From a virus, in the IMG/VR virus record IMGVR_UViG_3300037149_000105, positions 64,001-128,000 of that record: 64,000 nucleotides of DNA; one strand, written 5' to 3'. Below, in pieces: positions 1 through 64,000 of this stretch. Within the stretch, counting starts at the first letter, position 1, and every line of letters begins with the position of its first letter. Position numbers and translations under genes: made by a program. The notes under the pieces were generated by a model. That model was not told the DNA's origin. It made no database searches and saw only the letters and a list, made by a program, of their open reading frames with translations.

Positions 1-16
1 ATAACATGGAGGTTTT

Positions 17-943
17 GTGTTCCGGACCAAAAAAGTAGCCGTCATTTTTGATTTTGATAAAACGTTGTCCCCTGACTACATGCAGAGGGTGGTGTTTGAG
101 CGGTATGACATTGATGAAAATAAGTTTTGGGGGGATTGCCAGGAATGGTCTGAAGAAAATCTCCGTAATCTTGGCTCCAATCACCCAGAATTAAGCTACA
201 TGAACATGTTTCTTCAGTATGTTGAGGACGGTCGGATGCCCGGTCTGAACAACAAAAAGATGAAGGAACTGGGGGATCACATCCGTCTTTACCCTGGAGT
301 AGAGTCCCTCTTGAACACGCTATTCTACATGGGAGCAGAAATATACATCGTGTCTTCAGGTATCCGAGCCCTATTGGGTGGCCTCCAGGAACGAATCCGT
401 CTCTGCACGAAAAACCCCAATTTCAAAATCCAAAAGATATATGGTGGGGATTTTCGTGAACGAAATGGATTGATTCATGCTGTCGCCTCTGTGATGAGTC
501 CATCAGATAAACTCCGAGCCATTTATGAGATCAGCAAGGGCTGTGACTTTTATGGCTTTGACTTCACTGTCAGCCTTCCAAAAGAGAATGGACGGAGGGT
601 GCCGCTGGAACGGATGTGCTACATTGGTGATGGGCAGTCGGACGTTCCGTGCTTCAACCTCATCAAAGATTCGGGCGGGTTCACTCTTGGGGTATTCAAT
701 CCTGCCGAACCAAAACAGTTCGAGCAGATTGAGCAGATCAGGCAAGGTGGCCGACTCAGCACCATTGCGGTCACAGATTACTCCCCAGGCAGCACCGCTG
801 AGGCCGTTCTAGTGAGCAAGGCCAAGGAGTTCCTATACAAAGTTTCCGAGAACTATGAGTTCAGGCAAACGCTGGATGAGCTTAAGGGGAACAGGCCGGT
901 GCCGATTCACCCTTGGACCGCCCAACCAGACTTTTCTGAGTAA
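17..943 (+). CDS. HAD-superfamily hydrolase
   Basis: Motif I FDFDKTL, motif II IVSSG, motif IV YIGDGQSD; GGAGG RBS before GTG. Confidence 0.85.
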   Translation: MFRTKKVAVIFDFDKTLSPDYMQRVVFERYDIDENKFWGDCQEWSEENLRNLGSNHPELSYMNMFLQYVEDGRMPGLNNKKMKELGDHIRLYPGVESLLNTLFYMGAEIYIVSSGIRALLGGLQERIRLCTKNPNFKIQKIYGGDFRERNGLIHAVASVMSPSDKLRAIYEISKGCDFYGFDFTVSLPKENGRRVPLERMCYIGDGQSDVPCFNLIKDSGGFTLGVFNPAEPKQFEQIEQIRQGGRLSTIAVTDYSPGSTAEAVLVSKAKEFLYKVSENYEFRQTLDELKGNRPVPIHPWTAQPDFSE

Positions 944-963
944 TATCATCTAAGGAGATATCA

Positions 964-1206
964 ATGGCCAAATCGAAACACAACAAAACCGGTAATGGAA
1001 CTCATAGGGAGAGAACCCGAGCGGCTCGTGAAGCCCTTGAACTCAGCCGTAAGATGGCTGAACTTCAGGAGCTTCAGGACAAGTTGCAGAAGCAGCTACA
1101 GCAGACCAAAGTAGCAGTTGGAGAGGCGAAGGAGATGGTCAACACCCTCACCAGCGAAATGCCAATCATGCCTGTCATGGCGGAAGAAGAAGTTGCTGCT
1201 GAATGA
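964..1206 (+). CDS. small coiled-coil hypothetical protein
   Basis: AAGGAG RBS, basic N-terminus, heptad-rich core. Confidence 0.7.
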   Translation: MAKSKHNKTGNGTHRERTRAAREALELSRKMAELQELQDKLQKQLQQTKVAVGEAKEMVNTLTSEMPIMPVMAEEEVAAE

Positions 1207-1904
1207 GTGAGGCTCCGTGGGCTGTAGCTATTTTGCTGGGAAAGCGCAAGCCAAAATCCAGAAATGTGCTGCTCGGTTCCGATAGAGCCATCATCAAAGC
1301 CCTGGAGCGATCCTACAATATCAAAATTAACCCCTTTGATATGGAGGACCCCCAGGTGTTTTCCGTGGTGGATCAGGAGTCCCAAGTCCCACTAGCAGAG
1401 CAAGCGAGCTGCACATTTTGGAGGAACCCTCCGATAACTCGTAATGAGATTCTGCTCACTTATATCGTGTCCTCGCTAGCCCCAGACCTAAAAGAGTCCG
1501 AACAGAAGCCCATTATAAAGAGTTTTATGTATGATGTGGAATCAGTCAGAGACTTTAATGTTTTGTATTGGAGAGTCAAGACTGCTATGACTAACAAAGT
1601 TCTAGGCGTCTGGGACAAACAGCCTTGGGAATCCCCTTTTGGTTGGTTCGGAACCACAGATTTGGCTCCCCGCCTCTCTCGCTTATACCACGATTTACGC
1701 TCTTATGTATATGTCAAATTGGGTAACAAATCAGAAATCAAAACTTTAGGGCTCTCATCGGGGAAGATAAAGTATTTGAATGGGTTGAATCTGAGTAATA
1801 AAAGAATAGCTGATACGCTTAGTATATTGGCCCAATGGCGGTATCAATTTCTAAGCGACCAACAAGCTGCTTTTTTGGTGTCAACCAAGTGGAGTAACAA
1901 ATGA
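1203..1904 (+). CDS. hypothetical protein
   Basis: 233-aa ORF, ATGA overlap with upstream gene. Confidence 0.7.
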   Translation: MSEAPWAVAILLGKRKPKSRNVLLGSDRAIIKALERSYNIKINPFDMEDPQVFSVVDQESQVPLAEQASCTFWRNPPITRNEILLTYIVSSLAPDLKESEQKPIIKSFMYDVESVRDFNVLYWRVKTAMTNKVLGVWDKQPWESPFGWFGTTDLAPRLSRLYHDLRSYVYVKLGNKSEIKTLGLSSGKIKYLNGLNLSNKRIADTLSILAQWRYQFLSDQQAAFLVSTKWSNK

Positions 1905-2077
1905 CATATCCAGAAACCTCGCCAACCCGCAGAGCCCTTCAAGAAATCCAAGGTCCGGATAGCGAAGAAGTCTCTCGTCGCCGCGAAATCTTAGCACAGG
2001 ACGACAAAGAACTTGACGCCCAGCTAGCCGAAGAGGCTCTACTGATACAACAAATGATGTGCAAGAGGGCTCAATAA
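1901..2077 (+). CDS. small hypothetical protein (58 aa, not in ORF track)
   Basis: ATGA overlap with upstream stop and TAATG coupling to the next gene; MTYPETSPTRRALQ... Confidence 0.6.
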   Translation: MTYPETSPTRRALQEIQGPDSEEVSRRREILAQDDKELDAQLAEEALLIQQMMCKRAQ

Positions 2078-2355
2078 TGCTGAAGTCCGGGAGTAAAAAC
2101 ATCGCTTGGTGGCATCCACAGCCCAATGTAGTGATTGACGTTCGGGACATCTCTGGGTTCACCGTCTCCACTGAACAGTATTTTGATCCAGACGGGACTG
2201 CATCAATTATTGGACTTCGCTACACCCTTCTTGTCAGCTTCTCGAATAAGAGCAAGACAGACAGTGTGGCGTTTACCTACAACTCTCTCGATGAGTTAAA
2301 TGAGGTGTTATCCCCCTTCGAACTCTCTTGGATTCCGGATGAGGTGAAGGCATGA
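2077..2355 (+). CDS. hypothetical protein
   Basis: TAATG translational coupling; overlaps next gene by ATGA. Confidence 0.65.
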   Translation: MLKSGSKNIAWWHPQPNVVIDVRDISGFTVSTEQYFDPDGTASIIGLRYTLLVSFSNKSKTDSVAFTYNSLDELNEVLSPFELSWIPDEVKA

Positions 2356-3575
2356 GCTTGGAAATTAAAACCCTACTGGGCCTCAGAGATACAGAAAAGC
2401 GGATGTACGTCATCAATACTGATGAGGTTACCGAGTCAGAATATGAGTATTGCCAAGTCCTGTGCAACGTGTTGTGGGGAGATAAAGGGCTAGTTGAGTC
2501 TCTCGGACCCACTTGGAGCATGGTTCACGATGCCAGATTTGAGAATCTGGAGAGTAAGTTTGTGGTGAATCGTCCAGCCGTATTCGGTGGAGATGCTCGT
2601 CTGGGCAAGCAGTATATTGACGGAGATGGGCTCCTCAGCCACTCAATGGTTGAACTGGAATCCTATGCGGAAATCCTGGGTGAGGGTCGCCATTTCCATG
2701 AGATTGTCAAGGCAGATGGCTTAGACCCCAGAGAGTTTTATGGGATGTCCGATGATATTTTGTGGAAATACATCAAGCAGGAATGCCCTAACTACTTTGA
2801 CAACAAGGGCGGAGCCCCCAACACACGAGCCAATAGACTTTGGTTGTTGTTCCGTGGGGACCTCCTAGGGTTGATCGAAGATTACAGTGAAGTCCCGCTC
2901 CTTCAGGATTGGATCAAGCTGTCCTCTGGGGATCAGGCTGAAGAGTACGACTTCCTCCATGTTGCAGAAGAGCCGGTGGTCTGGGCTGAAGTCGATTATT
3001 TGGAACGTGCGCTCACGCTCAGAGCTTCGCTCAGAGTCTCAGCCGTCAAGGTGCTCCAGCGTTCCGGCCTCATGGCCCTGCTCCAAGAGAAGTATGAGTT
3101 CACCGATCAAGAGATTGACGAAGTGCTGAAACTGGTGTATCAGACTCCTTACGAGAAGTTGTATGAAGTTCCGGCGAAGGTCGTCAACTATGCCAATCAG
3201 GTCCGTCAGACAACCGCTGATACGACAAAGCGTATGCTCAGTCAGTGTAAGGCCAACTCCAAGGCTAGTAAGGAGATTGTTGCTAAGCTTCAAGCCGGAG
3301 ATATCAAGCCAATCAACACCACTGATGAAGAAGTCGAACGCGACTTGTCTCCAGAGGAGAAGCAGGTTCTTGCAATCCAGGGGAACCCTTATCGGTTGGA
3401 GCTTTTCCTCATGTTCGTTGAGGCAGAGCAGATGGGAGACTTGAAGACTCAGGATATCATCAAGCCCATTCTGGAAGACACTGACCTGATGGTAGACTCT
3501 TACACGGTCTTAGAGGTCCGAGAGAAGACCCTAACAAATCGCACTAGCAGTGCGGTTAGGGATGCTCTCTCTTGA
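2352..3575 (+). CDS. hypothetical protein
   Basis: 407-aa acidic ORF in operon. Confidence 0.75.
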   Translation: MSLEIKTLLGLRDTEKRMYVINTDEVTESEYEYCQVLCNVLWGDKGLVESLGPTWSMVHDARFENLESKFVVNRPAVFGGDARLGKQYIDGDGLLSHSMVELESYAEILGEGRHFHEIVKADGLDPREFYGMSDDILWKYIKQECPNYFDNKGGAPNTRANRLWLLFRGDLLGLIEDYSEVPLLQDWIKLSSGDQAEEYDFLHVAEEPVVWAEVDYLERALTLRASLRVSAVKVLQRSGLMALLQEKYEFTDQEIDEVLKLVYQTPYEKLYEVPAKVVNYANQVRQTTADTTKRMLSQCKANSKASKEIVAKLQAGDIKPINTTDEEVERDLSPEEKQVLAIQGNPYRLELFLMFVEAEQMGDLKTQDIIKPILEDTDLMVDSYTVLEVREKTLTNRTSSAVRDALS

Positions 3576-3847
3576 ACTACACCACCCCTCACCCAATAGT
3601 GCTCGAAACACCATTGCAGTGGAAAGATATGACAGCAGAAGAGCAGGAATGGATTATCACTGGGATTCGAACTAATACTTTAGCAGATGCTGCAAAGAAG
3701 TTTGACCCAGTGATGCCCATGCTTTTAACTGTCCAATTCCCGCTGTCTTTGGTTGACCCGCGCCATCCTGCGGGGGCATTCGGGCAAGCACAAATCTTAA
3801 TAGAGCCCCGCGCTTCCAATGATGATGCGGGTTTGGAAAAGTTGTAG
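3572..3847 (+). CDS. hypothetical protein
   Basis: TTGA overlap with upstream stop. Confidence 0.55.
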   Translation: MNYTTPHPIVLETPLQWKDMTAEEQEWIITGIRTNTLADAAKKFDPVMPMLLTVQFPLSLVDPRHPAGAFGQAQILIEPRASNDDAGLEKL

Positions 3848-3948
3848 TTCCACGATAGTTACACGGCGTCAGGAAAAACTGAGTATCAGGTATAGTGGCG
3901 CGGTATCTCGACTATCCCACGCTGTAATGAAACATCCTAGGAGAATCA

Positions 3949-5082
3949 ATGGCAATCACTAAAGAACCTCGTAAAACACAGAGAGCCGAAGCAATTCTCT
4001 CTGAATCTACAAAGAAGTATGACCCTAATGCCACCATCGAACAGTTGGTTGCAGACCTACGGCGAGTCCAGGAATCAAACCCTGAGACATTTATCTCTCG
4101 AAATTTTTATCGGATTCATGGTAGGTACTCAGAGAAGACTTGGAATAGCCTCTTTGGTACCATGTTGGAATTCAGGCGGCAAGCTGGCTTAGAATTGTCT
4201 CGGAATCAGGCCCAGCTTGAAAAACATATTGCAAAACATGCCAGTCTTGATGTTTATCGAGAGTTCCAAGAGGCAGAAATTTCTCCGTGGGTGGGTAAAT
4301 ACACAAAGCCCAATGATGGAGGAAGAACTAAAACTATTCTGGTTGCCAGTGACTTCCATGACAAGGAGGTAGATCCTTTCGTCCTCTCCGTGTTCATTGA
4401 TACGGCCAAGCGAGTTCAGCCTGATATCATCGTCCTAAATGGCGACATCTTTGACCTCTATGAGTTTTCTAGATTTGATAAGGATCCCAGACTTGCAGAT
4501 CTAAAGGGCCGGTTCGATTTTGTTCGAGAGAGTATCTTCCAGCCGCTTCGTGATGCTTGCCCTAATTCCCAGATTGACTTCACTCTCGGAAATCACGAAC
4601 AGAGATTGCTGAAGCATCTGGCAGACAAGACCCCGTTTATGAAAGTCCTAATGGATCTATGCGGTAGCACTCTAGCCTCTTTGTTTGGTTTGGATGAGTT
4701 CAAGATTAATCTGGTTACCAAATGGGATTTGACAGCTTGGAAGCCAGGAGAACTCAGGGATCAGGCTAAGAAGAACTATATCGTTTATTACAACTGCTTC
4801 GTTTGTAACCACACTGGCAACGAGGGCTTTGGGCTTTCAGGAACCTCTGGTCATGTTCATCGCCCTGATGTGAAAACATCAGCCAATGTCAATGGTCCAC
4901 TGGTTTGGACAACTACTGGTTGTATGTGTCGCACCAATGCAGAGTACACGACTACCATGGAGAAGTGGCACAACAGCTTCCTCCTCGTTCATGTGGACAC
5001 TTGGAAGAAGCAAGTCGTCCCCGAGCACATCCTTTTCACCGACTTTATGACTTGTGTCGGAGGCAAGTATTACTTTAGATAA
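3949..5082 (+). CDS. calcineurin-like metallophosphoesterase with N-terminal helical extension
   Basis: SDFH, NGDIFD, LGNHE, SGHVH motifs. Confidence 0.85.
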   Translation: MAITKEPRKTQRAEAILSESTKKYDPNATIEQLVADLRRVQESNPETFISRNFYRIHGRYSEKTWNSLFGTMLEFRRQAGLELSRNQAQLEKHIAKHASLDVYREFQEAEISPWVGKYTKPNDGGRTKTILVASDFHDKEVDPFVLSVFIDTAKRVQPDIIVLNGDIFDLYEFSRFDKDPRLADLKGRFDFVRESIFQPLRDACPNSQIDFTLGNHEQRLLKHLADKTPFMKVLMDLCGSTLASLFGLDEFKINLVTKWDLTAWKPGELRDQAKKNYIVYYNCFVCNHTGNEGFGLSGTSGHVHRPDVKTSANVNGPLVWTTTGCMCRTNAEYTTTMEKWHNSFLLVHVDTWKKQVVPEHILFTDFMTCVGGKYYFR

Positions 5083-5093
5083 GGGATGGATTG

Positions 5094-5654
5094 ATGACTT
5101 GTGTGGTAGGACTTAGCGCAAAGGGAAAAATCTGGATCGGCGGAGACGCCGCTGGGTTTGATACTGAAACTTACAGATGCGTGGCGATGCGGGATACCAA
5201 GGTATTCAAACTTGGAACTGAGTATTTGGTTGGGTTTGCAGGATCCTATCGGTTTGGCCAATTGCTTAGATACAAATTTGTCCCCCCAGAGAAACCCGAA
5301 GGTCAGGATGACTATGAATTTTTGGTCACAGATTTCATGGATTTGTTGAGAAACACCATGAAAGACGAAGGCATTGTCAAGATTGAAAACTCAATAGAAA
5401 GTCTTGATGAGGCCGGTGCCCTCGTTGGTTTCAATGGGAAGCTCTACAACATTGAGGAGGATTTTCAAATAGGGGAGATGGTTCTTCCCTACTGCGCGAT
5501 AGGCAGCGGAGCAGATTATTCCTATGGAAGTTTGGACACCTCTTTCAAGATATCAAAACGGATGGCCCCTCGTAAGCGAGTTCTGATGGCCCTAGAAGCA
5601 GCCTCTGCTTTCTCCTCTGCGGTGCGTCCTCCTTTTACAATCATGTCCTCGTAG
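5094..5654 (+). CDS. Ntn-hydrolase, HslV/proteasome beta-subunit-like protease
   Basis: M-T-C-V-V start (N-terminal Thr), GGD, K-V-F, GFAGS, AIGSG motifs. Confidence 0.8.
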   Translation: MTCVVGLSAKGKIWIGGDAAGFDTETYRCVAMRDTKVFKLGTEYLVGFAGSYRFGQLLRYKFVPPEKPEGQDDYEFLVTDFMDLLRNTMKDEGIVKIENSIESLDEAGALVGFNGKLYNIEEDFQIGEMVLPYCAIGSGADYSYGSLDTSFKISKRMAPRKRVLMALEAASAFSSAVRPPFTIMSS

Positions 5655-5683
5655 GACTTCCTATCCCTCTCGTAGAGGTACGA

Positions 5684-6172
5684 ATGGGAACTTCACAGGT
5701 AATAGGGTTCATGCAAGCTGAGGCCGAGGCCCAAACCGGGGATTTGGCTTTTTTTGATGGGTCAACACTTATAGATGACATTATCAAATGGGACACTAGC
5801 TCACCCTGGTGCCACGTTGGAATTATTATTGAATTTGGTGGTCGGAAATGGCTGGATGAGTCCCTCCCCTCAAAAGGTCCACATCTTGTTCTCCTTGCCG
5901 AGCGGACCCCACAGATGATTGTGAATCGTCACTCATCTCTCTCTGAAGATGCACTGAATTACGCTTTTTCAAAATTTGACCTAGACTATAGTTACGAGAA
6001 CGCCATCCTAGCGGGCTTGGGGATGAAGACGGTTAATGGCGGGATGATGTGCTCAGAGTATGTAGGAGATGTGTTAGAGCGGGATGGGGTCAGGGGAATC
6101 CCAAGCAAAGGTTTGACTCCTGGAGCTTTGTTTGCTGTGTTCCAGAATTGTGACCAGACTCTTATTTCATAG
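5684..6172 (+). CDS. permuted papain-like NlpC/P60 (YiiX/YebB-like) protein
   Basis: GDL..., HVGI, Y-S-Y, CSEYV, LTP order typical of permuted NlpC/P60. Confidence 0.75.
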   Translation: MGTSQVIGFMQAEAEAQTGDLAFFDGSTLIDDIIKWDTSSPWCHVGIIIEFGGRKWLDESLPSKGPHLVLLAERTPQMIVNRHSSLSEDALNYAFSKFDLDYSYENAILAGLGMKTVNGGMMCSEYVGDVLERDGVRGIPSKGLTPGALFAVFQNCDQTLIS

Positions 6173-6179
6173 GTGACAT

Positions 6180-7406
6180 ATGGCTCTGTTGGATCGTGAT
6201 CATGTTTTCGCTGCGCTTGAGGCGGTGAATGAGGTATTAAAACATAAATACCAAAAAGAAACCGTCATGGTTACCGGGGGAGCTGCTCTAATGTTCCTAT
6301 TTGACGATTTTTATCGCCCCGTGAAGGACATAGATGCCTGCGGGATGAGCCAAAATCTCGCCAAAGCGATTGAAGAGATTACTTGGGAGAAGGATTTACC
6401 AGGAAATTGGTTTAACGATGAGGCGAGTGAGTATTATTACCCCCGAGAGACGGCGGAAGGCCCCAAGTTTTCAAATTTGAGCATTCAATGCCCCTCTAAG
6501 ATGTATCTTTTGTGCCTTAAGATTCATTCCAAACGTTCTGCGGAGCAATCCCACGACCCTCAGGACGTAGAATTCATGATCGAACGGATGCCTGAAGTCC
6601 AGACTGACCAGGATTGGCAACTTTGCTATAAAAAATGGTTTGGAAAGACCGATTGGAGCAGTTTTTGTGCCGAGTCTGTTCACCAAGCACTAGCAAAACG
6701 CTCTCCCAAGGTAGCAGCAGAGGCTCCACACACCGATAAACCCCCTGAACCCCTGATGATTGCCCTCATTAACCAAAGTGAGTGGAAGAAGAATCCATCC
6801 GGAGATGGGAAGGTACATATTTTCACTGAGGAACCTGAAGAGCCCCAAGATTCCAACAGCCCCTTTCGTGTCAGAGCGTCTGGAGAAGACTTGGTTGAGA
6901 AAGCGATCGAGTTTGCAACAGAAAAACACAAGGATCAGAGACGAAAATGGACCGGAGAGAGCTACATTGTCCATCCAGAGGCCGTAGCGGATACCATCAG
7001 AGCCATCGGGGGCTCCACGGAGATGGTTTGTGCTGCGTGGCTTCATGATACGATTGAAGATCAGGGGGTTCGACCGGAGGAATTGACTGAACTTTTTGGG
7101 CCAAAAGTGTCTAAATTGGTCGTGGAATTGTCCGAAATCTCCAAATTAGAAGACGGAAACCGCAAAACTAGGAAGGAAATTGACCGAAAACACTACAGCA
7201 ATGCCTCTCCAGAGGGTCAGACGATAAAGTTGGCTGACATGCTGAATAATGGTTATGATATTGTAGAATCCAACCCAGGATTTGCCAGAACTTACATTCC
7301 AGAACTTGAGGCACTATTTGAGGTTCTCACCAAAGGTAACCCCACCTTGAGAAACAAGGTAGCAGAGATGATAGCGATCTCAAAACGAAAGTTGGGTCTG
7401 AACTGA
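6180..7406 (+). CDS. nucleotidyltransferase (DUF6036-like) fused to RelA/SpoT/MESH1-type HD hydrolase
   Basis: N-term GGAAL...R.VKDID...WFND...LK...D..D; C-term H.DQRRK..GESYIVHP, AAWLHDTIED, IKLAD.L.N. Confidence 0.8.
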   Translation: MALLDRDHVFAALEAVNEVLKHKYQKETVMVTGGAALMFLFDDFYRPVKDIDACGMSQNLAKAIEEITWEKDLPGNWFNDEASEYYYPRETAEGPKFSNLSIQCPSKMYLLCLKIHSKRSAEQSHDPQDVEFMIERMPEVQTDQDWQLCYKKWFGKTDWSSFCAESVHQALAKRSPKVAAEAPHTDKPPEPLMIALINQSEWKKNPSGDGKVHIFTEEPEEPQDSNSPFRVRASGEDLVEKAIEFATEKHKDQRRKWTGESYIVHPEAVADTIRAIGGSTEMVCAAWLHDTIEDQGVRPEELTELFGPKVSKLVVELSEISKLEDGNRKTRKEIDRKHYSNASPEGQTIKLADMLNNGYDIVESNPGFARTYIPELEALFEVLTKGNPTLRNKVAEMIAISKRKLGLN

Positions 7407-7441
7407 CATATTGGCTTTCGCTCTCTAAGTGAGAGGGTAGG

Positions 7442-7807
7442 ATGCTCACGAAACGTATGGTAGAGGTTTTAACGTCCCACAAGCTATTGAGTCCTCAGAT
7501 TAAGGATTTAATCAAATCTAATGCGTTAAATAACCCAAAAACGGCTTATTTTTATGCAAGATATGTCCTTAACGGGCCTTTTTCAGAGGGGGAAGCAGCT
7601 ATTTCCCAGAGTCCCAAGTTTAGTTACTACTATGCTAAGGAGGTTCTTCACCATAGGTTTGAGGCCGGGGAACCTGTTCTGGCACACTCTAGTGGATGGT
7701 GGTTTGATTACTGGATTGATATTCTTGATGGTAAATGGCCAAAAGAAATGTCTCAAGCTCTATTAGAAGCCCGAGTCCTATGGGGCAAATCTGGTGGTGG
7801 AAGGTAG
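7442..7807 (+). CDS. hypothetical protein with Y-x-YA-x2-VL-x2-RF-x2-GE helical repeats
   Basis: Two to three internal repeats; same repeat in 51063..51785 and C-term of 41690..44458. Confidence 0.7.
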   Translation: MLTKRMVEVLTSHKLLSPQIKDLIKSNALNNPKTAYFYARYVLNGPFSEGEAAISQSPKFSYYYAKEVLHHRFEAGEPVLAHSSGWWFDYWIDILDGKWPKEMSQALLEARVLWGKSGGGR

Positions 7808-7809
7808 CA

Positions 7810-8232
7810 ATGGCAATTCGTAAAAGGTACACGTTCGATCTGACAGAGTTCGAAGTTGAGGCCAAACGAGGGCATGTGGACTGCGCGGCGGAGGAAGGTG
7901 ACTCTGAATGGGTATGCGATATTATCCCTAAGCTGGACATGGACCTCCCAGCCAGTGTAGTGAAGGCTATCATCACAGAGGCGAGGAAGCAATTTGAGGA
8001 AGACCTCAAGCGGGAATATGCAGCCCAGTCATTCCACTGGAAGGGGGATAGGCGGTCCCCTTTGCTTCGATTTGTCAAAGGGGACCACGTGACCTTCAAG
8101 GGTGGCGAGGGCGAGGTGGTCTATGCGATTCCTGAACAAAAAAAGTTCGGAGTAAAGACTACAGATGGTAAGGTTCTCAATTTCGATCTGAAATCTTTTG
8201 AACATTTCCTATTCAAGAAGGTGACTTCCTAG
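7810..8232 (+). CDS. hypothetical protein
   Basis: ATG at 7810 after GGAAGG; in frame with track ORF 7735..8232. Confidence 0.65.
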   Translation: MAIRKRYTFDLTEFEVEAKRGHVDCAAEEGDSEWVCDIIPKLDMDLPASVVKAIITEARKQFEEDLKREYAAQSFHWKGDRRSPLLRFVKGDHVTFKGGEGEVVYAIPEQKKFGVKTTDGKVLNFDLKSFEHFLFKKVTS

Positions 8233-8254
8233 TACTAGATTATAGGAGTTCACG

Positions 8255-9094
8255 ATGCCACAAACCCGCACACCTTGGGGGTTAGATGATACAAAAAAGC
8301 TAGTAATGCTTTACCCCGTAGGGACTAAGGGTGAAATTACAGCAGCATTCCCCAATCGTGCTTGGAATACCATAAAAGGTAAGGCGAGGAGGCTCAACCT
8401 CAAGTTGTCTCGCGCTTGCTACAAATGTGATTTATCTATACTTTTAGACAAGTCAGATGTTTCCTTTTATTGGCTAGGGTTCCTCTGTGCGGACGCTAAC
8501 TTCACTGAACATACTGTGGGGCTTGAAATATCAGAAAAGGACGTTGTGCATCTTAATACTTTTTGCAATTACATTAATTACCCTGAAACTGGTTTATTCC
8601 GAAGAAGTCGTAAGATATTTGGGAAACAGCAGAACGCGACCCTATGTGCCTATGCAAATCATAAAGAGGTAGTTCAAAAGTTAAGAAACACTTACTCCAT
8701 ATCTAACAATAAGATGAAAAATCCCATTGACATTTCTAGTATGTTGGACTTAGAGCTTATGTGTTTTTTCATTGGGTTTATTGATGGAGACGGCTCTATC
8801 TGTTTTCGTAAGAATGGATCCATTGTAGTCAGTATTGAGATAGACAAATCTTGGTTCTCCATATTAAAATCCTTTGAACTTCTTCTTCCTAGATTAAATA
8901 TAATCACTTCAGTTAGAGCATTGCTCTATACTAGATCTGATACTCGGCAAACTTTCGCTCGTTGGCAGACTTCTAGTAGACCTGTTTTTTATCAATTTCG
9001 GCAATTTGCCGTGGAGCACCATCTCCCAATTATGCATAGAAAGTGGTTTTCCAGAGATTCTTCTTGCACGATTTTCTCAAAACCAGTAATATGA
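8255..9094 (+). CDS. double-motif LAGLIDADG homing endonuclease
   Basis: YWLGFLCADA and FFIGFIDGDGSI motifs, C-terminal RKW; AT-rich. Confidence 0.85.
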   Translation: MPQTRTPWGLDDTKKLVMLYPVGTKGEITAAFPNRAWNTIKGKARRLNLKLSRACYKCDLSILLDKSDVSFYWLGFLCADANFTEHTVGLEISEKDVVHLNTFCNYINYPETGLFRRSRKIFGKQQNATLCAYANHKEVVQKLRNTYSISNNKMKNPIDISSMLDLELMCFFIGFIDGDGSICFRKNGSIVVSIEIDKSWFSILKSFELLLPRLNIITSVRALLYTRSDTRQTFARWQTSSRPVFYQFRQFAVEHHLPIMHRKWFSRDSSCTIFSKPVI

Positions 9095-9109
9095 TAAAGG
9101 GAGGCTCTC

Positions 9110-9748
9110 GTGAACATGTGGTTTACAGCAGACCAGCATTTTTCACATGAAAGAATTATAGAGATGACTGGTAGGCCATTCGCCTCTGTAGAGGAGATGA
9201 ATAGTGTCCTGGTAGCTAACTATAATGCTCTAGTTCAGCCGGAGGATGTGGTTTACTTTCTCGGAGACGTTTGCATGGGCAAATTAACCGAATCTCTCTC
9301 GCTTCTCTCTCAACTAAAAGGTCACAAGATTTTGGCTGCGCTGGGTAACCATGATCGCCCATCCCACCTCTACCATCATAAGACGGAAGAAAAGCGGCAA
9401 GAATGGCTAGCAAAATATCAAGAATATTTTGAAGCCATCCATGAAAGTCTCAAGATGGAACTGTGCGTCCCCCGAGTAGGGATGCAACCCACAGCTAGAC
9501 TCGATGTGATGCCAGTCCTCCTACACCACCTCCCCTATCTGGATGACACCTTTGTGGATCATGCCTATGAGGGTCGATACAGGGAGTTTCAGCCCGTCAA
9601 CGATGGCAAGACCATCTTGATTCATGGTCATGTCCACGGAGCATGGAAGCAAAAGGGTCGTCAAATCAATGTTGGTGTGGATGTCTGGGACTACAAACCA
9701 GTCAGCCTCCACCAGCTTTCCCAACTCGTTTTACCCCCAACAGTCTAA
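9110..9748 (+). CDS. metallophosphoesterase
   Basis: WFTADQHF, LGDV, GNHD, IHGHVH, NVGVD. Confidence 0.9.
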   Translation: MNMWFTADQHFSHERIIEMTGRPFASVEEMNSVLVANYNALVQPEDVVYFLGDVCMGKLTESLSLLSQLKGHKILAALGNHDRPSHLYHHKTEEKRQEWLAKYQEYFEAIHESLKMELCVPRVGMQPTARLDVMPVLLHHLPYLDDTFVDHAYEGRYREFQPVNDGKTILIHGHVHGAWKQKGRQINVGVDVWDYKPVSLHQLSQLVLPPTV

Positions 9749-9759
9749 AGGAGACACAG

Positions 9760-10083
9760 ATGGATAATATCATCGCAAGTTGCAGTGCTCACGTTTCTTA
9801 CCTCTATAATAGCAAGGTTAACGCCTTGCTTCCCATGATTCATGCGGAAGTCGAAGTTGTTAAGGGCCGGGGCAATCAGCCCACCGAGACCCTGAACTTC
9901 TGTGCCACTCCCGCTGGGATGAATCAGTTGATGGCGTCTATTCAGGACGCAATCCAGACTACTGAGATGGCCAAGAATTCCAAGCCTCAGTTCATGACTG
10001 AGGGAGAGTGGTTTCAGTTCTTGAAAAACCACCCGGAAGATGCTGTCATCAATGGAGACGATCAGCCCCCAGTTGAGGGTTAA
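9760..10083 (+). CDS. hypothetical protein
   Basis: AAGGAG RBS before ATG 9760. Confidence 0.65.
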   Translation: MDNIIASCSAHVSYLYNSKVNALLPMIHAEVEVVKGRGNQPTETLNFCATPAGMNQLMASIQDAIQTTEMAKNSKPQFMTEGEWFQFLKNHPEDAVINGDDQPPVEG

Positions 10084-10113
10084 TGATTCCAGCAGCGATT
10101 GGTAAGTTTTGTA

Positions 10114-10143
10114 TATACAAATCGCTAACTTTCTGGGTATACT
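10114..10143 (+). promoter_or_regulatory. sigma70-like phage promoter (TATACA-N18-TATACT)
   Basis: Same motif repeated at 26126, 27327, 29266, 34221. Confidence 0.7.
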
Positions 10144-10149
10144 AACTAC

Positions 10150-10785
10150 ATGAAGACTGTGTTTCTTTCCGACACCCACAATTACGAGGTCGCCGTCCCC
10201 GAAGGCGATCTCGTAGTTCATTGTGGTGATGCCACCGAACGGGGCACCATCCAAGAGGTTTCGAAGTTCGCAGAGTGGTTTGGTAAGCTGCCCCACCGTC
10301 ATAAATTGTTCATAGCCGGTAACCACGACTTCCTTTTCGAGCAGAACCCCACGGTGGCCCGTCTGATCCTCAAAGACAACGGAATCGCCTATCTGGAGGA
10401 TGACTACCTGGAGTTGGAGGGTCTGAGAATCTATGGGACTCCCCAGCAGCCCTACTTCCATGGCTGGGCGTTCAACCGGGAAGAGGAAGACCTGATGCAA
10501 ATCTATGAGAGGATCCCTGAGGGACTGGATATTCTCATCACCCATTGCCCTCCTCGTGGCATCCTGGATGAGGTCGCTCAGGAATTCAAGATTCGTTACA
10601 TCGGGGACTTCGACCTACTGCAAAGAGTGAGTCGTGCGAAACCCAAGTTTCATTGCTTCGGCCACTGCCACGCAGGATACGGGGCCAAAACCGTCATCGA
10701 TACCTTCTTCATCAACGCATCAATCTGCAATGAAAGGCAGCTTCCGGTTAATAAACCGTGGACATTCGAGGTGGAACCGTGTTAA
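10150..10785 (+). CDS. metallophosphoesterase (MPPED/239FB-like)
   Basis: SDTH, HCGD, AGNHD, ITHCPP, FGHCH. Confidence 0.9.
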   Translation: MKTVFLSDTHNYEVAVPEGDLVVHCGDATERGTIQEVSKFAEWFGKLPHRHKLFIAGNHDFLFEQNPTVARLILKDNGIAYLEDDYLELEGLRIYGTPQQPYFHGWAFNREEEDLMQIYERIPEGLDILITHCPPRGILDEVAQEFKIRYIGDFDLLQRVSRAKPKFHCFGHCHAGYGAKTVIDTFFINASICNERQLPVNKPWTFEVEPC

Positions 10786-10994
10786 ACTATTCACTGGCCC
10801 TCTGGGGTGCGCTTTCGGCTGGGACTTTTCTCTTCATAGGGCTCCTCGCTATCAGTGCCTTCTTTCAGAGTGGAGTGGCTGGGTTTAAGGAGTTCAAAGT
10901 AAGTTACCTGACCCTTATTCTAACTCTCATCTTCGCCAGTGTGTTTTTCCCCATCGCATGGACAATGATCCATAGCATGATAAAGGAGCGGTGA
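10758..10994 (+). CDS. small two-helix membrane protein
   Basis: Two hydrophobic segments; start may be GTG 10779. Confidence 0.6.
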   Translation: MDIRGGTVLNYSLALWGALSAGTFLFIGLLAISAFFQSGVAGFKEFKVSYLTLILTLIFASVFFPIAWTMIHSMIKER

Positions 10995-11043
10995 GGCAAT
11001 TTTTTTTTGTAGACAGAACCCGCGCAATCGAGTATAATAAATT

Positions 11044-11481
11044 ATGGAGGTTAGAATGGAAAAGCGTGTCACCATCCTGGTCGGACCTTCCGGCTGTGGC
11101 AAGTCCACCTGGATCAAGGAGCAGGAAAAGTGCGGAGAGTGGGAGGTGTGCTCTGCGGATCACTACTTCCTCCAGGCGGATGGAAGCTACCAGTTCAACC
11201 CCAGTCTGCTGGGCAAGGCTCACGGTGCCTGCTTGGAGAAGTTCAAGCAATGCCTCGCTTGTGGCTTGTTCACCATCTTCGTGGACAACACCAGCACCCG
11301 TGAGTGGGAGCGCAAGGAATACGTGGAATTGGCCAAGAGGGCTGGCTACGAAGTGTGGCTGAAGGTCTTCCAGGTGGATCCGGAGGTCTGTGCGGCCCGT
11401 AACCTCCATGGTGTGCCGGTCGAATCCGTCCGTAAGATGGCGGAGCGGATCGATGTTCCAGAAGGATTTTATCCCGTATGA
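11044..11481 (+). CDS. P-loop kinase, polynucleotide-kinase-like (AAA_33/N4BP2-type)
   Basis: GPSGCGKST, SADHYF, VDNT, RNLHGVP. Confidence 0.85.
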   Translation: MEVRMEKRVTILVGPSGCGKSTWIKEQEKCGEWEVCSADHYFLQADGSYQFNPSLLGKAHGACLEKFKQCLACGLFTIFVDNTSTREWERKEYVELAKRAGYEVWLKVFQVDPEVCAARNLHGVPVESVRKMAERIDVPEGFYPV

Positions 11482-11807
11482 GCATTCAGGAGCAGTATCC
11501 CCGCATGTTCATCCCTCAGTTCTGGGGGATTGAGGTCGGTGACGGCTGGAAACCACTGGTGGATGAAGTAGTCACCCGGCTGGCCCAGCTTCCCGATCCT
11601 CCTCAGATCACCCAGGTGAAGGAGAAGTTTGGGAACCTCACCATCTATCTCACCTCTTACAGCCCCGATGCACAGGACATTTTGGATGAAGTTGAGGAAA
11701 GGGCTTCCCTTATTTGCGAATACTGCGGAGCCCCTGGAGAGGAACGTGATACCGGGTGGATAAAAGTCCTCTGTGATGCGTGTGAAGAAAAGCGGAGTAA
11801 TAGGTAG
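11478..11807 (+). CDS. conserved phage hypothetical protein (GW...QVKEKFG, CxxC)
   Basis: QVKEKFGNL and CEYCG...CDAC motifs. Confidence 0.75.
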   Translation: MSIQEQYPRMFIPQFWGIEVGDGWKPLVDEVVTRLAQLPDPPQITQVKEKFGNLTIYLTSYSPDAQDILDEVEERASLICEYCGAPGEERDTGWIKVLCDACEEKRSNR

Positions 11808-11808
11808 T

Positions 11809-12273
11809 ATGAGCATGAAGTTCGAATACACCCGAAACCCCATTCTGACTCACTGGGATGCAGACTATGTTGTGTCCTTTGACAGAGTCAGGACCATTCT
11901 CTCTCGTCAGGGCAGGCCAGCCAAGGTTGGTGAGGCGGATGGCTGGGCGTTTGAAGTCCCCGCTACTGAGGACATCCCCTGGCTTACTTCTCTGCTGCGT
12001 CATTTTTTCACGCAAGCTATTGAAAAGGCTTGCTTTCCCACCGGTCACAATGTTCTTTTGATTCAGCTTCCCGAATGGGCTCCAACCAGAGTATTAGTCT
12101 CTGTCTGGGGAGATCTTGCCAAACGAAAAGTCTGGGAAGACTATGATTGGCACAACTGCAACAAGGAAATACCCCCAGGTCACAAGTCTTTGATGAACAT
12201 CCGGCTACTTTGCCCCAACGAAGAAGTCTTCAACGGGATGGCTGCCTTCTTCCAAGGAACCTGGGAGTTGTAG
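11809..12273 (+). CDS. hypothetical protein
   Basis: ATG right after upstream stop. Confidence 0.65.
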   Translation: MSMKFEYTRNPILTHWDADYVVSFDRVRTILSRQGRPAKVGEADGWAFEVPATEDIPWLTSLLRHFFTQAIEKACFPTGHNVLLIQLPEWAPTRVLVSVWGDLAKRKVWEDYDWHNCNKEIPPGHKSLMNIRLLCPNEEVFNGMAAFFQGTWEL

Positions 12274-12301
12274 GAAGTCTGAAACTTTTTGAAGAAAAAG
12301 G

Positions 12302-12331
12302 TATACAGAACCCCTCAATACACGGTATAAT
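12302..12331 (+). promoter_or_regulatory. promoter at head of RNA operon (TATACA-N18-TATAAT)
   Basis: Matches repeated promoter motif; second candidate TTTACA...TATCAT near 12393-12422. Confidence 0.6.
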
Positions 12332-12599
12332 AGTTCAGAGGGGTAAGAACACGACCCCCCGAATACCCCGAAACTTCTTCCTGAAAAAAGTCTTTACAAA
12401 GGTTGAAATTCCGGGTATCATTATTACACAGGGTAAGATCACGGTCCTCCCCTGAAACACAAAATTGACAACTGAATAGTGTTTTTAGAAATGACTTGCT
12501 TAGTGCTTTAGGGCACGAAGCGGAAACCAGCCGCAGGGTTAGCCCTGTTCTGATTAAGTGCTGGTGGGTGGGCAACTAGTGAAGGCTCACAAATATCTC

Positions 12600-12689
12600 A
12601 GACGCTTGCAGCAACCAACCCTGGGGGAAACCCCTTTGCCAGGAGTTCTCGCACTCTTCTCCACAAATCAAGAGGGCAAAGGCGTCTAG
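12600..12689 (+). ncRNA. CAGCAA-family RNA, copy A
   Basis: AGACGCT/GGCGTCT closing stem, AGAC-N5-CAGCAA. Confidence 0.65.
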
Positions 12690-12743
12690 TTCTATCGCGT
12701 GATCGGCGTCAACCGGTCATACCAGTTTGACGGCTGGCAGACA

Positions 12744-12796
12744 GTCAGGTGCTACACGAGTTGACAACAACTTGAACTACGCTGCAAAATCCTGAC
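12744..12796 (+). ncRNA. GCTACA/AACTWCGCTGCAAA internal-loop RNA, copy 1
   Basis: GTCAGG/CCTGAC outer stem; loop sequence shared with 18987..19100. Confidence 0.55.
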
Positions 12797-13314
12797 AAGA
12801 GTCGTAAGGCATAGAATGACTTGAGTAGGGGGTCTCACCAAAACCTCATCACGATTCGAGTCACTCAAACAAATACCCTTAGAGTCTGTGGGGCGGCAAC
12901 ATCAGGTGCTCTAGAAAAGCAGAATTGGGTATGATACGGAAATGATTGGGTTCTGATTTCACCGGGAAACCGGGAGCAGAAGACAAAGCCGGGTTAAGTG
13001 AGCGACTCATACGAGCCAGGACGTTTCAGGCCAGCCCCCTTTCTCATAAATGTGGGCATCCCAGCCATAGCGTCACCAAACTTCTGGCACGGGGTGGGCA
13101 TATGTGATCCCACCCACAAATTTCAGCAGACAGCCATCGTTTCCACCACGCTCTATGAGGAGGTGTGAACCCGTGAGGAATGGCCCCAAGAGGAGAACAT
13201 CAGTTTTGTCTGCGAAACCAATTGAAAGTGCCGAGTAACCAGTACCTTCCCAACGGTGGGAATTGGCATAGCCTTCACACAACACGGGCCGCACCCATAC
13301 ACTTTCAATTAAAT

Positions 13315-13391
13315 CGGAAATTGGCGCAGCTTGGTAGCGCGTATGTTTTGGGTACATAAGGTCGAGAGTTCGAATCTCTCATTTCCGACCA
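13315..13391 (+). tRNA. tRNA-Pro(TGG)
   Basis: Cloverleaf, loop TTTGGGT, CCA end. Confidence 0.95.
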
Positions 13392-13392
13392 T

Positions 13393-13468
13393 GCAGAAGT
13401 AGCTCAGTGTTAGAGCGCCTCCCTAAAACGGGAGGCGCTCGGGGGTTCAATTCCTTCCTTTTGCACCA
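13393..13468 (+). tRNA. atypical tRNA, 8-nt anticodon loop CTAAAACG (nominal AAA)
   Basis: GCAGAAG/CTTTTGC acceptor, D and T arms, CCA; CCTCC/GGAGG stem encloses 8 nt. Confidence 0.7.
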
Positions 13469-13697
13469 ATCTAAGGCGATGTGGAAGCTGGGGGCATGGG
13501 GCATTACCCCTTGTAGTGGTCACCCGGAGACACATAGCTCAATTAGCAAGCCCCTAAGACGGGAACGAAAGTCGGCTGTAGCGCGGATTCGGCGTAGCGA
13601 CAGTGCTTCGGCAAACGATGAGTAGCGGTCGCTGAAAGAGTAAGGACCCTCCCGATGAGGAACCCACCTAGTCAGAGTTGCACCTGACCCTTAGATT
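13469..13697 (+). ncRNA. unassigned structured RNA
   Basis: Ends pair (ATCTAAGG/CCTTAGAT); several internal hairpins; between tRNAs. Confidence 0.4.
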
Positions 13698-13716
13698 CCA
13701 TACCATTCAAACCCAT

Positions 13717-13883
13717 GGCGGAGTAGCTCATCTGGTTAGAGCGACTCGCAGGAAAAATTGGAAAGAAAGACAGGGACGAAAATGAGGTGAAGCGCGACGA
13801 TCCTCTCAGTAGAAACTGGATGAGTAACTCCTTGAGTATTCTGTGAATGAGGTGGCACGGTTCAAGTCCTGCCTCCGCTACCA
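13717..13883 (+). tRNA. tRNA-like RNA with about 90-nt expansion in place of the anticodon loop
   Basis: GGCGGAG/CTCCGCT acceptor, TAGCTC..GGTTAGAGC D arm, GGTTCAAGTCC T arm, ACCA end. Confidence 0.75.
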
Positions 13884-14059
13884 ATGACCGTGAGGACTAG
13901 CCCCCTCACACTTGATATTCCGATGGAAGTCCGAAGCGGGAGTCAAAACTGATAGGTGGAGGGAACGGAGCCTTCGGAAACGAGGAAGCTGATTCCCAGA
14001 GAAGCCAGTGACCAGCAATGATGAATTAGGACAGCCGGGACAGGCTCCGGCCATAATCT

Positions 14060-14222
14060 CACCTCAGAGGTAAGGCGGGTGACAACTCGTGTGGTAGCTG
14101 GTGCAATCTCGTGGCCCACACTCTCAACCCCCTAACAGCACTAGGTTCTGGTGAGCCGTTGCAACGGCTTGCATTACAGACCTCGAAACGAGATGCGGGT
14201 AGGAAGAGTCCCCGCTGAGGTG
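14060..14222 (+). ncRNA. unassigned structured RNA
   Basis: CACCTCAG/CTGAGGTG closing helix, internal hairpins. Confidence 0.4.
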
Positions 14223-14360
14223 TTCCAATCAGTAAGATGCAGATGAGGGTAAAAGAAACAAGATCCCCCCAGTTATCGCAAATTCTGCAACTGCCATCCA
14301 AAACTGGTGACTGGTTTCAATCATGCCGGGTAAGCACCCTCTTTGCTGGAGGGACCGGCT

Positions 14361-14569
14361 CCAAATCCGACCTTAAGCAAGTCGAATCGGTGACGCGATA
14401 TAGTCCAGGTCTCTGGGGTGGCTACCCTCGCTAATTGCAGCCCCCTGCGTCTGGCTTCATACGCCGAGTGTCATGACCCTCAGAAGCCACCCTCTTCCAA
14501 GATTTAAGGGTCACTTGAATCTTCTCTCATGAGTTCCGGTGTAAATGGGAGTAGCTAACCGGATTTTTT
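14361..14569 (+). ncRNA. TAAGCAA/TAGCTAA pseudoknot RNA, copy 1
   Basis: Shared 5' and 3' motifs with 14571..14794. Confidence 0.6.
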
Positions 14570-14570
14570 A

Positions 14571-14794
14571 CCAAGATCAGGCTCTAAGCAAGCCGAATCG
14601 TTGGTGCAACGTATAATGCACCGGGTGTGAGTCCCCTTCCTACTCCAGTTGGTGTGGTCTGTAGGTACCTAGGCACCAGTCTCAAGCCCCGAAGACTCTA
14701 AACCCCAAGGCCCTTCTCAGTCTCTGTTGCATGGTTAAAAGTCAGAGGCCGGTGACCCAGTTCCTGTGTCAGTCACCGTAGCTAACAGGTTTTT
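14571..14794 (+). ncRNA. TAAGCAA/TAGCTAA pseudoknot RNA, copy 2
   Basis: Covarying stems relative to copy 1. Confidence 0.6.
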
Positions 14795-14869
14795 CGCCTT
14801 ATCCTATAGCGGTAAGTAGAGTGCCCTTTCACGGCAACAACCGGAGTTCGACTCTCCGTGGGGCGACCA
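14795..14869 (+). tRNA. tRNA-Glu(TTC)
   Basis: Cloverleaf, loop CTTTCAC, CCA. Confidence 0.9.
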
Positions 14870-14871
14870 AT

Positions 14872-14949
14872 GCACCATTAGCTCAGTTGTCCTAGAGCAG
14901 ACGCCTTCTAAGCGTCAGGTCATCAGTTAAAATCTGATATGGTGTACCA
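14872..14949 (+). tRNA. tRNA-Arg(TCT)
   Basis: Cloverleaf, loop CTTCTAA, CCA. Confidence 0.9.
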
Positions 14950-14950
14950 T

Positions 14951-15035
14951 GACGGTGGTGGTCGGATGGATCTGACGCTGGTCTGCAAAACCAGTCCCGG
15001 CAGGGCAATACGGAGTTCAATTCTCCACACCGTCT
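14951..15035 (+). tRNA. tRNA-Cys(GCA), long variable arm, no encoded CCA
   Basis: GACGGTG/CACCGTC, U73, loop CTGCAAA. Confidence 0.8.
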
Positions 15036-15106
15036 CAGTAATACCATCTGAGGGCTACTCCTCTCCCAAGGAAATGCTTGCTTGGTGATGAACCTTCAGT
15101 AAGAAT

Positions 15107-15194
15107 GGCTTAGTGATGCAACTGGCGAGACATGGCAGTCTCAAAAACTGCTCCCTTCAATGGGTTGTGGGTTCGAATCCCACCTGAGCTACCA
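15107..15194 (+). tRNA. tRNA-Leu(CAA)
   Basis: Class II cloverleaf, loop CTCAAAA, CCA. Confidence 0.95.
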
Positions 15195-15196
15195 AA

Positions 15197-15388
15197 AGGA
15201 GTGCCCATGCTCCTCCCAACATTTCGGTGTTGGGTTTGAATGTGCTATCAGTGAGGGGTAGTAACCCTCTGTTCAACCCCTTCGGGGTTGCTCATGCTAA
15301 CCAATTAGTAGCAGCGCATAAAAAGCTACAGAGGCCCCCGGAAGCCGCATGAAACTGCGGATAGGTAGCTGGATCCGACAAAACCAGC
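15197..15388 (+). ncRNA. AGGAGTGCCCATGCTCCT-family RNA, copy 1
   Basis: Conserved blocks shared with 15395..15586. Confidence 0.65.
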
Positions 15389-15394
15389 GAATCT

Positions 15395-15586
15395 AGGAGT
15401 GCCCATGCTCCTCCCATTCGTAGCAGTTTGTAAAATCAGTATACGATTGGGTCAGATGTGTGGTCGTTAAAGGCTGGTAACCTTTCCCGCAAGGGTCGTC
15501 AACGGCTGGTAGCAACACAGAAATTACAGAGGCCAATGGTCGTTCCTCGAAATGGGAACTAGGTAGTTGGAGCCGACAAATCCAAC
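15395..15586 (+). ncRNA. AGGAGTGCCCATGCTCCT-family RNA, copy 2
   Basis: Identical 22-nt start, conserved junctions, different helices. Confidence 0.65.
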
Positions 15587-15994
15587 ACGTTCACTGGCCC
15601 CAGCAATGGGGCCTTTGGTGGTGCTGGTGGACTGCGAGATTGCCCCACAGACCCGTTCCCGAAACGCAGATAGGACAACGGATATTTGACGTAAGGGCCA
15701 GCCGGAGCCTTTGATCCGGCACCTATCTCGGTGCCATTGGATTTGTGGACGAAAGTCTCCCCCAGTGGACAAGGGGTCGGCCCTGATGCTGACCCTCGAC
15801 AAAGTTCAACCCGTGCGCTGCTTGGTCGGCAGCATAGACCTCACGGAGAACACGCAGTTACCCCTAGGAGCAACCAATTGATCAGCTTCTACTGCGTCTG
15901 AATGAGGGTAGTGAAGGGTAGGATAAGTTAAACGGAGGATGGGAACCCCGCAAAGGTCATACCCCACCGGCCCTTCACGATTTTTCTTTGCTCT

Positions 15995-16079
15995 CCCCTG
16001 TTTGCCGCACGGTCTAGGCAGGAGCCTTTTAAGCTCTCCGAGTAATCGATAGCGGGTTCAACTCCCGCACGGGGGACCA
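15995..16079 (+). tRNA. tRNA-Lys(TTT), long variable arm
   Basis: CCCCTGT/ACGGGGG, loop CTTTTAA, CGA-GTAA-TCG extra arm, CCA. Confidence 0.85.
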
Positions 16080-16088
16080 GTTTGACCT

Positions 16089-16164
16089 GGACCTATGACG
16101 CAGCGGTCAGCGTTCTTGGCTCATAACCGAGGAGTCCTAGGTTCGAATCCTAGTGGGTCCACCA
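16089..16164 (+). tRNA. tRNA(CAT), Ile2 or elongator Met
   Basis: Loop CTCATAA, G1-C72 paired, CCA. Confidence 0.9.
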
Positions 16165-16166
16165 AC

Positions 16167-16267
16167 GCGCCTATCGTTTAATGGTAAGACAGCGGCTTTA
16201 TATACCGCCCCGAAAGGAGCCGCCAGATTAGCGGATTTTCCAGGTTCGAGTCCTGGTGGGCGTACCA
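16167..16267 (+). tRNA. tRNA-Ile(TAT) with double-hairpin variable region
   Basis: GCGCCTA/TGGGCGT, loop TTTATAT, about 30-nt variable region, CCA. Confidence 0.8.
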
Positions 16268-16498
16268 ATCTGAGTATTAACAAGTGTTGCCCCTGACTGA
16301 AACTCACTGAGGGGGCATGGGGTAGCGGATCCCCCGACCCAGCCACGCATGTGGAATAAAGATTGAACAGGGAACAGTTTGTGAGTTTAAACAAGACCCA
16401 AGATTCAATCATCCGACGATTTGTTTCAGCTACTGCTGCGTTGAGCAGGAGTCGTTAGATGCTGAAACTCCAGTGGAAACCGTGCCCCACTGGAAAAT

Positions 16499-16572
16499 GC
16501 GGGTTTGATGTAGTGGTAGCATGACATCCTTCCAAGTTGTTCGCGTGAGTTCAATCCTCATAACCCGCTCCA
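16499..16572 (+). tRNA. tRNA-Gly(TCC)
   Basis: GCGGGTT acceptor, loop CTTCCAA, U73-CCA. Confidence 0.9.
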
Positions 16573-16647
16573 GTTCTGACCAATCCGCCCATCTAGGCGG
16601 CGTGGGCTATGGTCCAGCCCTTCGGGAGCACGATACGCTCCCGCCTC

Positions 16648-17172
16648 CTATCTGGTCCTCCAGTACCCCGTTCGGGTTCGAAAATGAATCACGGCGTGAC
16701 AGGTTGGACAAAGCACTTGAAGGTTAGTTTCCTCGTTGTTAGCATGATTTGTGTCAACGTGGTGAACCGTCAGAACCTCTGGAACTTCAGAGTACCCACA
16801 AACCTCACACCTTGCCGGTTTGGCGCGGAAAGCAGTTTCTCGGTAGTCGGTCCTAGTGGTCCCGTAGTGACTGGGCTGGATGGCCACGACACCCCCAATT
16901 CGCTGTGCCGTCTCTTTACAGGCACGATCACAGAAAAATAGACCAGATTTCGAGTTCGATGTCTGACTCTGTTTCCGCACAACAGGCTTCCCGCACTGGG
17001 CACACTCAGCCATGATGGAAGCGGCTTGGGACTTCGCTGCACTACTGCACCCCTTGGAGCAAAACCTAGCTCTCTCCAGTCGGTGTTTTGGTACAAAAAA
17101 CTCCTCCCCGCACTGCTGACACTTGGTCGGAAACACCCTTCTCATTCTTCCGCCGTATTCCATGGTCTTCAT
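16648..17172 (-). CDS. HNH endonuclease with Cys-rich (FCS) zinc-finger repeats
   Basis: CEVCG...VHHVD...NN...NL.VLCPTCH. Confidence 0.85.
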   Translation of the reverse strand: MKTMEYGGRMRRVFPTKCQQCGEEFFVPKHRLERARFCSKGCSSAAKSQAASIMAECAQCGKPVVRKQSQTSNSKSGLFFCDRACKETAQRIGGVVAIQPSHYGTTRTDYRETAFRAKPARCEVCGYSEVPEVLTVHHVDTNHANNEETNLQVLCPTCHAVIHFRTRTGYWRTR

Positions 17173-17235
17173 CTCTTCACCTCAATTGAGGGTGGAAGAG
17201 ATGAAAGTCGCGCAACACTTTCAATTTCATTTCAC

Positions 17236-17315
17236 GGGTCGTAGGGCTACTCGGGGTGGCCATCTCCCTTGCACGGAGAAGATTCAGGTGGGTTCGATTC
17301 CCACACGATCCACCA
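17236..17315 (+). tRNA. tRNA-Ala(TGC)
   Basis: G3-U70, loop CTTGCAC, ACCA. Confidence 0.9.
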
Positions 17316-17710
17316 TTTTGGCACTCCACTCAGTGGGGCGATTACCCGTTTAGAACGATAGGCTGCTTGTGGTTCGGGGGAGCAAGCAGATGCCAATTCA
17401 AATCTGGAGGGTGCGGAGCACCTGATATATGGCACAGTGATACGAGAACGGGTTTGGCCTCTTAGGAGGATGCTGAGAAACCCACCGGAGTGATAAGGCA
17501 GCTTTTTTACCGGTACCTGCCGCTCGTGCGAAGGTCGTCCATGCCGGTTATATCGGACGAACAGAATTCATCTCCAGATCAAACATCTTGTGGAAGCATG
17601 TAGCCACATGCCTGACGAGCGAAGAGCCTGGATGCGAAAGCAGAGAGCGGGTTGAAACAGCCCCAATAATCCCAGGAAGATGAGGTAGCGACTCATCCCA
17701 CATATCTTAT

Positions 17711-17878
17711 CATGGAGCGGCGTGGAAATCGCAGACACGAAACGGGGAGAACCCAGTATCGCAGTTGCTGGCGGGTGCCATAAGAAAGTGCCGACCGTCA
17801 GTATGTAGTATCCCGTGGGCGGAGTAGGTTATAAACAGGACAACCCTTAGCTGGAGTGGCGACCAGCCTCCATGATCA
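17711..17878 (+). ncRNA. tRNA-like RNA with expanded anticodon domain
   Basis: CATGGAG/CTCCATG acceptor-like stem, CGTG/CACG D-like arm, GCTGG/CCAGC T-like arm, ends ATCA. Confidence 0.5.
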
Positions 17879-17950
17879 AATCAAAATGACGGACAGAGCC
17901 GCCCAGCTAGGTGGGTAATAGGAGTAGAGTCCCACTCCTGCTTTCCGTTA

Positions 17951-18040
17951 AAGACCCTCTCAGCAACAAGAAAACGGACGATGGGCCGGTAGTGCTCCCA
18001 CTAGGTCTCCAAGACTAGAGAAAGCTACCAAAGGGTCTTG
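17951..18040 (+). ncRNA. CAGCAA-family RNA, copy B
   Basis: AAGACCCT/AGGGTCTT stem; CTCCAAG loop at 18007-18013. Confidence 0.7.
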
Positions 18041-18130
18041 ATTTTTTCCTTCGAAAGGAGCAATACAATGAGAAAAGAGGCATCCGAAAGTCCTCCTGTG
18101 TAAGCATCTGCTTACGTTTGGAGGTGCCTT

Positions 18131-18283
18131 ATGGCGCAAAGCAAGACGCACGGTAAGTCCGTGCAGCAGATGTCCACCGTGCAGTTGTTAGCGGTGGCAA
18201 AGAGTGGCTCCCTTCTGGCTGCGGCAGCAAAGTATTTGCTGGAGCAGAAAGGGGTGGAGTGGAGGGACAAGAAGAGAAAGTAA
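18131..18283 (+). CDS. small basic protein (50 aa, not in ORF track)
   Basis: GGAGG RBS; MAQSKTHGKSVQQMSTVQLL...RDKKRK. Confidence 0.5.
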   Translation: MAQSKTHGKSVQQMSTVQLLAVAKSGSLLAAAAKYLLEQKGVEWRDKKRK

Positions 18284-18310
18284 CGTCAGACCGGGGAAGC
18301 CCGGTCCCAT

Positions 18311-18385
18311 TGGGGTGTAGCACAACGGTAGTCGCGCTCGGCTTTGACCCGAGTTATGGGGGTTCGATTCCCTCCACCCTAACCA
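18311..18385 (+). tRNA. tRNA-Gln(TTG)
   Basis: Cloverleaf, loop CTTTGAC, CCA. Confidence 0.9.
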
Positions 18386-18584
18386 ATTCGTCTTAGCCCC
18401 TAACGGGGCTTAAGGCAGTGATGACTGGCACTTACCACGATATTGGGCCATGTCGGTTGTATGTGGGTTCGTGGATCCTATTACGATTGTTCCGATTTGC
18501 AATTTCAAATCGGTGGCGATGGGTAGAGGACTTGTCCTCTTCGCCGGTTTCCAACTTCCTAAAAGTTGGTGGTGGAGGCGGTGT

Positions 18585-18752
18585 GATTCCGGTCACGCTT
18601 TCCCCCGTGGGTGTGGGGGTTATCACATCACAAAGCGGCCCTAGATCCGAATGGATCATTTTTAGGTGGTCAAAGACCGTATAGCTGGGTGATGAATCTA
18701 TTCCCAGCATCCATAACACCCACGGGCCGAGAGGTTGATCGTGACCGGAATT
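18585..18752 (+). ncRNA. long rod-like structured RNA
   Basis: ATTCCGGTCACG/CGTGACCGGAAT (12 bp) and CCCGTGGGTGT/ACACCCACGGG (11 bp) nested helices. Confidence 0.5.
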
Positions 18753-18986
18753 AACCGGAATCGCTGGGATAACCAGAATGGGGCTCCAAATACTCAGCTT
18801 CTCCCATCTACCGCTGAGTCAGGTGCAGACGTAGCCAACGGTGAAACGATATACCCCTGGCCATCCGTAAACGCCTTATTGAAGTCACGAACGGTTCGGT
18901 AGGATGATGATGGGCTAACCGAACATCCCCTAAGCAAGGTGCAACACTCTGCTGACCCGTAGTGGGCTCCGGTTACCAACTCACTA

Positions 18987-19100
18987 GACTGACGCTACAC
19001 TATGCGCTGTTGCCTGAAGACGATCCCCACGGGGTGACACCCAACTACCAAAATGGAGAGGTAGGCACAACATAGGAACTTCGCTGCAAAGTTTTCAGTC
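18987..19100 (+). ncRNA. GCTACA/AACTWCGCTGCAAA internal-loop RNA, copy 2
   Basis: GACTGA/TCAGTC outer stem, CTATG/CATAG inner stem. Confidence 0.55.
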
Positions 19101-19134
19101 ACGCTTGACTAGGCATGTTGGTCAAGCACCTCCA

Positions 19135-19538
19135 GGGGGTGACAGGTTTCGACAGGTTATTCTCATTGAATGTGTTTCACGCCCCGGAAAACTGATGGCC
19201 GGGTTAAAAATCAGTTAAAACAAAACTGCCACGATTAACGTAGTAGATTTTGACCGCTCCTTCGTTCCTTCCTTCGCGGAAGTAGCTTAAGGGCAAACCC
19301 TCCGGTAATCGTCTGGTACCCAGGGGGTAAGTTCTATGAGGGTGGCTTCGGCCTGCCGAGTAGGGCTAACAGATCACGCTCCCACTGAGCCTTGTAGGGG
19401 GAGAAGGGAACTAAGGCAAGTCCTCGATCACAGTTGTCTGATACCTGTGCAGAGGTCACGAAGAAACAGACTAAGCGTGTGAATAAGGCACTTCAATAGA
19501 TTTCTTGGACGGGGATTCGATTTCCCCCACCTCCTCCA
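19135..19538 (+). ncRNA. ssrA: tmRNA; tag reading frame 19228-19290 (ATINVVDFDRSFVPSFAEVA*)
   Basis: GGGGGTGACAGGTTTCGAC 5' end, pseudoknot 1, GAC-GGGGATTCGATTTCCCC-CACCTCC-TCCA 3' end, G3-U70. Confidence 0.92.
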
Positions 19539-19613
19539 ATGAGTTCGATTCCTACTCTAACTAAGGAAATAGACTACCCAAATCTAAATTAAAGGTTTGA
19601 CTCAGGAGTAGAG

Positions 19614-20291
19614 ATGATAGCTAATGTTTTATGGGGAATTACCCCTACAGAATTTAAAAAATTAGTTGCTAGTTCTTCTTCTTTTGCAGGTATTCTGCGT
19701 TATTTCAAACTTGCGGATAGCAAGGCTAATCGAAGAGCACTCTACATGCGAATGGGTGAATTGCAATGCAATATTTCCCATTTCACCCTTCGGAAAAGGG
19801 TAAAATCACCATCTTTACCAAACTTCGAAATTTTTTGTGAGCATTCGCCTCTTAGTCGAAAGAATGTAAAAATGAGAATACTTCGTGATAACTTGCTTCC
19901 TTATGTTTGTAAATGTGGAAACTCAGGCAATTGGGAAGGAAAAAAGCTCGTGCTCCAACTAGAGCATAAAAATGGAATAGGGGACGATAATCGTCTTAAT
20001 AATTTGGAATTCATATGTCCTAATTGCCATAGTCAAACTGCCACATTTGCAGGAAGACAAAATGCCCTAAATAACCCCCCCGTTCATAACCATCATGAGC
20101 GATGGAATCAACGAAAATTAAAATGGCCCACAAAAGAAGAACTAGAGTATCTTGTTTGGAGTAAGCCAACAACTGAGTTAGCCAAAGAGTTCGAAGTTAG
20201 TGACTCAGCAATCAGTAGGTGGTGCCGCTGCTACTCCATTAAAAAACCCGGACGAGGGTATTGGACAGCGAAAAAACCCATCTCTCCGTAG
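19614..20291 (+). CDS. HNH endonuclease with C-terminal HTH
   Basis: LQLEHKNG...DNRLNNLEFICPNCHSQT; LAKEFEVSDSAISRW. Confidence 0.9.
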   Translation: MIANVLWGITPTEFKKLVASSSSFAGILRYFKLADSKANRRALYMRMGELQCNISHFTLRKRVKSPSLPNFEIFCEHSPLSRKNVKMRILRDNLLPYVCKCGNSGNWEGKKLVLQLEHKNGIGDDNRLNNLEFICPNCHSQTATFAGRQNALNNPPVHNHHERWNQRKLKWPTKEELEYLVWSKPTTELAKEFEVSDSAISRWCRCYSIKKPGRGYWTAKKPISP

Positions 20292-20358
20292 ATTAACTGG
20301 ACAAATCACTGGTCTCCGAAACCAGAGAGTGCCAATTCGAGTTTGGTCGGAGAGACCA
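20282..20358 (+). tRNA. tRNA-Arg(CCG)
   Basis: CTCTCCG/CGGAGAG, loop CTCCGAA, CCA; overlaps HNH stop codon. Confidence 0.85.
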
Positions 20359-20422
20359 TCTGACATTCATCTACCAAGTGTAGAAGGAAATCGGGAGGCG
20401 CTATGCGACTCCTCGTAAAATT

Positions 20423-20519
20423 TAGACATGTGCAGCAATCAAAAACCTCGTATGCAGACATGGCTTCGTGCCCCTGCAAAAAAGTTTCGGCGTTCTGTAA
20501 AAACGTCAAACGTGTCTAG
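20423..20519 (+). ncRNA. CAGCAA-family RNA, copy C
   Basis: TAGACATG/CGTGTCTA stem; GGCGTT-CTGTAAA-AACGTC stem-loop at 20489-20507. Confidence 0.75.
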
Positions 20520-20560
20520 CTTTTTAAAACTTCCGTTTCCTCTTTTGAATGGAGGGTAAC

Positions 20561-20905
20561 ATGCTTAGTGATGCTATTGATGATCATCAGAATATTCGAG
20601 ACAGATTGGTCAAGTTCATAAGTAAAGAGCCCTTCAATGCTATGGACTTGTTCTCCGTTCGAAGAGACTATAACTGTGATCTGGGCTCCTGGCTTTGGAA
20701 GCATCGAAATGCGGAAATAGCCGACAAAAAAGAGTATCAGGAACTCGTGGGGATTCATCATAATTTTCATGAGATTGCTTATAAAGCTCTAATGCTGGGA
20801 TCTGATAATAAACCAGAAGAGGCTTTCGCGGTTTTGGTTGGCCCCTACGCAGTAATAGAGAAGCAACTGATCGAAGCTATCGTCAACCTTGGAGATGTCG
20901 AATGA
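20561..20905 (+). CDS. stand-alone chemoreceptor zinc-binding (CZB) domain protein
   Basis: H...CDLGSWL...HHNFH ligand pattern; GGAGG RBS before ATG 20561. Confidence 0.75.
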   Translation: MLSDAIDDHQNIRDRLVKFISKEPFNAMDLFSVRRDYNCDLGSWLWKHRNAEIADKKEYQELVGIHHNFHEIAYKALMLGSDNKPEEAFAVLVGPYAVIEKQLIEAIVNLGDVE

Positions 20906-21486
20906 AGAAACAAATGCATTATTCCCTTGGCCTCTACCCTCTGCGGAGTAGTGGCTATCGGGCTTTCGTCGGCTTCCGCCCCGTGTGGAGGTTCTGGGGC
21001 CATTGGATCAACCCACAGACCTATTGGAGAGCCGTCAAATACTTCTGTCAGCGTGGCTACAGGGGATACGCAGATTGCGATCACTGGGACATGGATAGCT
21101 ACCTCGAAAACGTGATGTTGGGTCTGTTCCGCGATCTCAAGAAGCATACGCAAGGCTACCCAAGCGGTATGGGTGATCGGATCATTGACACGGAAGGAAC
21201 TGATACTGGTTTCGAAAAATGGCAGGCTACCCTCACCGAGATCATTGAAGGTCTGGAAGCTTCCCAGGAACTCAAAGATGAGTTTACGGTTCCGGAGGGA
21301 ACCTATAGCAAGGAGCCTATCTATTGGGAGCCGGTCGAGGGCCATGAGGATTGCTTTCGAATGAAGGAAACTGAGACTCCTCGTTTCAATAAGGAGCTTC
21401 ACGATCAATGGTCTGCTCCGTTGAAAAGGAAGTGCCTGAGAGCTAAGACTTTAATGGCTCGTTATTGGGGTTGCTTCTGGGACTAA
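20902..21486 (+). CDS. hypothetical protein
   Basis: ATGA overlap; 194 aa. Confidence 0.75.
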   Translation: MKKQMHYSLGLYPLRSSGYRAFVGFRPVWRFWGHWINPQTYWRAVKYFCQRGYRGYADCDHWDMDSYLENVMLGLFRDLKKHTQGYPSGMGDRIIDTEGTDTGFEKWQATLTEIIEGLEASQELKDEFTVPEGTYSKEPIYWEPVEGHEDCFRMKETETPRFNKELHDQWSAPLKRKCLRAKTLMARYWGCFWD

Positions 21487-21491
21487 AAACA

Positions 21492-21576
21492 CCCCGAATG
21501 GCGGAAGTGGCGAGACGCGCGAGACTTAAAATCTCGCATCCGTAAGGGTATGAGGGTTCGAATCCCTCTTCGGGGA
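21492..21576 (+). tRNA. tRNA-Leu(TAA), no encoded CCA
   Basis: CCCCGAA/TTCGGGG, loop CTTAAAA, class II arm. Confidence 0.92.
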
Positions 21577-22200
21577 CAGGTGATGCCTAATAGCATTATC
21601 AGACACTCCTAATTCTCTGGCTAACACAGAAAAGTTGGAAGTAGCAAGACGCGCAAGTAGTTCTTCATGCGAAGGCCACTCTATTTTTGTCGGTTGTGGT
21701 TTTATAGACTTCTTTTCTTTAGGAGGGGAGGGTGACTTTGAGATATTTTTACCTCGATAGGTATCAGTTTGTGCATGGCAATTAGGGCAAATTACTCTAA
21801 GATTACTTAGGGTATTATCCATATGATTACCATTGATATGGTCCAATTCTAGGGGGATCGAGAGCTTGTTCCATTTAACTAACCCACATATACCACATTG
21901 TTTTATGAATACCCCCTCTGAAAAGAGCTTTTGTTTCAGTTTTGCTGATTGAATAGGGAAGCGGTTGTTTAAATAATCATCCAGGTCTCGTCTTGGCGGG
22001 AGTTTCACCCCTTTGCTCCAGCTTTTCCCCACAAAGTGCTTAGTGCTAACTGGCCATTTTTTGAGCGTTTGATAAAATTGCCGGTAGTTTCCTCCCTCAG
22101 CAACAATGTTGAGTTTGGTTAACACCTCCCGCACACAAGTGGAGCCTAACACTGCTTCTTTGAAAATTTCCTCAGTATAAGTTCGTTCAATCCGTTTCAT
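21526..22200 (-). CDS. HNH endonuclease with C-terminal HTH
   Basis: LELDHING...DN.LSNLRVICPNCHAQT; paralog of 19614..20291. Confidence 0.9.
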   Translation of the reverse strand: MKRIERTYTEEIFKEAVLGSTCVREVLTKLNIVAEGGNYRQFYQTLKKWPVSTKHFVGKSWSKGVKLPPRRDLDDYLNNRFPIQSAKLKQKLFSEGVFIKQCGICGLVKWNKLSIPLELDHINGNHMDNTLSNLRVICPNCHAQTDTYRGKNISKSPSPPKEKKSIKPQPTKIEWPSHEELLARLATSNFSVLARELGVSDNAIRHHLSPKRDSNPHTLTDARF

Positions 22201-22240
22201 TGGCAGCCTCTAAAGAAGGGCTGCATATTCCATTTCCTCC

Positions 22241-22328
22241 GGAAGATCGGTGTAGTTGGAGGGGCACACTAGTCTTGAAAACTAGGGTCCGAAAGGGCCA
22301 GCGGGTTCGAATCCCACATCTTCCGCCA
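22241..22328 (+). tRNA. tRNA-Ser(TGA)
   Basis: GGAAGAT acceptor, loop CTTGAAA, long arm, GCCA. Confidence 0.92.
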
Positions 22329-22329
22329 T

Positions 22330-22403
22330 GCCAATGTAGTTCAGTGGTAGAACCCGAGCCTTGTAAACTCGCCACGACAGTTCGATTCTGTCCCTTGGCT
22401 CCA
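22330..22403 (+). tRNA. tRNA-Thr(TGT)
   Basis: GCC acceptor start, loop CTTGTAA, CCA; mismatches at 6-67 and 31-39. Confidence 0.85.
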
Positions 22404-22466
22404 ACACCCCCTTTCTCTGCTTTACCCTTACCTGATAGCAGAGCAGGTTCGCCTTAAGGAGGCAAT

Positions 22467-23378
22467 GTGATTATGCACAACAACAACACCGTAGTATCCC
22501 TTTACGCCCTGAATGGTAGCCGAAAGACCCCGCTCAGAGAATACGATCACAAGCGTGGGGTTCTTGAATCTGAAGTTAGGGTTCCATTGAAATTTGATTC
22601 TGAGTATGGAATCGGTTTCAAGTTTCAGGACATCGGTCGTCGTCGCCTTGAACTCTGGATTGACGGAGCGATGGTGACGGACAATCTCATTCTCGATGGA
22701 GAGAGCTTCCTGGAGCGATTCATGGATTCTGACAAGAGATTCCGTTTCGTTGAAGCAAGCAATGCTGCCGTGGCTGATCCGACCAGTCCCTCCAATGGGG
22801 GAGTCATGGTGAAGCTATGGCGTGAACAGCCTGATCTCCAGATGTTCAAACTGGCCCCGGATTACGGCAAGCAGTGGCCGCAGCCCCCAGTAGCCCCTTG
22901 GCAGCCCTGGACTCCTCCAGTAGTGTGGGGCCGCTCTGATTGCCCAGGAGATCCTTCGCGGTCCTTGGATGTCATGTGTGGGGGCGCTACGTCATCTTCC
23001 TCACCCTCCGGTCCTCAAGGTCCGGTTGGTCAGCAAGGAGCCGTTGGAGTGCGAGGAATTGGGTATGGTGACAACATCGGAGAGTGTAATCTCTTCTGTT
23101 CATCCGCTCAGTCTCCCAGCCTCGCTGATGGATTCTGTTCGACGGAGATGTCCAACCTATCCCTCTTCGATAAGCTGAAGGGAGCGACAGTTGAAGGATC
23201 CACCTCCAAGCAGACCTTCAATGATACGGTTTGGCTGGGTGACTTTGGTAGCCCCTTGGTTTTCAAGTTCCAGCTTCACGGAATCGAAGAAGCCACACCG
23301 GGCAATTTCTGCCCAGGTTGTGGGATTAAACGCAAGAATCCCACTAACTTCTGCCCCAATTGTGGAGCAAAGCAATAG
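22467..23378 (+). CDS. hypothetical protein with C-terminal zinc ribbon
   Basis: AAGGAGG RBS; FCPGCG...FCPNCG. Confidence 0.8.
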   Translation: MIMHNNNTVVSLYALNGSRKTPLREYDHKRGVLESEVRVPLKFDSEYGIGFKFQDIGRRRLELWIDGAMVTDNLILDGESFLERFMDSDKRFRFVEASNAAVADPTSPSNGGVMVKLWREQPDLQMFKLAPDYGKQWPQPPVAPWQPWTPPVVWGRSDCPGDPSRSLDVMCGGATSSSSPSGPQGPVGQQGAVGVRGIGYGDNIGECNLFCSSAQSPSLADGFCSTEMSNLSLFDKLKGATVEGSTSKQTFNDTVWLGDFGSPLVFKFQLHGIEEATPGNFCPGCGIKRKNPTNFCPNCGAKQ

Positions 23379-23538
23379 TGGACCGAACCTTCAAAGTTAC
23401 CCCACCCTATGGTGGGTATCCCTACTGCTTCCATGGTTCAGCATAGGGCACTCTTTGAAGTAGCATGGGGACTATAATCCCGGTGGTAAAGCCTCCACAA
23501 GGGGCCTGGACGGTTCGACTCCGCCCCATGCGATTAAT

Positions 23539-23628
23539 GGAAGTGTAAGCAAAGCAGGCAAGCTAGACTGTCTCGAAAACAGTTGGCCGATTTTCGGCCT
23601 AGGCGTTCGACCCGCCTCACTTCCGCCA
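23539..23628 (+). tRNA. tRNA-Ser(CGA)
   Basis: GGAAGTG/CACTTCC, loop CTCGAAA, long arm, GCCA. Confidence 0.9.
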
Positions 23629-23669
23629 TCATATTTGTGTGAGTCTTTAAAATAGACTAATGTCAAACT

Positions 23670-23745
23670 TGGACTGTAACTTCAGAGGCAGAAGGCTGCT
23701 TTTACACGGCAGAGGTCGAGATTTCGAAATTCTCCAGTCCAACCA
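23670..23745 (+). tRNA. tRNA-Val(TAC)
   Basis: TGGACTG/CAGTCCA, loop TTTACAC, CCA. Confidence 0.9.
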
Positions 23746-23814
23746 ATCCTCATCTTTCCGAACTACCGAGTATTATCATTGTAGGACAGTGTGAGTCTGA
23801 AACCCAGACTGACG

Positions 23815-23835
23815 ACACACACACACACACACACA
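23815..23835 (+). repeat. (AC)10A dinucleotide tract
   Basis: Perfect repeat directly continuing a conserved hairpin. Confidence 0.95.
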
Positions 23836-24444
23836 GGAAGCAGTTCATTGAAAATGGTCTCAGCAGTCCGACACACGCTTAGGCCACCAAGGGGAGAACG
23901 AGATTAGCTCATGGAGAGCATCGGTTCTTTAGGCGTAGGGGATACCCTCACCACCGTGTGAAACGTTCGATTCGACTTCTCAGACTCCCCGATTATATGC
24001 CACAGTAGTAAGTGTGGGCCTACAAAATAGGCTAATGACACGGTTAAGAGGTCTGAGTCGGTCACTGCCTTAGCCGGGGAACCGGATCCAGGTTCCCCGG
24101 ATTTATACAAATCGTTGAAGCCCCTCAAGGTCCTTGGGGCTCCGATATGGCGGCAACCAGATGAATGGTTGACAAAAGCAAGAGGCCGCTCTTCAAGGCA
24201 GAGCGAGTTCAGTTACGGCAACAACGGAGTCGATTCTCCATAGCGGGCTACCGCAAATCGCTTTGAAAGACTGAGCCCCCCGGCTCTCCGAAGACAGGAA
24301 TCGTGAAACGGAGAGTGGAAGAAGTCCGAACCACTGGGGAGGAAAAGTTGCCGATGTGGGTAAGGTACGAAAGTATTGAATCCCACCCACCATGCACACG
24401 CCCCTGAACCAAACCTTCAGGGGCGTTCCATTTCAGGAGAGAAA

Positions 24445-25167
24445 ATGTTTGAGCCAAAAAAACTGAGTCCAGCGGAATTGTGCTTATGCCAGAACACCAT
24501 CAGCCCCAATACATTCTACATGTTGGTTGGGGATGCGCTGGTATCTGGTAAACCCCTCTCGGTAGTTCGAATGGGGGATGGGGAACGAGCCCTCTATGAC
24601 TACTGTCTGGGGAAACAGCTACCCAATATCATGGATGCGGATTGGATGCAACGACTCGGAGCCGATGGTATCGCAACGGATGAACTCCGGTATCGCCTGA
24701 TTCGTGCCGCCACCCACTGCACCCACTTCGCTCCTTCCATTTCAGGAATTCAATTGGACAGTTTCGAACTCTACTCCCTATTCCCAGCCCGAGCCCGTTA
24801 CGTTGATAACTTTTTTGTCAACGCCTGGACGGAGGAGATGAAGATTCAACTTTTCAAAACTGCTGGCCATGTTCTCTTTATCCATCGGAACACTTCCACC
24901 GCAGATGCGATGCAGATCAGAGCCAAATGGGGTCTAGGAGTCAAGGTGACCTATCTGAAGCTAGCTAGTTGGCGGGATTCGGAGTCAGTGATTGAGAAGG
25001 CCAAGAGCATAGATGCTCCGCTAGTGCTGTTCAGTGCTGGTCCCGCTAGCAAATACATCGGTCCTGAAATTTCAACGAGTGGTTTGATTCCTCGTGTCAC
25101 TTTGGATATCGGCAATGTGGCAGACTATTGGACCCTCACGAGTCTGAAAGATGTTCAAAGAATTTAA
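24445..25167 (+). CDS. GT-D fold-like putative glycosyltransferase
   Basis: SVVRMGDGE, L.SAGP..K, LDIG motifs. Confidence 0.6.
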   Translation: MFEPKKLSPAELCLCQNTISPNTFYMLVGDALVSGKPLSVVRMGDGERALYDYCLGKQLPNIMDADWMQRLGADGIATDELRYRLIRAATHCTHFAPSISGIQLDSFELYSLFPARARYVDNFFVNAWTEEMKIQLFKTAGHVLFIHRNTSTADAMQIRAKWGLGVKVTYLKLASWRDSESVIEKAKSIDAPLVLFSAGPASKYIGPEISTSGLIPRVTLDIGNVADYWTLTSLKDVQRI

Positions 25168-25460
25168 AAAATTGTATACGGATTTGCCAAAACTATGGTA
25201 TAATATAGGTGTAGGGCAGATCATTGACAAGAAGCTCCAACGACGAGAGAACACAGAGGTAAGCCTCGTCGCTGTAGGGTTTGCAATCTAGCTTGGGGCA
25301 TCGAAAGATGCGAACTTGATTCTTCGGAATCAACGGCACAACACAGGATGTGTTTCACCAAGCTTTATGTCGAGATTAGGGAAGCGCACCCAGAACGCTT
25401 CTTAACCAAAGTCCCGATACCACCCCAGTTGCATCCTCCACCTTCTAATGACTGCGACAA

Positions 25461-25487
25461 GAGCCCCGAAAGGGGCTCAAGTTTTTT
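25461..25487. terminator. intrinsic terminator between convergent units
   Basis: GAGCCCC-GAAA-GGGGCTC followed by T tract. Confidence 0.75.
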
Positions 25488-26085
25488 AATTTTCCAGTAA
25501 ATCCGGATGAGTTTTTGTTAATCTGAGGTAGGCAGCGTGTTGTACAGGCCCTCCGTTAAACGCCGACACAACACTGGATGGGTTTCGCGCCTCTAAAATC
25601 ACACGCCAGCCATCCCAACTGGCTATTCGTTTACCCCCAGAATCCTCAACTTTGCTGCAATGAGACAGCACTAGGGGTATCATGCGAAGCATATCAACCC
25701 CGGAGGAGAGTGGGTTCTCCTCCCCTGGGAACGCCTCAGCGTAAAGTTGCCTCAGTCTATCCCTCTTAGTCACAGTGTGATGCAACCCCATTCGCTCATC
25801 CCCCTTAATGAAATCTATCCAATCAGGAATGCTACCTATGTAGGTGGCTCCAAGCACATCGAGTCCGGTCTCCAAGTACTTGCTCATCGCTTCTTGACCC
25901 ATTGTTAACCGATCACCCACATGAGTCTCTATTAGCTTCGGAGGGGTTCCAGGACCAGCCTTAATCTCTATTAATTTCCCATTTTTTATTCTTCGCCAAT
26001 GAGCCCGATGACCCATCAGGACCACATCCCTAGCGGATGCTTCTTTTAGCAATCTGGCTGCAAACTTGAATTTGAACCTGAACAT
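25486..26085 (-). CDS. hypothetical protein, possible BECR-fold nuclease-like domain
   Basis: GLHHTVTKR ... WRVILE ... VVSAF pattern; weak. Confidence 0.55.
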   Translation of the reverse strand: MFRFKFKFAARLLKEASARDVVLMGHRAHWRRIKNGKLIEIKAGPGTPPKLIETHVGDRLTMGQEAMSKYLETGLDVLGATYIGSIPDWIDFIKGDERMGLHHTVTKRDRLRQLYAEAFPGEENPLSSGVDMLRMIPLVLSHCSKVEDSGGKRIASWDGWRVILEARNPSSVVSAFNGGPVQHAAYLRLTKTHPDLLEN

Positions 26086-26125
26086 CGTCGCCTCAACAAA
26101 GAGTTGCAGATTCTGAAAATTTTTC

Positions 26126-26155
26126 TATACAAACCCCTTCGAAACAGGGTATACT
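26126..26155 (+). promoter_or_regulatory. phage early promoter
   Basis: TATACA-N18-TATACT. Confidence 0.75.
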
Positions 26156-26195
26156 AGTTAGGTAGGGGACGAAGAGCCCTTCAAAGGAGAAACAC

Positions 26196-26564
26196 ATGGA
26201 AGGCAAGCGTTTCAGCATCAACGGAATCAAGGTCACGGCAACCCATCTGGGTGGGGGCCTCTATGTCGGCATCCCCGACAACCTGGGTGAAGCCCTCAAG
26301 GCCCTCAAGACTCTCCTGAGTGGTGCACTGTTCGAGCCCCGTGACATCCAGCTTCTGCCCGATGAGCCCAAGGGCACCCCGCAGGGTCACTACACCGCCC
26401 CCAAGGCTCCCGCCGCCCCCAAGCCCGACTTCTCCAACGAGACGGTCCTGGAGCACTGCAAGCGCAAGGGCTACAGCCAGCGGGACTTCGCTGACCTGAT
26501 CGGCAAGCATCACAAGACCGTGTGGCGGTGGCAGCAGGAAGGCAAGAAGATGTCCGAGGTCTAA
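26196..26564 (+). CDS. HTH (XRE-like) domain protein
   Basis: YSQRDFADLIGKHHKTVWRW; strong codon bias. Confidence 0.75.
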   Translation: MEGKRFSINGIKVTATHLGGGLYVGIPDNLGEALKALKTLLSGALFEPRDIQLLPDEPKGTPQGHYTAPKAPAAPKPDFSNETVLEHCKRKGYSQRDFADLIGKHHKTVWRWQQEGKKMSEV

Positions 26565-26704
26565 CCGGCTGGAGTGCCGGGGAGCTTAGGAATGTCAGAG
26601 ACCCCCGATACGTAGATCCGGCAGAATGGGCTGAACGTAGTAGGTTGGCCCCTCCAGCGTCAACGCATAGCCCCGAAAGGGGCTTTGGTGGTAGAGGGGG
26701 CTAT

Positions 26705-26947
26705 ATGAAGTTCACCACTGGTGGTCACTATGGCATAGAGGCTAAGGATCTGGAAGACAATACGGTGAGTGTCGTGGCCGAGGATGGCCGAGTGATGTTT
26801 GCAGTCATCTTGGGTGAGGATGGCCACTCCATCGAAGTCCGGAGTTCCGCAACCTGCAAGGTTGGGGGAGTCCTTTATGATTCGCGCCTCTTGGTTCAGC
26901 CCGAAGCATCCAATTCCATTTTCATCAAGGCTCGTTCCTATGAGTAA
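26705..26947 (+). CDS. hypothetical protein
   Basis: GAGGGG RBS before ATG 26705. Confidence 0.6.
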   Translation: MKFTTGGHYGIEAKDLEDNTVSVVAEDGRVMFAVILGEDGHSIEVRSSATCKVGGVLYDSRLLVQPEASNSIFIKARSYE

Positions 26948-27101
26948 ATGGAAATATTACAACTGCCCCCAATGCGGGGCCATCTTGGAGCGAAGATGCT
27001 GGGCTCCTCTGGGAGAGAAACGAGTTAGGTTTCTCTTCTGCCGTGAGTGCCGGGTCCGCTACACGACCAAGGACATGGTTCTTAATAAGGAGTTCAAATG
27101 A
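26940..27101 (+). CDS. small zinc-ribbon protein
   Basis: CPQCG...CREC. Confidence 0.55.
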   Translation: MSKWKYYNCPQCGAILERRCWAPLGEKRVRFLFCRECRVRYTTKDMVLNKEFK

Positions 27102-27325
27102 GCAAACTGTGCGTTTTTTGTGAACATATGGAGTTCGATCACGAGGATGCTCATGGCGGAGGCTGTGAAACCTGCGGCTATGGGGCAGATGAGGGCCGAA
27201 ACGATATGGTCTGTCAGAAGGGCCACTGGAAGACCGGAATTGAGTGGGGCCTGACCAGTTACCGTGAGAAAATCTGTGCCGCTGAAACCTGCACTGATTA
27301 CGAACAGGCCGAGGACGAAGATTAG
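27098..27325 (+). CDS. small Cys-rich protein
   Basis: AAGGAG RBS; CxxC motifs. Confidence 0.65.
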   Translation: MSKLCVFCEHMEFDHEDAHGGGCETCGYGADEGRNDMVCQKGHWKTGIEWGLTSYREKICAAETCTDYEQAEDED

Positions 27326-27326
27326 C

Positions 27327-27355
27327 TATACAAACTCTCCGGTCTGAGGTATACT
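27327..27355 (+). promoter_or_regulatory. phage early promoter
   Basis: TATACA-N17-TATACT. Confidence 0.75.
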
Positions 27356-27393
27356 AATTGGGAAGGGGCCGAAACCCCACTGAGGAGAATCGC

Positions 27394-27663
27394 ATGGCTC
27401 TCGAACGTCAGGACATCCGTATCTCGAACCGGATATACCTTCTGCTCAACCCGGAGGATTCGGACACCCCGGCCCTGGTCCATACCAAGGACTGGAAGGC
27501 TTCGGCCACCTACACCTGTGTGATGGGTGAGGGAGTCCTCATGTCCAATCGAGATGAGGATGTGGAACTCACGCCCCAGGAACTGAAGACCCTTGACAAG
27601 TATGAGGATCTGGAATGCCAGTATAACGAGGAAGCTCGTAAGGACTGTCCTGAATACCAGTAG
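27394..27663 (+). CDS. hypothetical protein
   Basis: GAGGAG RBS; leader CCCACTGAGGAGAATCGCATGGC duplicated before 27705. Confidence 0.7.
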   Translation: MALERQDIRISNRIYLLLNPEDSDTPALVHTKDWKASATYTCVMGEGVLMSNRDEDVELTPQELKTLDKYEDLECQYNEEARKDCPEYQ

Positions 27664-27704
27664 CCCTCCATGAACGCAATTTCCATCCCACTGAGGAGAA
27701 TCGC

Positions 27705-28028
27705 ATGGCCAAGAAAATCACTCTCGCAACGCTTAAGTCCTTTGTCAGAAAGAACCTCCCCGTTATGTTCATCTGCAAAAGAGCTAGTTTTGACGGGATG
27801 ACGGACTGTGTGGAATACGACAGCAACGCGACTTTTCAACCGGCAAAAGAGGGCGCATCCTATCCTGAAAACACCTTAGGGATTGCGGGCGTCTGGCTGG
27901 TTGGAAGTTCACGTGACCGTATTAGTCGCTATGAAGCCCCAGGCTGGGAAGGATTCGAAGTCTATAATTGCTGTGGGACGTTTGTGGTGGCGGTGAAGGT
28001 AGCCATCCCCATGGAACCGAAACTGTAA
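27705..28028 (+). CDS. hypothetical protein
   Basis: GAGGAG RBS. Confidence 0.75.
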   Translation: MAKKITLATLKSFVRKNLPVMFICKRASFDGMTDCVEYDSNATFQPAKEGASYPENTLGIAGVWLVGSSRDRISRYEAPGWEGFEVYNCCGTFVVAVKVAIPMEPKL

Positions 28029-28067
28029 TTCCCGCCCCTCTGAAGAGGGGCATTCTTTGGAGCCATC

Positions 28068-28460
28068 ATGTCCATAGCTAGCCAGTATCTCGCGTTCGAA
28101 CTTTCAGGGGCTAGTCGTGTCTTTTTGTGGACGCAGTTCAAGCCGCACTTCAAGAAAGTGATGTGCCAGCACATTACCGTCCAGTTCAATCTGACCGAGG
28201 AGTCGGCTGTGCTGCTCCAGGAGCAACTGGCTAACGCTAACCTTCAGGTCGTAGGGTTCCAGATCGGAGACGGGGTGGAGTGTCTGGTGGTGGAGGTGAA
28301 CGGTTCGTCTCGTCGTCCCGATGGGGGCTGCTACCACATCACCCTCAGTCTGGCCGATGGGCATAAGCCGGTCGAGTCCAACCAGCTTATCAAACAGCAG
28401 GGGTTCCAGACTTGTGTCCCAGTCGGAATCGAGGCGGAGCTAAAACTCCTCAACAAATGA
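28068..28460 (+). CDS. 2H phosphoesterase
   Basis: Two HxT motifs: QHITVQF and YHITLSL; KPVESN. Confidence 0.75.
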   Translation: MSIASQYLAFELSGASRVFLWTQFKPHFKKVMCQHITVQFNLTEESAVLLQEQLANANLQVVGFQIGDGVECLVVEVNGSSRRPDGGCYHITLSLADGHKPVESNQLIKQQGFQTCVPVGIEAELKLLNK

Positions 28461-28487
28461 GGCCATCACACAGTAATATGTATTATA

Positions 28488-28811
28488 ATGCCCAATCACT
28501 ACGCCACTTCATGGATGCCCCGAGAGGACTTGGTTATCTCCCTATCCGATGAGACTGCGGCGGAGCGGACTCAAGAGGAACGAGACCAAATGTTCCTAGA
28601 GCTTCGTGAGGTGGTGAAACAGCATGGCTTTGACCTCAACGCCTGGGGCTCTGATGCTTCGTTTAGAAAATATTATCAGGCACCATTGAAGAAAGAATGT
28701 GAAGGTTTCTTTGACGTATGGGACTCATACTGGCTGGCCAATACGTTGGGTGGCCCAACCTTCGACCAATTGAGCGAGGCAGCGGAGCGGATTCGCAAAT
28801 TCATCATTTGA
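28488..28811 (+). CDS. hypothetical protein
   Basis: 107-aa ORF. Confidence 0.6.
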   Translation: MPNHYATSWMPREDLVISLSDETAAERTQEERDQMFLELREVVKQHGFDLNAWGSDASFRKYYQAPLKKECEGFFDVWDSYWLANTLGGPTFDQLSEAAERIRKFII

Positions 28812-28848
28812 CATCTTCCCTGAAATTTGATATGCTGTAAGGGAGGAT

Positions 28849-29259
28849 GTGATGATAAAACTCACTGGCAAGCTTCATTACGACCACACTCCCGAGTACG
28901 GATATCGGCTCGTGCTGGAAATCTGCCCCGGTATTCCCATGTTCTACCGGTGGCTCATCCCCAAGTGGTATCAAGTGAATGGACTGAGGGCCAAGGCTCA
29001 CATCACCGTGATCCGGAGGGAGAAGCCTGCTAACCTTAAGGCATGGGGTAAGTATGAAGGGGAGGTTGTGGAGTATGAGTATGATCCTGAGTCTCTTCAG
29101 ACTGATGGCAAGCTGTACTGGTGGTTAAACTGTTTCAGCCACCGGCTCGAAGCGGTTGCTGAGGAGTTGGGTATGCCCTTTGTCAACTACATCAAACCCG
29201 CCGAAGGTTACCGGAAGGTTTGGCACACCACTGTAGCAAACATGAAACAAACGAATTAA
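28849..29259 (+). CDS. 2H phosphoesterase-like protein
   Basis: AHITVI and WHTTV motifs. Confidence 0.7.
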   Translation: MMIKLTGKLHYDHTPEYGYRLVLEICPGIPMFYRWLIPKWYQVNGLRAKAHITVIRREKPANLKAWGKYEGEVVEYEYDPESLQTDGKLYWWLNCFSHRLEAVAEELGMPFVNYIKPAEGYRKVWHTTVANMKQTN

Positions 29260-29265
29260 TTTCTA

Positions 29266-29295
29266 TATACAAATCTGACCGAAAGTGGGTATACT
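29266..29295 (+). promoter_or_regulatory. phage early promoter
   Basis: TATACA-N18-TATACT. Confidence 0.75.
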
Positions 29296-29313
29296 AGTCT
29301 AAAGGAGTCACAT

Positions 29314-29442
29314 ATGAACCGTCTCGTTCGTCTCGCCCTTCGCGCACAGCGGAATCTTCGCAATCCCCTGGTCTGGTATGTGGCCGGGATGGTTGACCTG
29401 ACCCTCATCCTGCTGGTCTGCAACCACTTCAAGTGGATCTGA
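29314..29442 (+). CDS. small membrane peptide (42 aa, not in ORF track)
   Basis: Own promoter, AAGGAG RBS, terminator hairpin 29460-29483. Confidence 0.6.
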   Translation: MNRLVRLALRAQRNLRNPLVWYVAGMVDLTLILLVCNHFKWI

Positions 29443-29513
29443 TACACAGAAAAGAAATGAAACGCCTCCGAACGGGGGCGTTTCAAGTATTAGCTAGTAA
29501 AGGAGTAGTTCAA

Positions 29514-30239
29514 ATGAAAGAAGGATACACTCACATCTCTGCCATTATCGACCGTTCAGGTTCGATGTTCGGCATCAAAACCGATACCGAGGGCGGGTAT
29601 AACACCTTCCTGAAGGATCAGAAAGAACTGCCAGGGGAGGCTACGATCAGCCTCACTACATTTGACGACCGGATTGAACTCGAATACGGAATGATCGCCA
29701 TCAAGGATGCCCCCGCCTTCACCCTCCAGCCCCATGGTATGACTGCCATGCTGGATGCCATTGGTGTGACCATCAAGAACCTGGGAGCCAAGCTGGCAGC
29801 CATGGATGAAGCCGACCGTCCCGAGAAGGTTCTGGTTGTGATTCTCACTGATGGCGAGGAGAACAGCAGCAAGGAATACACCTATCAGACCATCAAGGCC
29901 ATGATCACCGAACAAACCGAAGTTTACTCCTGGGAGTTCCTGTTCCTAGGAGCCAACCAGGATGCGGTTCTGGCCGGGAGTCAGATTGGCATCTCCGCTG
30001 GCAAGAGCATGAGCTATGCGGCCAACGGAGCCAGTGTGGGCAACACTTTCACAACCATATCCAAATCCAGTTCTGCTTATCGGATGTCGGCCCGAGGGGT
30101 CGCTGCCCCTGATTTCACCAATCAGGATCGCGCTGATTCCATGATTCTGGATCCGAGTGCAGCAACCAGTGTTTCGGCTGGGGTTCCTAACGTTCAGACG
30201 TTCAACCCACCTCCGGTTCCCCCAGCAGATCCTAAGTAA
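29514..30239 (+). CDS. vWA domain protein
   Basis: DRSGSM MIDAS, T.MLDAIG, TDGEENSS, FLGANQD. Confidence 0.85.
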   Translation: MKEGYTHISAIIDRSGSMFGIKTDTEGGYNTFLKDQKELPGEATISLTTFDDRIELEYGMIAIKDAPAFTLQPHGMTAMLDAIGVTIKNLGAKLAAMDEADRPEKVLVVILTDGEENSSKEYTYQTIKAMITEQTEVYSWEFLFLGANQDAVLAGSQIGISAGKSMSYAANGASVGNTFTTISKSSSAYRMSARGVAAPDFTNQDRADSMILDPSAATSVSAGVPNVQTFNPPPVPPADPK

Positions 30240-30306
30240 GCTCAGCGACTAGCCGCTTCTAATGTGTGAACCTACAAAATAGGCTAATGACACGGGAGGA
30301 GCCATA

Positions 30307-30780
30307 ATGTCCATCTTAACCGAGTGGGTCTCTACCCTAGAAGCCACCACTTATCCCTGGACTGATCAGTATTTACATACGCCTAATGGGTTCGACCCAT
30401 TAGGCGTTTTGTGTGAAATGTATCGTCTCACGTTCTCCGCTCAGCCGATTCAGGATCAACCAACTTGGGTTTTGGGCCCTACTGGCACCTTTTACATCTT
30501 CACCGATCCTGGGGCTACTGACGGCATCAGCAACAAGCTCCCTGAGTCGGTTCAGCGATGGGCTGATTTGTTGGAAGCGGATCCAATCATGGTTCTGACC
30601 GATAGCAATGTAGACATTGGCTATCCGGTCTACATCCCTCTGAATGAAGTGGTGGATGGATTGGTTCTGAAGGTGGATACCACCATCCCCCCGGTTTTCG
30701 GGGTGCAGCAGCGGCCTTATTCAAATACTGAAATTATAGCTCTTATCGCTGCATTCGTCGCTTCCTACAATCCTGATTAA
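30307..30780 (+). CDS. hypothetical protein
   Basis: GGAGGA RBS directly after conserved hairpin 30264-30293. Confidence 0.7.
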   Translation: MSILTEWVSTLEATTYPWTDQYLHTPNGFDPLGVLCEMYRLTFSAQPIQDQPTWVLGPTGTFYIFTDPGATDGISNKLPESVQRWADLLEADPIMVLTDSNVDIGYPVYIPLNEVVDGLVLKVDTTIPPVFGVQQRPYSNTEIIALIAAFVASYNPD

Positions 30781-30834
30781 ACTTTTTTGAAAAAAGACTA
30801 ACCAAAAATCAAAACTCGCGGTATTATCTCTAGG

Positions 30835-30885
30835 TAGACGCTAACAGCAATCTCATCCCCTGTAACGGAACGAAACTGCGTCTAG
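30835..30885 (+). ncRNA. CAGCAA-family RNA, copy D (minimal), leader of Ro60-like gene
   Basis: TAGACGC/GCGTCTA stem; CC-CTGTAAC-GG loop; just after -10-like GGTATTAT. Confidence 0.7.
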
Positions 30886-30939
30886 TGTTTTTGTCTCATG
30901 GCCGTGCCATGAGTGGATTGAAACAAATAGGAGATCGTC

Positions 30940-32376
30940 GTGTCCAACCTGCTTAACGCCATCACCCGCACTCAGAACTACACCCGTACCGAGAATGGTG
31001 CGCTGACGCATCAGTCCACGCTGGACGGTGTGCTTGACTTCTATTACCACGCTCCCGCTCGTCGGGGTCAGGACAACACTGCCCTCTTCTTGAAGGCATT
31101 TGGCGAGGACCGTCTGACGGCCATCCGCTGCCTTTTCTACATCCGTGACATCCGTGGGGGTCAGGGGGAGCGTGAGACCTTCCGTCAGGGTCTGCGCGAA
31201 CTGTACAAGAACTTCCGTGAGGTGTTCGACCACATCCTCTCCTATGTGCCGGTCTACGGTCGTTGGGACGACATCGTGGAGTACGTCTCCGATCAGAAGG
31301 TCGTGTCGGTCATCCATGAGCAGCTAAACCTGGATCTCGGATCCGAAGAGGGTGTGAGCCTCCTGGCGAAGTGGATGCCCTCCATCAACACCTCTTCCAA
31401 GGAGACGGTCGCCCTGGCGCACCGATGGGTGAAGGCTCTGGGTTGGACTCCCGTCCAGTACCGCAAGAATCTCTCTACCCTCCGTGGCCGCATCAAGCTG
31501 GTCGAGACCGCCATGTCCCAGAACCAGTGGGACTCCATCTCTTACGGCCAGATTCCATCCCGTGCGGGTCTGCTCTACAAGGATGCGTTCAAGCGTCATG
31601 ATGGTGCTCGTTACGACGAGTTCCTGGCGGCGGTTGTGCGGGGTGAGGAGAAAATCAACTCCGGCACCCTCTACCCCTACGAACTGGTGGCCAAGTCCAT
31701 CGGCCAGAAGGACCAGACCGCCGAGGCGATGTGGAAGTGCCTGCCGAACTATGCGGATACCGACGACAACGCTCTGGTTGTCGCAGATGTTTCGGGCTCG
31801 ATGTGTGGGGCTCGTGGGCCAAGCAACATCGCCCCGATCACCGTGTGCATCAGCCTCGCCATCTATCTGGCTGAGCGGAACAAGGGGATCTTCCACAACA
31901 AGTTCATCACCTTCAGTGAGACCCCGGCTGTCCAGTCTCTCAAGGGGGACACCCTCTACGAGAAGGTCAGCAACCTCTCCAGGGCAACCTGGGGCATGAA
32001 CACCAATCTCCAGTCGGTGTTCAATGTCGTTCTGTCCACGGCGGTCAAGGCGAAGCTCCCGGCCAGCGAAATGCCGACCAAGATTTTCATCATCTCCGAC
32101 ATGGAGTTTGACTCTTGCGTGACGAACAACACCAACCTGGAAGTGATCAAGGCGAAGTATGCGGCCTCCGGCTACACGCTCCCAACCATCATCTTCTGGA
32201 ACGTGGATTCCCGCAACGATCAGACCCCGGTCACGATGGATGAGAAGGGCACGTATCTGGTCTCCGGATGCAGCCCCAGCATCTTCGAAAAGGCCATCAA
32301 GGCTCAGGCGTGTAGTCCCATCGAAATGTGTTTGGAGGTTTTGAACGGACCTCGCTACGAGCCGATCACTCTGTGA
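30940..32376 (+). CDS. DUF2828-family Ro60/TROVE-like protein with C-terminal vWA
   Basis: TENGA, RDIRGGQGER, YGRWDD, LAKWMP, DVSGSM, SDMEFD, IFWNV; strong C3 codon bias. Confidence 0.85.
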   Translation: MSNLLNAITRTQNYTRTENGALTHQSTLDGVLDFYYHAPARRGQDNTALFLKAFGEDRLTAIRCLFYIRDIRGGQGERETFRQGLRELYKNFREVFDHILSYVPVYGRWDDIVEYVSDQKVVSVIHEQLNLDLGSEEGVSLLAKWMPSINTSSKETVALAHRWVKALGWTPVQYRKNLSTLRGRIKLVETAMSQNQWDSISYGQIPSRAGLLYKDAFKRHDGARYDEFLAAVVRGEEKINSGTLYPYELVAKSIGQKDQTAEAMWKCLPNYADTDDNALVVADVSGSMCGARGPSNIAPITVCISLAIYLAERNKGIFHNKFITFSETPAVQSLKGDTLYEKVSNLSRATWGMNTNLQSVFNVVLSTAVKAKLPASEMPTKIFIISDMEFDSCVTNNTNLEVIKAKYAASGYTLPTIIFWNVDSRNDQTPVTMDEKGTYLVSGCSPSIFEKAIKAQACSPIEMCLEVLNGPRYEPITL

Positions 32377-32382
32377 TGTTTT

Positions 32383-32422
32383 ATGGTTCCCGCTTCTGTT
32401 CGAGGAGTGGGAACCATTTTTT
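32383..32422 (+). terminator. intrinsic terminator
   Basis: ATGGTTCCCGCTTC/GGAGTGGGAACCAT + T7. Confidence 0.75.
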
Positions 32423-32457
32423 AAAGCAATAACAAGTGTTTACGCCCAGGAGCTACA

Positions 32458-32700
32458 ATGGCTAAGTCACAGTTCAAACCGATGCCGATGCCGGTCTTTA
32501 ATTGTGCTCCGAATTGGGGTACAGAGCAAGATATCGCTGCCTGGGGTCTGCACGGCTGGGATTTGGCAGAAAAGCTGGCAAGCAAACTTACGCCGGAGCA
32601 GTTAAGCGAGTTTGATTTTAAACCAAGGGATGACATCTCTAAGCGGGTAAGGCACCTCCTAGGTCTGGAGAATTTTACCATCCCCACTGGTTACAACTGA
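32458..32700 (+). CDS. hypothetical protein
   Basis: AGGAG RBS. Confidence 0.65.
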   Translation: MAKSQFKPMPMPVFNCAPNWGTEQDIAAWGLHGWDLAEKLASKLTPEQLSEFDFKPRDDISKRVRHLLGLENFTIPTGYN

Positions 32701-32742
32701 TGCTCAGTATCACCTGGACCCCGTGAACCATCTGGAGGAACC

Positions 32743-32925
32743 ATGAGGAATTTCAAAACCGACCGAATCGAAACCGACTATCGGCACTATGTCGATCTGG
32801 TGAACGAGCGGGATGCGCTCAAGGATGCCATGGAGAAGATTGCCAGTGGAGTCCTCACCGCAGAGGGAGCCATTGACGTTGCCCAGGAAGCCCTCGCCGC
32901 TGGTCCCAAGAATCCCTACGAATAG
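32743..32925 (+). CDS. hypothetical protein
   Basis: GGAGG RBS. Confidence 0.65.
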   Translation: MRNFKTDRIETDYRHYVDLVNERDALKDAMEKIASGVLTAEGAIDVAQEALAAGPKNPYE

Positions 32926-32937
32926 CACCTGTCCAAG

Positions 32938-33528
32938 ATGTCCAGGATCACCTGGACCCCCAAGGAGAACGACATGGAACTTTCAACGATCCTCATTCGC
33001 ACTGGTGCATGTCTTGATGCCCGGATCTGGGCCAAAACTCAGCCCGATCTAGAAACCGCATGGCGCGAGTGCAAACGCTCGGACTGGATGCTCTGGCTTC
33101 TGGCCTGGACCACGCTGAGCCAGGACGATTCCAGGTTGCGCCTCATGGCCTGCGATTTTGCCGAGGCTGTGCTGATCTACGTCCCGGCAGGTGAGGACCG
33201 GCCACGGCGGGCCATCGAGTGCGCCCGGCGGTTTGCCGCTGGAGATGCCACCCGTGCGGAGATGGACGCCGCAGGGGACGCCGCATGCGCCGCACGGGAC
33301 GCCACACGGGACGCATGGGCCGCCGCATGCGCCGCACGGGACGCCGCAGGGGCCGCCGCAGGGGCCGCCGCACGGGACGCCGCACGGGACGCCGCAGGGG
33401 CCGCCGCACGGGCCGCCGCAGGGGCCGCCGCATGGGACGCCGCACGGGACGCCCAGTCAGACATCATTCGTCGCTATTTTCCGGAGTGCCCGGAAATCAA
33501 GCCCGAATTGCTGCATAAGGCCGTGTAG
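32938..33528 (+). CDS. Imm5-like phage protein with Ala-rich tetrapeptide repeats
   Basis: DWMLWL, EDRPRRAI..AR, AARD/AAGA repeats; likely start ATG 32974. Confidence 0.7.
   Translation: MSRITWTPKENDMELSTILIRTGACLDARIWAKTQPDLETAWRECKRSDWMLWLLAWTTLSQDDSRLRLMACDFAEAVLIYVPAGEDRPRRAIECARRFAAGDATRAEMDAAGDAACAARDATRDAWAAACAARDAAGAAAGAAARDAARDAAGAAARAAAGAAAWDAARDAQSDIIRRYFPECPEIKPELLHKAV
33268..33453 (+). repeat. 12-bp tandem repeat GCCGCA(C/G/T)GGG(A/C)C
   Basis: About 15 degenerate units, in frame. Confidence 0.85.
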
Positions 33529-33809
33529 CACCTATCCAGTTAATGGTGAGCAAGTGGGGCTTAAGTAGGGATTACTACATCCGCTCGCTTGACTTATAGG
33601 AATTCTAAACCGCACCTGTCCAAACCCATAAGCAGGCCCGGCAGGATGGGCTCAACCGGGTCGCAGAACTGGAGGCGGAACTCGCCCGATACACCACTCC
33701 GGCAATCCTGCCGATCGATAACTCGCCCATCGCGGGCTGATGTCCAGATGCATGGCGTAAAGTGTCTAGTGTGGGGCATCGACAAAGATCCAACCGTTCT
33801 GGAGAAGAC

Positions 33810-33965
33810 ATGGCTTTTCGAGTAGTTAGACTTGACTATTGGGATTACCACCACCCCACTGGGTTGGTTTTTGAAGATTCGGAGAAGGCTCAGGAAGAAG
33901 CTAACAATCTGAATCGGACTAATCCCGACCCCCTCAGTTGCTACATTATCATGCCGGAGCCTTAA
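33810..33965 (+). CDS. small hypothetical protein
   Basis: GGAG RBS, TAATG coupling to next gene. Confidence 0.55.
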   Translation: MAFRVVRLDYWDYHHPTGLVFEDSEKAQEEANNLNRTNPDPLSCYIIMPEP

Positions 33966-34213
33966 TGTACCATGAACTAAAGACCCTCCCCCAATTCTAT
34001 GATGAAATCATCACTGAAATGAAGCGGTTTGAAATCCGCCAGAACGACCGTAACTTTCAGAAGGGGGATATGCTCCTGCTTCGTGAGTGGGATGGGGAGA
34101 ACTACACCGGACATGCCCAATATGCGCGTGTCACTTACATTACTGACTTTGAACAGAAGCCCGGTTTTGTGGTGATGAGCGTTGTTCTTTGGGACCCCGC
34201 TCCAAACTTTTAA
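33965..34213 (+). CDS. DUF3850/ASCH (PUA-like) domain protein
   Basis: HELK..P.FY, K.FEIR.NDRNFQ.GD.L.LREW. Confidence 0.85.
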   Translation: MYHELKTLPQFYDEIITEMKRFEIRQNDRNFQKGDMLLLREWDGENYTGHAQYARVTYITDFEQKPGFVVMSVVLWDPAPNF

Positions 34214-34220
34214 ATTTCTC

Positions 34221-34250
34221 TATACAAACTCCCCTATTGTGCGGTATACT
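34221..34250 (+). promoter_or_regulatory. phage early promoter
   Basis: TATACA-N18-TATACT. Confidence 0.75.
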
Positions 34251-34269
34251 AATTGTGGAGGAGTTACCC

Positions 34270-35166
34270 ATGAACGGTCTGTCCCCTGAACTGGTCGCCA
34301 TCATCCGCAACGAAAAAAAGGGTGCGTGGCTGAAGAAGTTCGATGAGTCCGTGGATATCATCAACGTCTCCGCCGCTCAGGACGCCTGGGTGCCTCGTGG
34401 CTCCATCAAAGCCAACGTTGGCTTCGGTCAAGGTGTCGGCATCCACACCCCTGAGACCAGCAGCTATACGAAGACCGGCAACATGGTCCTGGGCTACGGC
34501 GACCAGCTTTGGCCCGCAACGGTCGAGAACCCCGACCATGACGCCGAATTCGCCCTCCAGATGTGCCTCCGGTTCGGCTCCACCCCCCACTGTGGGGTTG
34601 ACCACATCGCCAATCGGCTCGAAACCATGACCAACCAGGATGGCAAGCTCATCCGTGGCAAGCACTCCATGGCGTTCGTCAAGGCGTGGGTGGCGTTGTG
34701 CGAAGAGAAGGGCATCATCTGTGCGGCTCTGGACGAAGCCCGCCCCAAGCCCGTCATCACTGACATCGGTCTCTCCCCTCGTGTCACTACCACCCTGGAG
34801 GAGATGGATCTGCGGGTGGACCTCCCCTCCATTAAGATGGCGGAGATTAAATACAATCTGGTCCCTCGCCGTATCGCTGATCGCAAAAATCCCAATTTCG
34901 GCCAACTCATGATGAGCCGGGATGGGAACGCTTCTCTGCTAGACAAGGCTTACTACGTAGCATGGACCCCTGGCACTCTGCATCGGGTTACCCGCTTCAG
35001 CGGCCTGAACTGCAACTGTGAAGCCTGTGGCAAGCACATTCCCTCCGGTATGTTCGTGCCCATCGAAGCGGATGATCGCAAAATCGGGCACATCGGAATG
35101 TGGATCGGCTGTGACTGCGCCCGCAACATCTTCGGTGTCAAAGACATCGGTCTCGAAAGGAAGTAG
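34270..35166 (+). CDS. hypothetical protein with C-terminal Zn finger
   Basis: GGAGGAG RBS; CEACGK...GCDCA. Confidence 0.8.
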   Translation: MNGLSPELVAIIRNEKKGAWLKKFDESVDIINVSAAQDAWVPRGSIKANVGFGQGVGIHTPETSSYTKTGNMVLGYGDQLWPATVENPDHDAEFALQMCLRFGSTPHCGVDHIANRLETMTNQDGKLIRGKHSMAFVKAWVALCEEKGIICAALDEARPKPVITDIGLSPRVTTTLEEMDLRVDLPSIKMAEIKYNLVPRRIADRKNPNFGQLMMSRDGNASLLDKAYYVAWTPGTLHRVTRFSGLNCNCEACGKHIPSGMFVPIEADDRKIGHIGMWIGCDCARNIFGVKDIGLERK

Positions 35167-35167
35167 T

Positions 35168-35332
35168 ATGAACGACAGCAATCAACAAGCCATTTTTTGG
35201 GGTGGAGTCATCATTAGCTTCGCCATCGGCCTCCTAACTCGTGCAGAGTTTGGATGGATCAGCTTTGGAGTGATGCTGGTGCTGAGTGGACTGATTAGCC
35301 ACTTCTATGGGAACAAAGAGGAGGAGGAATAG
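35168..35332 (+). CDS. small membrane protein
   Basis: Two hydrophobic segments. Confidence 0.6.
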   Translation: MNDSNQQAIFWGGVIISFAIGLLTRAEFGWISFGVMLVLSGLISHFYGNKEEEE

Positions 35333-35333
35333 G

Positions 35334-35579
35334 ATGACAAGTGTTATCTCATGGGCCATTCTCACCTTTGCTGGAGTTCTGATTTGCTGGCTCTATTTCA
35401 TGGCCATAGCGGATCGGATGAAGCAGCACAGACTCACTCGCTGTGGTCTCATGTCCTACACTCCAAAGGACCAACTCCAGACTGACGTTCAAGCTCGGGT
35501 GGATTATGATCACTGCTGGCTGCGCTACAAAGCTCTCCTGAACACACAGTGGGCCAAAGCGCATCCACCAGAAAATTAA
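35334..35579 (+). CDS. small membrane-anchored protein
   Basis: GGAGG RBS, N-terminal TM helix. Confidence 0.6.
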   Translation: MTSVISWAILTFAGVLICWLYFMAIADRMKQHRLTRCGLMSYTPKDQLQTDVQARVDYDHCWLRYKALLNTQWAKAHPPEN

Positions 35580-35638
35580 TAAAATTTAATGCATACTTCC
35601 TCTACCCGTGGTATACTTAAGGTAGAGGAGATAACCCC

Positions 35639-36835
35639 ATGCCCTTCACCTTCCGCTCTGAATCCCGCATGAACGAACTGGTCGCCAAGGCCAACAAGCC
35701 CCTGGTGAAGATGGGCTTGTCCACCCTGGTCGTCACCTCCGTCACCCCCCGCAAGGTCAACTGCACCACCGAGGGTGGCCAGAACATCACCTACGTGGTG
35801 TTCGATGCCGAGATCACCGTCCCCGAGGAACTGGTTCGCATCGCTGGCACCCAGGTCGTGGCTCGTATCGAAAACGTTGAAGGGCTCAACATGGTCACCC
35901 GCATCGGTGGCTACGAGGGCAACCTCGACGCCTACCGCACCGCTGCCATCGAATGCCAGCACTGCGGCTTCAGGCGCAACCGCAAGGGCTCCTGGATCGT
36001 CATCGACCCCACTGGCACCCAGAAGCAGATTGGCGACACCTGCGTTGACCTCTACTTCGGCGTGGACGTTGCGAAGATCCTCAGCACCTCCTACCACGTT
36101 CACTCCATCCTGGACAGCGATGACTGGGGCATGGACGGTGGGAGCCGCAAGAGCTATGATGACACCGCTTCCTTCATCTCCACCATCGCTTGGATCGCCT
36201 CCACCAAGGGCTTCGTCACCAAGAAGCAGGCTGATGAGAACATGAGCCAGAGCAGTGCCGACTATGCGGATTACCTGACCAGCCCCCTCAGCAGCTTCGC
36301 TGATGCCAAGGAACGGGCCGCTTACTACGCTGCCAAGGAAGAGTGCTCCGTTTGGCTGAAGCATACCGGTATCGTGAGTGTTCAGGAGACGGTCGTGGAC
36401 TTCTGGATGGAGAAGGACAACCTGTCCGAGTTCGAGCACAACTGCCGGGTTGCCATCCTCGCGCAGTCGCTCCGCTACAAAGGTTTGGTCGCTTATGCGA
36501 CGAAGATGTGGGTCGATGCGGTCAAGAAGGCTCAGGCCGAACTGAAGGCTGCCCAGGCCCCCCAGGCTCGCACCGTCAGCAATTACGTGGCTGCCAAGGG
36601 TGAGCGGATTGTCCTGACCCTCACCGTCAAGAACATCTACTCCTACGACACGGCTTACGGCACCACGACCATGTTCATCTTCAACGACGAGCAGGGCAAC
36701 TGCATCGTCTGGAAGGCCACCTCCAACCCCTCCATGGAGATCGGCCAGACCTACAGCGTCAAGGGCACCGTCAAAGACCACACCGACTACAAAGGCACCA
36801 AGCAGACCCTTCTGACTCGGTGCCAGATTGGGTAA
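35639..36835 (+). CDS. Zn-finger plus C-terminal OB-fold protein (conserved phage early protein)
   Basis: CQHCG..R.R...QIG.TC; YG....F.DE.GN..VW...KGTVKDH..YKG.KQT.LTR; own promoter and terminator. Confidence 0.8.
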   Translation: MPFTFRSESRMNELVAKANKPLVKMGLSTLVVTSVTPRKVNCTTEGGQNITYVVFDAEITVPEELVRIAGTQVVARIENVEGLNMVTRIGGYEGNLDAYRTAAIECQHCGFRRNRKGSWIVIDPTGTQKQIGDTCVDLYFGVDVAKILSTSYHVHSILDSDDWGMDGGSRKSYDDTASFISTIAWIASTKGFVTKKQADENMSQSSADYADYLTSPLSSFADAKERAAYYAAKEECSVWLKHTGIVSVQETVVDFWMEKDNLSEFEHNCRVAILAQSLRYKGLVAYATKMWVDAVKKAQAELKAAQAPQARTVSNYVAAKGERIVLTLTVKNIYSYDTAYGTTTMFIFNDEQGNCIVWKATSNPSMEIGQTYSVKGTVKDHTDYKGTKQTLLTRCQIG

Positions 36836-36856
36836 TAAGTAGGGTAGGCAATATTG

Positions 36857-36880
36857 AAAGGGGCCTCATGGCCCCTTTTT
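36857..36880 (+). terminator. intrinsic terminator
   Basis: AAAGGGGCC-TCAT-GGCCCCTTTTT. Confidence 0.8.
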
Positions 36881-37049
36881 CATTCCAACAGGAGCAGTAT
36901 GAGCATTTTCGAATGGATTTTTTGGCCCCTCTGGCTTGCCGCGATATGGTTCCTACGATATGGTCCTTCGATGCGATTTCAGGAGTGGTTCTGTGACTGG
37001 CAGGTTAGAGTCAATGAAAAAATGAGTATTAATAAGAAGGAGTAGACAT

Positions 37050-37220
37050 ATGAAATTTCAAGACATTCCACTAAAAGGGTATTTCCGGCTCACTCCGGAT
37101 GGTCGTAGTTTCCAGAAGACCAGTTACTTTGGATACTACGTTGACTCATGCATGGGAGAGATGCAGGTTCAGGGTGATCTGGAAGTCATTCCATTTGATA
37201 CCCCGACTGAACCTGAGTAA
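37050..37220 (+). CDS. small hypothetical protein (56 aa)
   Basis: AAGGAG RBS. Confidence 0.55.
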   Translation: MKFQDIPLKGYFRLTPDGRSFQKTSYFGYYVDSCMGEMQVQGDLEVIPFDTPTEPE

Positions 37221-37222
37221 AA

Positions 37223-37807
37223 ATGGCTCGATTTCTTACCCCGGAACAAAAGGCTGAGTCTTACAAGAGGGCGAAAGAGGCTAAACTTTGTAGGTGGTGT
37301 GGGTTAGACGTTCACCGCTTGAGTGCAAAGCGGAGAACTTTTTGTTCGGATGAGTGTGTACACGAGTTCAACATTCGCTCTAGTGCTAGTTACATCCGAA
37401 TCTATATTGCCAAACGTGATAAATACATCTGTCAGATTTGTGGATTGGACTGTAAGGGATTCGTAAGCAGACTTAGGCGGTATGTTCGAGAACACATTCA
37501 GGAACTTCAACAGCAACCCATCTATGCAGGCTACCAGAATTACCGTCATGCTCAGAGGGCTCTGGAAATGGAGTTCTTCGACCTTCGCAATATGGAATGG
37601 GTGAATACCCATGGGAGGTCCACCTTCTATGATATTGATCACATCATACCCGTTTCCGAGAACAAAAATCAATGTGGAGAAGAAAACCTCCGCACCCTCT
37701 GCCTGGGCTGCCATCGGAAAGAGACGGCGAAACTAAGGGCTCGATTGAAAAAGGCTAATCTTGCGGCTTCTGATTCCTCTCTTCAAGTTCCAGAATCACC
37801 ATCTTAG
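37223..37807 (+). CDS. HNH endonuclease
   Basis: RD...CQICG, DHIIPV...G..NLRTLC..CH. Confidence 0.85.
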   Translation: MARFLTPEQKAESYKRAKEAKLCRWCGLDVHRLSAKRRTFCSDECVHEFNIRSSASYIRIYIAKRDKYICQICGLDCKGFVSRLRRYVREHIQELQQQPIYAGYQNYRHAQRALEMEFFDLRNMEWVNTHGRSTFYDIDHIIPVSENKNQCGEENLRTLCLGCHRKETAKLRARLKKANLAASDSSLQVPESPS

Positions 37808-38030
37808 GCTTTGGCTTTGGTGCTCGCTTCTTTCTGGCTGGTTTGGGGATCCCCACCATGCCATTGCGGAAGCTATCAACCCACTCCAGGGCTGAAATCA
37901 ATTCAGCCGCATCAAATTGAGACATCGCTATGTACTTAAGCTCCGCTTGCTTCTCTCCGACCAGCAGGATGCGGATCATGTCCTCATCGTCTTGAATCTC
38001 CATCACCCATTTGCGAATTGTGTCTGACAT
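37755..38030 (-). CDS. hypothetical protein
   Basis: GAGGA RBS. Confidence 0.55.
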   Translation of the reverse strand: MSDTIRKWVMEIQDDEDMIRILLVGEKQAELKYIAMSQFDAAELISALEWVDSFRNGMVGIPKPARKKRAPKPKPKMVILELEERNQKPQD

Positions 38031-39714
38031 TGGCGTGTCCTCTTTGGATGTCCTCGCGGCTTAGTTCCTGTAAGACAAGTCGTCTGTTTTGAGAGTTAAG
38101 GTCGTTCGATAACTTCTTCCAGACTTCAGACCCCTTCAAAAAAGAGTCAACAAGTCCGTTTTCCGATGGCCATTTTTGCCCTCGTTTGATATTTTCAAAC
38201 TCCAATTTTAACGCCATCGCGGCAGTCCGGATCTCCGGGGGGATTGGGTAATTAGAGGAAATGGTTGAGAGTTCGGGCTCCTCCGTTGGCTTAGCCAAAA
38301 ATTTCATTCTAGCCCTTTTCTTGAGTAAGGAGCTAGCCTTTGGTTGTGAATCGAGATACCCACCCTCACGAAGAATTTTTTCTACATCCATATTGTCAGG
38401 ATTTAGCATCCTCTCCACGTGATCAACCGCATCCGCTCTAAGTGCGTCCAAATCTTTCCGTTGTCCCATTAGTGCGTTTAAATAGGCGTAGACCCGCTCC
38501 GCATCCTCTTTTTTCAAGCCAGGAATGATTCTGTCAATATTGGCTTGAGTTGCGCGGGCTCCGCCTCGCGCGTTGTTTAACTGAGTATCAAATGTCCACT
38601 TCTCATCTGCTGTCTCTGGCTGTTTAATCTTTCTTGCTTTTTCTATAAGTTGGAAGTAATCACGCTCAGGAGATTCAGGGCTATTGATATAAAATTCTAG
38701 TTCCGCATCAATTTTTTCATTTTGTGACATATCAGGATGATAGAGGCGTTCCACCTCTTGCCCTATTATATCTGAGTAGTTAGATACAAAGCAACTCCTG
38801 CTACAGAAGGGGCCGTCATCTGTGTAATATGCGTCAGGAGAATCCTCATCTATGTATTTTTCGCAATACGCACATTGGTCATACGGATGCGCGTCATCCC
38901 AATCGTTGAATACAAAGCCCTCGTTTACCCAGTGAGCTAGGGTCTTGTCATAATTGACCAACACTTCTACGAGCCACCAGTAGTTACCATCGTTAAAATA
39001 GTAGAGATGCCCTTCCGCTTCTTTCTTTCCAAAGTCATTCCCATCTACATCCTGACATTCAAAGTGTTCAATGTCGTCCGCACTAGTTGGAATAGAAAAT
39101 TGAGCGTAACGATCTGAGCCGTAAGTCCCACCCACCTCTGCCTGCACGATTACATAAAGTGGGCCTCTAGCTAGGTAAGTTCTGGCGTAGTTCTCATTTT
39201 TTGTACACCAATGGGAGCCTTTGCCCATTAGCATTGCAGCCTCTGGAGTAGTTACTTTAAAAAAAGCGTAGCCCCTCTGCTCTGTCAGAAGCTCACAGCC
39301 GTTATTCAGATACTCTTGCCGTCTCCGCTCTACTTCCCTCTTTTGCTCTTTTTTAGATAGCTGTCCCCGGTCCATCTCAGCCATTTGGGCTGTAAATGTG
39401 TACCAATCATACGCCAAGATATCTGTGTGGGTGTCGGGCATAGCCTTGAACTTTTGGGAGTTCTTTAATCGGTTGAACTTGACCAGTGATTCATGCGCCT
39501 CTTCTAAAGCCATCTGATTAAGACCCAATCTACCCTTTGTAAACTCCCTAACCAGGAACTCTGTGTAGGTTCCATTGTTGGTGGGGTCAATATCTGCAAG
39601 CTGCTTAACAGCCTCTGGGGTAGCATGATACTTGCTCGCCAGTGCCTTTTGCCTAGCTTCCGAAGCGGCTGCGCTGAGGAGGAAAGCATGTTTGAAGAGT
39701 AGTTTGAATGGCAT
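37984..39714 (-). CDS. hypothetical protein (DPT...WCT domain), paralog of 41690..44458
   Basis: DIDPT..YTEFL; WCTK...YL..GPLYV. Confidence 0.8.
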   Translation of the reverse strand: MPFKLLFKHAFLLSAAASEARQKALASKYHATPEAVKQLADIDPTNNGTYTEFLVREFTKGRLGLNQMALEEAHESLVKFNRLKNSQKFKAMPDTHTDILAYDWYTFTAQMAEMDRGQLSKKEQKREVERRRQEYLNNGCELLTEQRGYAFFKVTTPEAAMLMGKGSHWCTKNENYARTYLARGPLYVIVQAEVGGTYGSDRYAQFSIPTSADDIEHFECQDVDGNDFGKKEAEGHLYYFNDGNYWWLVEVLVNYDKTLAHWVNEGFVFNDWDDAHPYDQCAYCEKYIDEDSPDAYYTDDGPFCSRSCFVSNYSDIIGQEVERLYHPDMSQNEKIDAELEFYINSPESPERDYFQLIEKARKIKQPETADEKWTFDTQLNNARGGARATQANIDRIIPGLKKEDAERVYAYLNALMGQRKDLDALRADAVDHVERMLNPDNMDVEKILREGGYLDSQPKASSLLKKRARMKFLAKPTEEPELSTISSNYPIPPEIRTAAMALKLEFENIKRGQKWPSENGLVDSFLKGSEVWKKLSNDLNSQNRRLVLQELSREDIQRGHANVRHNSQMGDGDSRR

Positions 39715-39728
39715 CCCAGTTCCTTCAC

Positions 39729-41012
39729 TTAAGGCTTGAGTATTGCGGTTTCGCTCAGTTTTTGTGAATGCTTGATATGGAACTCAAAATTATAGCCAGC
39801 CTGTTTGACTGCTTGTGCTTTGGCGTGGTTCATAGCCAAAGTTTTTTGATAAGTGTACACTGATTTTACCTCAATGATTAGGTTCTTGGATTTAATAAAA
39901 ATGTCAGGGTAATACCTACGTAATTTTCCTTTGAATTCATAGAAGAAACTAGGGCAGTCAATTCCGGTTAAAATATCAGCTTCTGAAGTGCCCGAATCTA
40001 ACAACTCTTGAATAACTAAAGGCTCGTATCCTTGGACTTGGATAGTCTTTCCAGAAGGAAAAGTGAACGTCTTACGAGCATAACCTAACTTTAATCTGGA
40101 GTGAAAGAATATGGGAGACTGAAGCGGGTAAGGCACTCCATACTTGTTAATATTTGTTACCTCTCCTTTTGCACGAATCTCTGCCGATTGATAAGGGGCG
40201 GTAACTCCATAACGAGCCACACAAGTCAAAGCTCGCTTAGCTTCGCATTCCGGATTTTGGCGGGGATGTTCATACCCCGTCTTTATTCTCTGACCTTCTT
40301 TCCATTTTTTATTTTTTGCGTAGTGTCCCCCATAACGAGCATTTATTGTCTCCTGAATACGCCTACCCATCCCAGGAATTTGAAATACGTTGTCCACTCC
40401 AAACATTTTTTGGAGCACAGCTTTTCTTTTTTCATACCCAGATTTTAAGGATCCATGCCTGCTAATTTCAGTCTCCTGTTTTTTAGCTACAAACTCAGGA
40501 AGACTAATGGGATTAGCCACTCCATAGCGGTTAAGACAGGTTTGCTCTCTTTTCTCAATGAAAGAGTGATCCTGTGTATGGTGCTCCACGCCGTACCGTT
40601 CCAATGAAGTTTTTCTTCTCTCTTCTTCAGAATGAGCACACTTAGCCGGACACTTCTTGTAATGATCTGAACAACACCAATACCAATGAAGAACCTGCCC
40701 CGTATTTGTCTTGACCGATTTCATCAGATGAAACTTAGCCAGAGATCCACAGCCATTTTCGCATAGTTGGCCCTCAGAGGGCAACTCAGCACTCCTCCTT
40801 GCTTGCCGCTCCTTCTGCCCTTTGGCATGTCTTTCCTTTTGAATTTTCGCTCTGGTTTCCAAATCCATAATAGAGACTGCATGGGCTGTAGTATTTTTTG
40901 ATTGCATAAGTCTGTAACCTAGACATTCCCTAGCCTTTTGATGACAACAGTACAACCTTTTAGCAGCATGGTAGTAATTTCCAGCACCGCCACACAGATA
41001 GCAGCTACCCAC
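39729..41012 (-). CDS. putative homing endonuclease with YG repeats and C-terminal PD-(D/E)xK domain
   Basis: T.L.RYGV repeats; QGYE, YYPDIFI....IIEVKS. Confidence 0.75.
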   Translation of the reverse strand: MGSCYLCGGAGNYYHAAKRLYCCHQKARECLGYRLMQSKNTTAHAVSIMDLETRAKIQKERHAKGQKERQARRSAELPSEGQLCENGCGSLAKFHLMKSVKTNTGQVLHWYWCCSDHYKKCPAKCAHSEEERRKTSLERYGVEHHTQDHSFIEKREQTCLNRYGVANPISLPEFVAKKQETEISRHGSLKSGYEKRKAVLQKMFGVDNVFQIPGMGRRIQETINARYGGHYAKNKKWKEGQRIKTGYEHPRQNPECEAKRALTCVARYGVTAPYQSAEIRAKGEVTNINKYGVPYPLQSPIFFHSRLKLGYARKTFTFPSGKTIQVQGYEPLVIQELLDSGTSEADILTGIDCPSFFYEFKGKLRRYYPDIFIKSKNLIIEVKSVYTYQKTLAMNHAKAQAVKQAGYNFEFHIKHSQKLSETAILKP

Positions 41013-41105
41013 TTGTTCAGCCGTGACCTCAACAAATTTAAAATAGTTTGAATTTGGTATAACGAACTCCTTTGTATATTAATACTCGGAAAGTTCGTTT
41101 TTTAG

Positions 41106-41693
41106 TCAGAATTGCAGGACCCATGACATAATAAAATTAATACCCGCTGGTAAAACTAGGGGTGGGAGAGTCTTGTAATTGATCAGAATAGCGGTGTTCG
41201 TATCGTTGATGCTGGCCTGAGTGGCGTTGTTGAAGAAGGGGGCGGCCCCGAGGGTGGTAGACGAGGCGGTGCTTCCCCCACCGATAAGCCCAAGCTCCCT
41301 GATCGGAGTGTTGATTGAATCGGTCGTAGCATTCAGAATTGTCTGAAAATCAACTATGTTGGAATAGCCCTCGTTTGGAATGACATTCAGATTCTCATCC
41401 ACGAACTGAATATAGCTGCACGGCTTGCGAAGAATTGGGGTGATGATGTTCTGCTGGGTAGGCAACGCATCAGGCTGGTTGTTCAGCGGCCAATCAGGCG
41501 CACCGGCTCCAATCGCCAGCCCCCACACACCCGCAACCGGATCACTGATGTTAGCCATCATTCTGGCGAACAAATATTGTGTATTCAAGCACACAGTGTT
41601 ATGCTCCGCAAATATTGTGTTGCTTGGGTTAGCTTCTTCGAACACTCGAATATAGCCCTTTGCTGGGATGGTCATTCTGTCATTGTTTTTCAT
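41106..41693 (-). CDS. putative baseplate/tail structural protein
   Basis: HN.V, AIG.G, IRELGL, NYKT pattern of myovirus baseplate proteins. Confidence 0.55.
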   Translation of the reverse strand: MKNNDRMTIPAKGYIRVFEEANPSNTIFAEHNTVCLNTQYLFARMMANISDPVAGVWGLAIGAGAPDWPLNNQPDALPTQQNIITPILRKPCSYIQFVDENLNVIPNEGYSNIVDFQTILNATTDSINTPIRELGLIGGGSTASSTTLGAAPFFNNATQASINDTNTAILINYKTLPPLVLPAGINFIMSWVLQF

Positions 41694-44458
41694 GCTTTCT
41701 CCTTATAATTCATTACTCTGGCAAAGAGGACTTGATGCAGTCTGGACTGCTTCTCGCCCCGTGGGAGTTGATCACTCTCTTCGTCCAAGAGTTTGCGGAG
41801 CCGTTTAGACGCCTCATCCGCACCAAGCACTTGGAACAGATATTTGTAGCCCCAATTCTGGTTTTCAAACATCTTGTCTTCAATTTCTTTCCATCGACTT
41901 TTCTTTATCTCAGCGATGTATTGGAGTATTCCGCTGGCTATATCTACGGGTCCATCGTCATAATCGGTTCCCCATTTTCTTTCATTAAATGCTTTAGCTG
42001 TGGCTGCTTCAAGCTCGGGCCATGGCTTCCCATTCATCCGCTCCTTGATATACTCAATCGCATTAGTGAGCCCTCTTCTCCGTCCCGCCCTCTCTATGAG
42101 GGTCTCTTCCTGACGAGGGATTCGCTCATTCTTTTCGTACACTCGATCAATATATTCCTCGTTATCCAGGATGGCCGGATAGTCTCTCTCAAGCTCAGGC
42201 CACCGTTTAGGGTGGAACCTCATCATATACTGATTGAGATTATAGTTACTGAGGTAACGTGCCTTCTCAAGCACCCATGCCTCACCCACCGCAGAAATAT
42301 TTTTCATTTCAGTCAATGTATCCATGATGTTACGGTCATCAAATGAGGGGGAGTTGATGACCCACTCCAAAACCTTATCAGTGGGATCGGGGAGATCCTT
42401 ATCCCGATGGTTATCTTTCCAGAACTCATACTCCCGCTTTGGAGTTGTCCGAATTTTTGTTTCTCCTCGATCCACTTTTTGGAGCTTATCCTCCATCGCT
42501 CTTTCAGTCAGGAGTTCAATTTCAGTGATCTTCTTTTCGAAAGAGGGCTGCGCCCAGGTGGGGATTTTCCTAATTTTGAAGGGGCTACCGTTGAGGAAGT
42601 TCTCTCTCCCATAGGCTGCCACTTCCTTCAGTTTAGTGAATCCCGCTAGGGCTGCGTCAAGCTTCTCTCTGGCTGGAGCTTGGATATCCTTCAGAGCCTG
42701 TCCGATAGCGGCAGAAGCTCGTTCCTCTGCACCCCCATCTCCGGAAACTCTACGTTTGTAGATGTCCCCTGCATCCTTCAATAGTCTGTATGCTACGCCG
42801 TATTCTGGTTCTGCTTTTGCCCGCTCAACCGCCTTCTCCCAGGCTTGGTTCACAAAGGGACGGAACATGTTCTTTATCATTTTGATATAGGGCTGAACCG
42901 CCGTATTTCTTGTGAAATCCCTAGTCTGCATCCCGTGAGCCCCATATCCACCCATAAGTTGCACGGTAAACCCACTCACATTTCCATCAGCGTTGTTATA
43001 ACTATAGGTGGATGAGGGAAACTTGCTGTTCAACAAACCTACCAGAGCCTCGCCCTCACTTACCGCTTTCTCGCTTCCTTCTTTTACAGCCGCTCTAAAC
43101 TGAGCAAACTTCTCATCCCAGTCATATTCCTTAGAGAAAAGGGCAAACACCTTCTTGAACAACGGTTCAATTCTGAAGGCTAACCCATATTCTGCCGATG
43201 TGAGGTGGTTGGGATCAGAATCGGGGGTGCTCATGGACTTAACGAAGTCAGTGTAGGATTCAGTTCTATCAATTTTCTTTGCAATTTCAACCACGTTCTT
43301 ATTAGCCTCGTAGTAGGGGGCAACCGCCTCTCCGGTACGAGCGTAACGATTAGTCAACTCTCTGAGTTCATCTGGCTCTAAAAGTTCGTATCTGGGACGA
43401 ATATACTTTTCCTCGACATCCAAGAACTTCTTGTCCTTCTTTACATTACCACCATTGACCATAACATACTCTTGCAGATAAGAGAACGTCTCAGCCGCAT
43501 CCAGATTAGGGACCTGATAGCACCCCATCGTTTTAGTCAGATCTGCCCTGGCCCGGTCGTTCATTGTGCCCTTAGCTAGGGCTTTTTCAATCAATTCCGC
43601 ACACTCCGGGTTCATCAGCTTGGTCCCGTACATATGGGAGTTGTTTCGACTCATGAACTGCGCCTTGCTTTCATTGTTATGTTCGTCCTTTGCGGGATCA
43701 AGTTGGAAGAAAGGGTCGCCGTTCTTGTACGCCACATAATTGGGGCCGGTGGATAGATACTTGGTGGCAGTGCCTACGTCTTTGGTACACCATGCGGGTT
43801 CATTGTTTGGGGGAAAGCGAGAGAGAGCAGATAGGTCTTCTGCACTAGTTACCTGCCATAAAATATACGTCTTGTCCTGATAGATAATTGTTGCCCCCTC
43901 TGGGCTTAGTTCAGGAAGGGTGTAGATATCTGAAGCGGAGTTGAACTTTGTCAAGGTGCTTCTCAGATTTGCCAAATCAGAGAACCGGTTTAGGTCGGTG
44001 GGGAGGTCTTGCTTCTTCCACTCAGGACTTTTACGGAGATCAGTAAAATCAGTCAGATTCTGTTTTATTGATTCTGTGTCTTCCTTCCATTGATTTTTCT
44101 GCCCATCATCCATGGCCAGCCATATCTTCAGCAGCCATTCGGTGAAATCATTCTTGTTGATGCCATCCGTAGGGTCAGCCGCAGCCACTCCGGTCAAAAT
44201 CTGAGCATATTTTGCATTAAGCATCTGCTCATTCTGCTTCTTAGCTTCTTTCTGGTCTTCCTCGTCTCCCAGTGTCTCATCCATCAGATTGACCATATTA
44301 TGGGTCGTCACATAGTGGTAGAGCTTAGGGCCGTATCGATTAGGACCGGCCAGAAACTCTATCTTCCTCTCGCTGATTGCCTCTTTATGGATCAACGGAG
44401 AAGCCAATGAGGCGAGAAGAGTGATGACTTCGGACATGTGGGGCTCCAAACAGTTCAA
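41690..44458 (-). CDS. large hypothetical protein (DPT...WCT domain, C-terminal RWPELE repeats)
   Basis: 922 aa; shared motifs with 37984..39714. Confidence 0.8.
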   Translation of the reverse strand: MNCLEPHMSEVITLLASLASPLIHKEAISERKIEFLAGPNRYGPKLYHYVTTHNMVNLMDETLGDEEDQKEAKKQNEQMLNAKYAQILTGVAAADPTDGINKNDFTEWLLKIWLAMDDGQKNQWKEDTESIKQNLTDFTDLRKSPEWKKQDLPTDLNRFSDLANLRSTLTKFNSASDIYTLPELSPEGATIIYQDKTYILWQVTSAEDLSALSRFPPNNEPAWCTKDVGTATKYLSTGPNYVAYKNGDPFFQLDPAKDEHNNESKAQFMSRNNSHMYGTKLMNPECAELIEKALAKGTMNDRARADLTKTMGCYQVPNLDAAETFSYLQEYVMVNGGNVKKDKKFLDVEEKYIRPRYELLEPDELRELTNRYARTGEAVAPYYEANKNVVEIAKKIDRTESYTDFVKSMSTPDSDPNHLTSAEYGLAFRIEPLFKKVFALFSKEYDWDEKFAQFRAAVKEGSEKAVSEGEALVGLLNSKFPSSTYSYNNADGNVSGFTVQLMGGYGAHGMQTRDFTRNTAVQPYIKMIKNMFRPFVNQAWEKAVERAKAEPEYGVAYRLLKDAGDIYKRRVSGDGGAEERASAAIGQALKDIQAPAREKLDAALAGFTKLKEVAAYGRENFLNGSPFKIRKIPTWAQPSFEKKITEIELLTERAMEDKLQKVDRGETKIRTTPKREYEFWKDNHRDKDLPDPTDKVLEWVINSPSFDDRNIMDTLTEMKNISAVGEAWVLEKARYLSNYNLNQYMMRFHPKRWPELERDYPAILDNEEYIDRVYEKNERIPRQEETLIERAGRRRGLTNAIEYIKERMNGKPWPELEAATAKAFNERKWGTDYDDGPVDIASGILQYIAEIKKSRWKEIEDKMFENQNWGYKYLFQVLGADEASKRLRKLLDEESDQLPRGEKQSRLHQVLFARVMNYKEKA

Positions 44459-44472
44459 TAAAGGATTGCGAA

Positions 44473-47400
44473 TTACGTTGTTCTGATAAGACGTTTCTGC
44501 CTTACTGGAGTGGGATAGACGTTTAGCTCATCCTCTATTTCGTGAAGACGGTCGTCAATCTGGTTCCACCGTTCCACGAGTTTCTCGTACTCCTCTGACC
44601 ATTTTATAGAGTCCCCCTCCTGAGCATTTTCTTCTAGGGCTTGGTCTACCACTTGCTGCTCTTTGGTTAGCTGTTCCTTTTCATCCATCAGAGGGGCAAA
44701 CTCAGTCTCTTTTTCGTCAAACAACAGCCCCTGAGCCGCATCCATTTTCTCAACATGGAGGTCCATATCAGGATATAGCTTTTGGAGATACTTGAGCATC
44801 TCGTGACCCACATACTCTCTTGGATCCACAGCTTTGCGTAACCGCTCGGACATCAGTTTCCTGGCCTCTAGAGTAGTCAGAGCTTGGTTTCCAATGTCGA
44901 TGCTATCAATCCACGGGTAGCCCTCATAGATGGAATAACGAATCTCTCCCACACAGAATCTTCCGTTGAGGGCGAACAGTGTGAAGTAATCCTGGGCAAA
45001 CCGGCGGTGGTGGTGCTCATGTTTGAACGTCAACGCTCCAATCTTTATCAGCAAAGAGGAGTTTATTTTGCTCGCAGTTGTTCGGGAAGCTCCGCCTCCA
45101 ATTCCGGTGGGAGTAATGCCCCCGGCTTGTGATCCGGGTATGCCATCCCCAGATACGCCTCTCTTGTAAGAGGAATCTTGTGAGTCTGCATGAAGCATAG
45201 GATCGGATCCGACCCAGCTTGGGGTTTCGAAGACGTTTTTTCCGCCCCTTCGTTCTTTGATAACAGCGGTGATTTTTTCCCTAGCTTGTTCGGCATTGAG
45301 CCCTCCATCTTCTGGATCGTGTGAGGCCCAGATCTCATTTGCAATACGGATGAACTTCTTGTCTCGCTTGTCCGCAGGGCTGAAAAGTGCCCTCACGGCC
45401 TCCCAGGTGATTGACTGGAGTTCGCGGGGTAGGATGCCCACCGCAGGGTCTTTCGCGGCTCTACGGTATGCCTCAGCGTAAAGAGCATAGAGTCCGTTCA
45501 GACCTGTGATTGAACTATTACTCGGACCTGGAATCTTCTCCATATCGGGGTCACCCTCGACATATTCGCCCTCATCATCATCCCATACCCACACCTTGCC
45601 ATTTTTGTCTTTCTTAGGGTTGAAACCGGTGCCAAAGTTATGAGCGACTTCTACCGCCGCACCACTCAGCGGGCGAATCAGTGCCGCCGCAACCGCATGG
45701 GTATCAATCGTTACATCACCCTCATCAGCCATTGGGGCGATAAGATTGTTGTAGAATGACCGCACCTTATGATTCGTTCCAACCAATTTAGATACATCAC
45801 TGACCGATTCTGATTCAAGGATTCGGACAGCCTTGGAGATGGCGGCGAAGCTGTTCCAGCGAACCTTAGCATTCTGTTTCCCAGTTTTGAACCAATCTCC
45901 AAAATTCCCTTCCGGAGTGACTTCACGAAGCTTGTTATCCGTATGTCCTTCGGCCCAAGCCCTGATCCATACGGAAGCCAAATACTCTCGACCTGATTCA
46001 GGGGTATTTTCTGTTAGCACTTCGTTGAGAGTTTTACCACGAAGCAGAGGAATGGCCAACGCTGTAGACCACTTCAGCTTGGGCTCCTTGGTTTTCTTGG
46101 GTTTCCTGGCACTTTCCTTTTTCTTCTTGCCACCCTCCTCTGACTCTCCGGCCCTAACCGCTTCCTTCATGTCATCTTCCAGGTCATCCGGGGTCCAGTT
46201 GCGATGCAGGGCCACCCGATCCATCTTCCAATCCCAGCGGAAGTCTTTCAACTCTACCAACGCTTCAATGATACGTTCTGCGGTGGTGACGTTCTGGAAC
46301 CAGTGAGCCTGGGGGGACATCGCCGCCACCACAGCCGCCACCTTGTGTGGCTCCAGATGGAACTTCTCCGCCCACCTGTGAATGATGCGATTGCCTCCCA
46401 CGTACCATAATTTAGCCCTATCCGCTAGGGATTTATCCCAAGTCTTATACAGCCAGATGAGGTTTGCAGCCATGTGGTTGATGATCTCTTCAGCCTTTTC
46501 ATGAGCATCAAACTTCTGGAAACGGCCCTCTCGCATATATTTAAAGTTGGGGTAGTTATCTACCGCTAGGTTGACATTATACTCAAACTTCTCATTCTCC
46601 ATCATCTTCTGAAGGTCCGGTTGGCTAGTAGCGTGACTGTGGGGGTCAACCTCACCGGGCTTCAGCACACTGCTTTGGGCGGCTGGACTGATGCGCCTAT
46701 CCGCCAGTGACTTGGCTAAGTCCTCTTCCTCTTGAGTCGGAGGAGTAACCTTTTCAGCGTTTGGTGTCTCCTCATTCACCATCCCCTCCACGGGGTCTAC
46801 GTTTAACCCACCACCTTCGGTTCGGGGCTTCACTGAAGCGGTAAGCAAAGGGCTGGAGGGGTTGAATGTCCCCTTGTTTCCTATGGCTGATTTTACTTGA
46901 CGGGGATTCCATACGATGTAATGGCGAGTGCCAGGGGCCATTCTCATGTTTAGAAATTGAGCACTCGCATCCATGATAATCCCATCGAACCCCATGTAGC
47001 GGTAGATAGCAGAGATAAGAGCGCCTGCACCTCCTTGAGCACCCGCACTTTCATCATTTCCTCTTACAGCTTTTTCAAATTCATAAGCAGAGCAGCCCTC
47101 TAACAACTTCTCCACCAATTCTTCCCATATGCGGTCTGCTCGTATGTCTGACTCTGAGCAAGCAGCCTGTACCGCCTCATAGAGTTTGGTAACTTCAGGG
47201 CCATCTACCCACTCATCTTCATTCTCCGGGTCAGGGCCACCATCCCCACCCAAGTAGGTTCCGCCTTTTGGTGTTACGATGACTGGGTTTTCCATTTTCA
47301 AGTAAGTGAGGTAGACGGCCCCCTGATGAGTCCCACCTAACATTTCCCATGCTTTTTTCTTGGCAAGCTCTCGGATAGCTTTGGGGTTGTCTTCGTGCTC

Positions 47401-50400
47401 TTCCCCCATCTCTTCTTCCCAATCTCCCCCATCACTCATCAAGTCTTCTGCAACCTCATCAATTTTTCCAGCCAAATCTCGGCAATTGATATCTGCATAC
47501 TGACTCGCATCCACTTCACAATCGGTAAAATATATCCCCTTGCTATACCAGCCATCCGTGTATGCGTTACTCATAGAGAATTGGTCAAATTCATTGGTGG
47601 TTCCGTGCATGACTCGTTTTGGGGTTCCGTCCTTATTGACAACTTTGGAATCACCGAACCACGCCTTAAATTGCGGAGTCTCATGCGGCTTGGGTCTTTT
47701 TGCAAGTTCTCTTCCAATTTGTTGAGCGGCTTCATTTACAGCCTGCTGGGCCGACATCGCTTTCTTGACCCTTCCGATTTTTGAGATAGCCCCAACCAGC
47801 CGCTCTGTAGCTTCATTGCGGCTCGTCACACCGGTCATATCGGTGTTCTTGATTGCCGCCGCACAACTCAGCAGGTAGGATTTGGACTCCTGGTTAGCCC
47901 CATAGAGCGCACAGTCCAACAACTGGGAGAAGTCAAACGCCCCCCTGGACCCAGACTGAATGATGTTTACTACCGCATCTTTTGGCAAAGACTTGGCTTG
48001 CCGGATATTTTCCCGGTTCTTTTTAACAAACTGAGCCGCTTGTTTGATTTGGTTGGACAGGCCCAGCCGGTTGTTCAGACTATCCGGAACGGGAAGCAGA
48101 GACTCAATCCCCACCATCTGCATATCAAAATCCCAACCATTCTGATGACCATAATTGACTGATTTAGCTATACTGTCCCAATTCTGCTCGAATTCACTAA
48201 ACCAGGGTTCTAGGCACCCACCCTCACGTAGCACTTCAAAGAACCGCATCGGAACCTTGCCGACAAGCGCACGTTTGGTCTCTTCTCGGATACGATCAGC
48301 CGGGAGGTATTGTAGTTCTGGCTGCATCCGCCGCATCATTTCTACCAGTTGGGGGCTCACCTTCCACTCAGACCCAAATTGGGCACTGAAACGAGCCGCC
48401 CTATATACCCTTAATGCATCCTCAGCAAACTTCTCACTGACGTTCTGGAGGGTCTTATCCTTGATATTTTGCAGTGCTTCAGGAGGTCCGAACAGCTTGC
48501 CGTCCGCATCCACCGACATGGCGTTCACGTTTAGGTCCCGGCGAACCATGTCGTCTTCGAAGTTGCCGGTTGGAGTAACATCAAAATCTTTGTGACCCAC
48601 CCCATTTTTTTCTTCGGAACGGGCCACCGCGATTTCAATTTGGCCATAGGTTGGATCTTGGTAAAGGTAGACAGGGAAAGCCTTCCCCACATTCTCCAGA
48701 CCCATTTGCTGCAACGTTTCTGCCGTTGTGTTGGTAACCACATCAAAGTCCTTTGGCTTACGGTCAAGTAGCATGTCTCTGACGCAACCACCAACAAAAC
48801 GGAAGTCAGCCCTGGGGTCAAACATGTAAGCCATCTGCTTGAGCTTCTTCAGCATATATAGGGGTAGCTTGACCTCCTGGTCATGAGGAAGCTGAACCAT
48901 CGCAGCCTGCTTGGAGGCAACTGTCATCCCCTGGTACCGCCAGACTTCACCTGGGTTCTTCATGTTTAGAAGCTCCCCAATTGGAATCCCTGCGTATTTT
49001 CTGCCACCTTCGTATTGCTCAATGTAAACCTCATCCTTCATTTGGGTCAAGTCAGACTCCTCCAGTCCACTCTCATTAAATACCCAATCGATGATGGTGT
49101 CAAGATTTCTTGGAGTGAGTCGCCACACTTCAAAGTTTTTGTCTACAACCCGGATTTGGTTGTAAAATCGCATGAAGAACTCTCGGACTTCGTTCTTGAA
49201 CATGTCATACTCGCCATTAAAAATGGCATCACACTCTTCCAGAGACACATAACCCCAGATGAGGGTAAAGAACACATCTTCCACTGGAAAGTCAGGCTCC
49301 CCATACTTCATCGCATGGAGCTTTCGCCACTCTTCCTCCACCTCTCCTGGGTTGTTGTCATCTTCTTCTTCGTGGGCCTCATGAAGATGACGCTGACAAG
49401 CACTAAGAATTTGGTCCCACTTGTCATTGAGAATCTGTTCTCTGGCATAGGTTTCGTGGGTATAGTCCCCGTCTCCACTGCATTCTGCATAGTTGTTCGC
49501 TGAGTCGCCATCTACCCAGTATTCACCATTGATGAAACTACCCCACCCTGCGGCAAGTTTGCTGCTGTAGTGTTGTCGGGCCACCTCTTCATCAAGTCCG
49601 TAGTCTACCAAGACCGGATACCGCTCACCCCTACGTTCGACCAGCCCCCACTGGCTCTCTCGATCAATGTCCCACCATTTAACACCAAGTGTCTGGCATA
49701 AGAACTGAAGAGATTTCACTGCCTGCCTATCTGTAAGAAATTCTGTTCCCCCACGCTCTACTTTTTTACAAAAGTTGTAGGCGTTGGTTGCTCCATATCG
49801 TTCGAAATCTGAATAGGTGGCCCCTCTTAGGACTCGCTCAACTACGAGCCAGTGAAACTCAGTATCATAGTAAAAAATGCGAGTGATAATAGTGCAATCC
49901 TCAACCTTCTCATACATTCTGAGTTCGGCTTTGTTCTGAGCCACACCGGGCTGATTGATCGCTAGCTTGATTGCAACATGTTCATTTACCCCGACGACCA
50001 TACGGGAAGACCCTTCCCCTAAAACTGGAAGCTCCATTCCGGTTCGCTCTCTCAGGAGCTTTAAGCGATCCCTGACGGTCTGAGAGTAGCCATTAGGCTC
50101 CTCCCAATTGTTATCCCCCTCCCCTTCATCCTGACCTTCTGGTGATATTTCGTGAATGCCGGGAAGTTTTTTGAGCAGATCCTTTGGGATATTTTTAGGC
50201 TTCTCTTCAGCCACTTTGACTTGATCGGCGTCCTGTTCCCCAAAGATGTCAATCAATGCAGTTAAAAGTTCCCTAGGTACTTCAGAGCCATCGGCCCATT
50301 TGGTCAGTCCCTTATTGGTTACACGACTAACGCCTCGTGGAAGCCCATTGCGGTCGTATAGGATGACGAACAAAGGGCCTGGGGTGCTCTTGTAGATGGT

Positions 50401-51039
50401 CTGCTTGTAGCGGTCGATTATCTTACGAGCGTCATTTAATTCCTGTTTATCTCGTTTCTGCACTGGTTTGCCCAGGTCCACCATCATACGCTTATTTGTG
50501 TCCGGTGCTCTCCAAACAGATTTGGAGATGCCCTCTTCCCGTCCTGCATGACGTTCTAAGAACTCTTCATCACTGACGTTATCATCATAAAGCCTGCTCC
50601 ATGCACCAGAGTCTTCACTGGCCGTCTTCTGATTGACAATTCGCTCATGAACTATATCGTAGAATTGCTGGCTCAAAGGGAACAGGATTTCATAACCGTA
50701 CATCAATTCAGTTCCGTAGAAGTCGATCTCGGTCTGCTTGATAGCCTGCATCATCGCCTTGATGACCCCCGCATCCTCTCCGAACTCAGTCTCGGATAAG
50801 AAAGCCTTGATTTGTTCTAGGATAAGTGCAGTCCCTTCATGAAATACAATCTGGGTGTGTCCTGGGTTGTCCAAAGGGATAGGGAGTTCTAGCATGAATA
50901 CTGAAAATCGAGGAATACCCAAGTCAATCAGCCACTGGATTCGGGGCCGCTCATCTCGGATGAAATAGATATTAATGACACCCTGCTCAGGTAGGACAAA
51001 TGCTCTCTTCATGCTCACACTCTCAATATTGATACCCAT
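44473..51039 (-). CDS. polyvalent protein: kinase-like, CCA-adding (class II NTase), ART-like, glycosylase-like and GNAT-like domains
   Basis: LGEGSSR..IK..Q N..E..DYG; VGGCVRD...DFDV, RRDL.VNAM, EDALRVYRAARF; FKAWFGDSKVV..HGT..GIYFTD..GFDGII; WY..AAMSPQ..KVRSFYNN..TIDTH..LQSITW. Confidence 0.85.
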   Translation of the reverse strand: MGINIESVSMKRAFVLPEQGVINIYFIRDERPRIQWLIDLGIPRFSVFMLELPIPLDNPGHTQIVFHEGTALILEQIKAFLSETEFGEDAGVIKAMMQAIKQTEIDFYGTELMYGYEILFPLSQQFYDIVHERIVNQKTASEDSGAWSRLYDDNVSDEEFLERHAGREEGISKSVWRAPDTNKRMMVDLGKPVQKRDKQELNDARKIIDRYKQTIYKSTPGPLFVILYDRNGLPRGVSRVTNKGLTKWADGSEVPRELLTALIDIFGEQDADQVKVAEEKPKNIPKDLLKKLPGIHEISPEGQDEGEGDNNWEEPNGYSQTVRDRLKLLRERTGMELPVLGEGSSRMVVGVNEHVAIKLAINQPGVAQNKAELRMYEKVEDCTIITRIFYYDTEFHWLVVERVLRGATYSDFERYGATNAYNFCKKVERGGTEFLTDRQAVKSLQFLCQTLGVKWWDIDRESQWGLVERRGERYPVLVDYGLDEEVARQHYSSKLAAGWGSFINGEYWVDGDSANNYAECSGDGDYTHETYAREQILNDKWDQILSACQRHLHEAHEEEDDNNPGEVEEEWRKLHAMKYGEPDFPVEDVFFTLIWGYVSLEECDAIFNGEYDMFKNEVREFFMRFYNQIRVVDKNFEVWRLTPRNLDTIIDWVFNESGLEESDLTQMKDEVYIEQYEGGRKYAGIPIGELLNMKNPGEVWRYQGMTVASKQAAMVQLPHDQEVKLPLYMLKKLKQMAYMFDPRADFRFVGGCVRDMLLDRKPKDFDVVTNTTAETLQQMGLENVGKAFPVYLYQDPTYGQIEIAVARSEEKNGVGHKDFDVTPTGNFEDDMVRRDLNVNAMSVDADGKLFGPPEALQNIKDKTLQNVSEKFAEDALRVYRAARFSAQFGSEWKVSPQLVEMMRRMQPELQYLPADRIREETKRALVGKVPMRFFEVLREGGCLEPWFSEFEQNWDSIAKSVNYGHQNGWDFDMQMVGIESLLPVPDSLNNRLGLSNQIKQAAQFVKKNRENIRQAKSLPKDAVVNIIQSGSRGAFDFSQLLDCALYGANQESKSYLLSCAAAIKNTDMTGVTSRNEATERLVGAISKIGRVKKAMSAQQAVNEAAQQIGRELAKRPKPHETPQFKAWFGDSKVVNKDGTPKRVMHGTTNEFDQFSMSNAYTDGWYSKGIYFTDCEVDASQYADINCRDLAGKIDEVAEDLMSDGGDWEEEMGEEHEDNPKAIRELAKKKAWEMLGGTHQGAVYLTYLKMENPVIVTPKGGTYLGGDGGPDPENEDEWVDGPEVTKLYEAVQAACSESDIRADRIWEELVEKLLEGCSAYEFEKAVRGNDESAGAQGGAGALISAIYRYMGFDGIIMDASAQFLNMRMAPGTRHYIVWNPRQVKSAIGNKGTFNPSSPLLTASVKPRTEGGGLNVDPVEGMVNEETPNAEKVTPPTQEEEDLAKSLADRRISPAAQSSVLKPGEVDPHSHATSQPDLQKMMENEKFEYNVNLAVDNYPNFKYMREGRFQKFDAHEKAEEIINHMAANLIWLYKTWDKSLADRAKLWYVGGNRIIHRWAEKFHLEPHKVAAVVAAMSPQAHWFQNVTTAERIIEALVELKDFRWDWKMDRVALHRNWTPDDLEDDMKEAVRAGESEEGGKKKKESARKPKKTKEPKLKWSTALAIPLLRGKTLNEVLTENTPESGREYLASVWIRAWAEGHTDNKLREVTPEGNFGDWFKTGKQNAKVRWNSFAAISKAVRILESESVSDVSKLVGTNHKVRSFYNNLIAPMADEGDVTIDTHAVAAALIRPLSGAAVEVAHNFGTGFNPKKDKNGKVWVWDDDEGEYVEGDPDMEKIPGPSNSSITGLNGLYALYAEAYRRAAKDPAVGILPRELQSITWEAVRALFSPADKRDKKFIRIANEIWASHDPEDGGLNAEQAREKITAVIKERRGGKNVFETPSWVGSDPMLHADSQDSSYKRGVSGDGIPGSQAGGITPTGIGGGASRTTASKINSSLLIKIGALTFKHEHHHRRFAQDYFTLFALNGRFCVGEIRYSIYEGYPWIDSIDIGNQALTTLEARKLMSERLRKAVDPREYVGHEMLKYLQKLYPDMDLHVEKMDAAQGLLFDEKETEFAPLMDEKEQLTKEQQVVDQALEENAQEGDSIKWSEEYEKLVERWNQIDDRLHEIEDELNVYPTPVRQKRLIRTT

Positions 51040-51062
51040 AGTCGGGGAGTTTGAGCCTGAGC

Positions 51063-51785
51063 CTACTCTCCCTCTGGCAGAAAGCCCTCTTCAATCAGAT
51101 ATTCAGTGAGGTCTCCGGAGTAGCCATGTCTTCGAATATACTGCTGAGCCTTCTCTATTTCTTCCGTAGTTATATCTGGTTTGGCAGAGGTCATAGCATC
51201 TTCTACCTCTAAATCCACCTGATCCCATTCTAAACGCTCACTTGCCCTAATGGCACAGTCCTCTGAACAGTAGGTATCAAACCCCTCACTATCCGAATAA
51301 CAATCTCTCCGGCTGGCTGGGAGGGGTTCTCCACATTCCGCACACTCTCCAAACTGTCGAATCATCCAGTCTCTTAGTTCATTGGTTGGGTTTTCCCAGC
51401 CCTCTTTACCTATATACTCATCAAAGTATTCTGCTGCAACTTCATCATTTTTTCCAGAAAACAGCATCTTCTCAGCTTCGGGCCAGCTATGTCCTAGGAC
51501 ATCACGAGCATAATCGTAAATATGAGACACTCCGTCAATGATCGCATCTTCACCGGCTGGGAACCGCTGATTGTTTAAACAAAAAGCAGCATACTCATAG
51601 CTGTATCTTCCATTAGTCGCAATTGCAGCTTCCCCTTCTGGAAAAGGAATTTCATTCGTAATCGCATAACTGAAGGCAACTTTAGGGATGTGAGAGTAAT
51701 TCTTAAGCAGCGAATCCGTAAATTTCTTGCTTAACCCATTTATATGCAGCTTATATAAAATTCGATAAAAGTGGTCGGCATCCAT
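51063..51785 (-). CDS. hypothetical protein with helical repeats and C-terminal Zn finger
   Basis: YA....FPEGEAAI repeats; CAECG...YCSEDC. Confidence 0.75.
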   Translation of the reverse strand: MDADHFYRILYKLHINGLSKKFTDSLLKNYSHIPKVAFSYAITNEIPFPEGEAAIATNGRYSYEYAAFCLNNQRFPAGEDAIIDGVSHIYDYARDVLGHSWPEAEKMLFSGKNDEVAAEYFDEYIGKEGWENPTNELRDWMIRQFGECAECGEPLPASRRDCYSDSEGFDTYCSEDCAIRASERLEWDQVDLEVEDAMTSAKPDITTEEIEKAQQYIRRHGYSGDLTEYLIEEGFLPEGE

Positions 51786-52822
51786 TAGTCCATATCCATG
51801 ATGTCAAGATTGTCATCTGAGACTTCCCAAACGACCAAAGTAGGTCCGATCTCACCTGGGAATGGAGGCTGGTTACCAACTGGAACAATGTTTCCCTTAG
51901 CATAAGTGCTATAGGTATTGAACTCAGCAAGCGTGTATGTTTCCTGGAGCGGAGGAGCCCCAGAGGATGCCTGTACGAAGGAGTTGTACTCGTTGCTATC
52001 CGTGTCAGTGCTAGCCAAACCGGTATCCGGGGAATCGGAGTCGAAAGAGGGGGCCTGATAGAGAGGGAGTGGGAATGGGAGGTCTTCAATCATGGATGCG
52101 GTAATCGTCAACGAATCGTCAATGCCATAACGGCCATATATGTAGTCCCCAATGTGCTCGTCTTGCCCAAAGATGGCTGACAGGTTAAGGCCAACATGCG
52201 CCGGTTTAGCTAGATCAATTGCAGTATATAAGTCGTTTGTGATGGTTTGAAGGGTGCTGATCGTCCCGGAAATGGTGGCCTCACCGGCTGCAAAATTAAT
52301 TAAAGAGCCAGAATCGCTCCCAGCCACTTGAACGGAAATTTGTAGCGTGTTGCGGTCTGTCGCGTCATAAACTCCGTTTCCAATTAGTTTGTATAGTTCC
52401 TGGACAACAATACTCTGCCCCGTATAGGCTTGGATGATGTTTTCTAACGTTACTACCCGACACCCTGTCTGGAACGCCTTGACCAAGTTCACCACAAGAC
52501 TCAGGTAATCCTGATCATACTGACCTGGGTAGGGTGAGTTTCGACTGATAAACAACACATCTCCCCACTGCCTCTTCGCATCCGGAGGAGTTAGATTTGC
52601 AGGGTTCTTTCCAATGATGTCGTAGGTGTGGGCGTATTCCAGACGAGCCAATTCGGTAGCTACATTACGCAGCAGGGAGCCCCAGATGGTCTGATCCGTC
52701 TGGCTGATGTAAAAGTTTGGAACGTTGCCAAGCAGATAGTTAAACTCTGAGTCCTCGTATTGAATCAAGGCATCTCGGGACTGGTTGTAGAGTTGGTCAG
52801 GGTTCGCCATCATTACCTTCAA
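51785..52822 (-). CDS. putative baseplate wedge protein
   Basis: AKPAHV motif typical of baseplate wedge subunits; context. Confidence 0.6.
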   Translation of the reverse strand: MKVMMANPDQLYNQSRDALIQYEDSEFNYLLGNVPNFYISQTDQTIWGSLLRNVATELARLEYAHTYDIIGKNPANLTPPDAKRQWGDVLFISRNSPYPGQYDQDYLSLVVNLVKAFQTGCRVVTLENIIQAYTGQSIVVQELYKLIGNGVYDATDRNTLQISVQVAGSDSGSLINFAAGEATISGTISTLQTITNDLYTAIDLAKPAHVGLNLSAIFGQDEHIGDYIYGRYGIDDSLTITASMIEDLPFPLPLYQAPSFDSDSPDTGLASTDTDSNEYNSFVQASSGAPPLQETYTLAEFNTYSTYAKGNIVPVGNQPPFPGEIGPTLVVWEVSDDNLDIMDMD

Positions 52823-52842
52823 AGAAGCATTAAAAAGTTCTA

Positions 52843-53271
52843 CTACAGAATCTGTTCGCCTTCCACATTTTTATTTTCGTCTAAATGAAACACGAAAACT
52901 TCAGAGGGATAACTATTTTTCCATCTCAGCCCATTTATAGAAGCCTCACCATGCTTTAACATGTTGGTCATACTGTACAAAGCTACCACTAAATATGGCT
53001 GCATGTAAGCCTGTTGAAGTGCATCCACTAAAAAGTAGCGACCTTTTCGTGTGGGAATAGTGATGCTTTTGACTCTCTCAATTCCTCCACCCCGCATGAA
53101 CTTACTAGCCATGACCAAATGTCCACTGAATAGGTGCTTTACTTTTTCCTCATCTGGATAGCCATCCTGCCACCCCCACTCATATGTAAAGCAAGAGTCT
53201 AGAAGGGCTTTTAGCCTCTCACTAAGAAGCCCCTTCTCAATTAGGGCTTTGAGACTCTCGTTGCGTTTCAT
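52843..53271 (-). CDS. hypothetical protein
   Basis: ATGA overlap with upstream gene. Confidence 0.6.
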   Translation of the reverse strand: MKRNESLKALIEKGLLSERLKALLDSCFTYEWGWQDGYPDEEKVKHLFSGHLVMASKFMRGGGIERVKSITIPTRKGRYFLVDALQQAYMQPYLVVALYSMTNMLKHGEASINGLRWKNSYPSEVFVFHLDENKNVEGEQIL

Positions 53272-56200
53272 GAGGTTGTGTAAGAAATCGTTACCGAACC
53301 AAGAGTCAGATACTCGGTGGAGCTAAGGGTAATGTCTCGATATCCACCCTCACGCCATGCCTGATAAGTTACCTTAAAGCTGAAATCAGAGGGGGTCACA
53401 TATTTGTTGGAGAGGTAGGATGGGAAAGTGGCAATGATACAGCCTTCGTATACGGAGGGAATGGGAGTGATGGAGTTAATCTGATCTTCTACTCCGATGA
53501 TGTAGAACGCTCCATCCAGGGCCGTGGTGCTGGTAGGTGGGTTCTGAACCAAATCCATCACACTGCTTGCCCGTCTGAACTGGTCTCCTTCATACAGCAT
53601 CCCAACGTATGCGTCTGGGAGGCCCCCAGAGGGGATGGTCTGATCAGGTAGGACGTTGGCCGTGGTTGAGAGTATCCATGTGTTAGCGGCGAAGGGAAGG
53701 CTGCCAAAGGTGGTGTCCTGGGTGATAGGTAGCCATGTAGTGCCGGTTGGGATGATAATCCCAACATCGTATGACCCATCCGACTTAGCTAGTTTGGTCA
53801 GTGGGACGATGACATTGGCAATCCCCGGAATAGATTTCACTTGCCTGATTACCTCTGACTGGGTTACAGTGCTGTTTGCGTTACTCAGCACCACACCTAG
53901 AACCGTTCTAATCTGCCCATCTATGACCACTGAGGTCACATTTGGGTTAAGTTCCACTGATAATATGATATCCACCGCATTTGCCATCATCTGCTTAATC
54001 AGCACATCTCCTCCCGCATTTTTGGTTTGGGAGATAGCGTTGGCCACTTGTTCGATGTAGCCGGGGTAGCCGGTGGTGATTGAGAACATTTCGTTGTAGA
54101 AGTAAGAAACCAGAACAGAAGACTTGTCTGGGATTCGACCTGTTAGGACTCTAGCCACATATGCTTGGTAAGTGTTCTGATCAATGGTCAGATTGTAATC
54201 CTGTCCTTCCACCATTACAGTTGGTCCTGATCCATTATCATAAGTCACTTTAATATAACGATTTTGTTTAGGAATGAAAGCAGAGATCAAAGTGGAGTCC
54301 ATCGAAAGCATTGTGTAGCCATAGGACTCTGGAATCCATACATTTTGAATAAATCCTGGGTTAGCGAGGGGAACAAATGTGGACCCAGTGAGAGTTTGGG
54401 CTTCTCCGGTAACCAGAGTGCAATACTCATGCAGCGTGTATTTGTTGTAGCCAATCAACAGGGCCTGACCCAGGGGGATGATTCCCGTAGGGAGTCGCTG
54501 AATGCTGTAGGCGTTATAGTTGCAAATTGGAGCAACTTGAGGACTGATTACGGCTGGATTCCCAGAATACGCGCTAAGTCCAGTGGGGATGATGGTATAA
54601 TCCACATTCAACTTGTAAACAGTGCTCAGATCCGCAGACCGCACTGAGTTGATTCCATATACATGACCCTGGTTGTCCAGACTTACTTGTATATCCGTGT
54701 CAATGGGCATGATGGAAGGGCCACCGGTTTGAAAGGCAAAGGGGACCAGAGAACCAGGAGCTACCCCAGGCATAGTGGAGAGGACGATTGGGGTGATATT
54801 TGAGTAGGTCGCATTTGCAGTGGTGTCAATTTGAACCAAATCATTGGCTTCATTTGAGAACCCGTTTAACAGGGGGTCTTGGCTATGAATTAGTCTTACC
54901 CCTAGCGGAGAAAGAGTCCCACTATTCCCGTTTCCTGTGACACTATAGACCGTTGAAACCGGCTGAGCCGTAGGGTACCGTTGAAGTGGAGTCTGCATTC
55001 TAAACCACCCCACAATTGAAATATTGGCAGCCTGGGGAGCCAGAAGGGCAATAATCATCTGGTTGGTTTGATTCACCCCATTAAGTTGGAATATTTGATA
55101 CTGTTCATTCGCCCCACCGGCATTGATAAGCTGGTAGCAAAGTTCTGTTGGGTTTAAGTATACGGTGTTAGTGAGAGGGTCCACCTTGCAAGTTTGCACA
55201 CCAAAGAAAATCTGGTTTGCTCCCTGTGTGGCAACGATTTCTACGGGAGTGTAAATAGCATTTGAAAGTGCAGTAGTGGGCTTGATAGCGAGAAGAGCTT
55301 TGCTAGAAATCTGTAATGGAACATAGCTGACAAAACTTCTATATGTTGAAGAGCTACTCCCCCAAGTGAATACCTGTCCATCAGTCTGTTGAGAATCGCT
55401 TGCTCCCCTTACATAGATATCCACACAACCAAATATATGCTTTCCACCTCCGGCCATTGTAGGCTGGATGAGCCAGTCTCGAAGCATTTCCACATCACCG
55501 GCAGCTACTACGTTTGCTCCGATGATCCCTGGAGTGGCCAACGCAGTGTTCAAATAACCTAGCCGACTACCACTATCCACTCCAACAACCATACGATTCT
55601 TGATCATAACCGCATAAGATGAATTGGATTGTTGGTCTGTGCCATATGTGGCTGGCCCTTGGTTGATACAAAGCCAGCCGGAGGGTAACCCTGAAGCCTG
55701 TGTAATCGCACCCGCACCCACGTTTCCAATGGACCCCACTACTGTGCATTCTGCTGGGACATTCACACTCCACCAATTATTGGCCGAATTATAGATTGAG
55801 CTAATGCTCTGTGGGGTAACAACCGCTGATCCCACCGCAGAGAAGGTCACCGCTGGTGCCTGACTGTTACCAATAGAGGAAAAAGTCATTGCTGATTGGG
55901 TGAACGACACTTCCGTGGTGGGCTTGGTGTAGGTAAAGAGGGTCATCATGACCACTGATTGAGTGGCCCCACCTCTTGGAACCCCCGCTCTTTCTCCAAG
56001 AATATCGAACTGTTTGTTAATCAAAAGCTGAGTATTAGACGCAGATAAGTTCCATGCGGTAGCGATTTGAGATTTGAATGGACTGGTGTTGAATGGGTCT
56101 GAAATGCCATCCCCGTCATAGTCATCAATCGTTGCCATCGCACTGATTGATTGAGAGCAACGACCAAACCATTCCCTCACAGATTGCTGAGAAAGCTCCA

Positions 56201-57128
56201 AACTGATTGGGTCAATGTGAAGATCCCTAAGCTCGGATCTAGGAGTCAAATCCAATTGTGGGTAGTTTGCCATCGCAGAACTAATTAAGCGTGAGGCGAT
56301 GTCTTCTTTCTGCTGAAGATACTGGTAATCATAAGGACTTACTTGCCGCAAGTCAACGAAACCTAATTGGAAGGGACCGTTGAAATTGGACTCGTAAACT
56401 GTGTTTGTTGTTGGATCCTGCACCACTGTAGAAAGAACAGCGTAGAAGTAACTAGCTCCTCCAGCAATCGACTGAGGAAATATGACCGAACTGAAGCTCA
56501 CAGGAGTGGTAGTGGCAGTGGTGGTTGTGGTAGTCTGGTTATCCACCACTGCTGTGGAAGTGGTGGAGCTAGTAATGCTATTAATGGCTCTTGTTATTTG
56601 GGTTACCAATGGGCCATACTGTTGGTAGGGGACGTTGATCCCCGTTGAATCAGTGCTATACTGCACTCGAACACCCATGAAACCAGGAGTGGTGGGGAGC
56701 ACCCATTCCAATTGCGCTTGATTCAACCCGTTATAGGTAGCTACCCCAGATGGGGGATTAAGAACTGGAAGAACCCCTGTGAGTCCTGTGTAGACTATTC
56801 CAAATGAGGCGGTGGGGGTTGCGAAGGCTTGACCTGGAAGCGGTGGGTTAGATATATCATAGTTCGTCCCAACAGCTAAAACCTGGATTACCGAAGATGA
56901 GGGAGTCAAACCCGTTACGCTTATAGTAAATTGATTGAAGCCTCCGATCAGGGTGGGTGAGGTGGAAGGAAAGGTGCCCCCCTCAATCGATACAGTTACT
57001 GCAATTACAGCCGTGGGGGCATTGTATACTAAATCTATTCCGTTTGTGTCTATACCAAGCTCTTGACCGGTCACTATGGGGCTAATGAGGGTCAAGGGGC
57101 TTAGGGTAACTTGGGGTATGACTGTCAT
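53268..57128 (-). CDS. baseplate J/wedge-like protein
   Basis: G..GNVGAGAI...N......G.D; ALATPGI; G.VDIYV. Confidence 0.75.
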   Translation of the reverse strand: MTVIPQVTLSPLTLISPIVTGQELGIDTNGIDLVYNAPTAVIAVTVSIEGGTFPSTSPTLIGGFNQFTISVTGLTPSSSVIQVLAVGTNYDISNPPLPGQAFATPTASFGIVYTGLTGVLPVLNPPSGVATYNGLNQAQLEWVLPTTPGFMGVRVQYSTDSTGINVPYQQYGPLVTQITRAINSITSSTTSTAVVDNQTTTTTTATTTPVSFSSVIFPQSIAGGASYFYAVLSTVVQDPTTNTVYESNFNGPFQLGFVDLRQVSPYDYQYLQQKEDIASRLISSAMANYPQLDLTPRSELRDLHIDPISLELSQQSVREWFGRCSQSISAMATIDDYDGDGISDPFNTSPFKSQIATAWNLSASNTQLLINKQFDILGERAGVPRGGATQSVVMMTLFTYTKPTTEVSFTQSAMTFSSIGNSQAPAVTFSAVGSAVVTPQSISSIYNSANNWWSVNVPAECTVVGSIGNVGAGAITQASGLPSGWLCINQGPATYGTDQQSNSSYAVMIKNRMVVGVDSGSRLGYLNTALATPGIIGANVVAAGDVEMLRDWLIQPTMAGGGKHIFGCVDIYVRGASDSQQTDGQVFTWGSSSSTYRSFVSYVPLQISSKALLAIKPTTALSNAIYTPVEIVATQGANQIFFGVQTCKVDPLTNTVYLNPTELCYQLINAGGANEQYQIFQLNGVNQTNQMIIALLAPQAANISIVGWFRMQTPLQRYPTAQPVSTVYSVTGNGNSGTLSPLGVRLIHSQDPLLNGFSNEANDLVQIDTTANATYSNITPIVLSTMPGVAPGSLVPFAFQTGGPSIMPIDTDIQVSLDNQGHVYGINSVRSADLSTVYKLNVDYTIIPTGLSAYSGNPAVISPQVAPICNYNAYSIQRLPTGIIPLGQALLIGYNKYTLHEYCTLVTGEAQTLTGSTFVPLANPGFIQNVWIPESYGYTMLSMDSTLISAFIPKQNRYIKVTYDNGSGPTVMVEGQDYNLTIDQNTYQAYVARVLTGRIPDKSSVLVSYFYNEMFSITTGYPGYIEQVANAISQTKNAGGDVLIKQMMANAVDIILSVELNPNVTSVVIDGQIRTVLGVVLSNANSTVTQSEVIRQVKSIPGIANVIVPLTKLAKSDGSYDVGIIIPTGTTWLPITQDTTFGSLPFAANTWILSTTANVLPDQTIPSGGLPDAYVGMLYEGDQFRRASSVMDLVQNPPTSTTALDGAFYIIGVEDQINSITPIPSVYEGCIIATFPSYLSNKYVTPSDFSFKVTYQAWREGGYRDITLSSTEYLTLGSVTISYTTS

Positions 57129-57138
57129 TCTCGGCCTC

Positions 57139-57918
57139 TTAATTCTGAATGTTGTTGTTGGTGGTTTGAAGTGTGAAACTCAAGGGAAGGGGACGAGGGG
57201 TGCCGTAAGAGGAGACCATCATATTTGTTGTAATAATAGTGGGGTCCTCAGTATTCCTTACTGAACTAATACTCTCAATATCCTTCAACACTTCCTGTGG
57301 GGTCAATACCTGCACATTTTTTTGAGCTAGCTGTATCCTCTTCAGATTATCCAGTGCGTTTGAACACTCATTAGAGATATCATCCTCAGTTCCTAGAAAC
57401 TTTTGTCCAATGAAGTTTTTTAATTGAGAGGTAAAGGCAGGATAAAATATACAGTTGGAAGTTAAGAGAAACTTGTAAATGCGCTGAACAAGTTTGTAGA
57501 ACTCCCATACATGTAGGAAGGATCCATTTTGGGCAATCGTGTAGTCATTTACTTTATTGAACCCGTTGCACTTCAAACAGTAGGCTGCAACTGTGATATA
57601 TTGAATCTCTATGACCGGGTTGGTCAACCGCATCGACTGTCGAAACATGATCTTAGAGAGTTGAGCGGAGGCGGGAAAAGAGGTATCAGGCCATACATCC
57701 CAACCGTATTGCGGATGATTTTGAGGAATCTCCACACCTGAAATGAACACCTTTACCGAGGCTTTGGCACTCACCGTTCCCCTGATATGAATAGCATCCT
57801 GGTAGGCATTGGGGCTGGCATAGAGAAGAGTTTTAAGATCCGTTAAATCAACCGTCATCCTCTCCTTCACTTGGAGGTGGTTGCAGGGGGATAGGCGCAC
57901 ATCAAAATCGTAGGACAT
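57139..57918 (-). CDS. putative baseplate protein (gp25-like C-terminus)
   Basis: KL.Q...K.LLT....FYP.F.S.L; context next to baseplate J. Confidence 0.5.
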   Translation of the reverse strand: MSYDFDVRLSPCNHLQVKERMTVDLTDLKTLLYASPNAYQDAIHIRGTVSAKASVKVFISGVEIPQNHPQYGWDVWPDTSFPASAQLSKIMFRQSMRLTNPVIEIQYITVAAYCLKCNGFNKVNDYTIAQNGSFLHVWEFYKLVQRIYKFLLTSNCIFYPAFTSQLKNFIGQKFLGTEDDISNECSNALDNLKRIQLAQKNVQVLTPQEVLKDIESISSVRNTEDPTIITTNMMVSSYGTPRPLPLSFTLQTTNNNIQN

Positions 57919-57957
57919 AGTTCTCTCAAAATAGCTCCGGATAGCCAGATAGTTGGA

Positions 57958-58650
57958 TTAGCTTCCGGCACCCGCCTGTTGAGGGGTACCCGGAATTGCA
58001 GCCCCACTGGATAGGTGGCTGAATTGAGAGAGTTCCCATGCGGTCGGCTGATCTAACTGATTGACACGGAAGTAAGGCCCAGGAATTGAAATGTTGTTTA
58101 CACCTACAACTGGAGTTTTGATGTCATCAACAAGAACATTCTGATACTCATTCTTTCCAAACATAGTGGTTAACTCAGTCTGAAGCAATGGGACTTGAAT
58201 TTCCGCATCATTATGTAAATTGGCCATGTCTTCATGCCGCTCTATATGGTTCCGTAACCAATTCATCCAGAACATCCCCTCATCATCACGCTGTAACATA
58301 TACTGATAATAATTTTTTATCTTGCTCATGTTTACGGCACTGAGTTGGTCATTCCCGTTCACATAGGTAAAGTGGCCACTCGGTCCAGGCTGCCACTCTG
58401 CTTTTTGAAAACTAGGAAGCATTGGCTGTGGGGCAGATATATCGGGATATTCAGTCGCATAATATTTTTCCAGCAAACCAGCCGACTTTCTCAACTGGTT
58501 CGCTCTGATTTGATACCATGCCATAGCCAGAGGTTGATTTGGGCTATTCCTGGTAATCCAGGTGTTCAGAGAATCATTTTGAGTTTGGGACATGTGTCCC
58601 AAGAAATTGAAGGGAGGACCGGGCAGGGCGTAAGTATACGGAGATGTCAT
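57958..58650 (-). CDS. hypothetical virion protein
   Basis: 230 aa in structural operon. Confidence 0.65.
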   Translation of the reverse strand: MTSPYTYALPGPPFNFLGHMSQTQNDSLNTWITRNSPNQPLAMAWYQIRANQLRKSAGLLEKYYATEYPDISAPQPMLPSFQKAEWQPGPSGHFTYVNGNDQLSAVNMSKIKNYYQYMLQRDDEGMFWMNWLRNHIERHEDMANLHNDAEIQVPLLQTELTTMFGKNEYQNVLVDDIKTPVVGVNNISIPGPYFRVNQLDQPTAWELSQFSHLSSGAAIPGTPQQAGAGS

Positions 58651-58660
58651 TTAATCCTCA

Positions 58661-60739
58661 CTAATAACCCTGACCCTTATCATTATATGGAGGAGCGGGG
58701 GCAATCTCCACAGCTTCCACGGCTAGTAATACGTTGAGAGGTGCATCAAACATGCCGGATTTGGCGTGAATGGTGATATTGTAGCCTGGGCTGGGTGGCG
58801 CACCATTGGCCGTAGCGGTCAGTGTGGTAGTCAATGCGGTCCCCCCTGGCAGTAAGCTGAGGGTGGTGGGTGCGAAAATGAAAGTTGTTCCAGAAGGCTG
58901 ACCTGTGACAGTGAAATTCAAGGTGCCGACGAAGAGGAAGCTGGGGGTGTATTTGAGCACCCAAGCAACAGAAGAAGTCCCATCCTGGACAAACGTCTGG
59001 GTTGTTGCAGAGGTGGTGGAGACGGTGTAGTCTGGAATGGTACCACCGATAGCACTCTGATTCGTAGAGAAGGCGATAGAGCCAGTCTGCACCTGTGTTT
59101 GCGAGGCTCCGGGGTCCAAATCGGTTGTCAATTTCCATGCGATTGTATGATTTCCAGTCGGAACAGAGAACTGAGTCGTATCGATAGATGCAAGACCCAT
59201 AGCAATGTCTCCGTTCACAGGGTTGGTATAAGTTGTAGTCAGATTAGCAGTAACAAAGGATCCGCTATCAATCTGATACTGAATCAAGGAGACAACTTCT
59301 GGAGCCGCATTTACCACATTCTTTGGGTTCCAGTTGGGGGAGATATAGAACTCAACCGTGCCACTGAAATACAGATTGGTAGCTGGATTTCCCTTATCAT
59401 CAAACCACACGCCTGACGAATAGGAGTATTCATCCCCACCGACCAGAGCGTAAATAGTGTAGGCTGTAGTGCTCCCAGTTAGGTTTCCATTGATATAAAA
59501 AGATCCAAACCAATTTGTATAAGGAACAGTTGGACCAGTTGCTGAATAGCCAATTGACCACTCTGGGTAAGCGTTCCCTGAGGGGTCTAGCAGCAGCGTG
59601 GATGTATCAAAATTTGCATAGTATTGCTGCTGATAAACATTGTCCTGTTGAGCATTAATTACTATGGTTGGGGCTCCAACTTTTTCCATAGCCATAACGA
59701 TTGTCCGATTATTGATACTCTGGAGTTTAGGACTAGAGTAAGAGGTTCCCGTAACAAAATTGGCAGGCATAGCTACAATATTTACCGGAGCGGTCAGATC
59801 TGACAGAGTTCCAGAAGTGAGGGTTATCTGAGCTGTCAATCCTCCAGCGATGACACTAGAGGTAGCGGTTACGATGCCGTGAATGACGTCAGTTCCGGAG
59901 CCCCCGACCAGTGTAGCAGCCGTTGTGGCAATGGGGATGGCTGAGGAAACTTCTGAGACAATACTGAAACTCCAACCACTAGATGGGTAGGTTAGAGCCT
60001 GGGTTACAATTGTGTCTCCACTCAGGTAAGTGGCATTCTCAGTGAAAGCAAAAACGAGGCTCTGCATGGAGGAAGGTTGAGCAGCAATTGCCGTAGCGGT
60101 CATGCTCCACCCCGTGATCTGCCCATTCGCATTGGTGATTGGGGTGGGGGCTCCTAGAGTGACACCGCTCCCAGTAATGGAGGGTGAGAAGGTGGGGGAC
60201 TGTGAGCTGTGCAGCCTTCTAACTAGAGACACCGTGATAACATGAGTCGCCCCATCAGCTACGATGCTAGTCGGAGAAATGGAAGCAACTTGGGGCTGAC
60301 AGAGAGCCCACACATCAAAAGTAAATTGAGAACCACCGGACCCAGGTCCATTTGCTCCAGAAGCTGGGGGGATAAATGTATAGAGGTCATACTGATTAGA
60401 ATTACTTATAAAGGCGATATCAGTCAATGCGATTGAGACTGGAAAATTATCTGCCATCGCTGGGTCCCAAGTGAATGGGGAGGTGGGACTCCCACCAATA
60501 TATTGAAGCTGAGTGGTATCACTTACTGAATCATAAGCTATTTGTAATCTACCCTGCCCAGATCCCAGTGCCTTTGAAAACCCAATTACGTTATTTTGAA
60601 GGGCCAGTGGCTGTGTGGCGGATTGATTGGCTCCAGTTGCGTAAACTATCCCCGCCACTGTAGTGCTATTTGTCAAGTAAACATACCCCGAGTAACCTTC
60701 GAGGAGTGGAATGTATGGAACTGGATTAGTGGAAGACAT
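58661..60739 (-). CDS. Thr/Ser-rich beta-sandwich virion protein
   Basis: Ig-like composition; GAGG RBS. Confidence 0.7.
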   Translation of the reverse strand: MSSTNPVPYIPLLEGYSGYVYLTNSTTVAGIVYATGANQSATQPLALQNNVIGFSKALGSGQGRLQIAYDSVSDTTQLQYIGGSPTSPFTWDPAMADNFPVSIALTDIAFISNSNQYDLYTFIPPASGANGPGSGGSQFTFDVWALCQPQVASISPTSIVADGATHVITVSLVRRLHSSQSPTFSPSITGSGVTLGAPTPITNANGQITGWSMTATAIAAQPSSMQSLVFAFTENATYLSGDTIVTQALTYPSSGWSFSIVSEVSSAIPIATTAATLVGGSGTDVIHGIVTATSSVIAGGLTAQITLTSGTLSDLTAPVNIVAMPANFVTGTSYSSPKLQSINNRTIVMAMEKVGAPTIVINAQQDNVYQQQYYANFDTSTLLLDPSGNAYPEWSIGYSATGPTVPYTNWFGSFYINGNLTGSTTAYTIYALVGGDEYSYSSGVWFDDKGNPATNLYFSGTVEFYISPNWNPKNVVNAAPEVVSLIQYQIDSGSFVTANLTTTYTNPVNGDIAMGLASIDTTQFSVPTGNHTIAWKLTTDLDPGASQTQVQTGSIAFSTNQSAIGGTIPDYTVSTTSATTQTFVQDGTSSVAWVLKYTPSFLFVGTLNFTVTGQPSGTTFIFAPTTLSLLPGGTALTTTLTATANGAPPSPGYNITIHAKSGMFDAPLNVLLAVEAVEIAPAPPYNDKGQGY

Positions 60740-60748
60740 TAATTCCTC

Positions 60749-63700
60749 TTAATAGGTTGGAAGAGCGACCAAGAAGCCCTGCAATATTGTTAATACTCCA
60801 GGATTAATGGTTTGGAATGAGAAGGTTCCACTGGCCTTGGCCCCATTGGCAGTATTAATTAGTGTAATATCCAAGGAATTGCTTTGGATTCCAAGAGGAG
60901 CATTGGTCATATAACCATTTTGAAGCCCCTCAAATACTAGTTTAATAACGACAATTCCAGTGCTGCTAATTGACTCGATAACCCCCACCATATTTGAGTA
61001 GGCTCCAGTGTTGCTATTGACAGTGGTAGTGACCTGAAGCTGAGAAGCTGTTACCCCGGCTGGGATGCCGCTTCCATAAATATAGAAGCTCTGGTTGGGT
61101 CGGGGATTGATGGCTTGAATGTCGCCAGGAACTAAACCGATTGTACCCAAGAAGCCGGTTTGCGACCCACTGATAGAGTCAGGTCCAGTTTGTAGCGCAC
61201 CCAAAGGAGTGATGGTTTGCACCTGGAGATTCAAGGTTGCGCTGACGGTAGCTCCATCCGAATCAGTAACGGTGAACTCAACTGGTTGATTGAAGAGCGC
61301 AGTTGTCCCTGTAGTGGCGAGAACCCCACCCTCTGAAAGACTAACTCCGGTGGGTAGCACAGAGGCTAGATTGCAACTGTTACTGAGTGACTGAGAACAA
61401 GAGACTGTTTTTGGCAGAGTATCGGTTGGGGAAAGCTGGAAGGGGATGTTGATCACGCCTCTGATGGTCTGGTTGGTAACCGTGTCGGTAACCTGGACGG
61501 TTCCAACGTAGTTGTAGAACAATGTCTTGGTCAAACCAGAAACGGCAGGAACGGTATTTGTCAGAGTTGACCAAGGGAACAGACCGGTTCCAGAGTAGAG
61601 ACCACTACCTCCCGTGGCTGACACTGTGTAGGTTCCGGTTGCTCCAGTAGTAGTCAGGGTTCCTGTTGCCGCAACCGTAACGGTCCACCCATTTGCCAAC
61701 AGCCCACCACTTGCGGGGTCAGAACATTCCCAGACATAACCTGTTCCGCTCCCTCCGGTCGCAGCTAGCGTGTAACTAAAAGGCTGCCCGTTGGGGATAA
61801 TGGGGAGTGAAGAGGTGGTGATGGCTAATGTAGTGTTAACAATAGTGATGCTAAAGGTTGCAGTGGTGGTATCACTGATCCCATCAGTCAGTTGGAAAGT
61901 GGTGTTGTAGGTTCCGGTCCCCGCCGTGATGTTACCAGCCGTGATGGTTCCGGCAGAGTTCATTGACATCCCAGACGGGAGGGGAGTAGTTGTGGCCCAG
62001 GTGAGAGGTAGGTTGTTACTAAATCCAGAAAGATTGAAGGAGTAGTTGGATCCCGTCTGGCCTTGTGGAAGATTTGGACCAGGGGTGAGGATATCCACGC
62101 TTTCGATAGAATTGAGAATGATATACCCATTAACCAGTCCACCCGCACTATCAGCCAGCGTGACTTCAACTGACACGTTATTCAACACAGCCGTGGTGAC
62201 CCCGCTGATAAAAGCGGTTCCCCCCTGATCCACGCCATTGGCGTTGATCTGTAAACCTGCTGGGGCTGAGGCTGGGTTGGAAAACAACCAAGTGTAGGGA
62301 AGGACTCCAGAGCCGGTGGCGGTCAGAGTGGCGGAATAGTTGCCACCTCTGGTGATTGGTCCCACCCCCGATACATTAATTCCCAAGGGTGGGGGCTTGG
62401 GGACAACCGATAGATTAAACGGGGAGGAGGTTGTGTTGCTGCCTGAATCGGTAACAGAAATGGTGATACCATACAGGACTGAAGCAGGGATTGGAAGGGT
62501 TGCCCCCGCTACGGTCCCGCTGATAATTCCGGTGCTGGTATTTAACGAAAGTCCGGTTGGTAAAGAAGGGGACACTCCCCAGACATAACCAGTTCCAGTG
62601 CCACCCTGTGCCAACAACTTGAGGCTGTAAGGGACATTCAATTCCACATTAGGTAGTGGGGAAGCATTGATTATAGTCAGAGCAGATTCCACCGTTACCT
62701 GAATGGCCTGATTAAAGATGTTGTCATCTGAGTCAGTCACGGTAAACGTGATGGACTGAGCATAGCCTACATTTGAGGAGATACCACTTAGCAAACCGGT
62801 GGCACTTAAAGTAACCCCGCTTGGAAGAGTTCCCGAAGAGACGGTCCATGTGTAGCCACCCACCCCACCAACAGCGGTGAGTTGCTGGGAGTAGCTTTGA
62901 GTAGAGATGACGGAGGGGATGACAGTAGAGGTGATGGCAAGGGGGGCGATAAACGTTACTTCCAATCGCTTATAAATGTAGCCCTTCTTTCCAGTGCTGC
63001 TGATTGAGTTAACCCAGAAGTCAAAATAACCAGCTTCGGTGGGAGTGCCGGTGATAAGCAGAGTGTTACCACTCGTTGTAATGGTGAGACCGGCTGGCAT
63101 ATTTCCGAAAATCACGGAACCGCTAGTCAGAGCATCGGTTGAGGTGGAGGTGATGAACCCATTGTAGACTGATCCCAGCTTTCCGATTGGAAGGCTCTCG
63201 ATCAGTGTGTAGTCACTTGCAAAGAAGTTGAAGTTGATAGTGAAGGTTCCAACAACAACGCCGCTCTGATTAACAAATTCGATGATTGCGGGAGAGGTGT
63301 TGGCACTTTCGACTGGTCCGTATATCAATCCGGTATGTTGATCCAGGCTCAATCCAGTGGGGAGAGAGGAGCCTGCTTGGACTCGAACATACCATGTCGC
63401 ATCCCTGTCGTTATCTGGGGAGTTGAAGTAGGGCTTCTGGACGTTTAGAGTGAAGAAATCTCCTACGACCGCCGGAACGGTCATAACTGTGTTTGCTCCT
63501 AGATTTTCAAGGCTGCTCCCCGCATAGGGGATCGTGACATACGAGCGGTTGAGGGTGCCGATGACTTGGCTTGCTCTGATGAGAGGGATCTTTACATTGG
63601 CAATCGCGTTGATAGAAGTAGTTGGGGGTCCGGAAACTTCGATAAACTTGGATGGACCATCCACATATACCGTCAGGCCATTGGCTAGAGTGACCGCTGG

Positions 63701-64000
63701 AGAGGTCCCGATTACCACACCGGACTGACTTCCAGATACCTGGAAATCGTATGGGGTAGTATCTGAGGTGGCCCAGTATTTGTTTATTGCATAAGGAATA
63801 GGAGCAATGACAGAAGTTGTAGTGTTTAAAAGATAGTTGTAGGTTCTGGTTGTTATATTACTTGCACTATCTGAAATTCCTATATTGAACTGATGAGAGC
63901 CAGTTTTGATTCCAGCTTCATCTACAAATAAGATTTCGATCTGCCCATCGACCAGCTTGTAACCTGTGTCGGAGGTGGCAATAACGGCGATAATTTTGGA
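60749..64000 (-). CDS. Ig-like (He_PIG-type) repeat tail/adhesion protein, 5'-truncated by window
   Basis: Repeats ATGG...YTW....LP.G.SL...G.ISG...F.VTDS; frame stays open from 63718 to the window edge. Confidence 0.85.
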   Translation of the reverse strand, partial: SKIIAVIATSDTGYKLVDGQIEILFVDEAGIKTGSHQFNIGISDSASNITTRTYNYLLNTTTSVIAPIPYAINKYWATSDTTPYDFQVSGSQSGVVIGTSPAVTLANGLTVYVDGPSKFIEVSGPPTTSINAIANVKIPLIRASQVIGTLNRSYVTIPYAGSSLENLGANTVMTVPAVVGDFFTLNVQKPYFNSPDNDRDATWYVRVQAGSSLPTGLSLDQHTGLIYGPVESANTSPAIIEFVNQSGVVVGTFTINFNFFASDYTLIESLPIGKLGSVYNGFITSTSTDALTSGSVIFGNMPAGLTITTSGNTLLITGTPTEAGYFDFWVNSISSTGKKGYIYKRLEVTFIAPLAITSTVIPSVISTQSYSQQLTAVGGVGGYTWTVSSGTLPSGVTLSATGLLSGISSNVGYAQSITFTVTDSDDNIFNQAIQVTVESALTIINASPLPNVELNVPYSLKLLAQGGTGTGYVWGVSPSLPTGLSLNTSTGIISGTVAGATLPIPASVLYGITISVTDSGSNTTSSPFNLSVVPKPPPLGINVSGVGPITRGGNYSATLTATGSGVLPYTWLFSNPASAPAGLQINANGVDQGGTAFISGVTTAVLNNVSVEVTLADSAGGLVNGYIILNSIESVDILTPGPNLPQGQTGSNYSFNLSGFSNNLPLTWATTTPLPSGMSMNSAGTITAGNITAGTGTYNTTFQLTDGISDTTTATFSITIVNTTLAITTSSLPIIPNGQPFSYTLAATGGSGTGYVWECSDPASGGLLANGWTVTVAATGTLTTTGATGTYTVSATGGSGLYSGTGLFPWSTLTNTVPAVSGLTKTLFYNYVGTVQVTDTVTNQTIRGVINIPFQLSPTDTLPKTVSCSQSLSNSCNLASVLPTGVSLSEGGVLATTGTTALFNQPVEFTVTDSDGATVSATLNLQVQTITPLGALQTGPDSISGSQTGFLGTIGLVPGDIQAINPRPNQSFYIYGSGIPAGVTASQLQVTTTVNSNTGAYSNMVGVIESISSTGIVVIKLVFEGLQNGYMTNAPLGIQSNSLDITLINTANGAKASGTFSFQTINPGVLTILQGFLVALPTY

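What the first reader, a model, noticed from the sequence alone, without database searches (positions are those of the whole stretch)
12480..25480. About 13-kb RNA operon in which most non-tRNA space is an array of unassigned structured RNAs
Seen: between the tRNAs lie several kb with no credible ORFs, built from consecutive 50-250-nt modules each closed by its own terminal helix (e.g. GCAGACAG/TTGTCTGC near 13126-13213, AATTGAAAGTG/CACTTTCAATT near 13220-13310, 13469-13697, 14060-14222, GTGAAGGG/CCCTTCAC near 15911-15978, TCTGGAG/CTCCAGA near 17403-17578, 18585-18752) and separated by short A/C-rich linkers like those between tRNAs. Known: large ncRNAs such as GOLLD and ROOL occur in phage tRNA clusters. 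Inference: a co-transcribed, processed arsenal of many small RNAs, denser than a normal tRNA array.
Basis: partly seen in the sequence, partly recalled or inferred. Interest (0 to 1): 0.75.

Follow-up and report, generated by a model that had tools for sequence, protein, structure and literature searches.

The report
Phage tRNA island packed with structured RNAs
An uncultured 147-kb phage carries, between its tRNA genes, about 4.8 kb of protein-free DNA that evolves like folded RNA genes and is swapped as cassettes among related phages, so this phage encodes many small RNAs of mostly unknown kinds.

Summary
That part holds 13 tRNAs, one tRNA-like gene with an insertion, a tmRNA, one HNH gene, one 50-aa ORF and 4,758 nt of spacer. 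The spacers evolve as non-coding DNA. Against the most distant array-bearing lineage they are 84% identical, versus 75% for coding DNA. About half of the spacer length has a conserved structure with compensatory changes; the rest has no divergent relative to test.

From 19.6 to 25.2 kb the non-tRNA space is mostly protein genes: two more HNH endonucleases and four others.

Only some modules can be placed:
- Three belong to a new AGAC-N5-CAGCAA RNA family. It also flanks the gene of a Ro60-fold protein (30940-32376), including in distant phages that lack the array.
- One is a sub-threshold wcaG-like RNA.
- One is cloverleaf-shaped.

Rfam places nothing else, and 50,697 GenBank phages match only at tRNAs. 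Related phages differ by whole-module swaps, insertions and deletions.

Co-transcription, processing and function are inferred only; no RNA reads could be obtained. Unchecked notes from this scan describe smaller structured-RNA islands beside tRNA clusters in other phages. I rate it a new variant of a known kind.

The parts
12466..12495 (+). Promoter-like site (TTGACA ... TAGAAAT) ahead of the first RNA module. Other sigma-70-like sites lie at 12302-12331 and 12393-12421.
   Evidence: scan; the count is not above shuffles. The motif is conserved in lineages B and C but not D (alignment).
12600..12687 (+). AGAC-N5-CAGCAA RNA, copy 1 (candidate Y-RNA-like). The 5' and 3' ends form the closing helix; the inner part is variable.
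   Evidence: Orthologues occur in all four lineages that cover this part of the array (92% identity to lineage D).
12692..13116 (+). Conserved structured block of about 425 nt with several helices, including GAAA-capped hairpins.
   Evidence: 84-88% identical across lineages. Consensus-fold z is -7.1 against column shuffles, but the compensatory-pair count is not significant (10 of 60 shuffles reach it). Alignment.
13126..13213 (+). 88-nt module with an invariant 8-bp closing helix and covarying inner helices. It is followed by GAAACCAAT, a 3' end like those of the tRNAs.
   Evidence: 31 pairs, 3 with changes on both sides; z -3.3, 0 of 60 shuffles reach the count.
13220..13310 (+). 91-nt lineage-specific module closed by an 11-bp helix. 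The same slot holds a tRNA-like RNA (acceptor stem plus T arm) in lineages C and D.
   Evidence: z -2.25.
13315..13468 (+). tRNA-Pro(UGG), followed by a tRNA that ARAGORN reads with a 4-base anticodon (AAAA).
13469..13702 (+). Cassette of about 230 nt, present here and absent from lineage C (L008), lying exactly between two tRNA-type genes.
   Evidence: breakpoints at 13471 and 13702. Single-sequence fold z is -0.5.
13716..13882 (+). tRNA-like gene with acceptor, D and T arms and an insertion of about 80-85 nt in the anticodon loop. No intron family matches.
   Evidence: Read from the sequence. T-loop hit at 13860. Not called by ARAGORN or Rfam.
13883..14794 (+). 912-nt ORF-free block. Only 14318-14568 is shared with lineage D, and that part has a conserved structure.
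   Evidence: for 14318-14568, z -5.0 and 5 compensatory pairs (0 of 60 shuffles reach it). Alignment.
14795..15194 (+). tRNA-Glu, tRNA-Arg, tRNA-Cys, a 70-nt hairpin spacer, then tRNA-Leu(CAA).
15195..15994 (+). 800-nt block. It holds a twice-repeated 22-nt hairpin 'punctuation' (15197 and 15395), two paralogous modules of about 150 nt (about 15235-15393 and 15440-15590), further modules, and the 15911-15978 module.
   Evidence: 15395-15600 z -2.4 with 3 compensatory pairs; 15715-15994 z -8.9 with 9 compensatory pairs.
15995..16264 (+). tRNA-Lys, tRNA-Met and a 98-nt Ile-like tRNA with an insertion.
16265..16498 (+). 234-nt spacer made of hairpins, partly shared with lineage D.
   Evidence: z -4.4 for 16350-16499; z -2.75.
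16499..16572 (+). tRNA-Gly(UCC).
16578..16657 (+). 80-nt cloverleaf-shaped RNA (a closing helix plus three hairpins) without the tRNA consensus.
   Evidence: 98.9% of cells paired, 5 pairs changed on both sides (3 of 500 shuffles reach that), 0-1 pairs when the partners are slid.
16648..17172 (-). HNH homing endonuclease gene, absent from lineages B and D.
17236..17315 (+). tRNA-Ala(UGC).
17316..17951 (+). Structure is unsupported because relatives differ too little. In L002 and L003, 17737-18054 is replaced.
   Evidence: z -1.1, 0 compensatory pairs.
17952..18038 (+). AGAC-N5-CAGCAA RNA, copy 2. In L002 and L003 a different paralogue of the same family sits in this slot.
18131..18283 (+). 50-aa ORF with a GGAGG ribosome-binding site. 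It is probably a real small gene and is absent from lineage D.
   Evidence: No Pfam match.
18311..18385 (+). tRNA-Gln(UUG).
18484..18584 (+). wcaG-like RNA. It matches RF01761 end to end but scores below the gathering threshold.
   Evidence: 30.9 bits against a threshold of 42; 34.5 bits in L022 and 31.9 in L002. The middle hairpin is compensated in L022.
18585..18762 (+). Module with nested long-range helices of 12 and 11 bp in this lineage. The shorter local hairpins are the part conserved elsewhere.
   Evidence: z -5.6; 18568-18711 z -6.8 with 13 compensatory pairs.
18790..19000 (+). 210-nt module of six helices with long invariant unpaired stretches.
   Evidence: 8 sequences, 94% of cells paired, 10 pairs changed on both sides (2 of 500 shuffles reach that), 0-1 when the partners are slid.
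19001..19134 (+). Conserved leader before the tmRNA. It holds a GAACTTCGCTGCAAAGT motif, whose only other genome copy is at 12776, and a covarying hairpin.
   Evidence: 19075-19134 z -3.1.
19135..19538 (+). tmRNA.
   Evidence: 95.9 bits.
19614..20291 (+). HNH homing endonuclease gene, absent from L002. A tRNA 3' fragment lies at 19541-19565.
20282..20358 (+). tRNA-Arg(CCG).
20424..20517 (+). AGAC-N5-CAGCAA RNA, copy 3.
20549..21486 (+). Two protein genes: a 118-aa CZB-domain protein and a 194-aa protein of unknown function.
   Evidence: Their mismatch pattern is that of coding DNA.
21492..21577 (+). tRNA-Leu(UAA).
21526..22200 (-). HNH homing endonuclease gene.
   Evidence: phrog_10822, E 2.8e-41.
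22241..22403 (+). tRNA-Ser(UGA) and tRNA-Thr(UGU).
22467..23378 (+). 303-aa protein gene with a C-terminal zinc ribbon.
23449..23742 (+). Degenerate tRNA-like element (23449-23533), tRNA-Ser(CGA) at 23539-23628, and a further tRNA at 23670-23742.
23743..24375 (+). 630-nt non-coding stretch holding a (CA)n run, a tRNA relic and a conserved structured block at 24064-24375.
   Evidence: 24064-24375 z -7.5 with 7 compensatory pairs (1 of 60 shuffles reach it)..
24376..25167 (+). 263-aa GT-D-fold-like protein gene.
25461..25478 (+). Strong intrinsic terminator (7-bp G+C-rich stem followed by a T run), marking the end of the plus-strand block.
30836..30883 (+). AGAC-N5-CAGCAA RNA, copy 4, lying 57 nt upstream of the Ro60-like gene and outside the flagged span.
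30940..32376 (+). DUF2828/DUF7788 protein with a predicted Ro60 (TROVE plus vWA) fold. It is the probable partner of the CAGCAA RNAs.
   Evidence: pLDDT 82.7; the 12 best hits listed are all Ro60/TROVE chains, E 1e-8 to 1e-4, TM about 0.5.

Best explanation
The flagged region is the RNA island of an uncultured 147-kb phage.

Shown: on one strand and tightly packed, it holds 18 tRNA genes, two tRNA-like genes, a tmRNA and at least 15-20 further conserved RNA modules of 50-430 nt. These are interrupted by three HNH homing-endonuclease genes and, in the distal half, four other protein genes. The non-tRNA modules are under selection as folded RNAs. They behave as independent cassettes: related phages differ by whole-module insertions, deletions and replacements, in one case by a paralogue of the same family. 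Three modules belong to a new RNA family (AGAC-N5-CAGCAA ... closing helix ... U-rich tail). In distant phages that lack the array, this family sits on both sides of the gene for a protein with a predicted Ro60 fold.

Inferred: the RNAs are made from a few long transcripts starting near 12.3-12.5 kb and ending at the terminator at 25461-25478. Host tRNA-processing enzymes (RNase P, RNase Z or E) release them, with the tRNAs acting as punctuation. The CAGCAA RNAs act as Y-RNA-like partners of the phage Ro60-like protein. The remaining modules are stable small RNAs: partners, decoys or regulators. They probably serve the RNA repair, quality-control and counter-defence functions that the neighbouring genes point to (P-loop kinase, metallophosphoesterases, HD-domain protein in this window; CCA-adding enzyme and RNA ligase per earlier unchecked notes on this genome). 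HNH homing and recombination at the conserved junctions shuffle the cassettes.
For: Non-coding evolution: successive mismatches fall a multiple of 3 apart in only 8-26% of cases, against 27-56% in coding controls (34-56% with one short 119-nt alignment set aside). Only 5 of 83 gaps are multiples of 3.

Conservation: against lineage D the spacers are 84.3% identical, tRNAs 88.1%, tmRNA 83.0% and coding DNA 75.4%.

Conserved structure: consensus-fold z is below -3 for 12 of 16 spacer blocks and reaches -10. Compensatory pairs exceed all 60 column shuffles for 9 blocks. The tmRNA control gives z -8.7 and the tRNA control -4.6. Coding controls give -0.6 to -2.4, with one at -4.1.

Helix excess.

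Cassette mosaic.

CAGCAA family: covariation in the closing helix across paralogues, and copies flanking the DUF2828 gene in L016-L018. The Ro60 fold is shown.

wcaG-like hits occur in three lineages.

Transcription context: one strand, and no strong + strand terminator-like site before the one at 25461. CCA is encoded in 14 of 16 tRNAs.

Repair-type neighbours.
Against: - No expression data, so discrete transcripts and their ends are unproven.
- Only about five lineages are available. Covariation is modest per module, and about 2 kb (13220-13310, 13469-13715, 13883-14317, 14569-14794, 17316-17951) has no divergent relative.
- The single-sequence stability scan is unremarkable (mean z -0.65).
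- Strand tests are inconclusive: summed consensus energy is -540 on the + strand against -517 on the - strand. GNRA/UNCG-type tetraloop hairpins number 12 on + and 8 on -.
- One coding control also reached z -4.1.
- The CAGCAA motif differs from the known Ro60-binding motifs GNCGAA and GGUCCGA (PMC4201824).
- U-rich tails after the CAGCAA modules could mean separate small transcription units rather than one operon.
Confidence: 0.6

Rival explanations
1. The spacers are cis-acting parts of the tRNA/tmRNA precursor. They would be processing handles, stabilisers, attenuators or partial terminators that set the yield of the flanking tRNAs, and would be discarded after cleavage rather than acting as RNAs themselves.
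For: - The modules abut tRNAs within 1-16 nt.
- A 22-nt hairpin is repeated as punctuation.
- Several modules end in T-rich tracts.
- tRNA-like 'handles' occupy one slot in relatives.
- An unchecked note from this scan on another phage reached the same reading.
Against: - Simple handles would not need 4.8 kb, six-helix modules with long invariant single-stranded stretches, or a family that also occurs without tRNAs next to a Ro60-like gene.
- Cassettes come and go without loss of the flanking tRNAs.
Confidence: 0.15
2. One or a few very large ornate RNAs, GOLLD/ROOL-like, with tRNAs embedded in their linkers, rather than many small RNAs.
For: GOLLD and ROOL lie near phage tRNA islands, and GOLLD linkers can hold tRNAs (PMC12286853). 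Blocks of 425-912 nt exist here (12692-13116, 13883-14794).
Against: - No GOLLD or ROOL hit at E <= 5.
- Relatives keep or lose sub-blocks independently; for example, only 14318-14568 of the 912-nt block is present in lineage D.
- Supported helices are local, and no conserved long-range pairing between blocks was seen.
Confidence: 0.08
3. Non-functional debris: decaying tRNA genes and scars left by homing-endonuclease and recombination events.
For: tRNA fragments and relics are present: 19541-19565, 23449-23533 and about 23905-23985. Three HNH genes lie in the island. Cassette turnover is high.
Against: The spacers are more conserved than coding DNA and keep their helices through compensatory changes. 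A tRNA-shaped scan finds only the annotated tRNAs.
Confidence: 0.06
4. Hidden protein coding: many small proteins, or genes read under a reassigned stop codon.
For: One 50-aa ORF with a good ribosome-binding site exists (18131-18283). Gene callers placed a few short genes in relatives.
Against: - There is no 3-periodicity in mismatches, and indels are not multiples of 3.
- Frames opened by reading TGA, TAG or TAA as sense run through tRNA genes.
- The rest of the genome has ORFs of up to 2188 aa under the standard code.
Confidence: 0.02

Closest known systems
Small stable RNAs in phage tRNA clusters: T4 species 1 and 2 RNAs (rnaC, rnaD). This rests on my own knowledge; I did not find it in the papers I read.
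   Same: Non-tRNA stable RNAs encoded inside a phage tRNA gene cluster on the same strand. In T4 they are released with the tRNAs and their function is unknown. T4's cluster also holds a homing endonuclease, SegB (PMC2330249).
   Different: T4 has two such RNAs in about 1.6 kb. Here there are at least 15-20 modules in about 4.8 kb with no sequence relation to T4, plus a tmRNA and a Ro60-linked family.
GOLLD and ROOL large ornate RNAs
   Same: Phage or prophage RNAs of unknown function, often next to tRNA islands (PMC12286853).
   Different: No match to either Rfam model. This island consists of many short, independently shuffled modules rather than one 500-800-nt fold.
Y RNAs (YrlA/YrlB, Yrn1) encoded beside Ro60/Rsr in bacteria and phages (Chen et al. 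2014, PMC4201824)
   Same: RNAs of 48-112 nt whose 5' and 3' ends form a stem around a variable inner part. They are encoded next to a gene for a protein with a Ro60 fold, in several paralogues per genome.
   Different: - The conserved 5'-strand motif is AGAC-N5-CAGCAA, not GNCGAA or GGUCCGA.
- There is no tRNA-like D/T domain. The YrlA model hits only tRNA pairs, far below threshold.
- The protein is a DUF2828/DUF7788 type with no sequence-level match to Ro60.
- Binding is untested.
wcaG RNA motif (RF01761; Weinberg et al. 2010, PMC2864571)
   Same: A three-hairpin layout with matching conserved linkers (GUGG, GGUUUC, CUUCC, GUGG, GAG) across the whole model. It is phage-borne. In cyanophage S-CREM1 it sits within 1 kb of other non-coding RNAs (PMC9964418).
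   Different: - Scores of 30.9-34.5 bits fall below the gathering score of 42.
- It lies inside an RNA array, not in a 5' UTR of exopolysaccharide or high-light genes.
- This phage shows no sign of being a marine T4-like cyanophage, and its host is unknown.
tRNA punctuation and tRNA-like processing signals (the mitochondrial punctuation model; plant mitochondrial t-elements)
   Same: Transcripts are cut at tRNA or tRNA-like structures, releasing whatever lies between. Relatives carry acceptor-plus-T-arm RNAs in one slot.
   Different: Processing here is only inferred. The released pieces would be structured non-coding RNAs, not mRNAs or rRNAs.

Membership tests
tRNA (RF00005), applied to the non-tRNA modules | Cloverleaf with a 7-bp acceptor stem, a T arm with the GTTCRANYC loop, a D arm and a 7-nt anticodon loop. 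| tested here: not met
   Rfam at E <= 5 and ARAGORN (with and without introns) call only the 18 tRNAs. An acceptor-plus-T-arm scan recovers 16 of those tRNAs and no spacer module. The 16578-16657 RNA is cloverleaf-shaped but lacks the consensus.
Y RNA / YrlA | Encoded next to a Ro60 (TROVE) gene. | tested here: met
   Copy 4 lies 57 nt upstream of the Ro60-fold gene. In L016-L018, copies lie on both sides of that gene.
Y RNA / YrlA | An 80-130-nt RNA whose ends form a long stem enclosing a large internal loop or module. | tested here: met
   Lengths are 48-112 nt. The closing helix is 6-8 bp and positions 5-7 covary among paralogues.
Y RNA / YrlA | Conserved Ro-binding motif (GNCGAA(N)G in bacteria, GGUCCGA in vertebrates) and, for YrlA, a tRNA-like D/T domain. 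| tested here: not met
   The motif here is AGAC-N5-CAGCAA. The RF02553 model hits only adjacent tRNA pairs, at 21-31 bits against a threshold of 69.
Y RNA / YrlA | Binds the Ro60 protein. | not testable with these tools
   Needs RIP-seq or a gel-shift assay.
wcaG RNA (RF01761) | Score at or above Rfam's gathering threshold (42 bits). | tested here: not met
   30.9, 31.9 and 34.5 bits in three lineages.
wcaG RNA (RF01761) | Three hairpins with the conserved joining sequences. | tested here: met
   The alignment runs end to end (positions 1-98) with the conserved linkers present. The middle hairpin is compensated in L022.
wcaG RNA (RF01761) | Location in the 5' UTR of exopolysaccharide or high-light genes. 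| tested here: not met
   It lies between tRNA-Gln and the tmRNA, with no ORF downstream for about 1 kb.
GOLLD / ROOL | Match to the family covariance model. | tested here: not met
   No hit at E <= 5 in the window or at E <= 0.5 in five related loci.
Group I intron or self-cleaving ribozymes (as an explanation of the tRNA insertions or of processing) | Match to the Rfam intron or ribozyme models. | tested here: not met
   None listed at E <= 5.
tmRNA (RF00023) | Full-length match above threshold, with a tag reading frame. | tested here: met
   95.9 bits over positions 1-374. ARAGORN reads a tag peptide.

The most novel reading that the evidence does not exclude
The island is an RNA counterpart of a phage anti-defence island. 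Each cassette would be a separate decoy, partner or guide RNA aimed at a different RNA-binding protein of host or phage, such as the Ro60-like particle, anticodon nucleases, tRNA-modifying or repair enzymes, or CRISPR proteins. Related phages would trade these RNA cassettes by homing and recombination to keep pace with host defences. The AGAC-N5-CAGCAA RNAs would then be the first cognate RNAs for the very large DUF2828 branch of Ro60-like proteins (at least 7,968 members).
Probability: 0.2. Interest if true: 0.85.

Novelty: new variant of a known kind. Interest (0 to 1): 0.62.

Why it matters
Phage tRNA clusters are usually annotated as tRNAs plus empty spacer. Here the spacer is at least as conserved as the tmRNA and holds about 4.8 kb of RNA-type sequence. 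About half of it has a demonstrably conserved structure, and almost none belongs to a catalogued family.

If the modules are stable RNAs, this one phage lineage would add a dozen or more new RNA families. It would also offer a natural system of RNA cassettes shuffled among phages, and a testable RNA partner for a Ro60-like protein family with thousands of members and no known RNA.

It also bears on current questions about why phages carry tRNAs, and so on the conflict between host RNA-targeting defences and phage repair.

Tried and rejected
- Known phages: megablast of the 13 kb against 50,697 GenBank phages gave no match. Sensitive blastn of 12480-19134 matched only at tRNA-Pro and tRNA-Gly.
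- Internal repeats: a self-blast found almost no paralogy by sequence.
- Stability: the sliding-window MFE scan gave no global signal.
- Strand tests by consensus energy and by tetraloop counts were inconclusive.
- Distant homologues of the 194-aa ORF (L015-L019) lie in dense coding DNA without an array, so they gave no extra covariation.
- The one metagenome scan returned only three short loci.
- IMG/VR holds only two related contigs. One pattern scan there was wasted on a mis-specified pattern.
- A relaxed CAGCAA scan is non-specific; only the four exact-motif copies are credible.
- Type I-C CRISPR-repeat mimics (ATTGAAAS) are at chance level inside the array.
- Stop-codon reassignment is rejected.
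- The putative promoter motif CGCTGCAAA occurs only twice and remains unexplained.
- The PDB sequence search with the DUF2828 protein found nothing; only the fold search did.

Full report
**What the window is.** The window is bases 64001-128000 of a single 147,410-bp virus record. No GenBank phage is close to it. ARAGORN and Rfam find 18 tRNA genes and a tmRNA, all on the + strand between 13315 and 23742. The only other Rfam hit of note is a sub-threshold wcaG match.

**Checking the observation.** From 12459 to 19134 the only credible coding is a minus-strand HNH gene (16648-17172) and a 50-aa ORF with a GGAGG site (18131-18283). Reading TGA, TAG or TAA as sense opens only frames that cross tRNA genes. 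That leaves 4,758 nt of non-tRNA spacer.

From 19.6 to 25.2 kb the picture changes. Two more HNH genes, a CZB-domain gene, a 194-aa gene, a 303-aa zinc-ribbon gene and a GT-D-like gene fill most of the space. The '13-kb RNA operon' is therefore a 7-kb RNA-dense core plus a mixed tail.

Long-range perfect inverted repeats are enriched in the spacers: 32 8-mers against 13.8 +/- 4.8 in shuffles, and 8 10-mers against 1.0. A coding control shows no excess. Single-sequence folding energies are ordinary, with mean z -0.65.

**Relatives.** Two IMG/VR contigs and about 20 contigs from ENA, JGI and Logan carry the same array. They fall into about five lineages:
- A: the window and L003
- B: L002 and L007
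- C: L005, L008 and L009
- D: L010-L014
- E: L020-L025

More distant homologues of the 194-aa gene sit in ordinary dense coding DNA without an array.

**The spacers are selected, and not as protein.**
- Against lineage D the spacers are 84.3% identical. tRNAs are 88.1%, the tmRNA 83.0% and coding DNA 75.4%.
- Successive mismatches are a multiple of three apart in 8-26% of cases, against 27-56% in coding controls (34-56% apart from one short alignment). Only 5 of 83 gaps are multiples of three.

**They are selected as structure.**
- RNAalifold on multi-lineage alignments, compared with column-shuffled versions, gives z below -3 for 12 of 16 spacer blocks, reaching -10. Compensatory pairs exceed all 60 shuffles in nine blocks.
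- The tmRNA control (z -8.7) and tRNA control (z -4.6) behave the same way. Coding controls give -0.6 to -2.4, with one outlier at -4.1.
- Formal pair counts agree:
  - The 88-nt 13126-13213 RNA has an invariant closing helix and 3 pairs changed on both sides.
  - The cloverleaf-shaped 16578-16657 RNA has 98.9% of cells paired and 5 such pairs.
  - The six-helix 18790-19000 RNA has 94% paired and 10 such pairs. Slid-partner controls give 0-1.
- About 2 kb has no divergent relative and stays untested: 13220-13310, 13469-13715, 13883-14317, 14569-14794 and 17316-17951.

**Cassettes.** Block edges between lineages coincide with module edges.
- 13471-13702 is present here and absent in L008.
- 13223-13307 is replaced in lineages C and D by a tRNA-like RNA with an acceptor stem and a T arm.
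- 17737-18054 is replaced in L002 and L003 by a different paralogue of the same RNA family.
- 13955-15722 is 100% identical to L002, although the flanks are 79-85% identical.
- The three HNH genes are present or absent between lineages. One left a tRNA 3' fragment behind the tmRNA.

**What can be named.**
1. An RNA family with the layout AGAC-N5-CAGCAA ... CAAA-N-GTCT has copies at 12600-12687, 17952-18038, 20424-20517 and 30836-30883. Positions 5-7 of its closing helix covary among paralogues, and a U-rich tract follows each copy. Further paralogues occur in every array-bearing lineage that covers these positions. In the array-less phages L016-L018, copies lie just upstream and just downstream of the DUF2828/DUF7788 gene. 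The window's homologue of that gene (30940-32376) folds with pLDDT 82.7, and its 12 best PDB matches are all Ro60/TROVE structures. The family is very large, with at least 7,968 members. These RNAs are therefore good candidates for Y-RNA-like partners, although their motif differs from the known Ro-binding motifs.
2. 18484-18584 aligns end to end with the wcaG model, with its conserved linkers. It scores 30.9-34.5 bits in three lineages, below the threshold of 42.
3. 13716-13882 is a tRNA-like gene with an insertion of about 80-85 nt in its anticodon loop.

Everything else is unplaced: Rfam shows nothing at E <= 5, and the phage database matches only at tRNAs.

**How it probably works (inference).** All RNA genes share one strand. 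Promoter-like sites lie at 12302-12495. No strong + strand terminator-like site precedes the strong one at 25461-25478. Modules abut tRNAs by 1-16 nt, and 14 of 16 tRNAs encode CCA, which accounts for the 'A/C-rich linkers'.

The simplest reading is a few long precursors cut by the host's tRNA-processing enzymes, which frees the intervening folded RNAs. The U-rich tails after the CAGCAA modules leave room for separate small transcription units.

The neighbouring genes in this window include a P-loop kinase, metallophosphoesterases, an HD-domain protein and the Ro60-like protein. Earlier unchecked notes on this genome add a CCA-adding polyvalent protein and an RNA-ligase operon. Together these suggest a role in RNA repair, quality control and counter-defence. 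No module's function is shown.

**Comparison and novelty.** Extra stable RNAs in phage tRNA clusters are known: T4 species 1 and 2 (my own knowledge), and GOLLD and ROOL near tRNA islands (PMC12286853). Y RNAs next to Ro60 in phages are also known (PMC4201824). Earlier unchecked notes of this scan describe smaller structured-RNA islands beside tRNA clusters in other phages.

What is new here is the scale, the cassette behaviour, the lack of known families, and the Ro60-linked CAGCAA family. I rate it a new variant of a known kind, with interest 0.62.

Noticed in passing
window 13393-13468: ARAGORN reads this tRNA with a 4-base anticodon (AAAA) in what looks like an enlarged loop. Rfam scores it at 52.7 bits. 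It could be a frameshift-type or otherwise unusual tRNA.
   Followed up: no
window 12776-12792 and 19078-19094: The motif GAACT(A/T)CGCTGCAAA(A/G)T occurs only twice in the 147-kb genome, both times in the array. The second copy lies about 40 nt before the tmRNA. It is conserved in relatives and could be a promoter or a processing signal.
   Followed up: partly
window 15197-15218 and 15395-15416: An identical 22-nt element (hairpin GGAGTGCCCATGCTCC followed by TCCCA) precedes each of two paralogous modules of about 150 nt. Those modules share the motifs TACAGAGGCC and TAGGTAG..GGA.CCGACAAA.
   Followed up: partly
window 23818-23837: A (CA)10 microsatellite lies inside the non-coding stretch downstream of the last tRNA.
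   Followed up: no
window 24012-24043 and 30264-30295: A 32-nt direct repeat (30 of 32 identical) links the end of the array with the region upstream of the Ro60-like gene. It is also present in L002 and L003.
   Followed up: no
window 30890-30924: A hairpin followed by TGGATTGAAAC, like a type I-C CRISPR repeat, lies 16 nt before the start of the Ro60-like gene. It sits between that gene and CAGCAA RNA copy 4.
   Followed up: no
window 19135-19538: The tag that ARAGORN reads in the phage tmRNA (ATINVVDFDRSFVPSFAEVA) does not end in the usual ...LAA-type degron. tmRNA identity to lineage D is only 83%.
   Followed up: no
L002 11660-12094: ARAGORN calls a tRNA-Phe(AAA) with a 339-nt intron in lineage B, where the window has the degenerate tRNA-like element and tRNA-Ser. 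No group I intron model matches.
   Followed up: no
L015 6531-10797: A more distant relative encodes a 1994-aa fused multisubunit-type RNA polymerase (Rpb2 plus Rpb1 domains). If this phage has one too, promoters need not be sigma-70-like.
   Followed up: no
window 13490-13501 and 16311-16322: The motif GGGGGCATGGGG is shared by the 13469-13702 cassette and the 16265-16498 spacer, which hints at another small module family.
   Followed up: no

Follow-up and report, generated by a model that had tools for sequence, protein, structure and literature searches.

Transfer RNAs are a major target of bacterial antiphage immunity, and a phage that carries a tRNA 3′-end enzyme within a giant multidomain protein raises the question of where, and at what stage of infection, that enzyme would act. 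The defence system Cas12a3 (2026) clips the universal CCA tail of tRNAs, and its authors state that phage tRNAs cannot evade cleavage and that viral countermeasures and escape routes are unknown (PMC12851939). Phage CCA-adding enzymes are obvious candidates for such a countermeasure, and a clade in which one has moved into a polyvalent, probably virion-associated effector offers a concrete, testable case. We here analyze such a locus in a window of 64,000 nucleotides, taken from a 147-kb contig that is 51% complete.

A polyvalent reading frame and its modules

The frame at 44473–51039 (minus strand) is, as the first-pass annotation had it, a single open frame of 2188 codons without interruption. 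Because homologues align from residue 10 onward, M10 at 51012 is the likely start, for a product of about 2179 residues. Full-length homologues with 82–88% identity occur in three other assemblies, and no close DNA relatives were found among GenBank phages. The multi-enzyme protein it encodes is real and under selection, the phage being large, tailed and uncultured; the frame comprises at least seven modules, as follows.

44473..51039, minus: whole polyvalent frame, 2188 codons; homologue-supported start M10 at 51012
50290..51012, minus: N1 domain, aa 10–250; new family, N-terminal in proteins with varied cargo
49558..50076, minus: minimal kinase-like domain, aa 322–494; GEGSSR 341–346, VAIK K358, E372, D457, DYG 479–481
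48928..49557, minus: “mid” domain, aa 495–704; conserved GEYW...GHE motif, ending at the fusion junction VWRYQG/M705
47764..48927, minus: class II tRNA nucleotidyltransferase of apparent CCA-adding type, complete, aa 705–1092; motifs A, B, D and E
46855..47682, minus: ART-PolyVal ADP-ribosyltransferase, aa 1120–1395; H1145, Y1170 and D1352 kept; clade-specific inserts of about 130 aa
45265..46599, minus: DUF7178, aa 1481–1925; all-helical, tentatively HhH-GPD glycosylase-like; invariant K1758 and D1779
44719..45045, minus: partial GNAT-like alpha/beta domain, aa 1999–2107
44509..44703, minus: C-terminal antiparallel coiled-coil hairpin, aa 2113–2177

The domain list of the first-pass annotation was right, its five enzyme-like calls all being confirmed or independently supported. 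The region called ART-like (about 47680–46840) matches Pfam ART-PolyVal from residue 1135 at 61.6–68.7 bits (cut-off 31.2), with the H-Y-D triad kept and the motifs VMHGT, GIYFTD and GFDGII conserved across 17 aligned ART-PolyVal domains. The region called kinase-like (about 50030–49580) falls into a family of wide distribution whose members measure about 170 residues. Neither it nor 41 relatives match the Pfam kinase models (Pkinase, Kinase-PolyVal), and the call is supported by the family profile, which matches the SteC effector kinase (8jbi) over the N-lobe with an E value of 1.8e-5; the 41 members show little or no variation at GxGSSR, K, E and DYG. The domain that had been recognized by its WY/SPQ/KV-FY-N/IDTH/LQ-ITW motifs is Pfam DUF7178 (83.6 bits, cut-off 27). 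For this part of the protein, one of several parts of polyvalent proteins now given a tentative fold, we propose an HhH-GPD glycosylase-like fold after comparison with that superfamily (endonuclease III, the AGOG/Tm1821 8-oxoG glycosylases and QNG1/DUF2419). An Atlas search with DUF7178 leads to Ogg-HhH, AGOG and HhH-GPD, and the invariant K1758 and D1779 align locally onto K120 and D138 of endonuclease III (Nth), at an hhalign E value of 0.17 and a score of 17.0 versus 11.9 for the reversed control. An endonuclease III profile, built from homologues of at least 86% identity only, left this comparison unimproved. DUF7178 is twice as large as Nth and gave no significant sequence match to HhH-GPD glycosylases and no Pfam or PDB sequence match to them; when its profile was searched against the PDB, only the nucleotidyltransferase of the co-aligned rows matched. 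The GNAT-like domain has no match to Pfam GNAT, and direct reading of residues 1999–2107 found no acetyl-CoA pyrophosphate-binding motif (Q/R-x-x-G-x-G/A) after strand 4. Strings resembling S-x-L-L-x-K recur at the ends of domains in homologues of the frame.

Three modules defined here, N1, the minimal kinase and mid, were previously unannotated and have hundreds of metagenomic relatives between them, and tblastn in GenBank phages returned no match to any of the three. The N1 family is without enzyme-like invariant residues and no recognizable fold was found for it; N1-led proteins bear NUDIX, ART-PolyVal, GNAT, kinase-like or mid cargo. The mid profile found no PDB or Pfam match and gave incoherent Atlas matches. 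Its assignment as a 2H phosphoesterase was rejected, there being a single HxT motif only.

The nucleotidyltransferase and its fusion

The class II nucleotidyltransferase that had been placed at about 48900–47770 was borne out by Pfam matches to the PolyA_pol head (aa 747–864, 63.9 bits, cut-off 23) and the PolyA_pol_RNAbd neck (aa 893–951, 36.1 bits, cut-off 22), and by PHROG 2244, tRNA nucleotidyltransferase (aa 746–1069, E 2e-67), of which profile positions 5–358 of 392 are covered. It is the single PF01743 copy in the contig, has the length of a stand-alone 378-aa relative, and evolves with a dN/dS of about 0.05, with dS saturated. Its motifs A (GGCVRD 750–755 and DFD 764–766), B (RRD 833–835), D (EDALR 873–877) and E (DRIREE 915–920) can be read directly, and motifs A–E are invariant in six homologues, the lowest identity being 47%.

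The first-pass annotation had named a poly(A) polymerase or an inactive domain as the outcomes that would count against a CCA enzyme. As judged from the intact motifs, a full-length flexible loop with an ungapped alignment to the CCA-adding enzyme 6ibp, and NCBIfam profile scores of 180 bits for Cca (PRK10885) versus 79 and 61 bits for the PcnB models, the domain looks like an intact CCA-adding type, not a poly(A) polymerase. The flexible loop is deleted in CC-adding enzymes. The 180 bits stay below the PRK10885 equivalog cut-off of 451 bits, with profile positions 5–215 of 409 aligned, a domain search found no HD domain, and sequence matches in the PDB do not tell poly(A) polymerase from CCA enzyme, E. 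coli poly(A) polymerase ranking first by a narrow lead. We infer a role for the domain in adding or restoring the CCA at tRNA 3′ ends.

The polyvalent frame is an in-frame fusion of two adjacent genes that are still split in the relative L022. There, orf1 ends in ...VWRMSRGQ and a stop codon, orf2 (P0007) comes after it as a gene of its own starting MVMKVGAVLQLP, and the polyvalent frame runs across the same junction as ...VWRYQG-M705-TVASKQAAMVQLP in one frame. Related proteins P0005 to P0008 begin at the nucleotidyltransferase and P0004 at the kinase-like domain, and the modules shuffle freely among relatives. The fused frame would have arisen when the stop codon separating two neighboring genes of the late operon was lost, the upstream parent contributing the N1 head, the minimal kinase-like domain and mid, and the downstream parent the CCA-adding enzyme of class II, ART-PolyVal, DUF7178, the GNAT-like domain and the coiled-coil hairpin.

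Among 5.8 billion clusters, an embedded CCA-type nucleotidyltransferase (in proteins of at least 1203 aa) is common to seven clusters only, all of one clade, and a predicted CCA-adding enzyme inside a giant polyvalent protein is a combination observed only in one small phage clade. The related phage G001 carries the same nucleotidyltransferase clade as a stand-alone 378-aa gene near RNA genes and away from the polyvalent locus, and its N1-led gene at the syntenic site is without the domain; the enzyme would therefore not depend on delivery for its usefulness. An origin from an RNA-repair cassette, with the nucleotidyltransferase formerly beside an RNA ligase, was rejected: the shared neighbor is an HNH homing endonuclease.

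Proposed virion delivery or an intracellular role

The genes and tRNAs that bear on the function of the protein are the following.

53268..57128, minus: baseplate J-like gene, 1286 aa, 2.2 kb upstream of the polyvalent frame
41690..44458, minus: downstream 922-aa gene, which also follows the N1-led gene in G001
14951..15036, plus: tRNA-Cys(gca) without encoded CCA, candidate substrate
21492..21577, plus: tRNA-Leu(taa) without encoded CCA, candidate substrate

The locus had been described as a virion-structure operon. This holds insofar as the 1286-aa gene contains a Baseplate_J match over the cut-off (24.4 versus 21.1 bits, at 55500–55772), intergenic gaps measure 14–23 nt, and neighbors give weak baseplate and Ig-domain matches, with an SLT lysin as well as giant proteins rich in Ig domains further upstream; it does not extend to a sheath or large terminase, which, like RtcB and 2H families, were not found in the half-complete contig, and most other neighbors could not be annotated. 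The earlier observation that tRNA-Cys and tRNA-Leu(TAA) lack an encoded CCA was confirmed, the other 14 of 16 phage tRNAs encoding it. The phage further carries a CRISPR-repeat mimic at 30893–30924, ending in ATTGAAAC. A link to Cas12a through this mimic was rejected, as we take the repeat to be unlike that of type V-A.

We consider the whole best explained, with reasonable though far from full confidence, by a selected fused polyvalent protein with a CCA-type nucleotidyltransferase, for which virion delivery is proposed. On this proposal, late synthesis would be followed by packaging of the protein into the particle and its entry into the cell together with the DNA, in line with what has been put forward for ART-PolyVal proteins; to this we give slightly less than an even chance. 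Injection, which the first-pass annotation had put forward as a means of restoring CCA ends immediately after infection, is a plausible reading of the nearby baseplate gene and of the positions of family members in other phages. Packaging has indirect support from that gene, from N1 heading varied cargo and from the virion gene slots of DUF7178 proteins, which follow internal virion protein genes in OP947163 and, in Roseobacter phage CRP-738, are flanked by portal and coat. Candidate substrates would be the two CCA-less phage tRNAs and tRNAs trimmed by host nucleases, and the neighboring domains would act as modifiers of host proteins or nucleic acids. Repair of tRNA ends would then be at hand in the next infection from its first minute, and likewise late in the producing cell. 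That the enzyme is loaded into the particle so that CCA tails cut by immunity, for example by Cas12a3, are rebuilt before phage gene expression is a speculative extension that we think unlikely; if true, it would be the first virion-delivered counter-defence against tRNA-tail attack, bundled with ART, kinase-like and glycosylase-like modules that would modify the host. Delivery for repair is opposed by the encoded CCA of most phage tRNAs and by the host, which presumably has its own Cca, and only a minor fraction of a tRNA pool could be served by a few enzyme molecules brought in by injection.

The strongest alternative is a cytoplasmic middle or late multi-enzyme that is never packaged, whose nucleotidyltransferase matures CCA-less tRNAs and repairs ends and whose fusion is a tolerated stop-codon loss. 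The phage makes its CCA-less tRNAs only once infection has begun, and these argue for such a maturation role inside the cell and not for injection. The stand-alone orthologue in the G001 RNA-gene region, the split form in L022, the large tRNA island, tmRNA and RNA ligase of the phage, and the stand-alone CCA enzymes common in large phages (PMC7824862) point the same way. We nevertheless hold this alternative to be somewhat unlikely, since at least three diverged assemblies retain the fusion under strong purifying selection, genes of baseplate type are its neighbors, and the ART-PolyVal and DUF7178 partners occupy virion gene slots elsewhere.

Alternatively, the nucleotidyltransferase could be a weapon that extends the 3′ ends of host tRNA or RNA by added nucleotides, as MenT toxins or poly(A) polymerases do, and shuts off host translation. 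Its ART, kinase-like and GNAT-like neighbors are typical of host-modifying effectors (PMC5512222), phage fHe-Kpn01 encodes a nucleotidyltransferase-like protein with toxicity in E. coli (PMC7291057), and the top PDB match noted above fits as well. The complete CCA-type motif set including the templating EDxxR, the complete body and tail, the 100-bit lead of the Cca profile over PcnB, the nearest relatives being stand-alone phage tRNA nucleotidyltransferases, and the need of the phage itself for intact tRNAs make this improbable. Least probable is a fixed tail or baseplate component that carries its enzyme domains on the particle with no release into the cell: the gene adjoins baseplate J-like and Ig-domain giant genes, but the substrates of all recognizable domains are cytoplasmic (tRNA, NAD-dependent modification, nucleic acid bases) and no structural fold or repeat was found.

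Comparison with known systems

With the polyvalent proteins of phages and conjugative elements catalogued by Iyer, Burroughs, Anand, de Souza and Aravind in 2017 (PMC5512222), and their ART-PolyVal subgroup in particular, the protein has in common that one giant polypeptide joins multiple enzymatic domains, that the H-Y-D triad of ART-PolyVal is kept alongside kinase-like and GNAT-like domains, and that domains shuffle extensively. A location among virion genes may be shared as well, with one Baseplate_J match nearby. The nucleotidyltransferases in that catalogue are minimal Pol-beta enzymes (in conjugative elements), RelA/SpoT or GGDEF only, and it holds neither a class II CCA-adding enzyme nor a glycosylase (PMC5512222). 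Unlike the 2017 set, the present protein gave no match to a zincin MPTase, MuF or DarA-N domain; the domain searches that found neither of the last two found no portal-binding or processing-peptidase domain either. No Pfam model, those for polyvalent proteins included, matches its N1, kinase-like and mid domains. The working model for proteins that enter with the DNA is T4 Alt, which is packaged in the head and injected (PMC5512222). Alt and the present protein are both ADP-ribosyltransferases encoded beside baseplate genes, Alt being a single-function ART of the R-S-E clade with demonstrated packaging, which for the present protein is proposed.

E. coli multifunctional CCA addition/repair protein (Cca, PRK10885) represents the best-scoring curated family for the head and neck, from which the present enzyme differs in having no HD phosphohydrolase domain and a score under the equivalog cut-off. 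Closer are the stand-alone phage tRNA nucleotidyltransferases of PHROG 2244, with the same head, neck and body architecture and motifs A–E, examples from Rhizobium phage RHph_I1_18, Sinorhizobium phage phiM12 and vibriophages being 35–41% identical. Large phages commonly encode such enzymes, whose presumed role is tRNA 3′-end maturation and repair (PMC7824862). Like the present domain, they occur in phages rich in tRNA genes; in contrast to them, the enzyme described here is embedded at residues 705–1092 of a 2188-aa protein within a late, structural-type operon.

The polyvalent gene and its junctions

The polyvalent gene, called in the first-pass annotation as a 2188-aa ORF, holds up as a single open frame of 2188 codons in a close-packed minus-strand operon, with 23 nt to the upstream gene and 14 nt to the downstream gene. 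Three other assemblies hold full-length homologues at 82–88% identity and the frame is likewise uninterrupted in two viral contigs (2208–2209 codons); it is not an assembly artefact. The linear viral contig that supplies the window as its bases 64001–128000 measures 147,410 bp, with a CheckV completeness of 51%. Because homologues in a 1.8-billion-protein library begin aligning at residue 10, the true start is probably M10 at 51012, for a predicted product of ~2179 aa. The features of the protein are as follows.

Features of the polyvalent protein (P0001)
Window 44473–51039, minus strand: polyvalent ORF
aa 10–250: N1
aa 322–494: kinase-like domain
aa 495–704: mid
aa 705–1092: class II tRNA nucleotidyltransferase (NTase)
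aa 747–864: PolyA_pol head, Pfam 63.9 bits against a cut-off of 23
aa 893–951: PolyA_pol_RNAbd, Pfam, over curated threshold
aa 746–1069: phrog_2244 'tRNA nucleotidyltransferase', PHROGs E 2e-67
aa 750–766, 833–835, 873–877 and 915–920: NTase motifs GGxVRD + DxD, RRD, EDxxR and DRxxxE
aa 1120–1395: ART-PolyVal, Pfam 61.6 bits against a cut-off of 31.2
aa 1481–1925: DUF7178, Pfam 83.6 bits against a cut-off of 27

In the metagenome contig L022, a 621-aa ORF consisting of N1, the kinase-like domain and a short mid ends in ...VWRMSRGQ and a stop, and is directly followed by a separate ORF (P0007) beginning MVMKVGAVLQLP. At the same junction the window continues in one frame, ...VWRYQG-M705-TVASKQAAMVQLP. 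Because L022 keeps two ORFs split where the window reads through, the 2188-aa protein is, judged from sequence, the product of two neighbouring genes fused in frame. The relative phage G001, of 139.8 kb, has at the syntenic position a gene for a 505-aa N1-led protein, after which come homologues of the 922-aa and 195-aa genes of the window; its NTase (51% identical, same tree clade) is a stand-alone gene elsewhere, close to a Ro-like gene. When 5.8 billion clusters are restricted to proteins of at least 1203 aa, a related NTase occurs only in seven of them, P0002–P0008, with the kinase-like domain first in P0004 and the NTase first in P0005–P0008. N1-led metagenome proteins carry NUDIX (5/33), ART-PolyVal, GNAT, kinase-like or mid as cargo, and mid is partnered by ART-PolyVal, NUDIX and 2H phosphoesterase. 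The polyvalent protein is modular.

A 2.8-kb island (window 49300–52060) runs from the 240-aa upstream gene through N1 and the kinase-like domain into the beginning of mid. It shares 98–100% nucleotide identity with the viral contig L002 against a background of 70–80% and, with pS 0 across 330 codons, points to recent exchange of this cassette by recombination between phage lineages. NTase-led relatives bear additional 'HGT' ART-superfamily modules (P0005 aa ~390–450, P0008 aa ~820–873) with sub-threshold matches to PARP (E 0.006–0.008) and the RNA 2'-phosphotransferase Tpt1/KptA (E 0.009), and P0008 ends C-terminally in a kinase-like module. Strings of the type S-(S/P)-L-L-x-(A/K), such as SPLLTAS, SSLLIKIGA, SSLLYKEAA, SGLLKKAV and ASLVTAA, recur at module boundaries of P0001 and P0005–P0008.

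The nucleotidyltransferase and its companion modules

The Pfam and phrog_2244 matches place a class II nucleotidyltransferase where the first-pass annotation had it. All class II motifs are invariant in an alignment with six homologues (lowest identity 47%). A poly(A) polymerase is the alternative to a CCA-adding enzyme: the motif A–B loop aligns gap-free with the Planococcus CCA-adding enzyme 6ibp, whereas E. coli poly(A) polymerase requires a 10-residue insertion, and the top NCBI curated model is a CCA addition/repair protein at 180 bits, against 79 and 61 bits for PcnB models; no equivalog cut-off among the NCBI curated models is reached. The domain has no HD domain, equals a stand-alone 378-aa relative in length, is the sole PF01743 copy on the contig, and has a dN/dS of 0.05 against 87%-identical homologues, with dS near saturation. 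We conclude that the NTase is, as predicted from these features, intact and of the CCA-adding type.

The ART-like region proposed earlier is likewise found in place, and an alignment with 16 other ART-PolyVal domains shows that it retains H (VMHGT), Y (GIYFTD) and D (GFDGII), the H-Y-D site of Iyer et al. (PMC5512222); in this clade the domain has ~130 additional residues in two inserts. The kinase-like domain has no Pfam match. Its family is large, with members mostly of 170–230 aa, and the proposed kinase-like character gains support from a match of the family profile to the minimal effector kinase SteC (E 1.8e-5) and from the invariant GxGSSR, K, E and DYG. The metagenome proteins P0058, P0061, P0063 and P0069 comprise three or four tandem copies of the minimal kinase-like domain.

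DUF7178, modelled by AlphaFold (24 sequences) with pLDDT mostly 80–95, lies at the position given in the first-pass annotation and had been called glycosylase-like. In a local hhalign alignment (E 0.17) with E. coli endonuclease III, the matched part is exactly the hairpin and GPD region, and the invariant K1758 and D1779 pair with Nth K120 and D138. Ogg-HhH, AGOG and HhH-GPD are among its protein-language-model neighbours, at low scores. Since these weak lines agree, a glycosylase-like domain is reasonable as a working assignment but not settled. For N1 and mid no fold or family match was found; they are new families.

tRNA genes and possible virion neighbourhood

Encoded CCA is present in 14 of the 16 phage tRNAs and absent, as noted previously, from tRNA-Cys and tRNA-Leu(taa). 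Because of these two, the phage would have a direct intracellular use for a CCA-adding-type NTase. Both CCA-less tRNAs (window 14951–15036 and 21492–21577) have CAG after the discriminator base, which may mark a shared 3'-processing site. Directly after tRNA-Pro, ARAGORN finds a tRNA whose anticodon has four bases (aaaa), with encoded CCA (window 13393–13468); it may be frameshift-type or atypical. An RNA ligase (G000:C1:53294–54514, in the window's own record; L037:832–2052), ~10 kb before the window and followed by an HNH homing endonuclease, closely matches a Naegleria gruberi Rnl5-type enzyme (PDB 5cot, E 1.7e-81).

The first-pass interpretation is partly supported: the domains and the CCA-type NTase stand, and packaging in the virion, from which CCA ends would be restored after injection with the DNA, we rate, arguing by analogy, slightly below an even chance. 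In favour of packaging are a Baseplate_J match over cut-off in a 1286-aa ORF 2.2 kb upstream, genes on the same strand farther upstream for an SLT lysin and for giant proteins rich in Ig domains, a giant DUF7178 protein after the internal virion protein genes of Rhodobacteraceae phage LS06-2018-MD07, and a DUF7178 protein between portal and coat in Roseobacter phage CRP-738. Against it, a search of the polyvalent protein turned up no packaging or processing domain of known type, and the NTase orthologue of G001 stands alone. The minus-strand block that contains the polyvalent gene opens (L004:14943–18014; genome 142943–146014, same strand, upstream) with genes for a C1 cysteine peptidase of the papain family (E 6.6e-18), which could process virion proteins, for a ferritin/Dps-like protein and for an SLT lytic transglycosylase, along with an HNH gene. 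Between the 195-aa and 576-aa genes, an inserted 427-aa gene (window 39729–41012; DUF7487, E 1e-61) is homing-endonuclease-like; it is absent from the matching position in the relative L003.

Comparison with known systems

Cas12a3 immunity acts by cutting the CCA tails of tRNAs, and viral countermeasures are unknown according to the authors who describe it (PMC12851939); the clade with the NTase-bearing polyvalent protein is for this reason a timely test case for a viral response to CCA-tail cleavage. The 2017 polyvalent-protein catalogue comprises ARTs, truncated kinases, GNATs and minimal Pol-beta NTases (PMC5512222) but neither a class II CCA enzyme nor a glycosylase, whereas the protein described here has a predicted CCA-type NTase. 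In the 2021 jumbo-phage survey (PMC7824862) the CCA enzyme appears only as a separate RNA-repair gene, whereas here it is embedded in a polyvalent protein.
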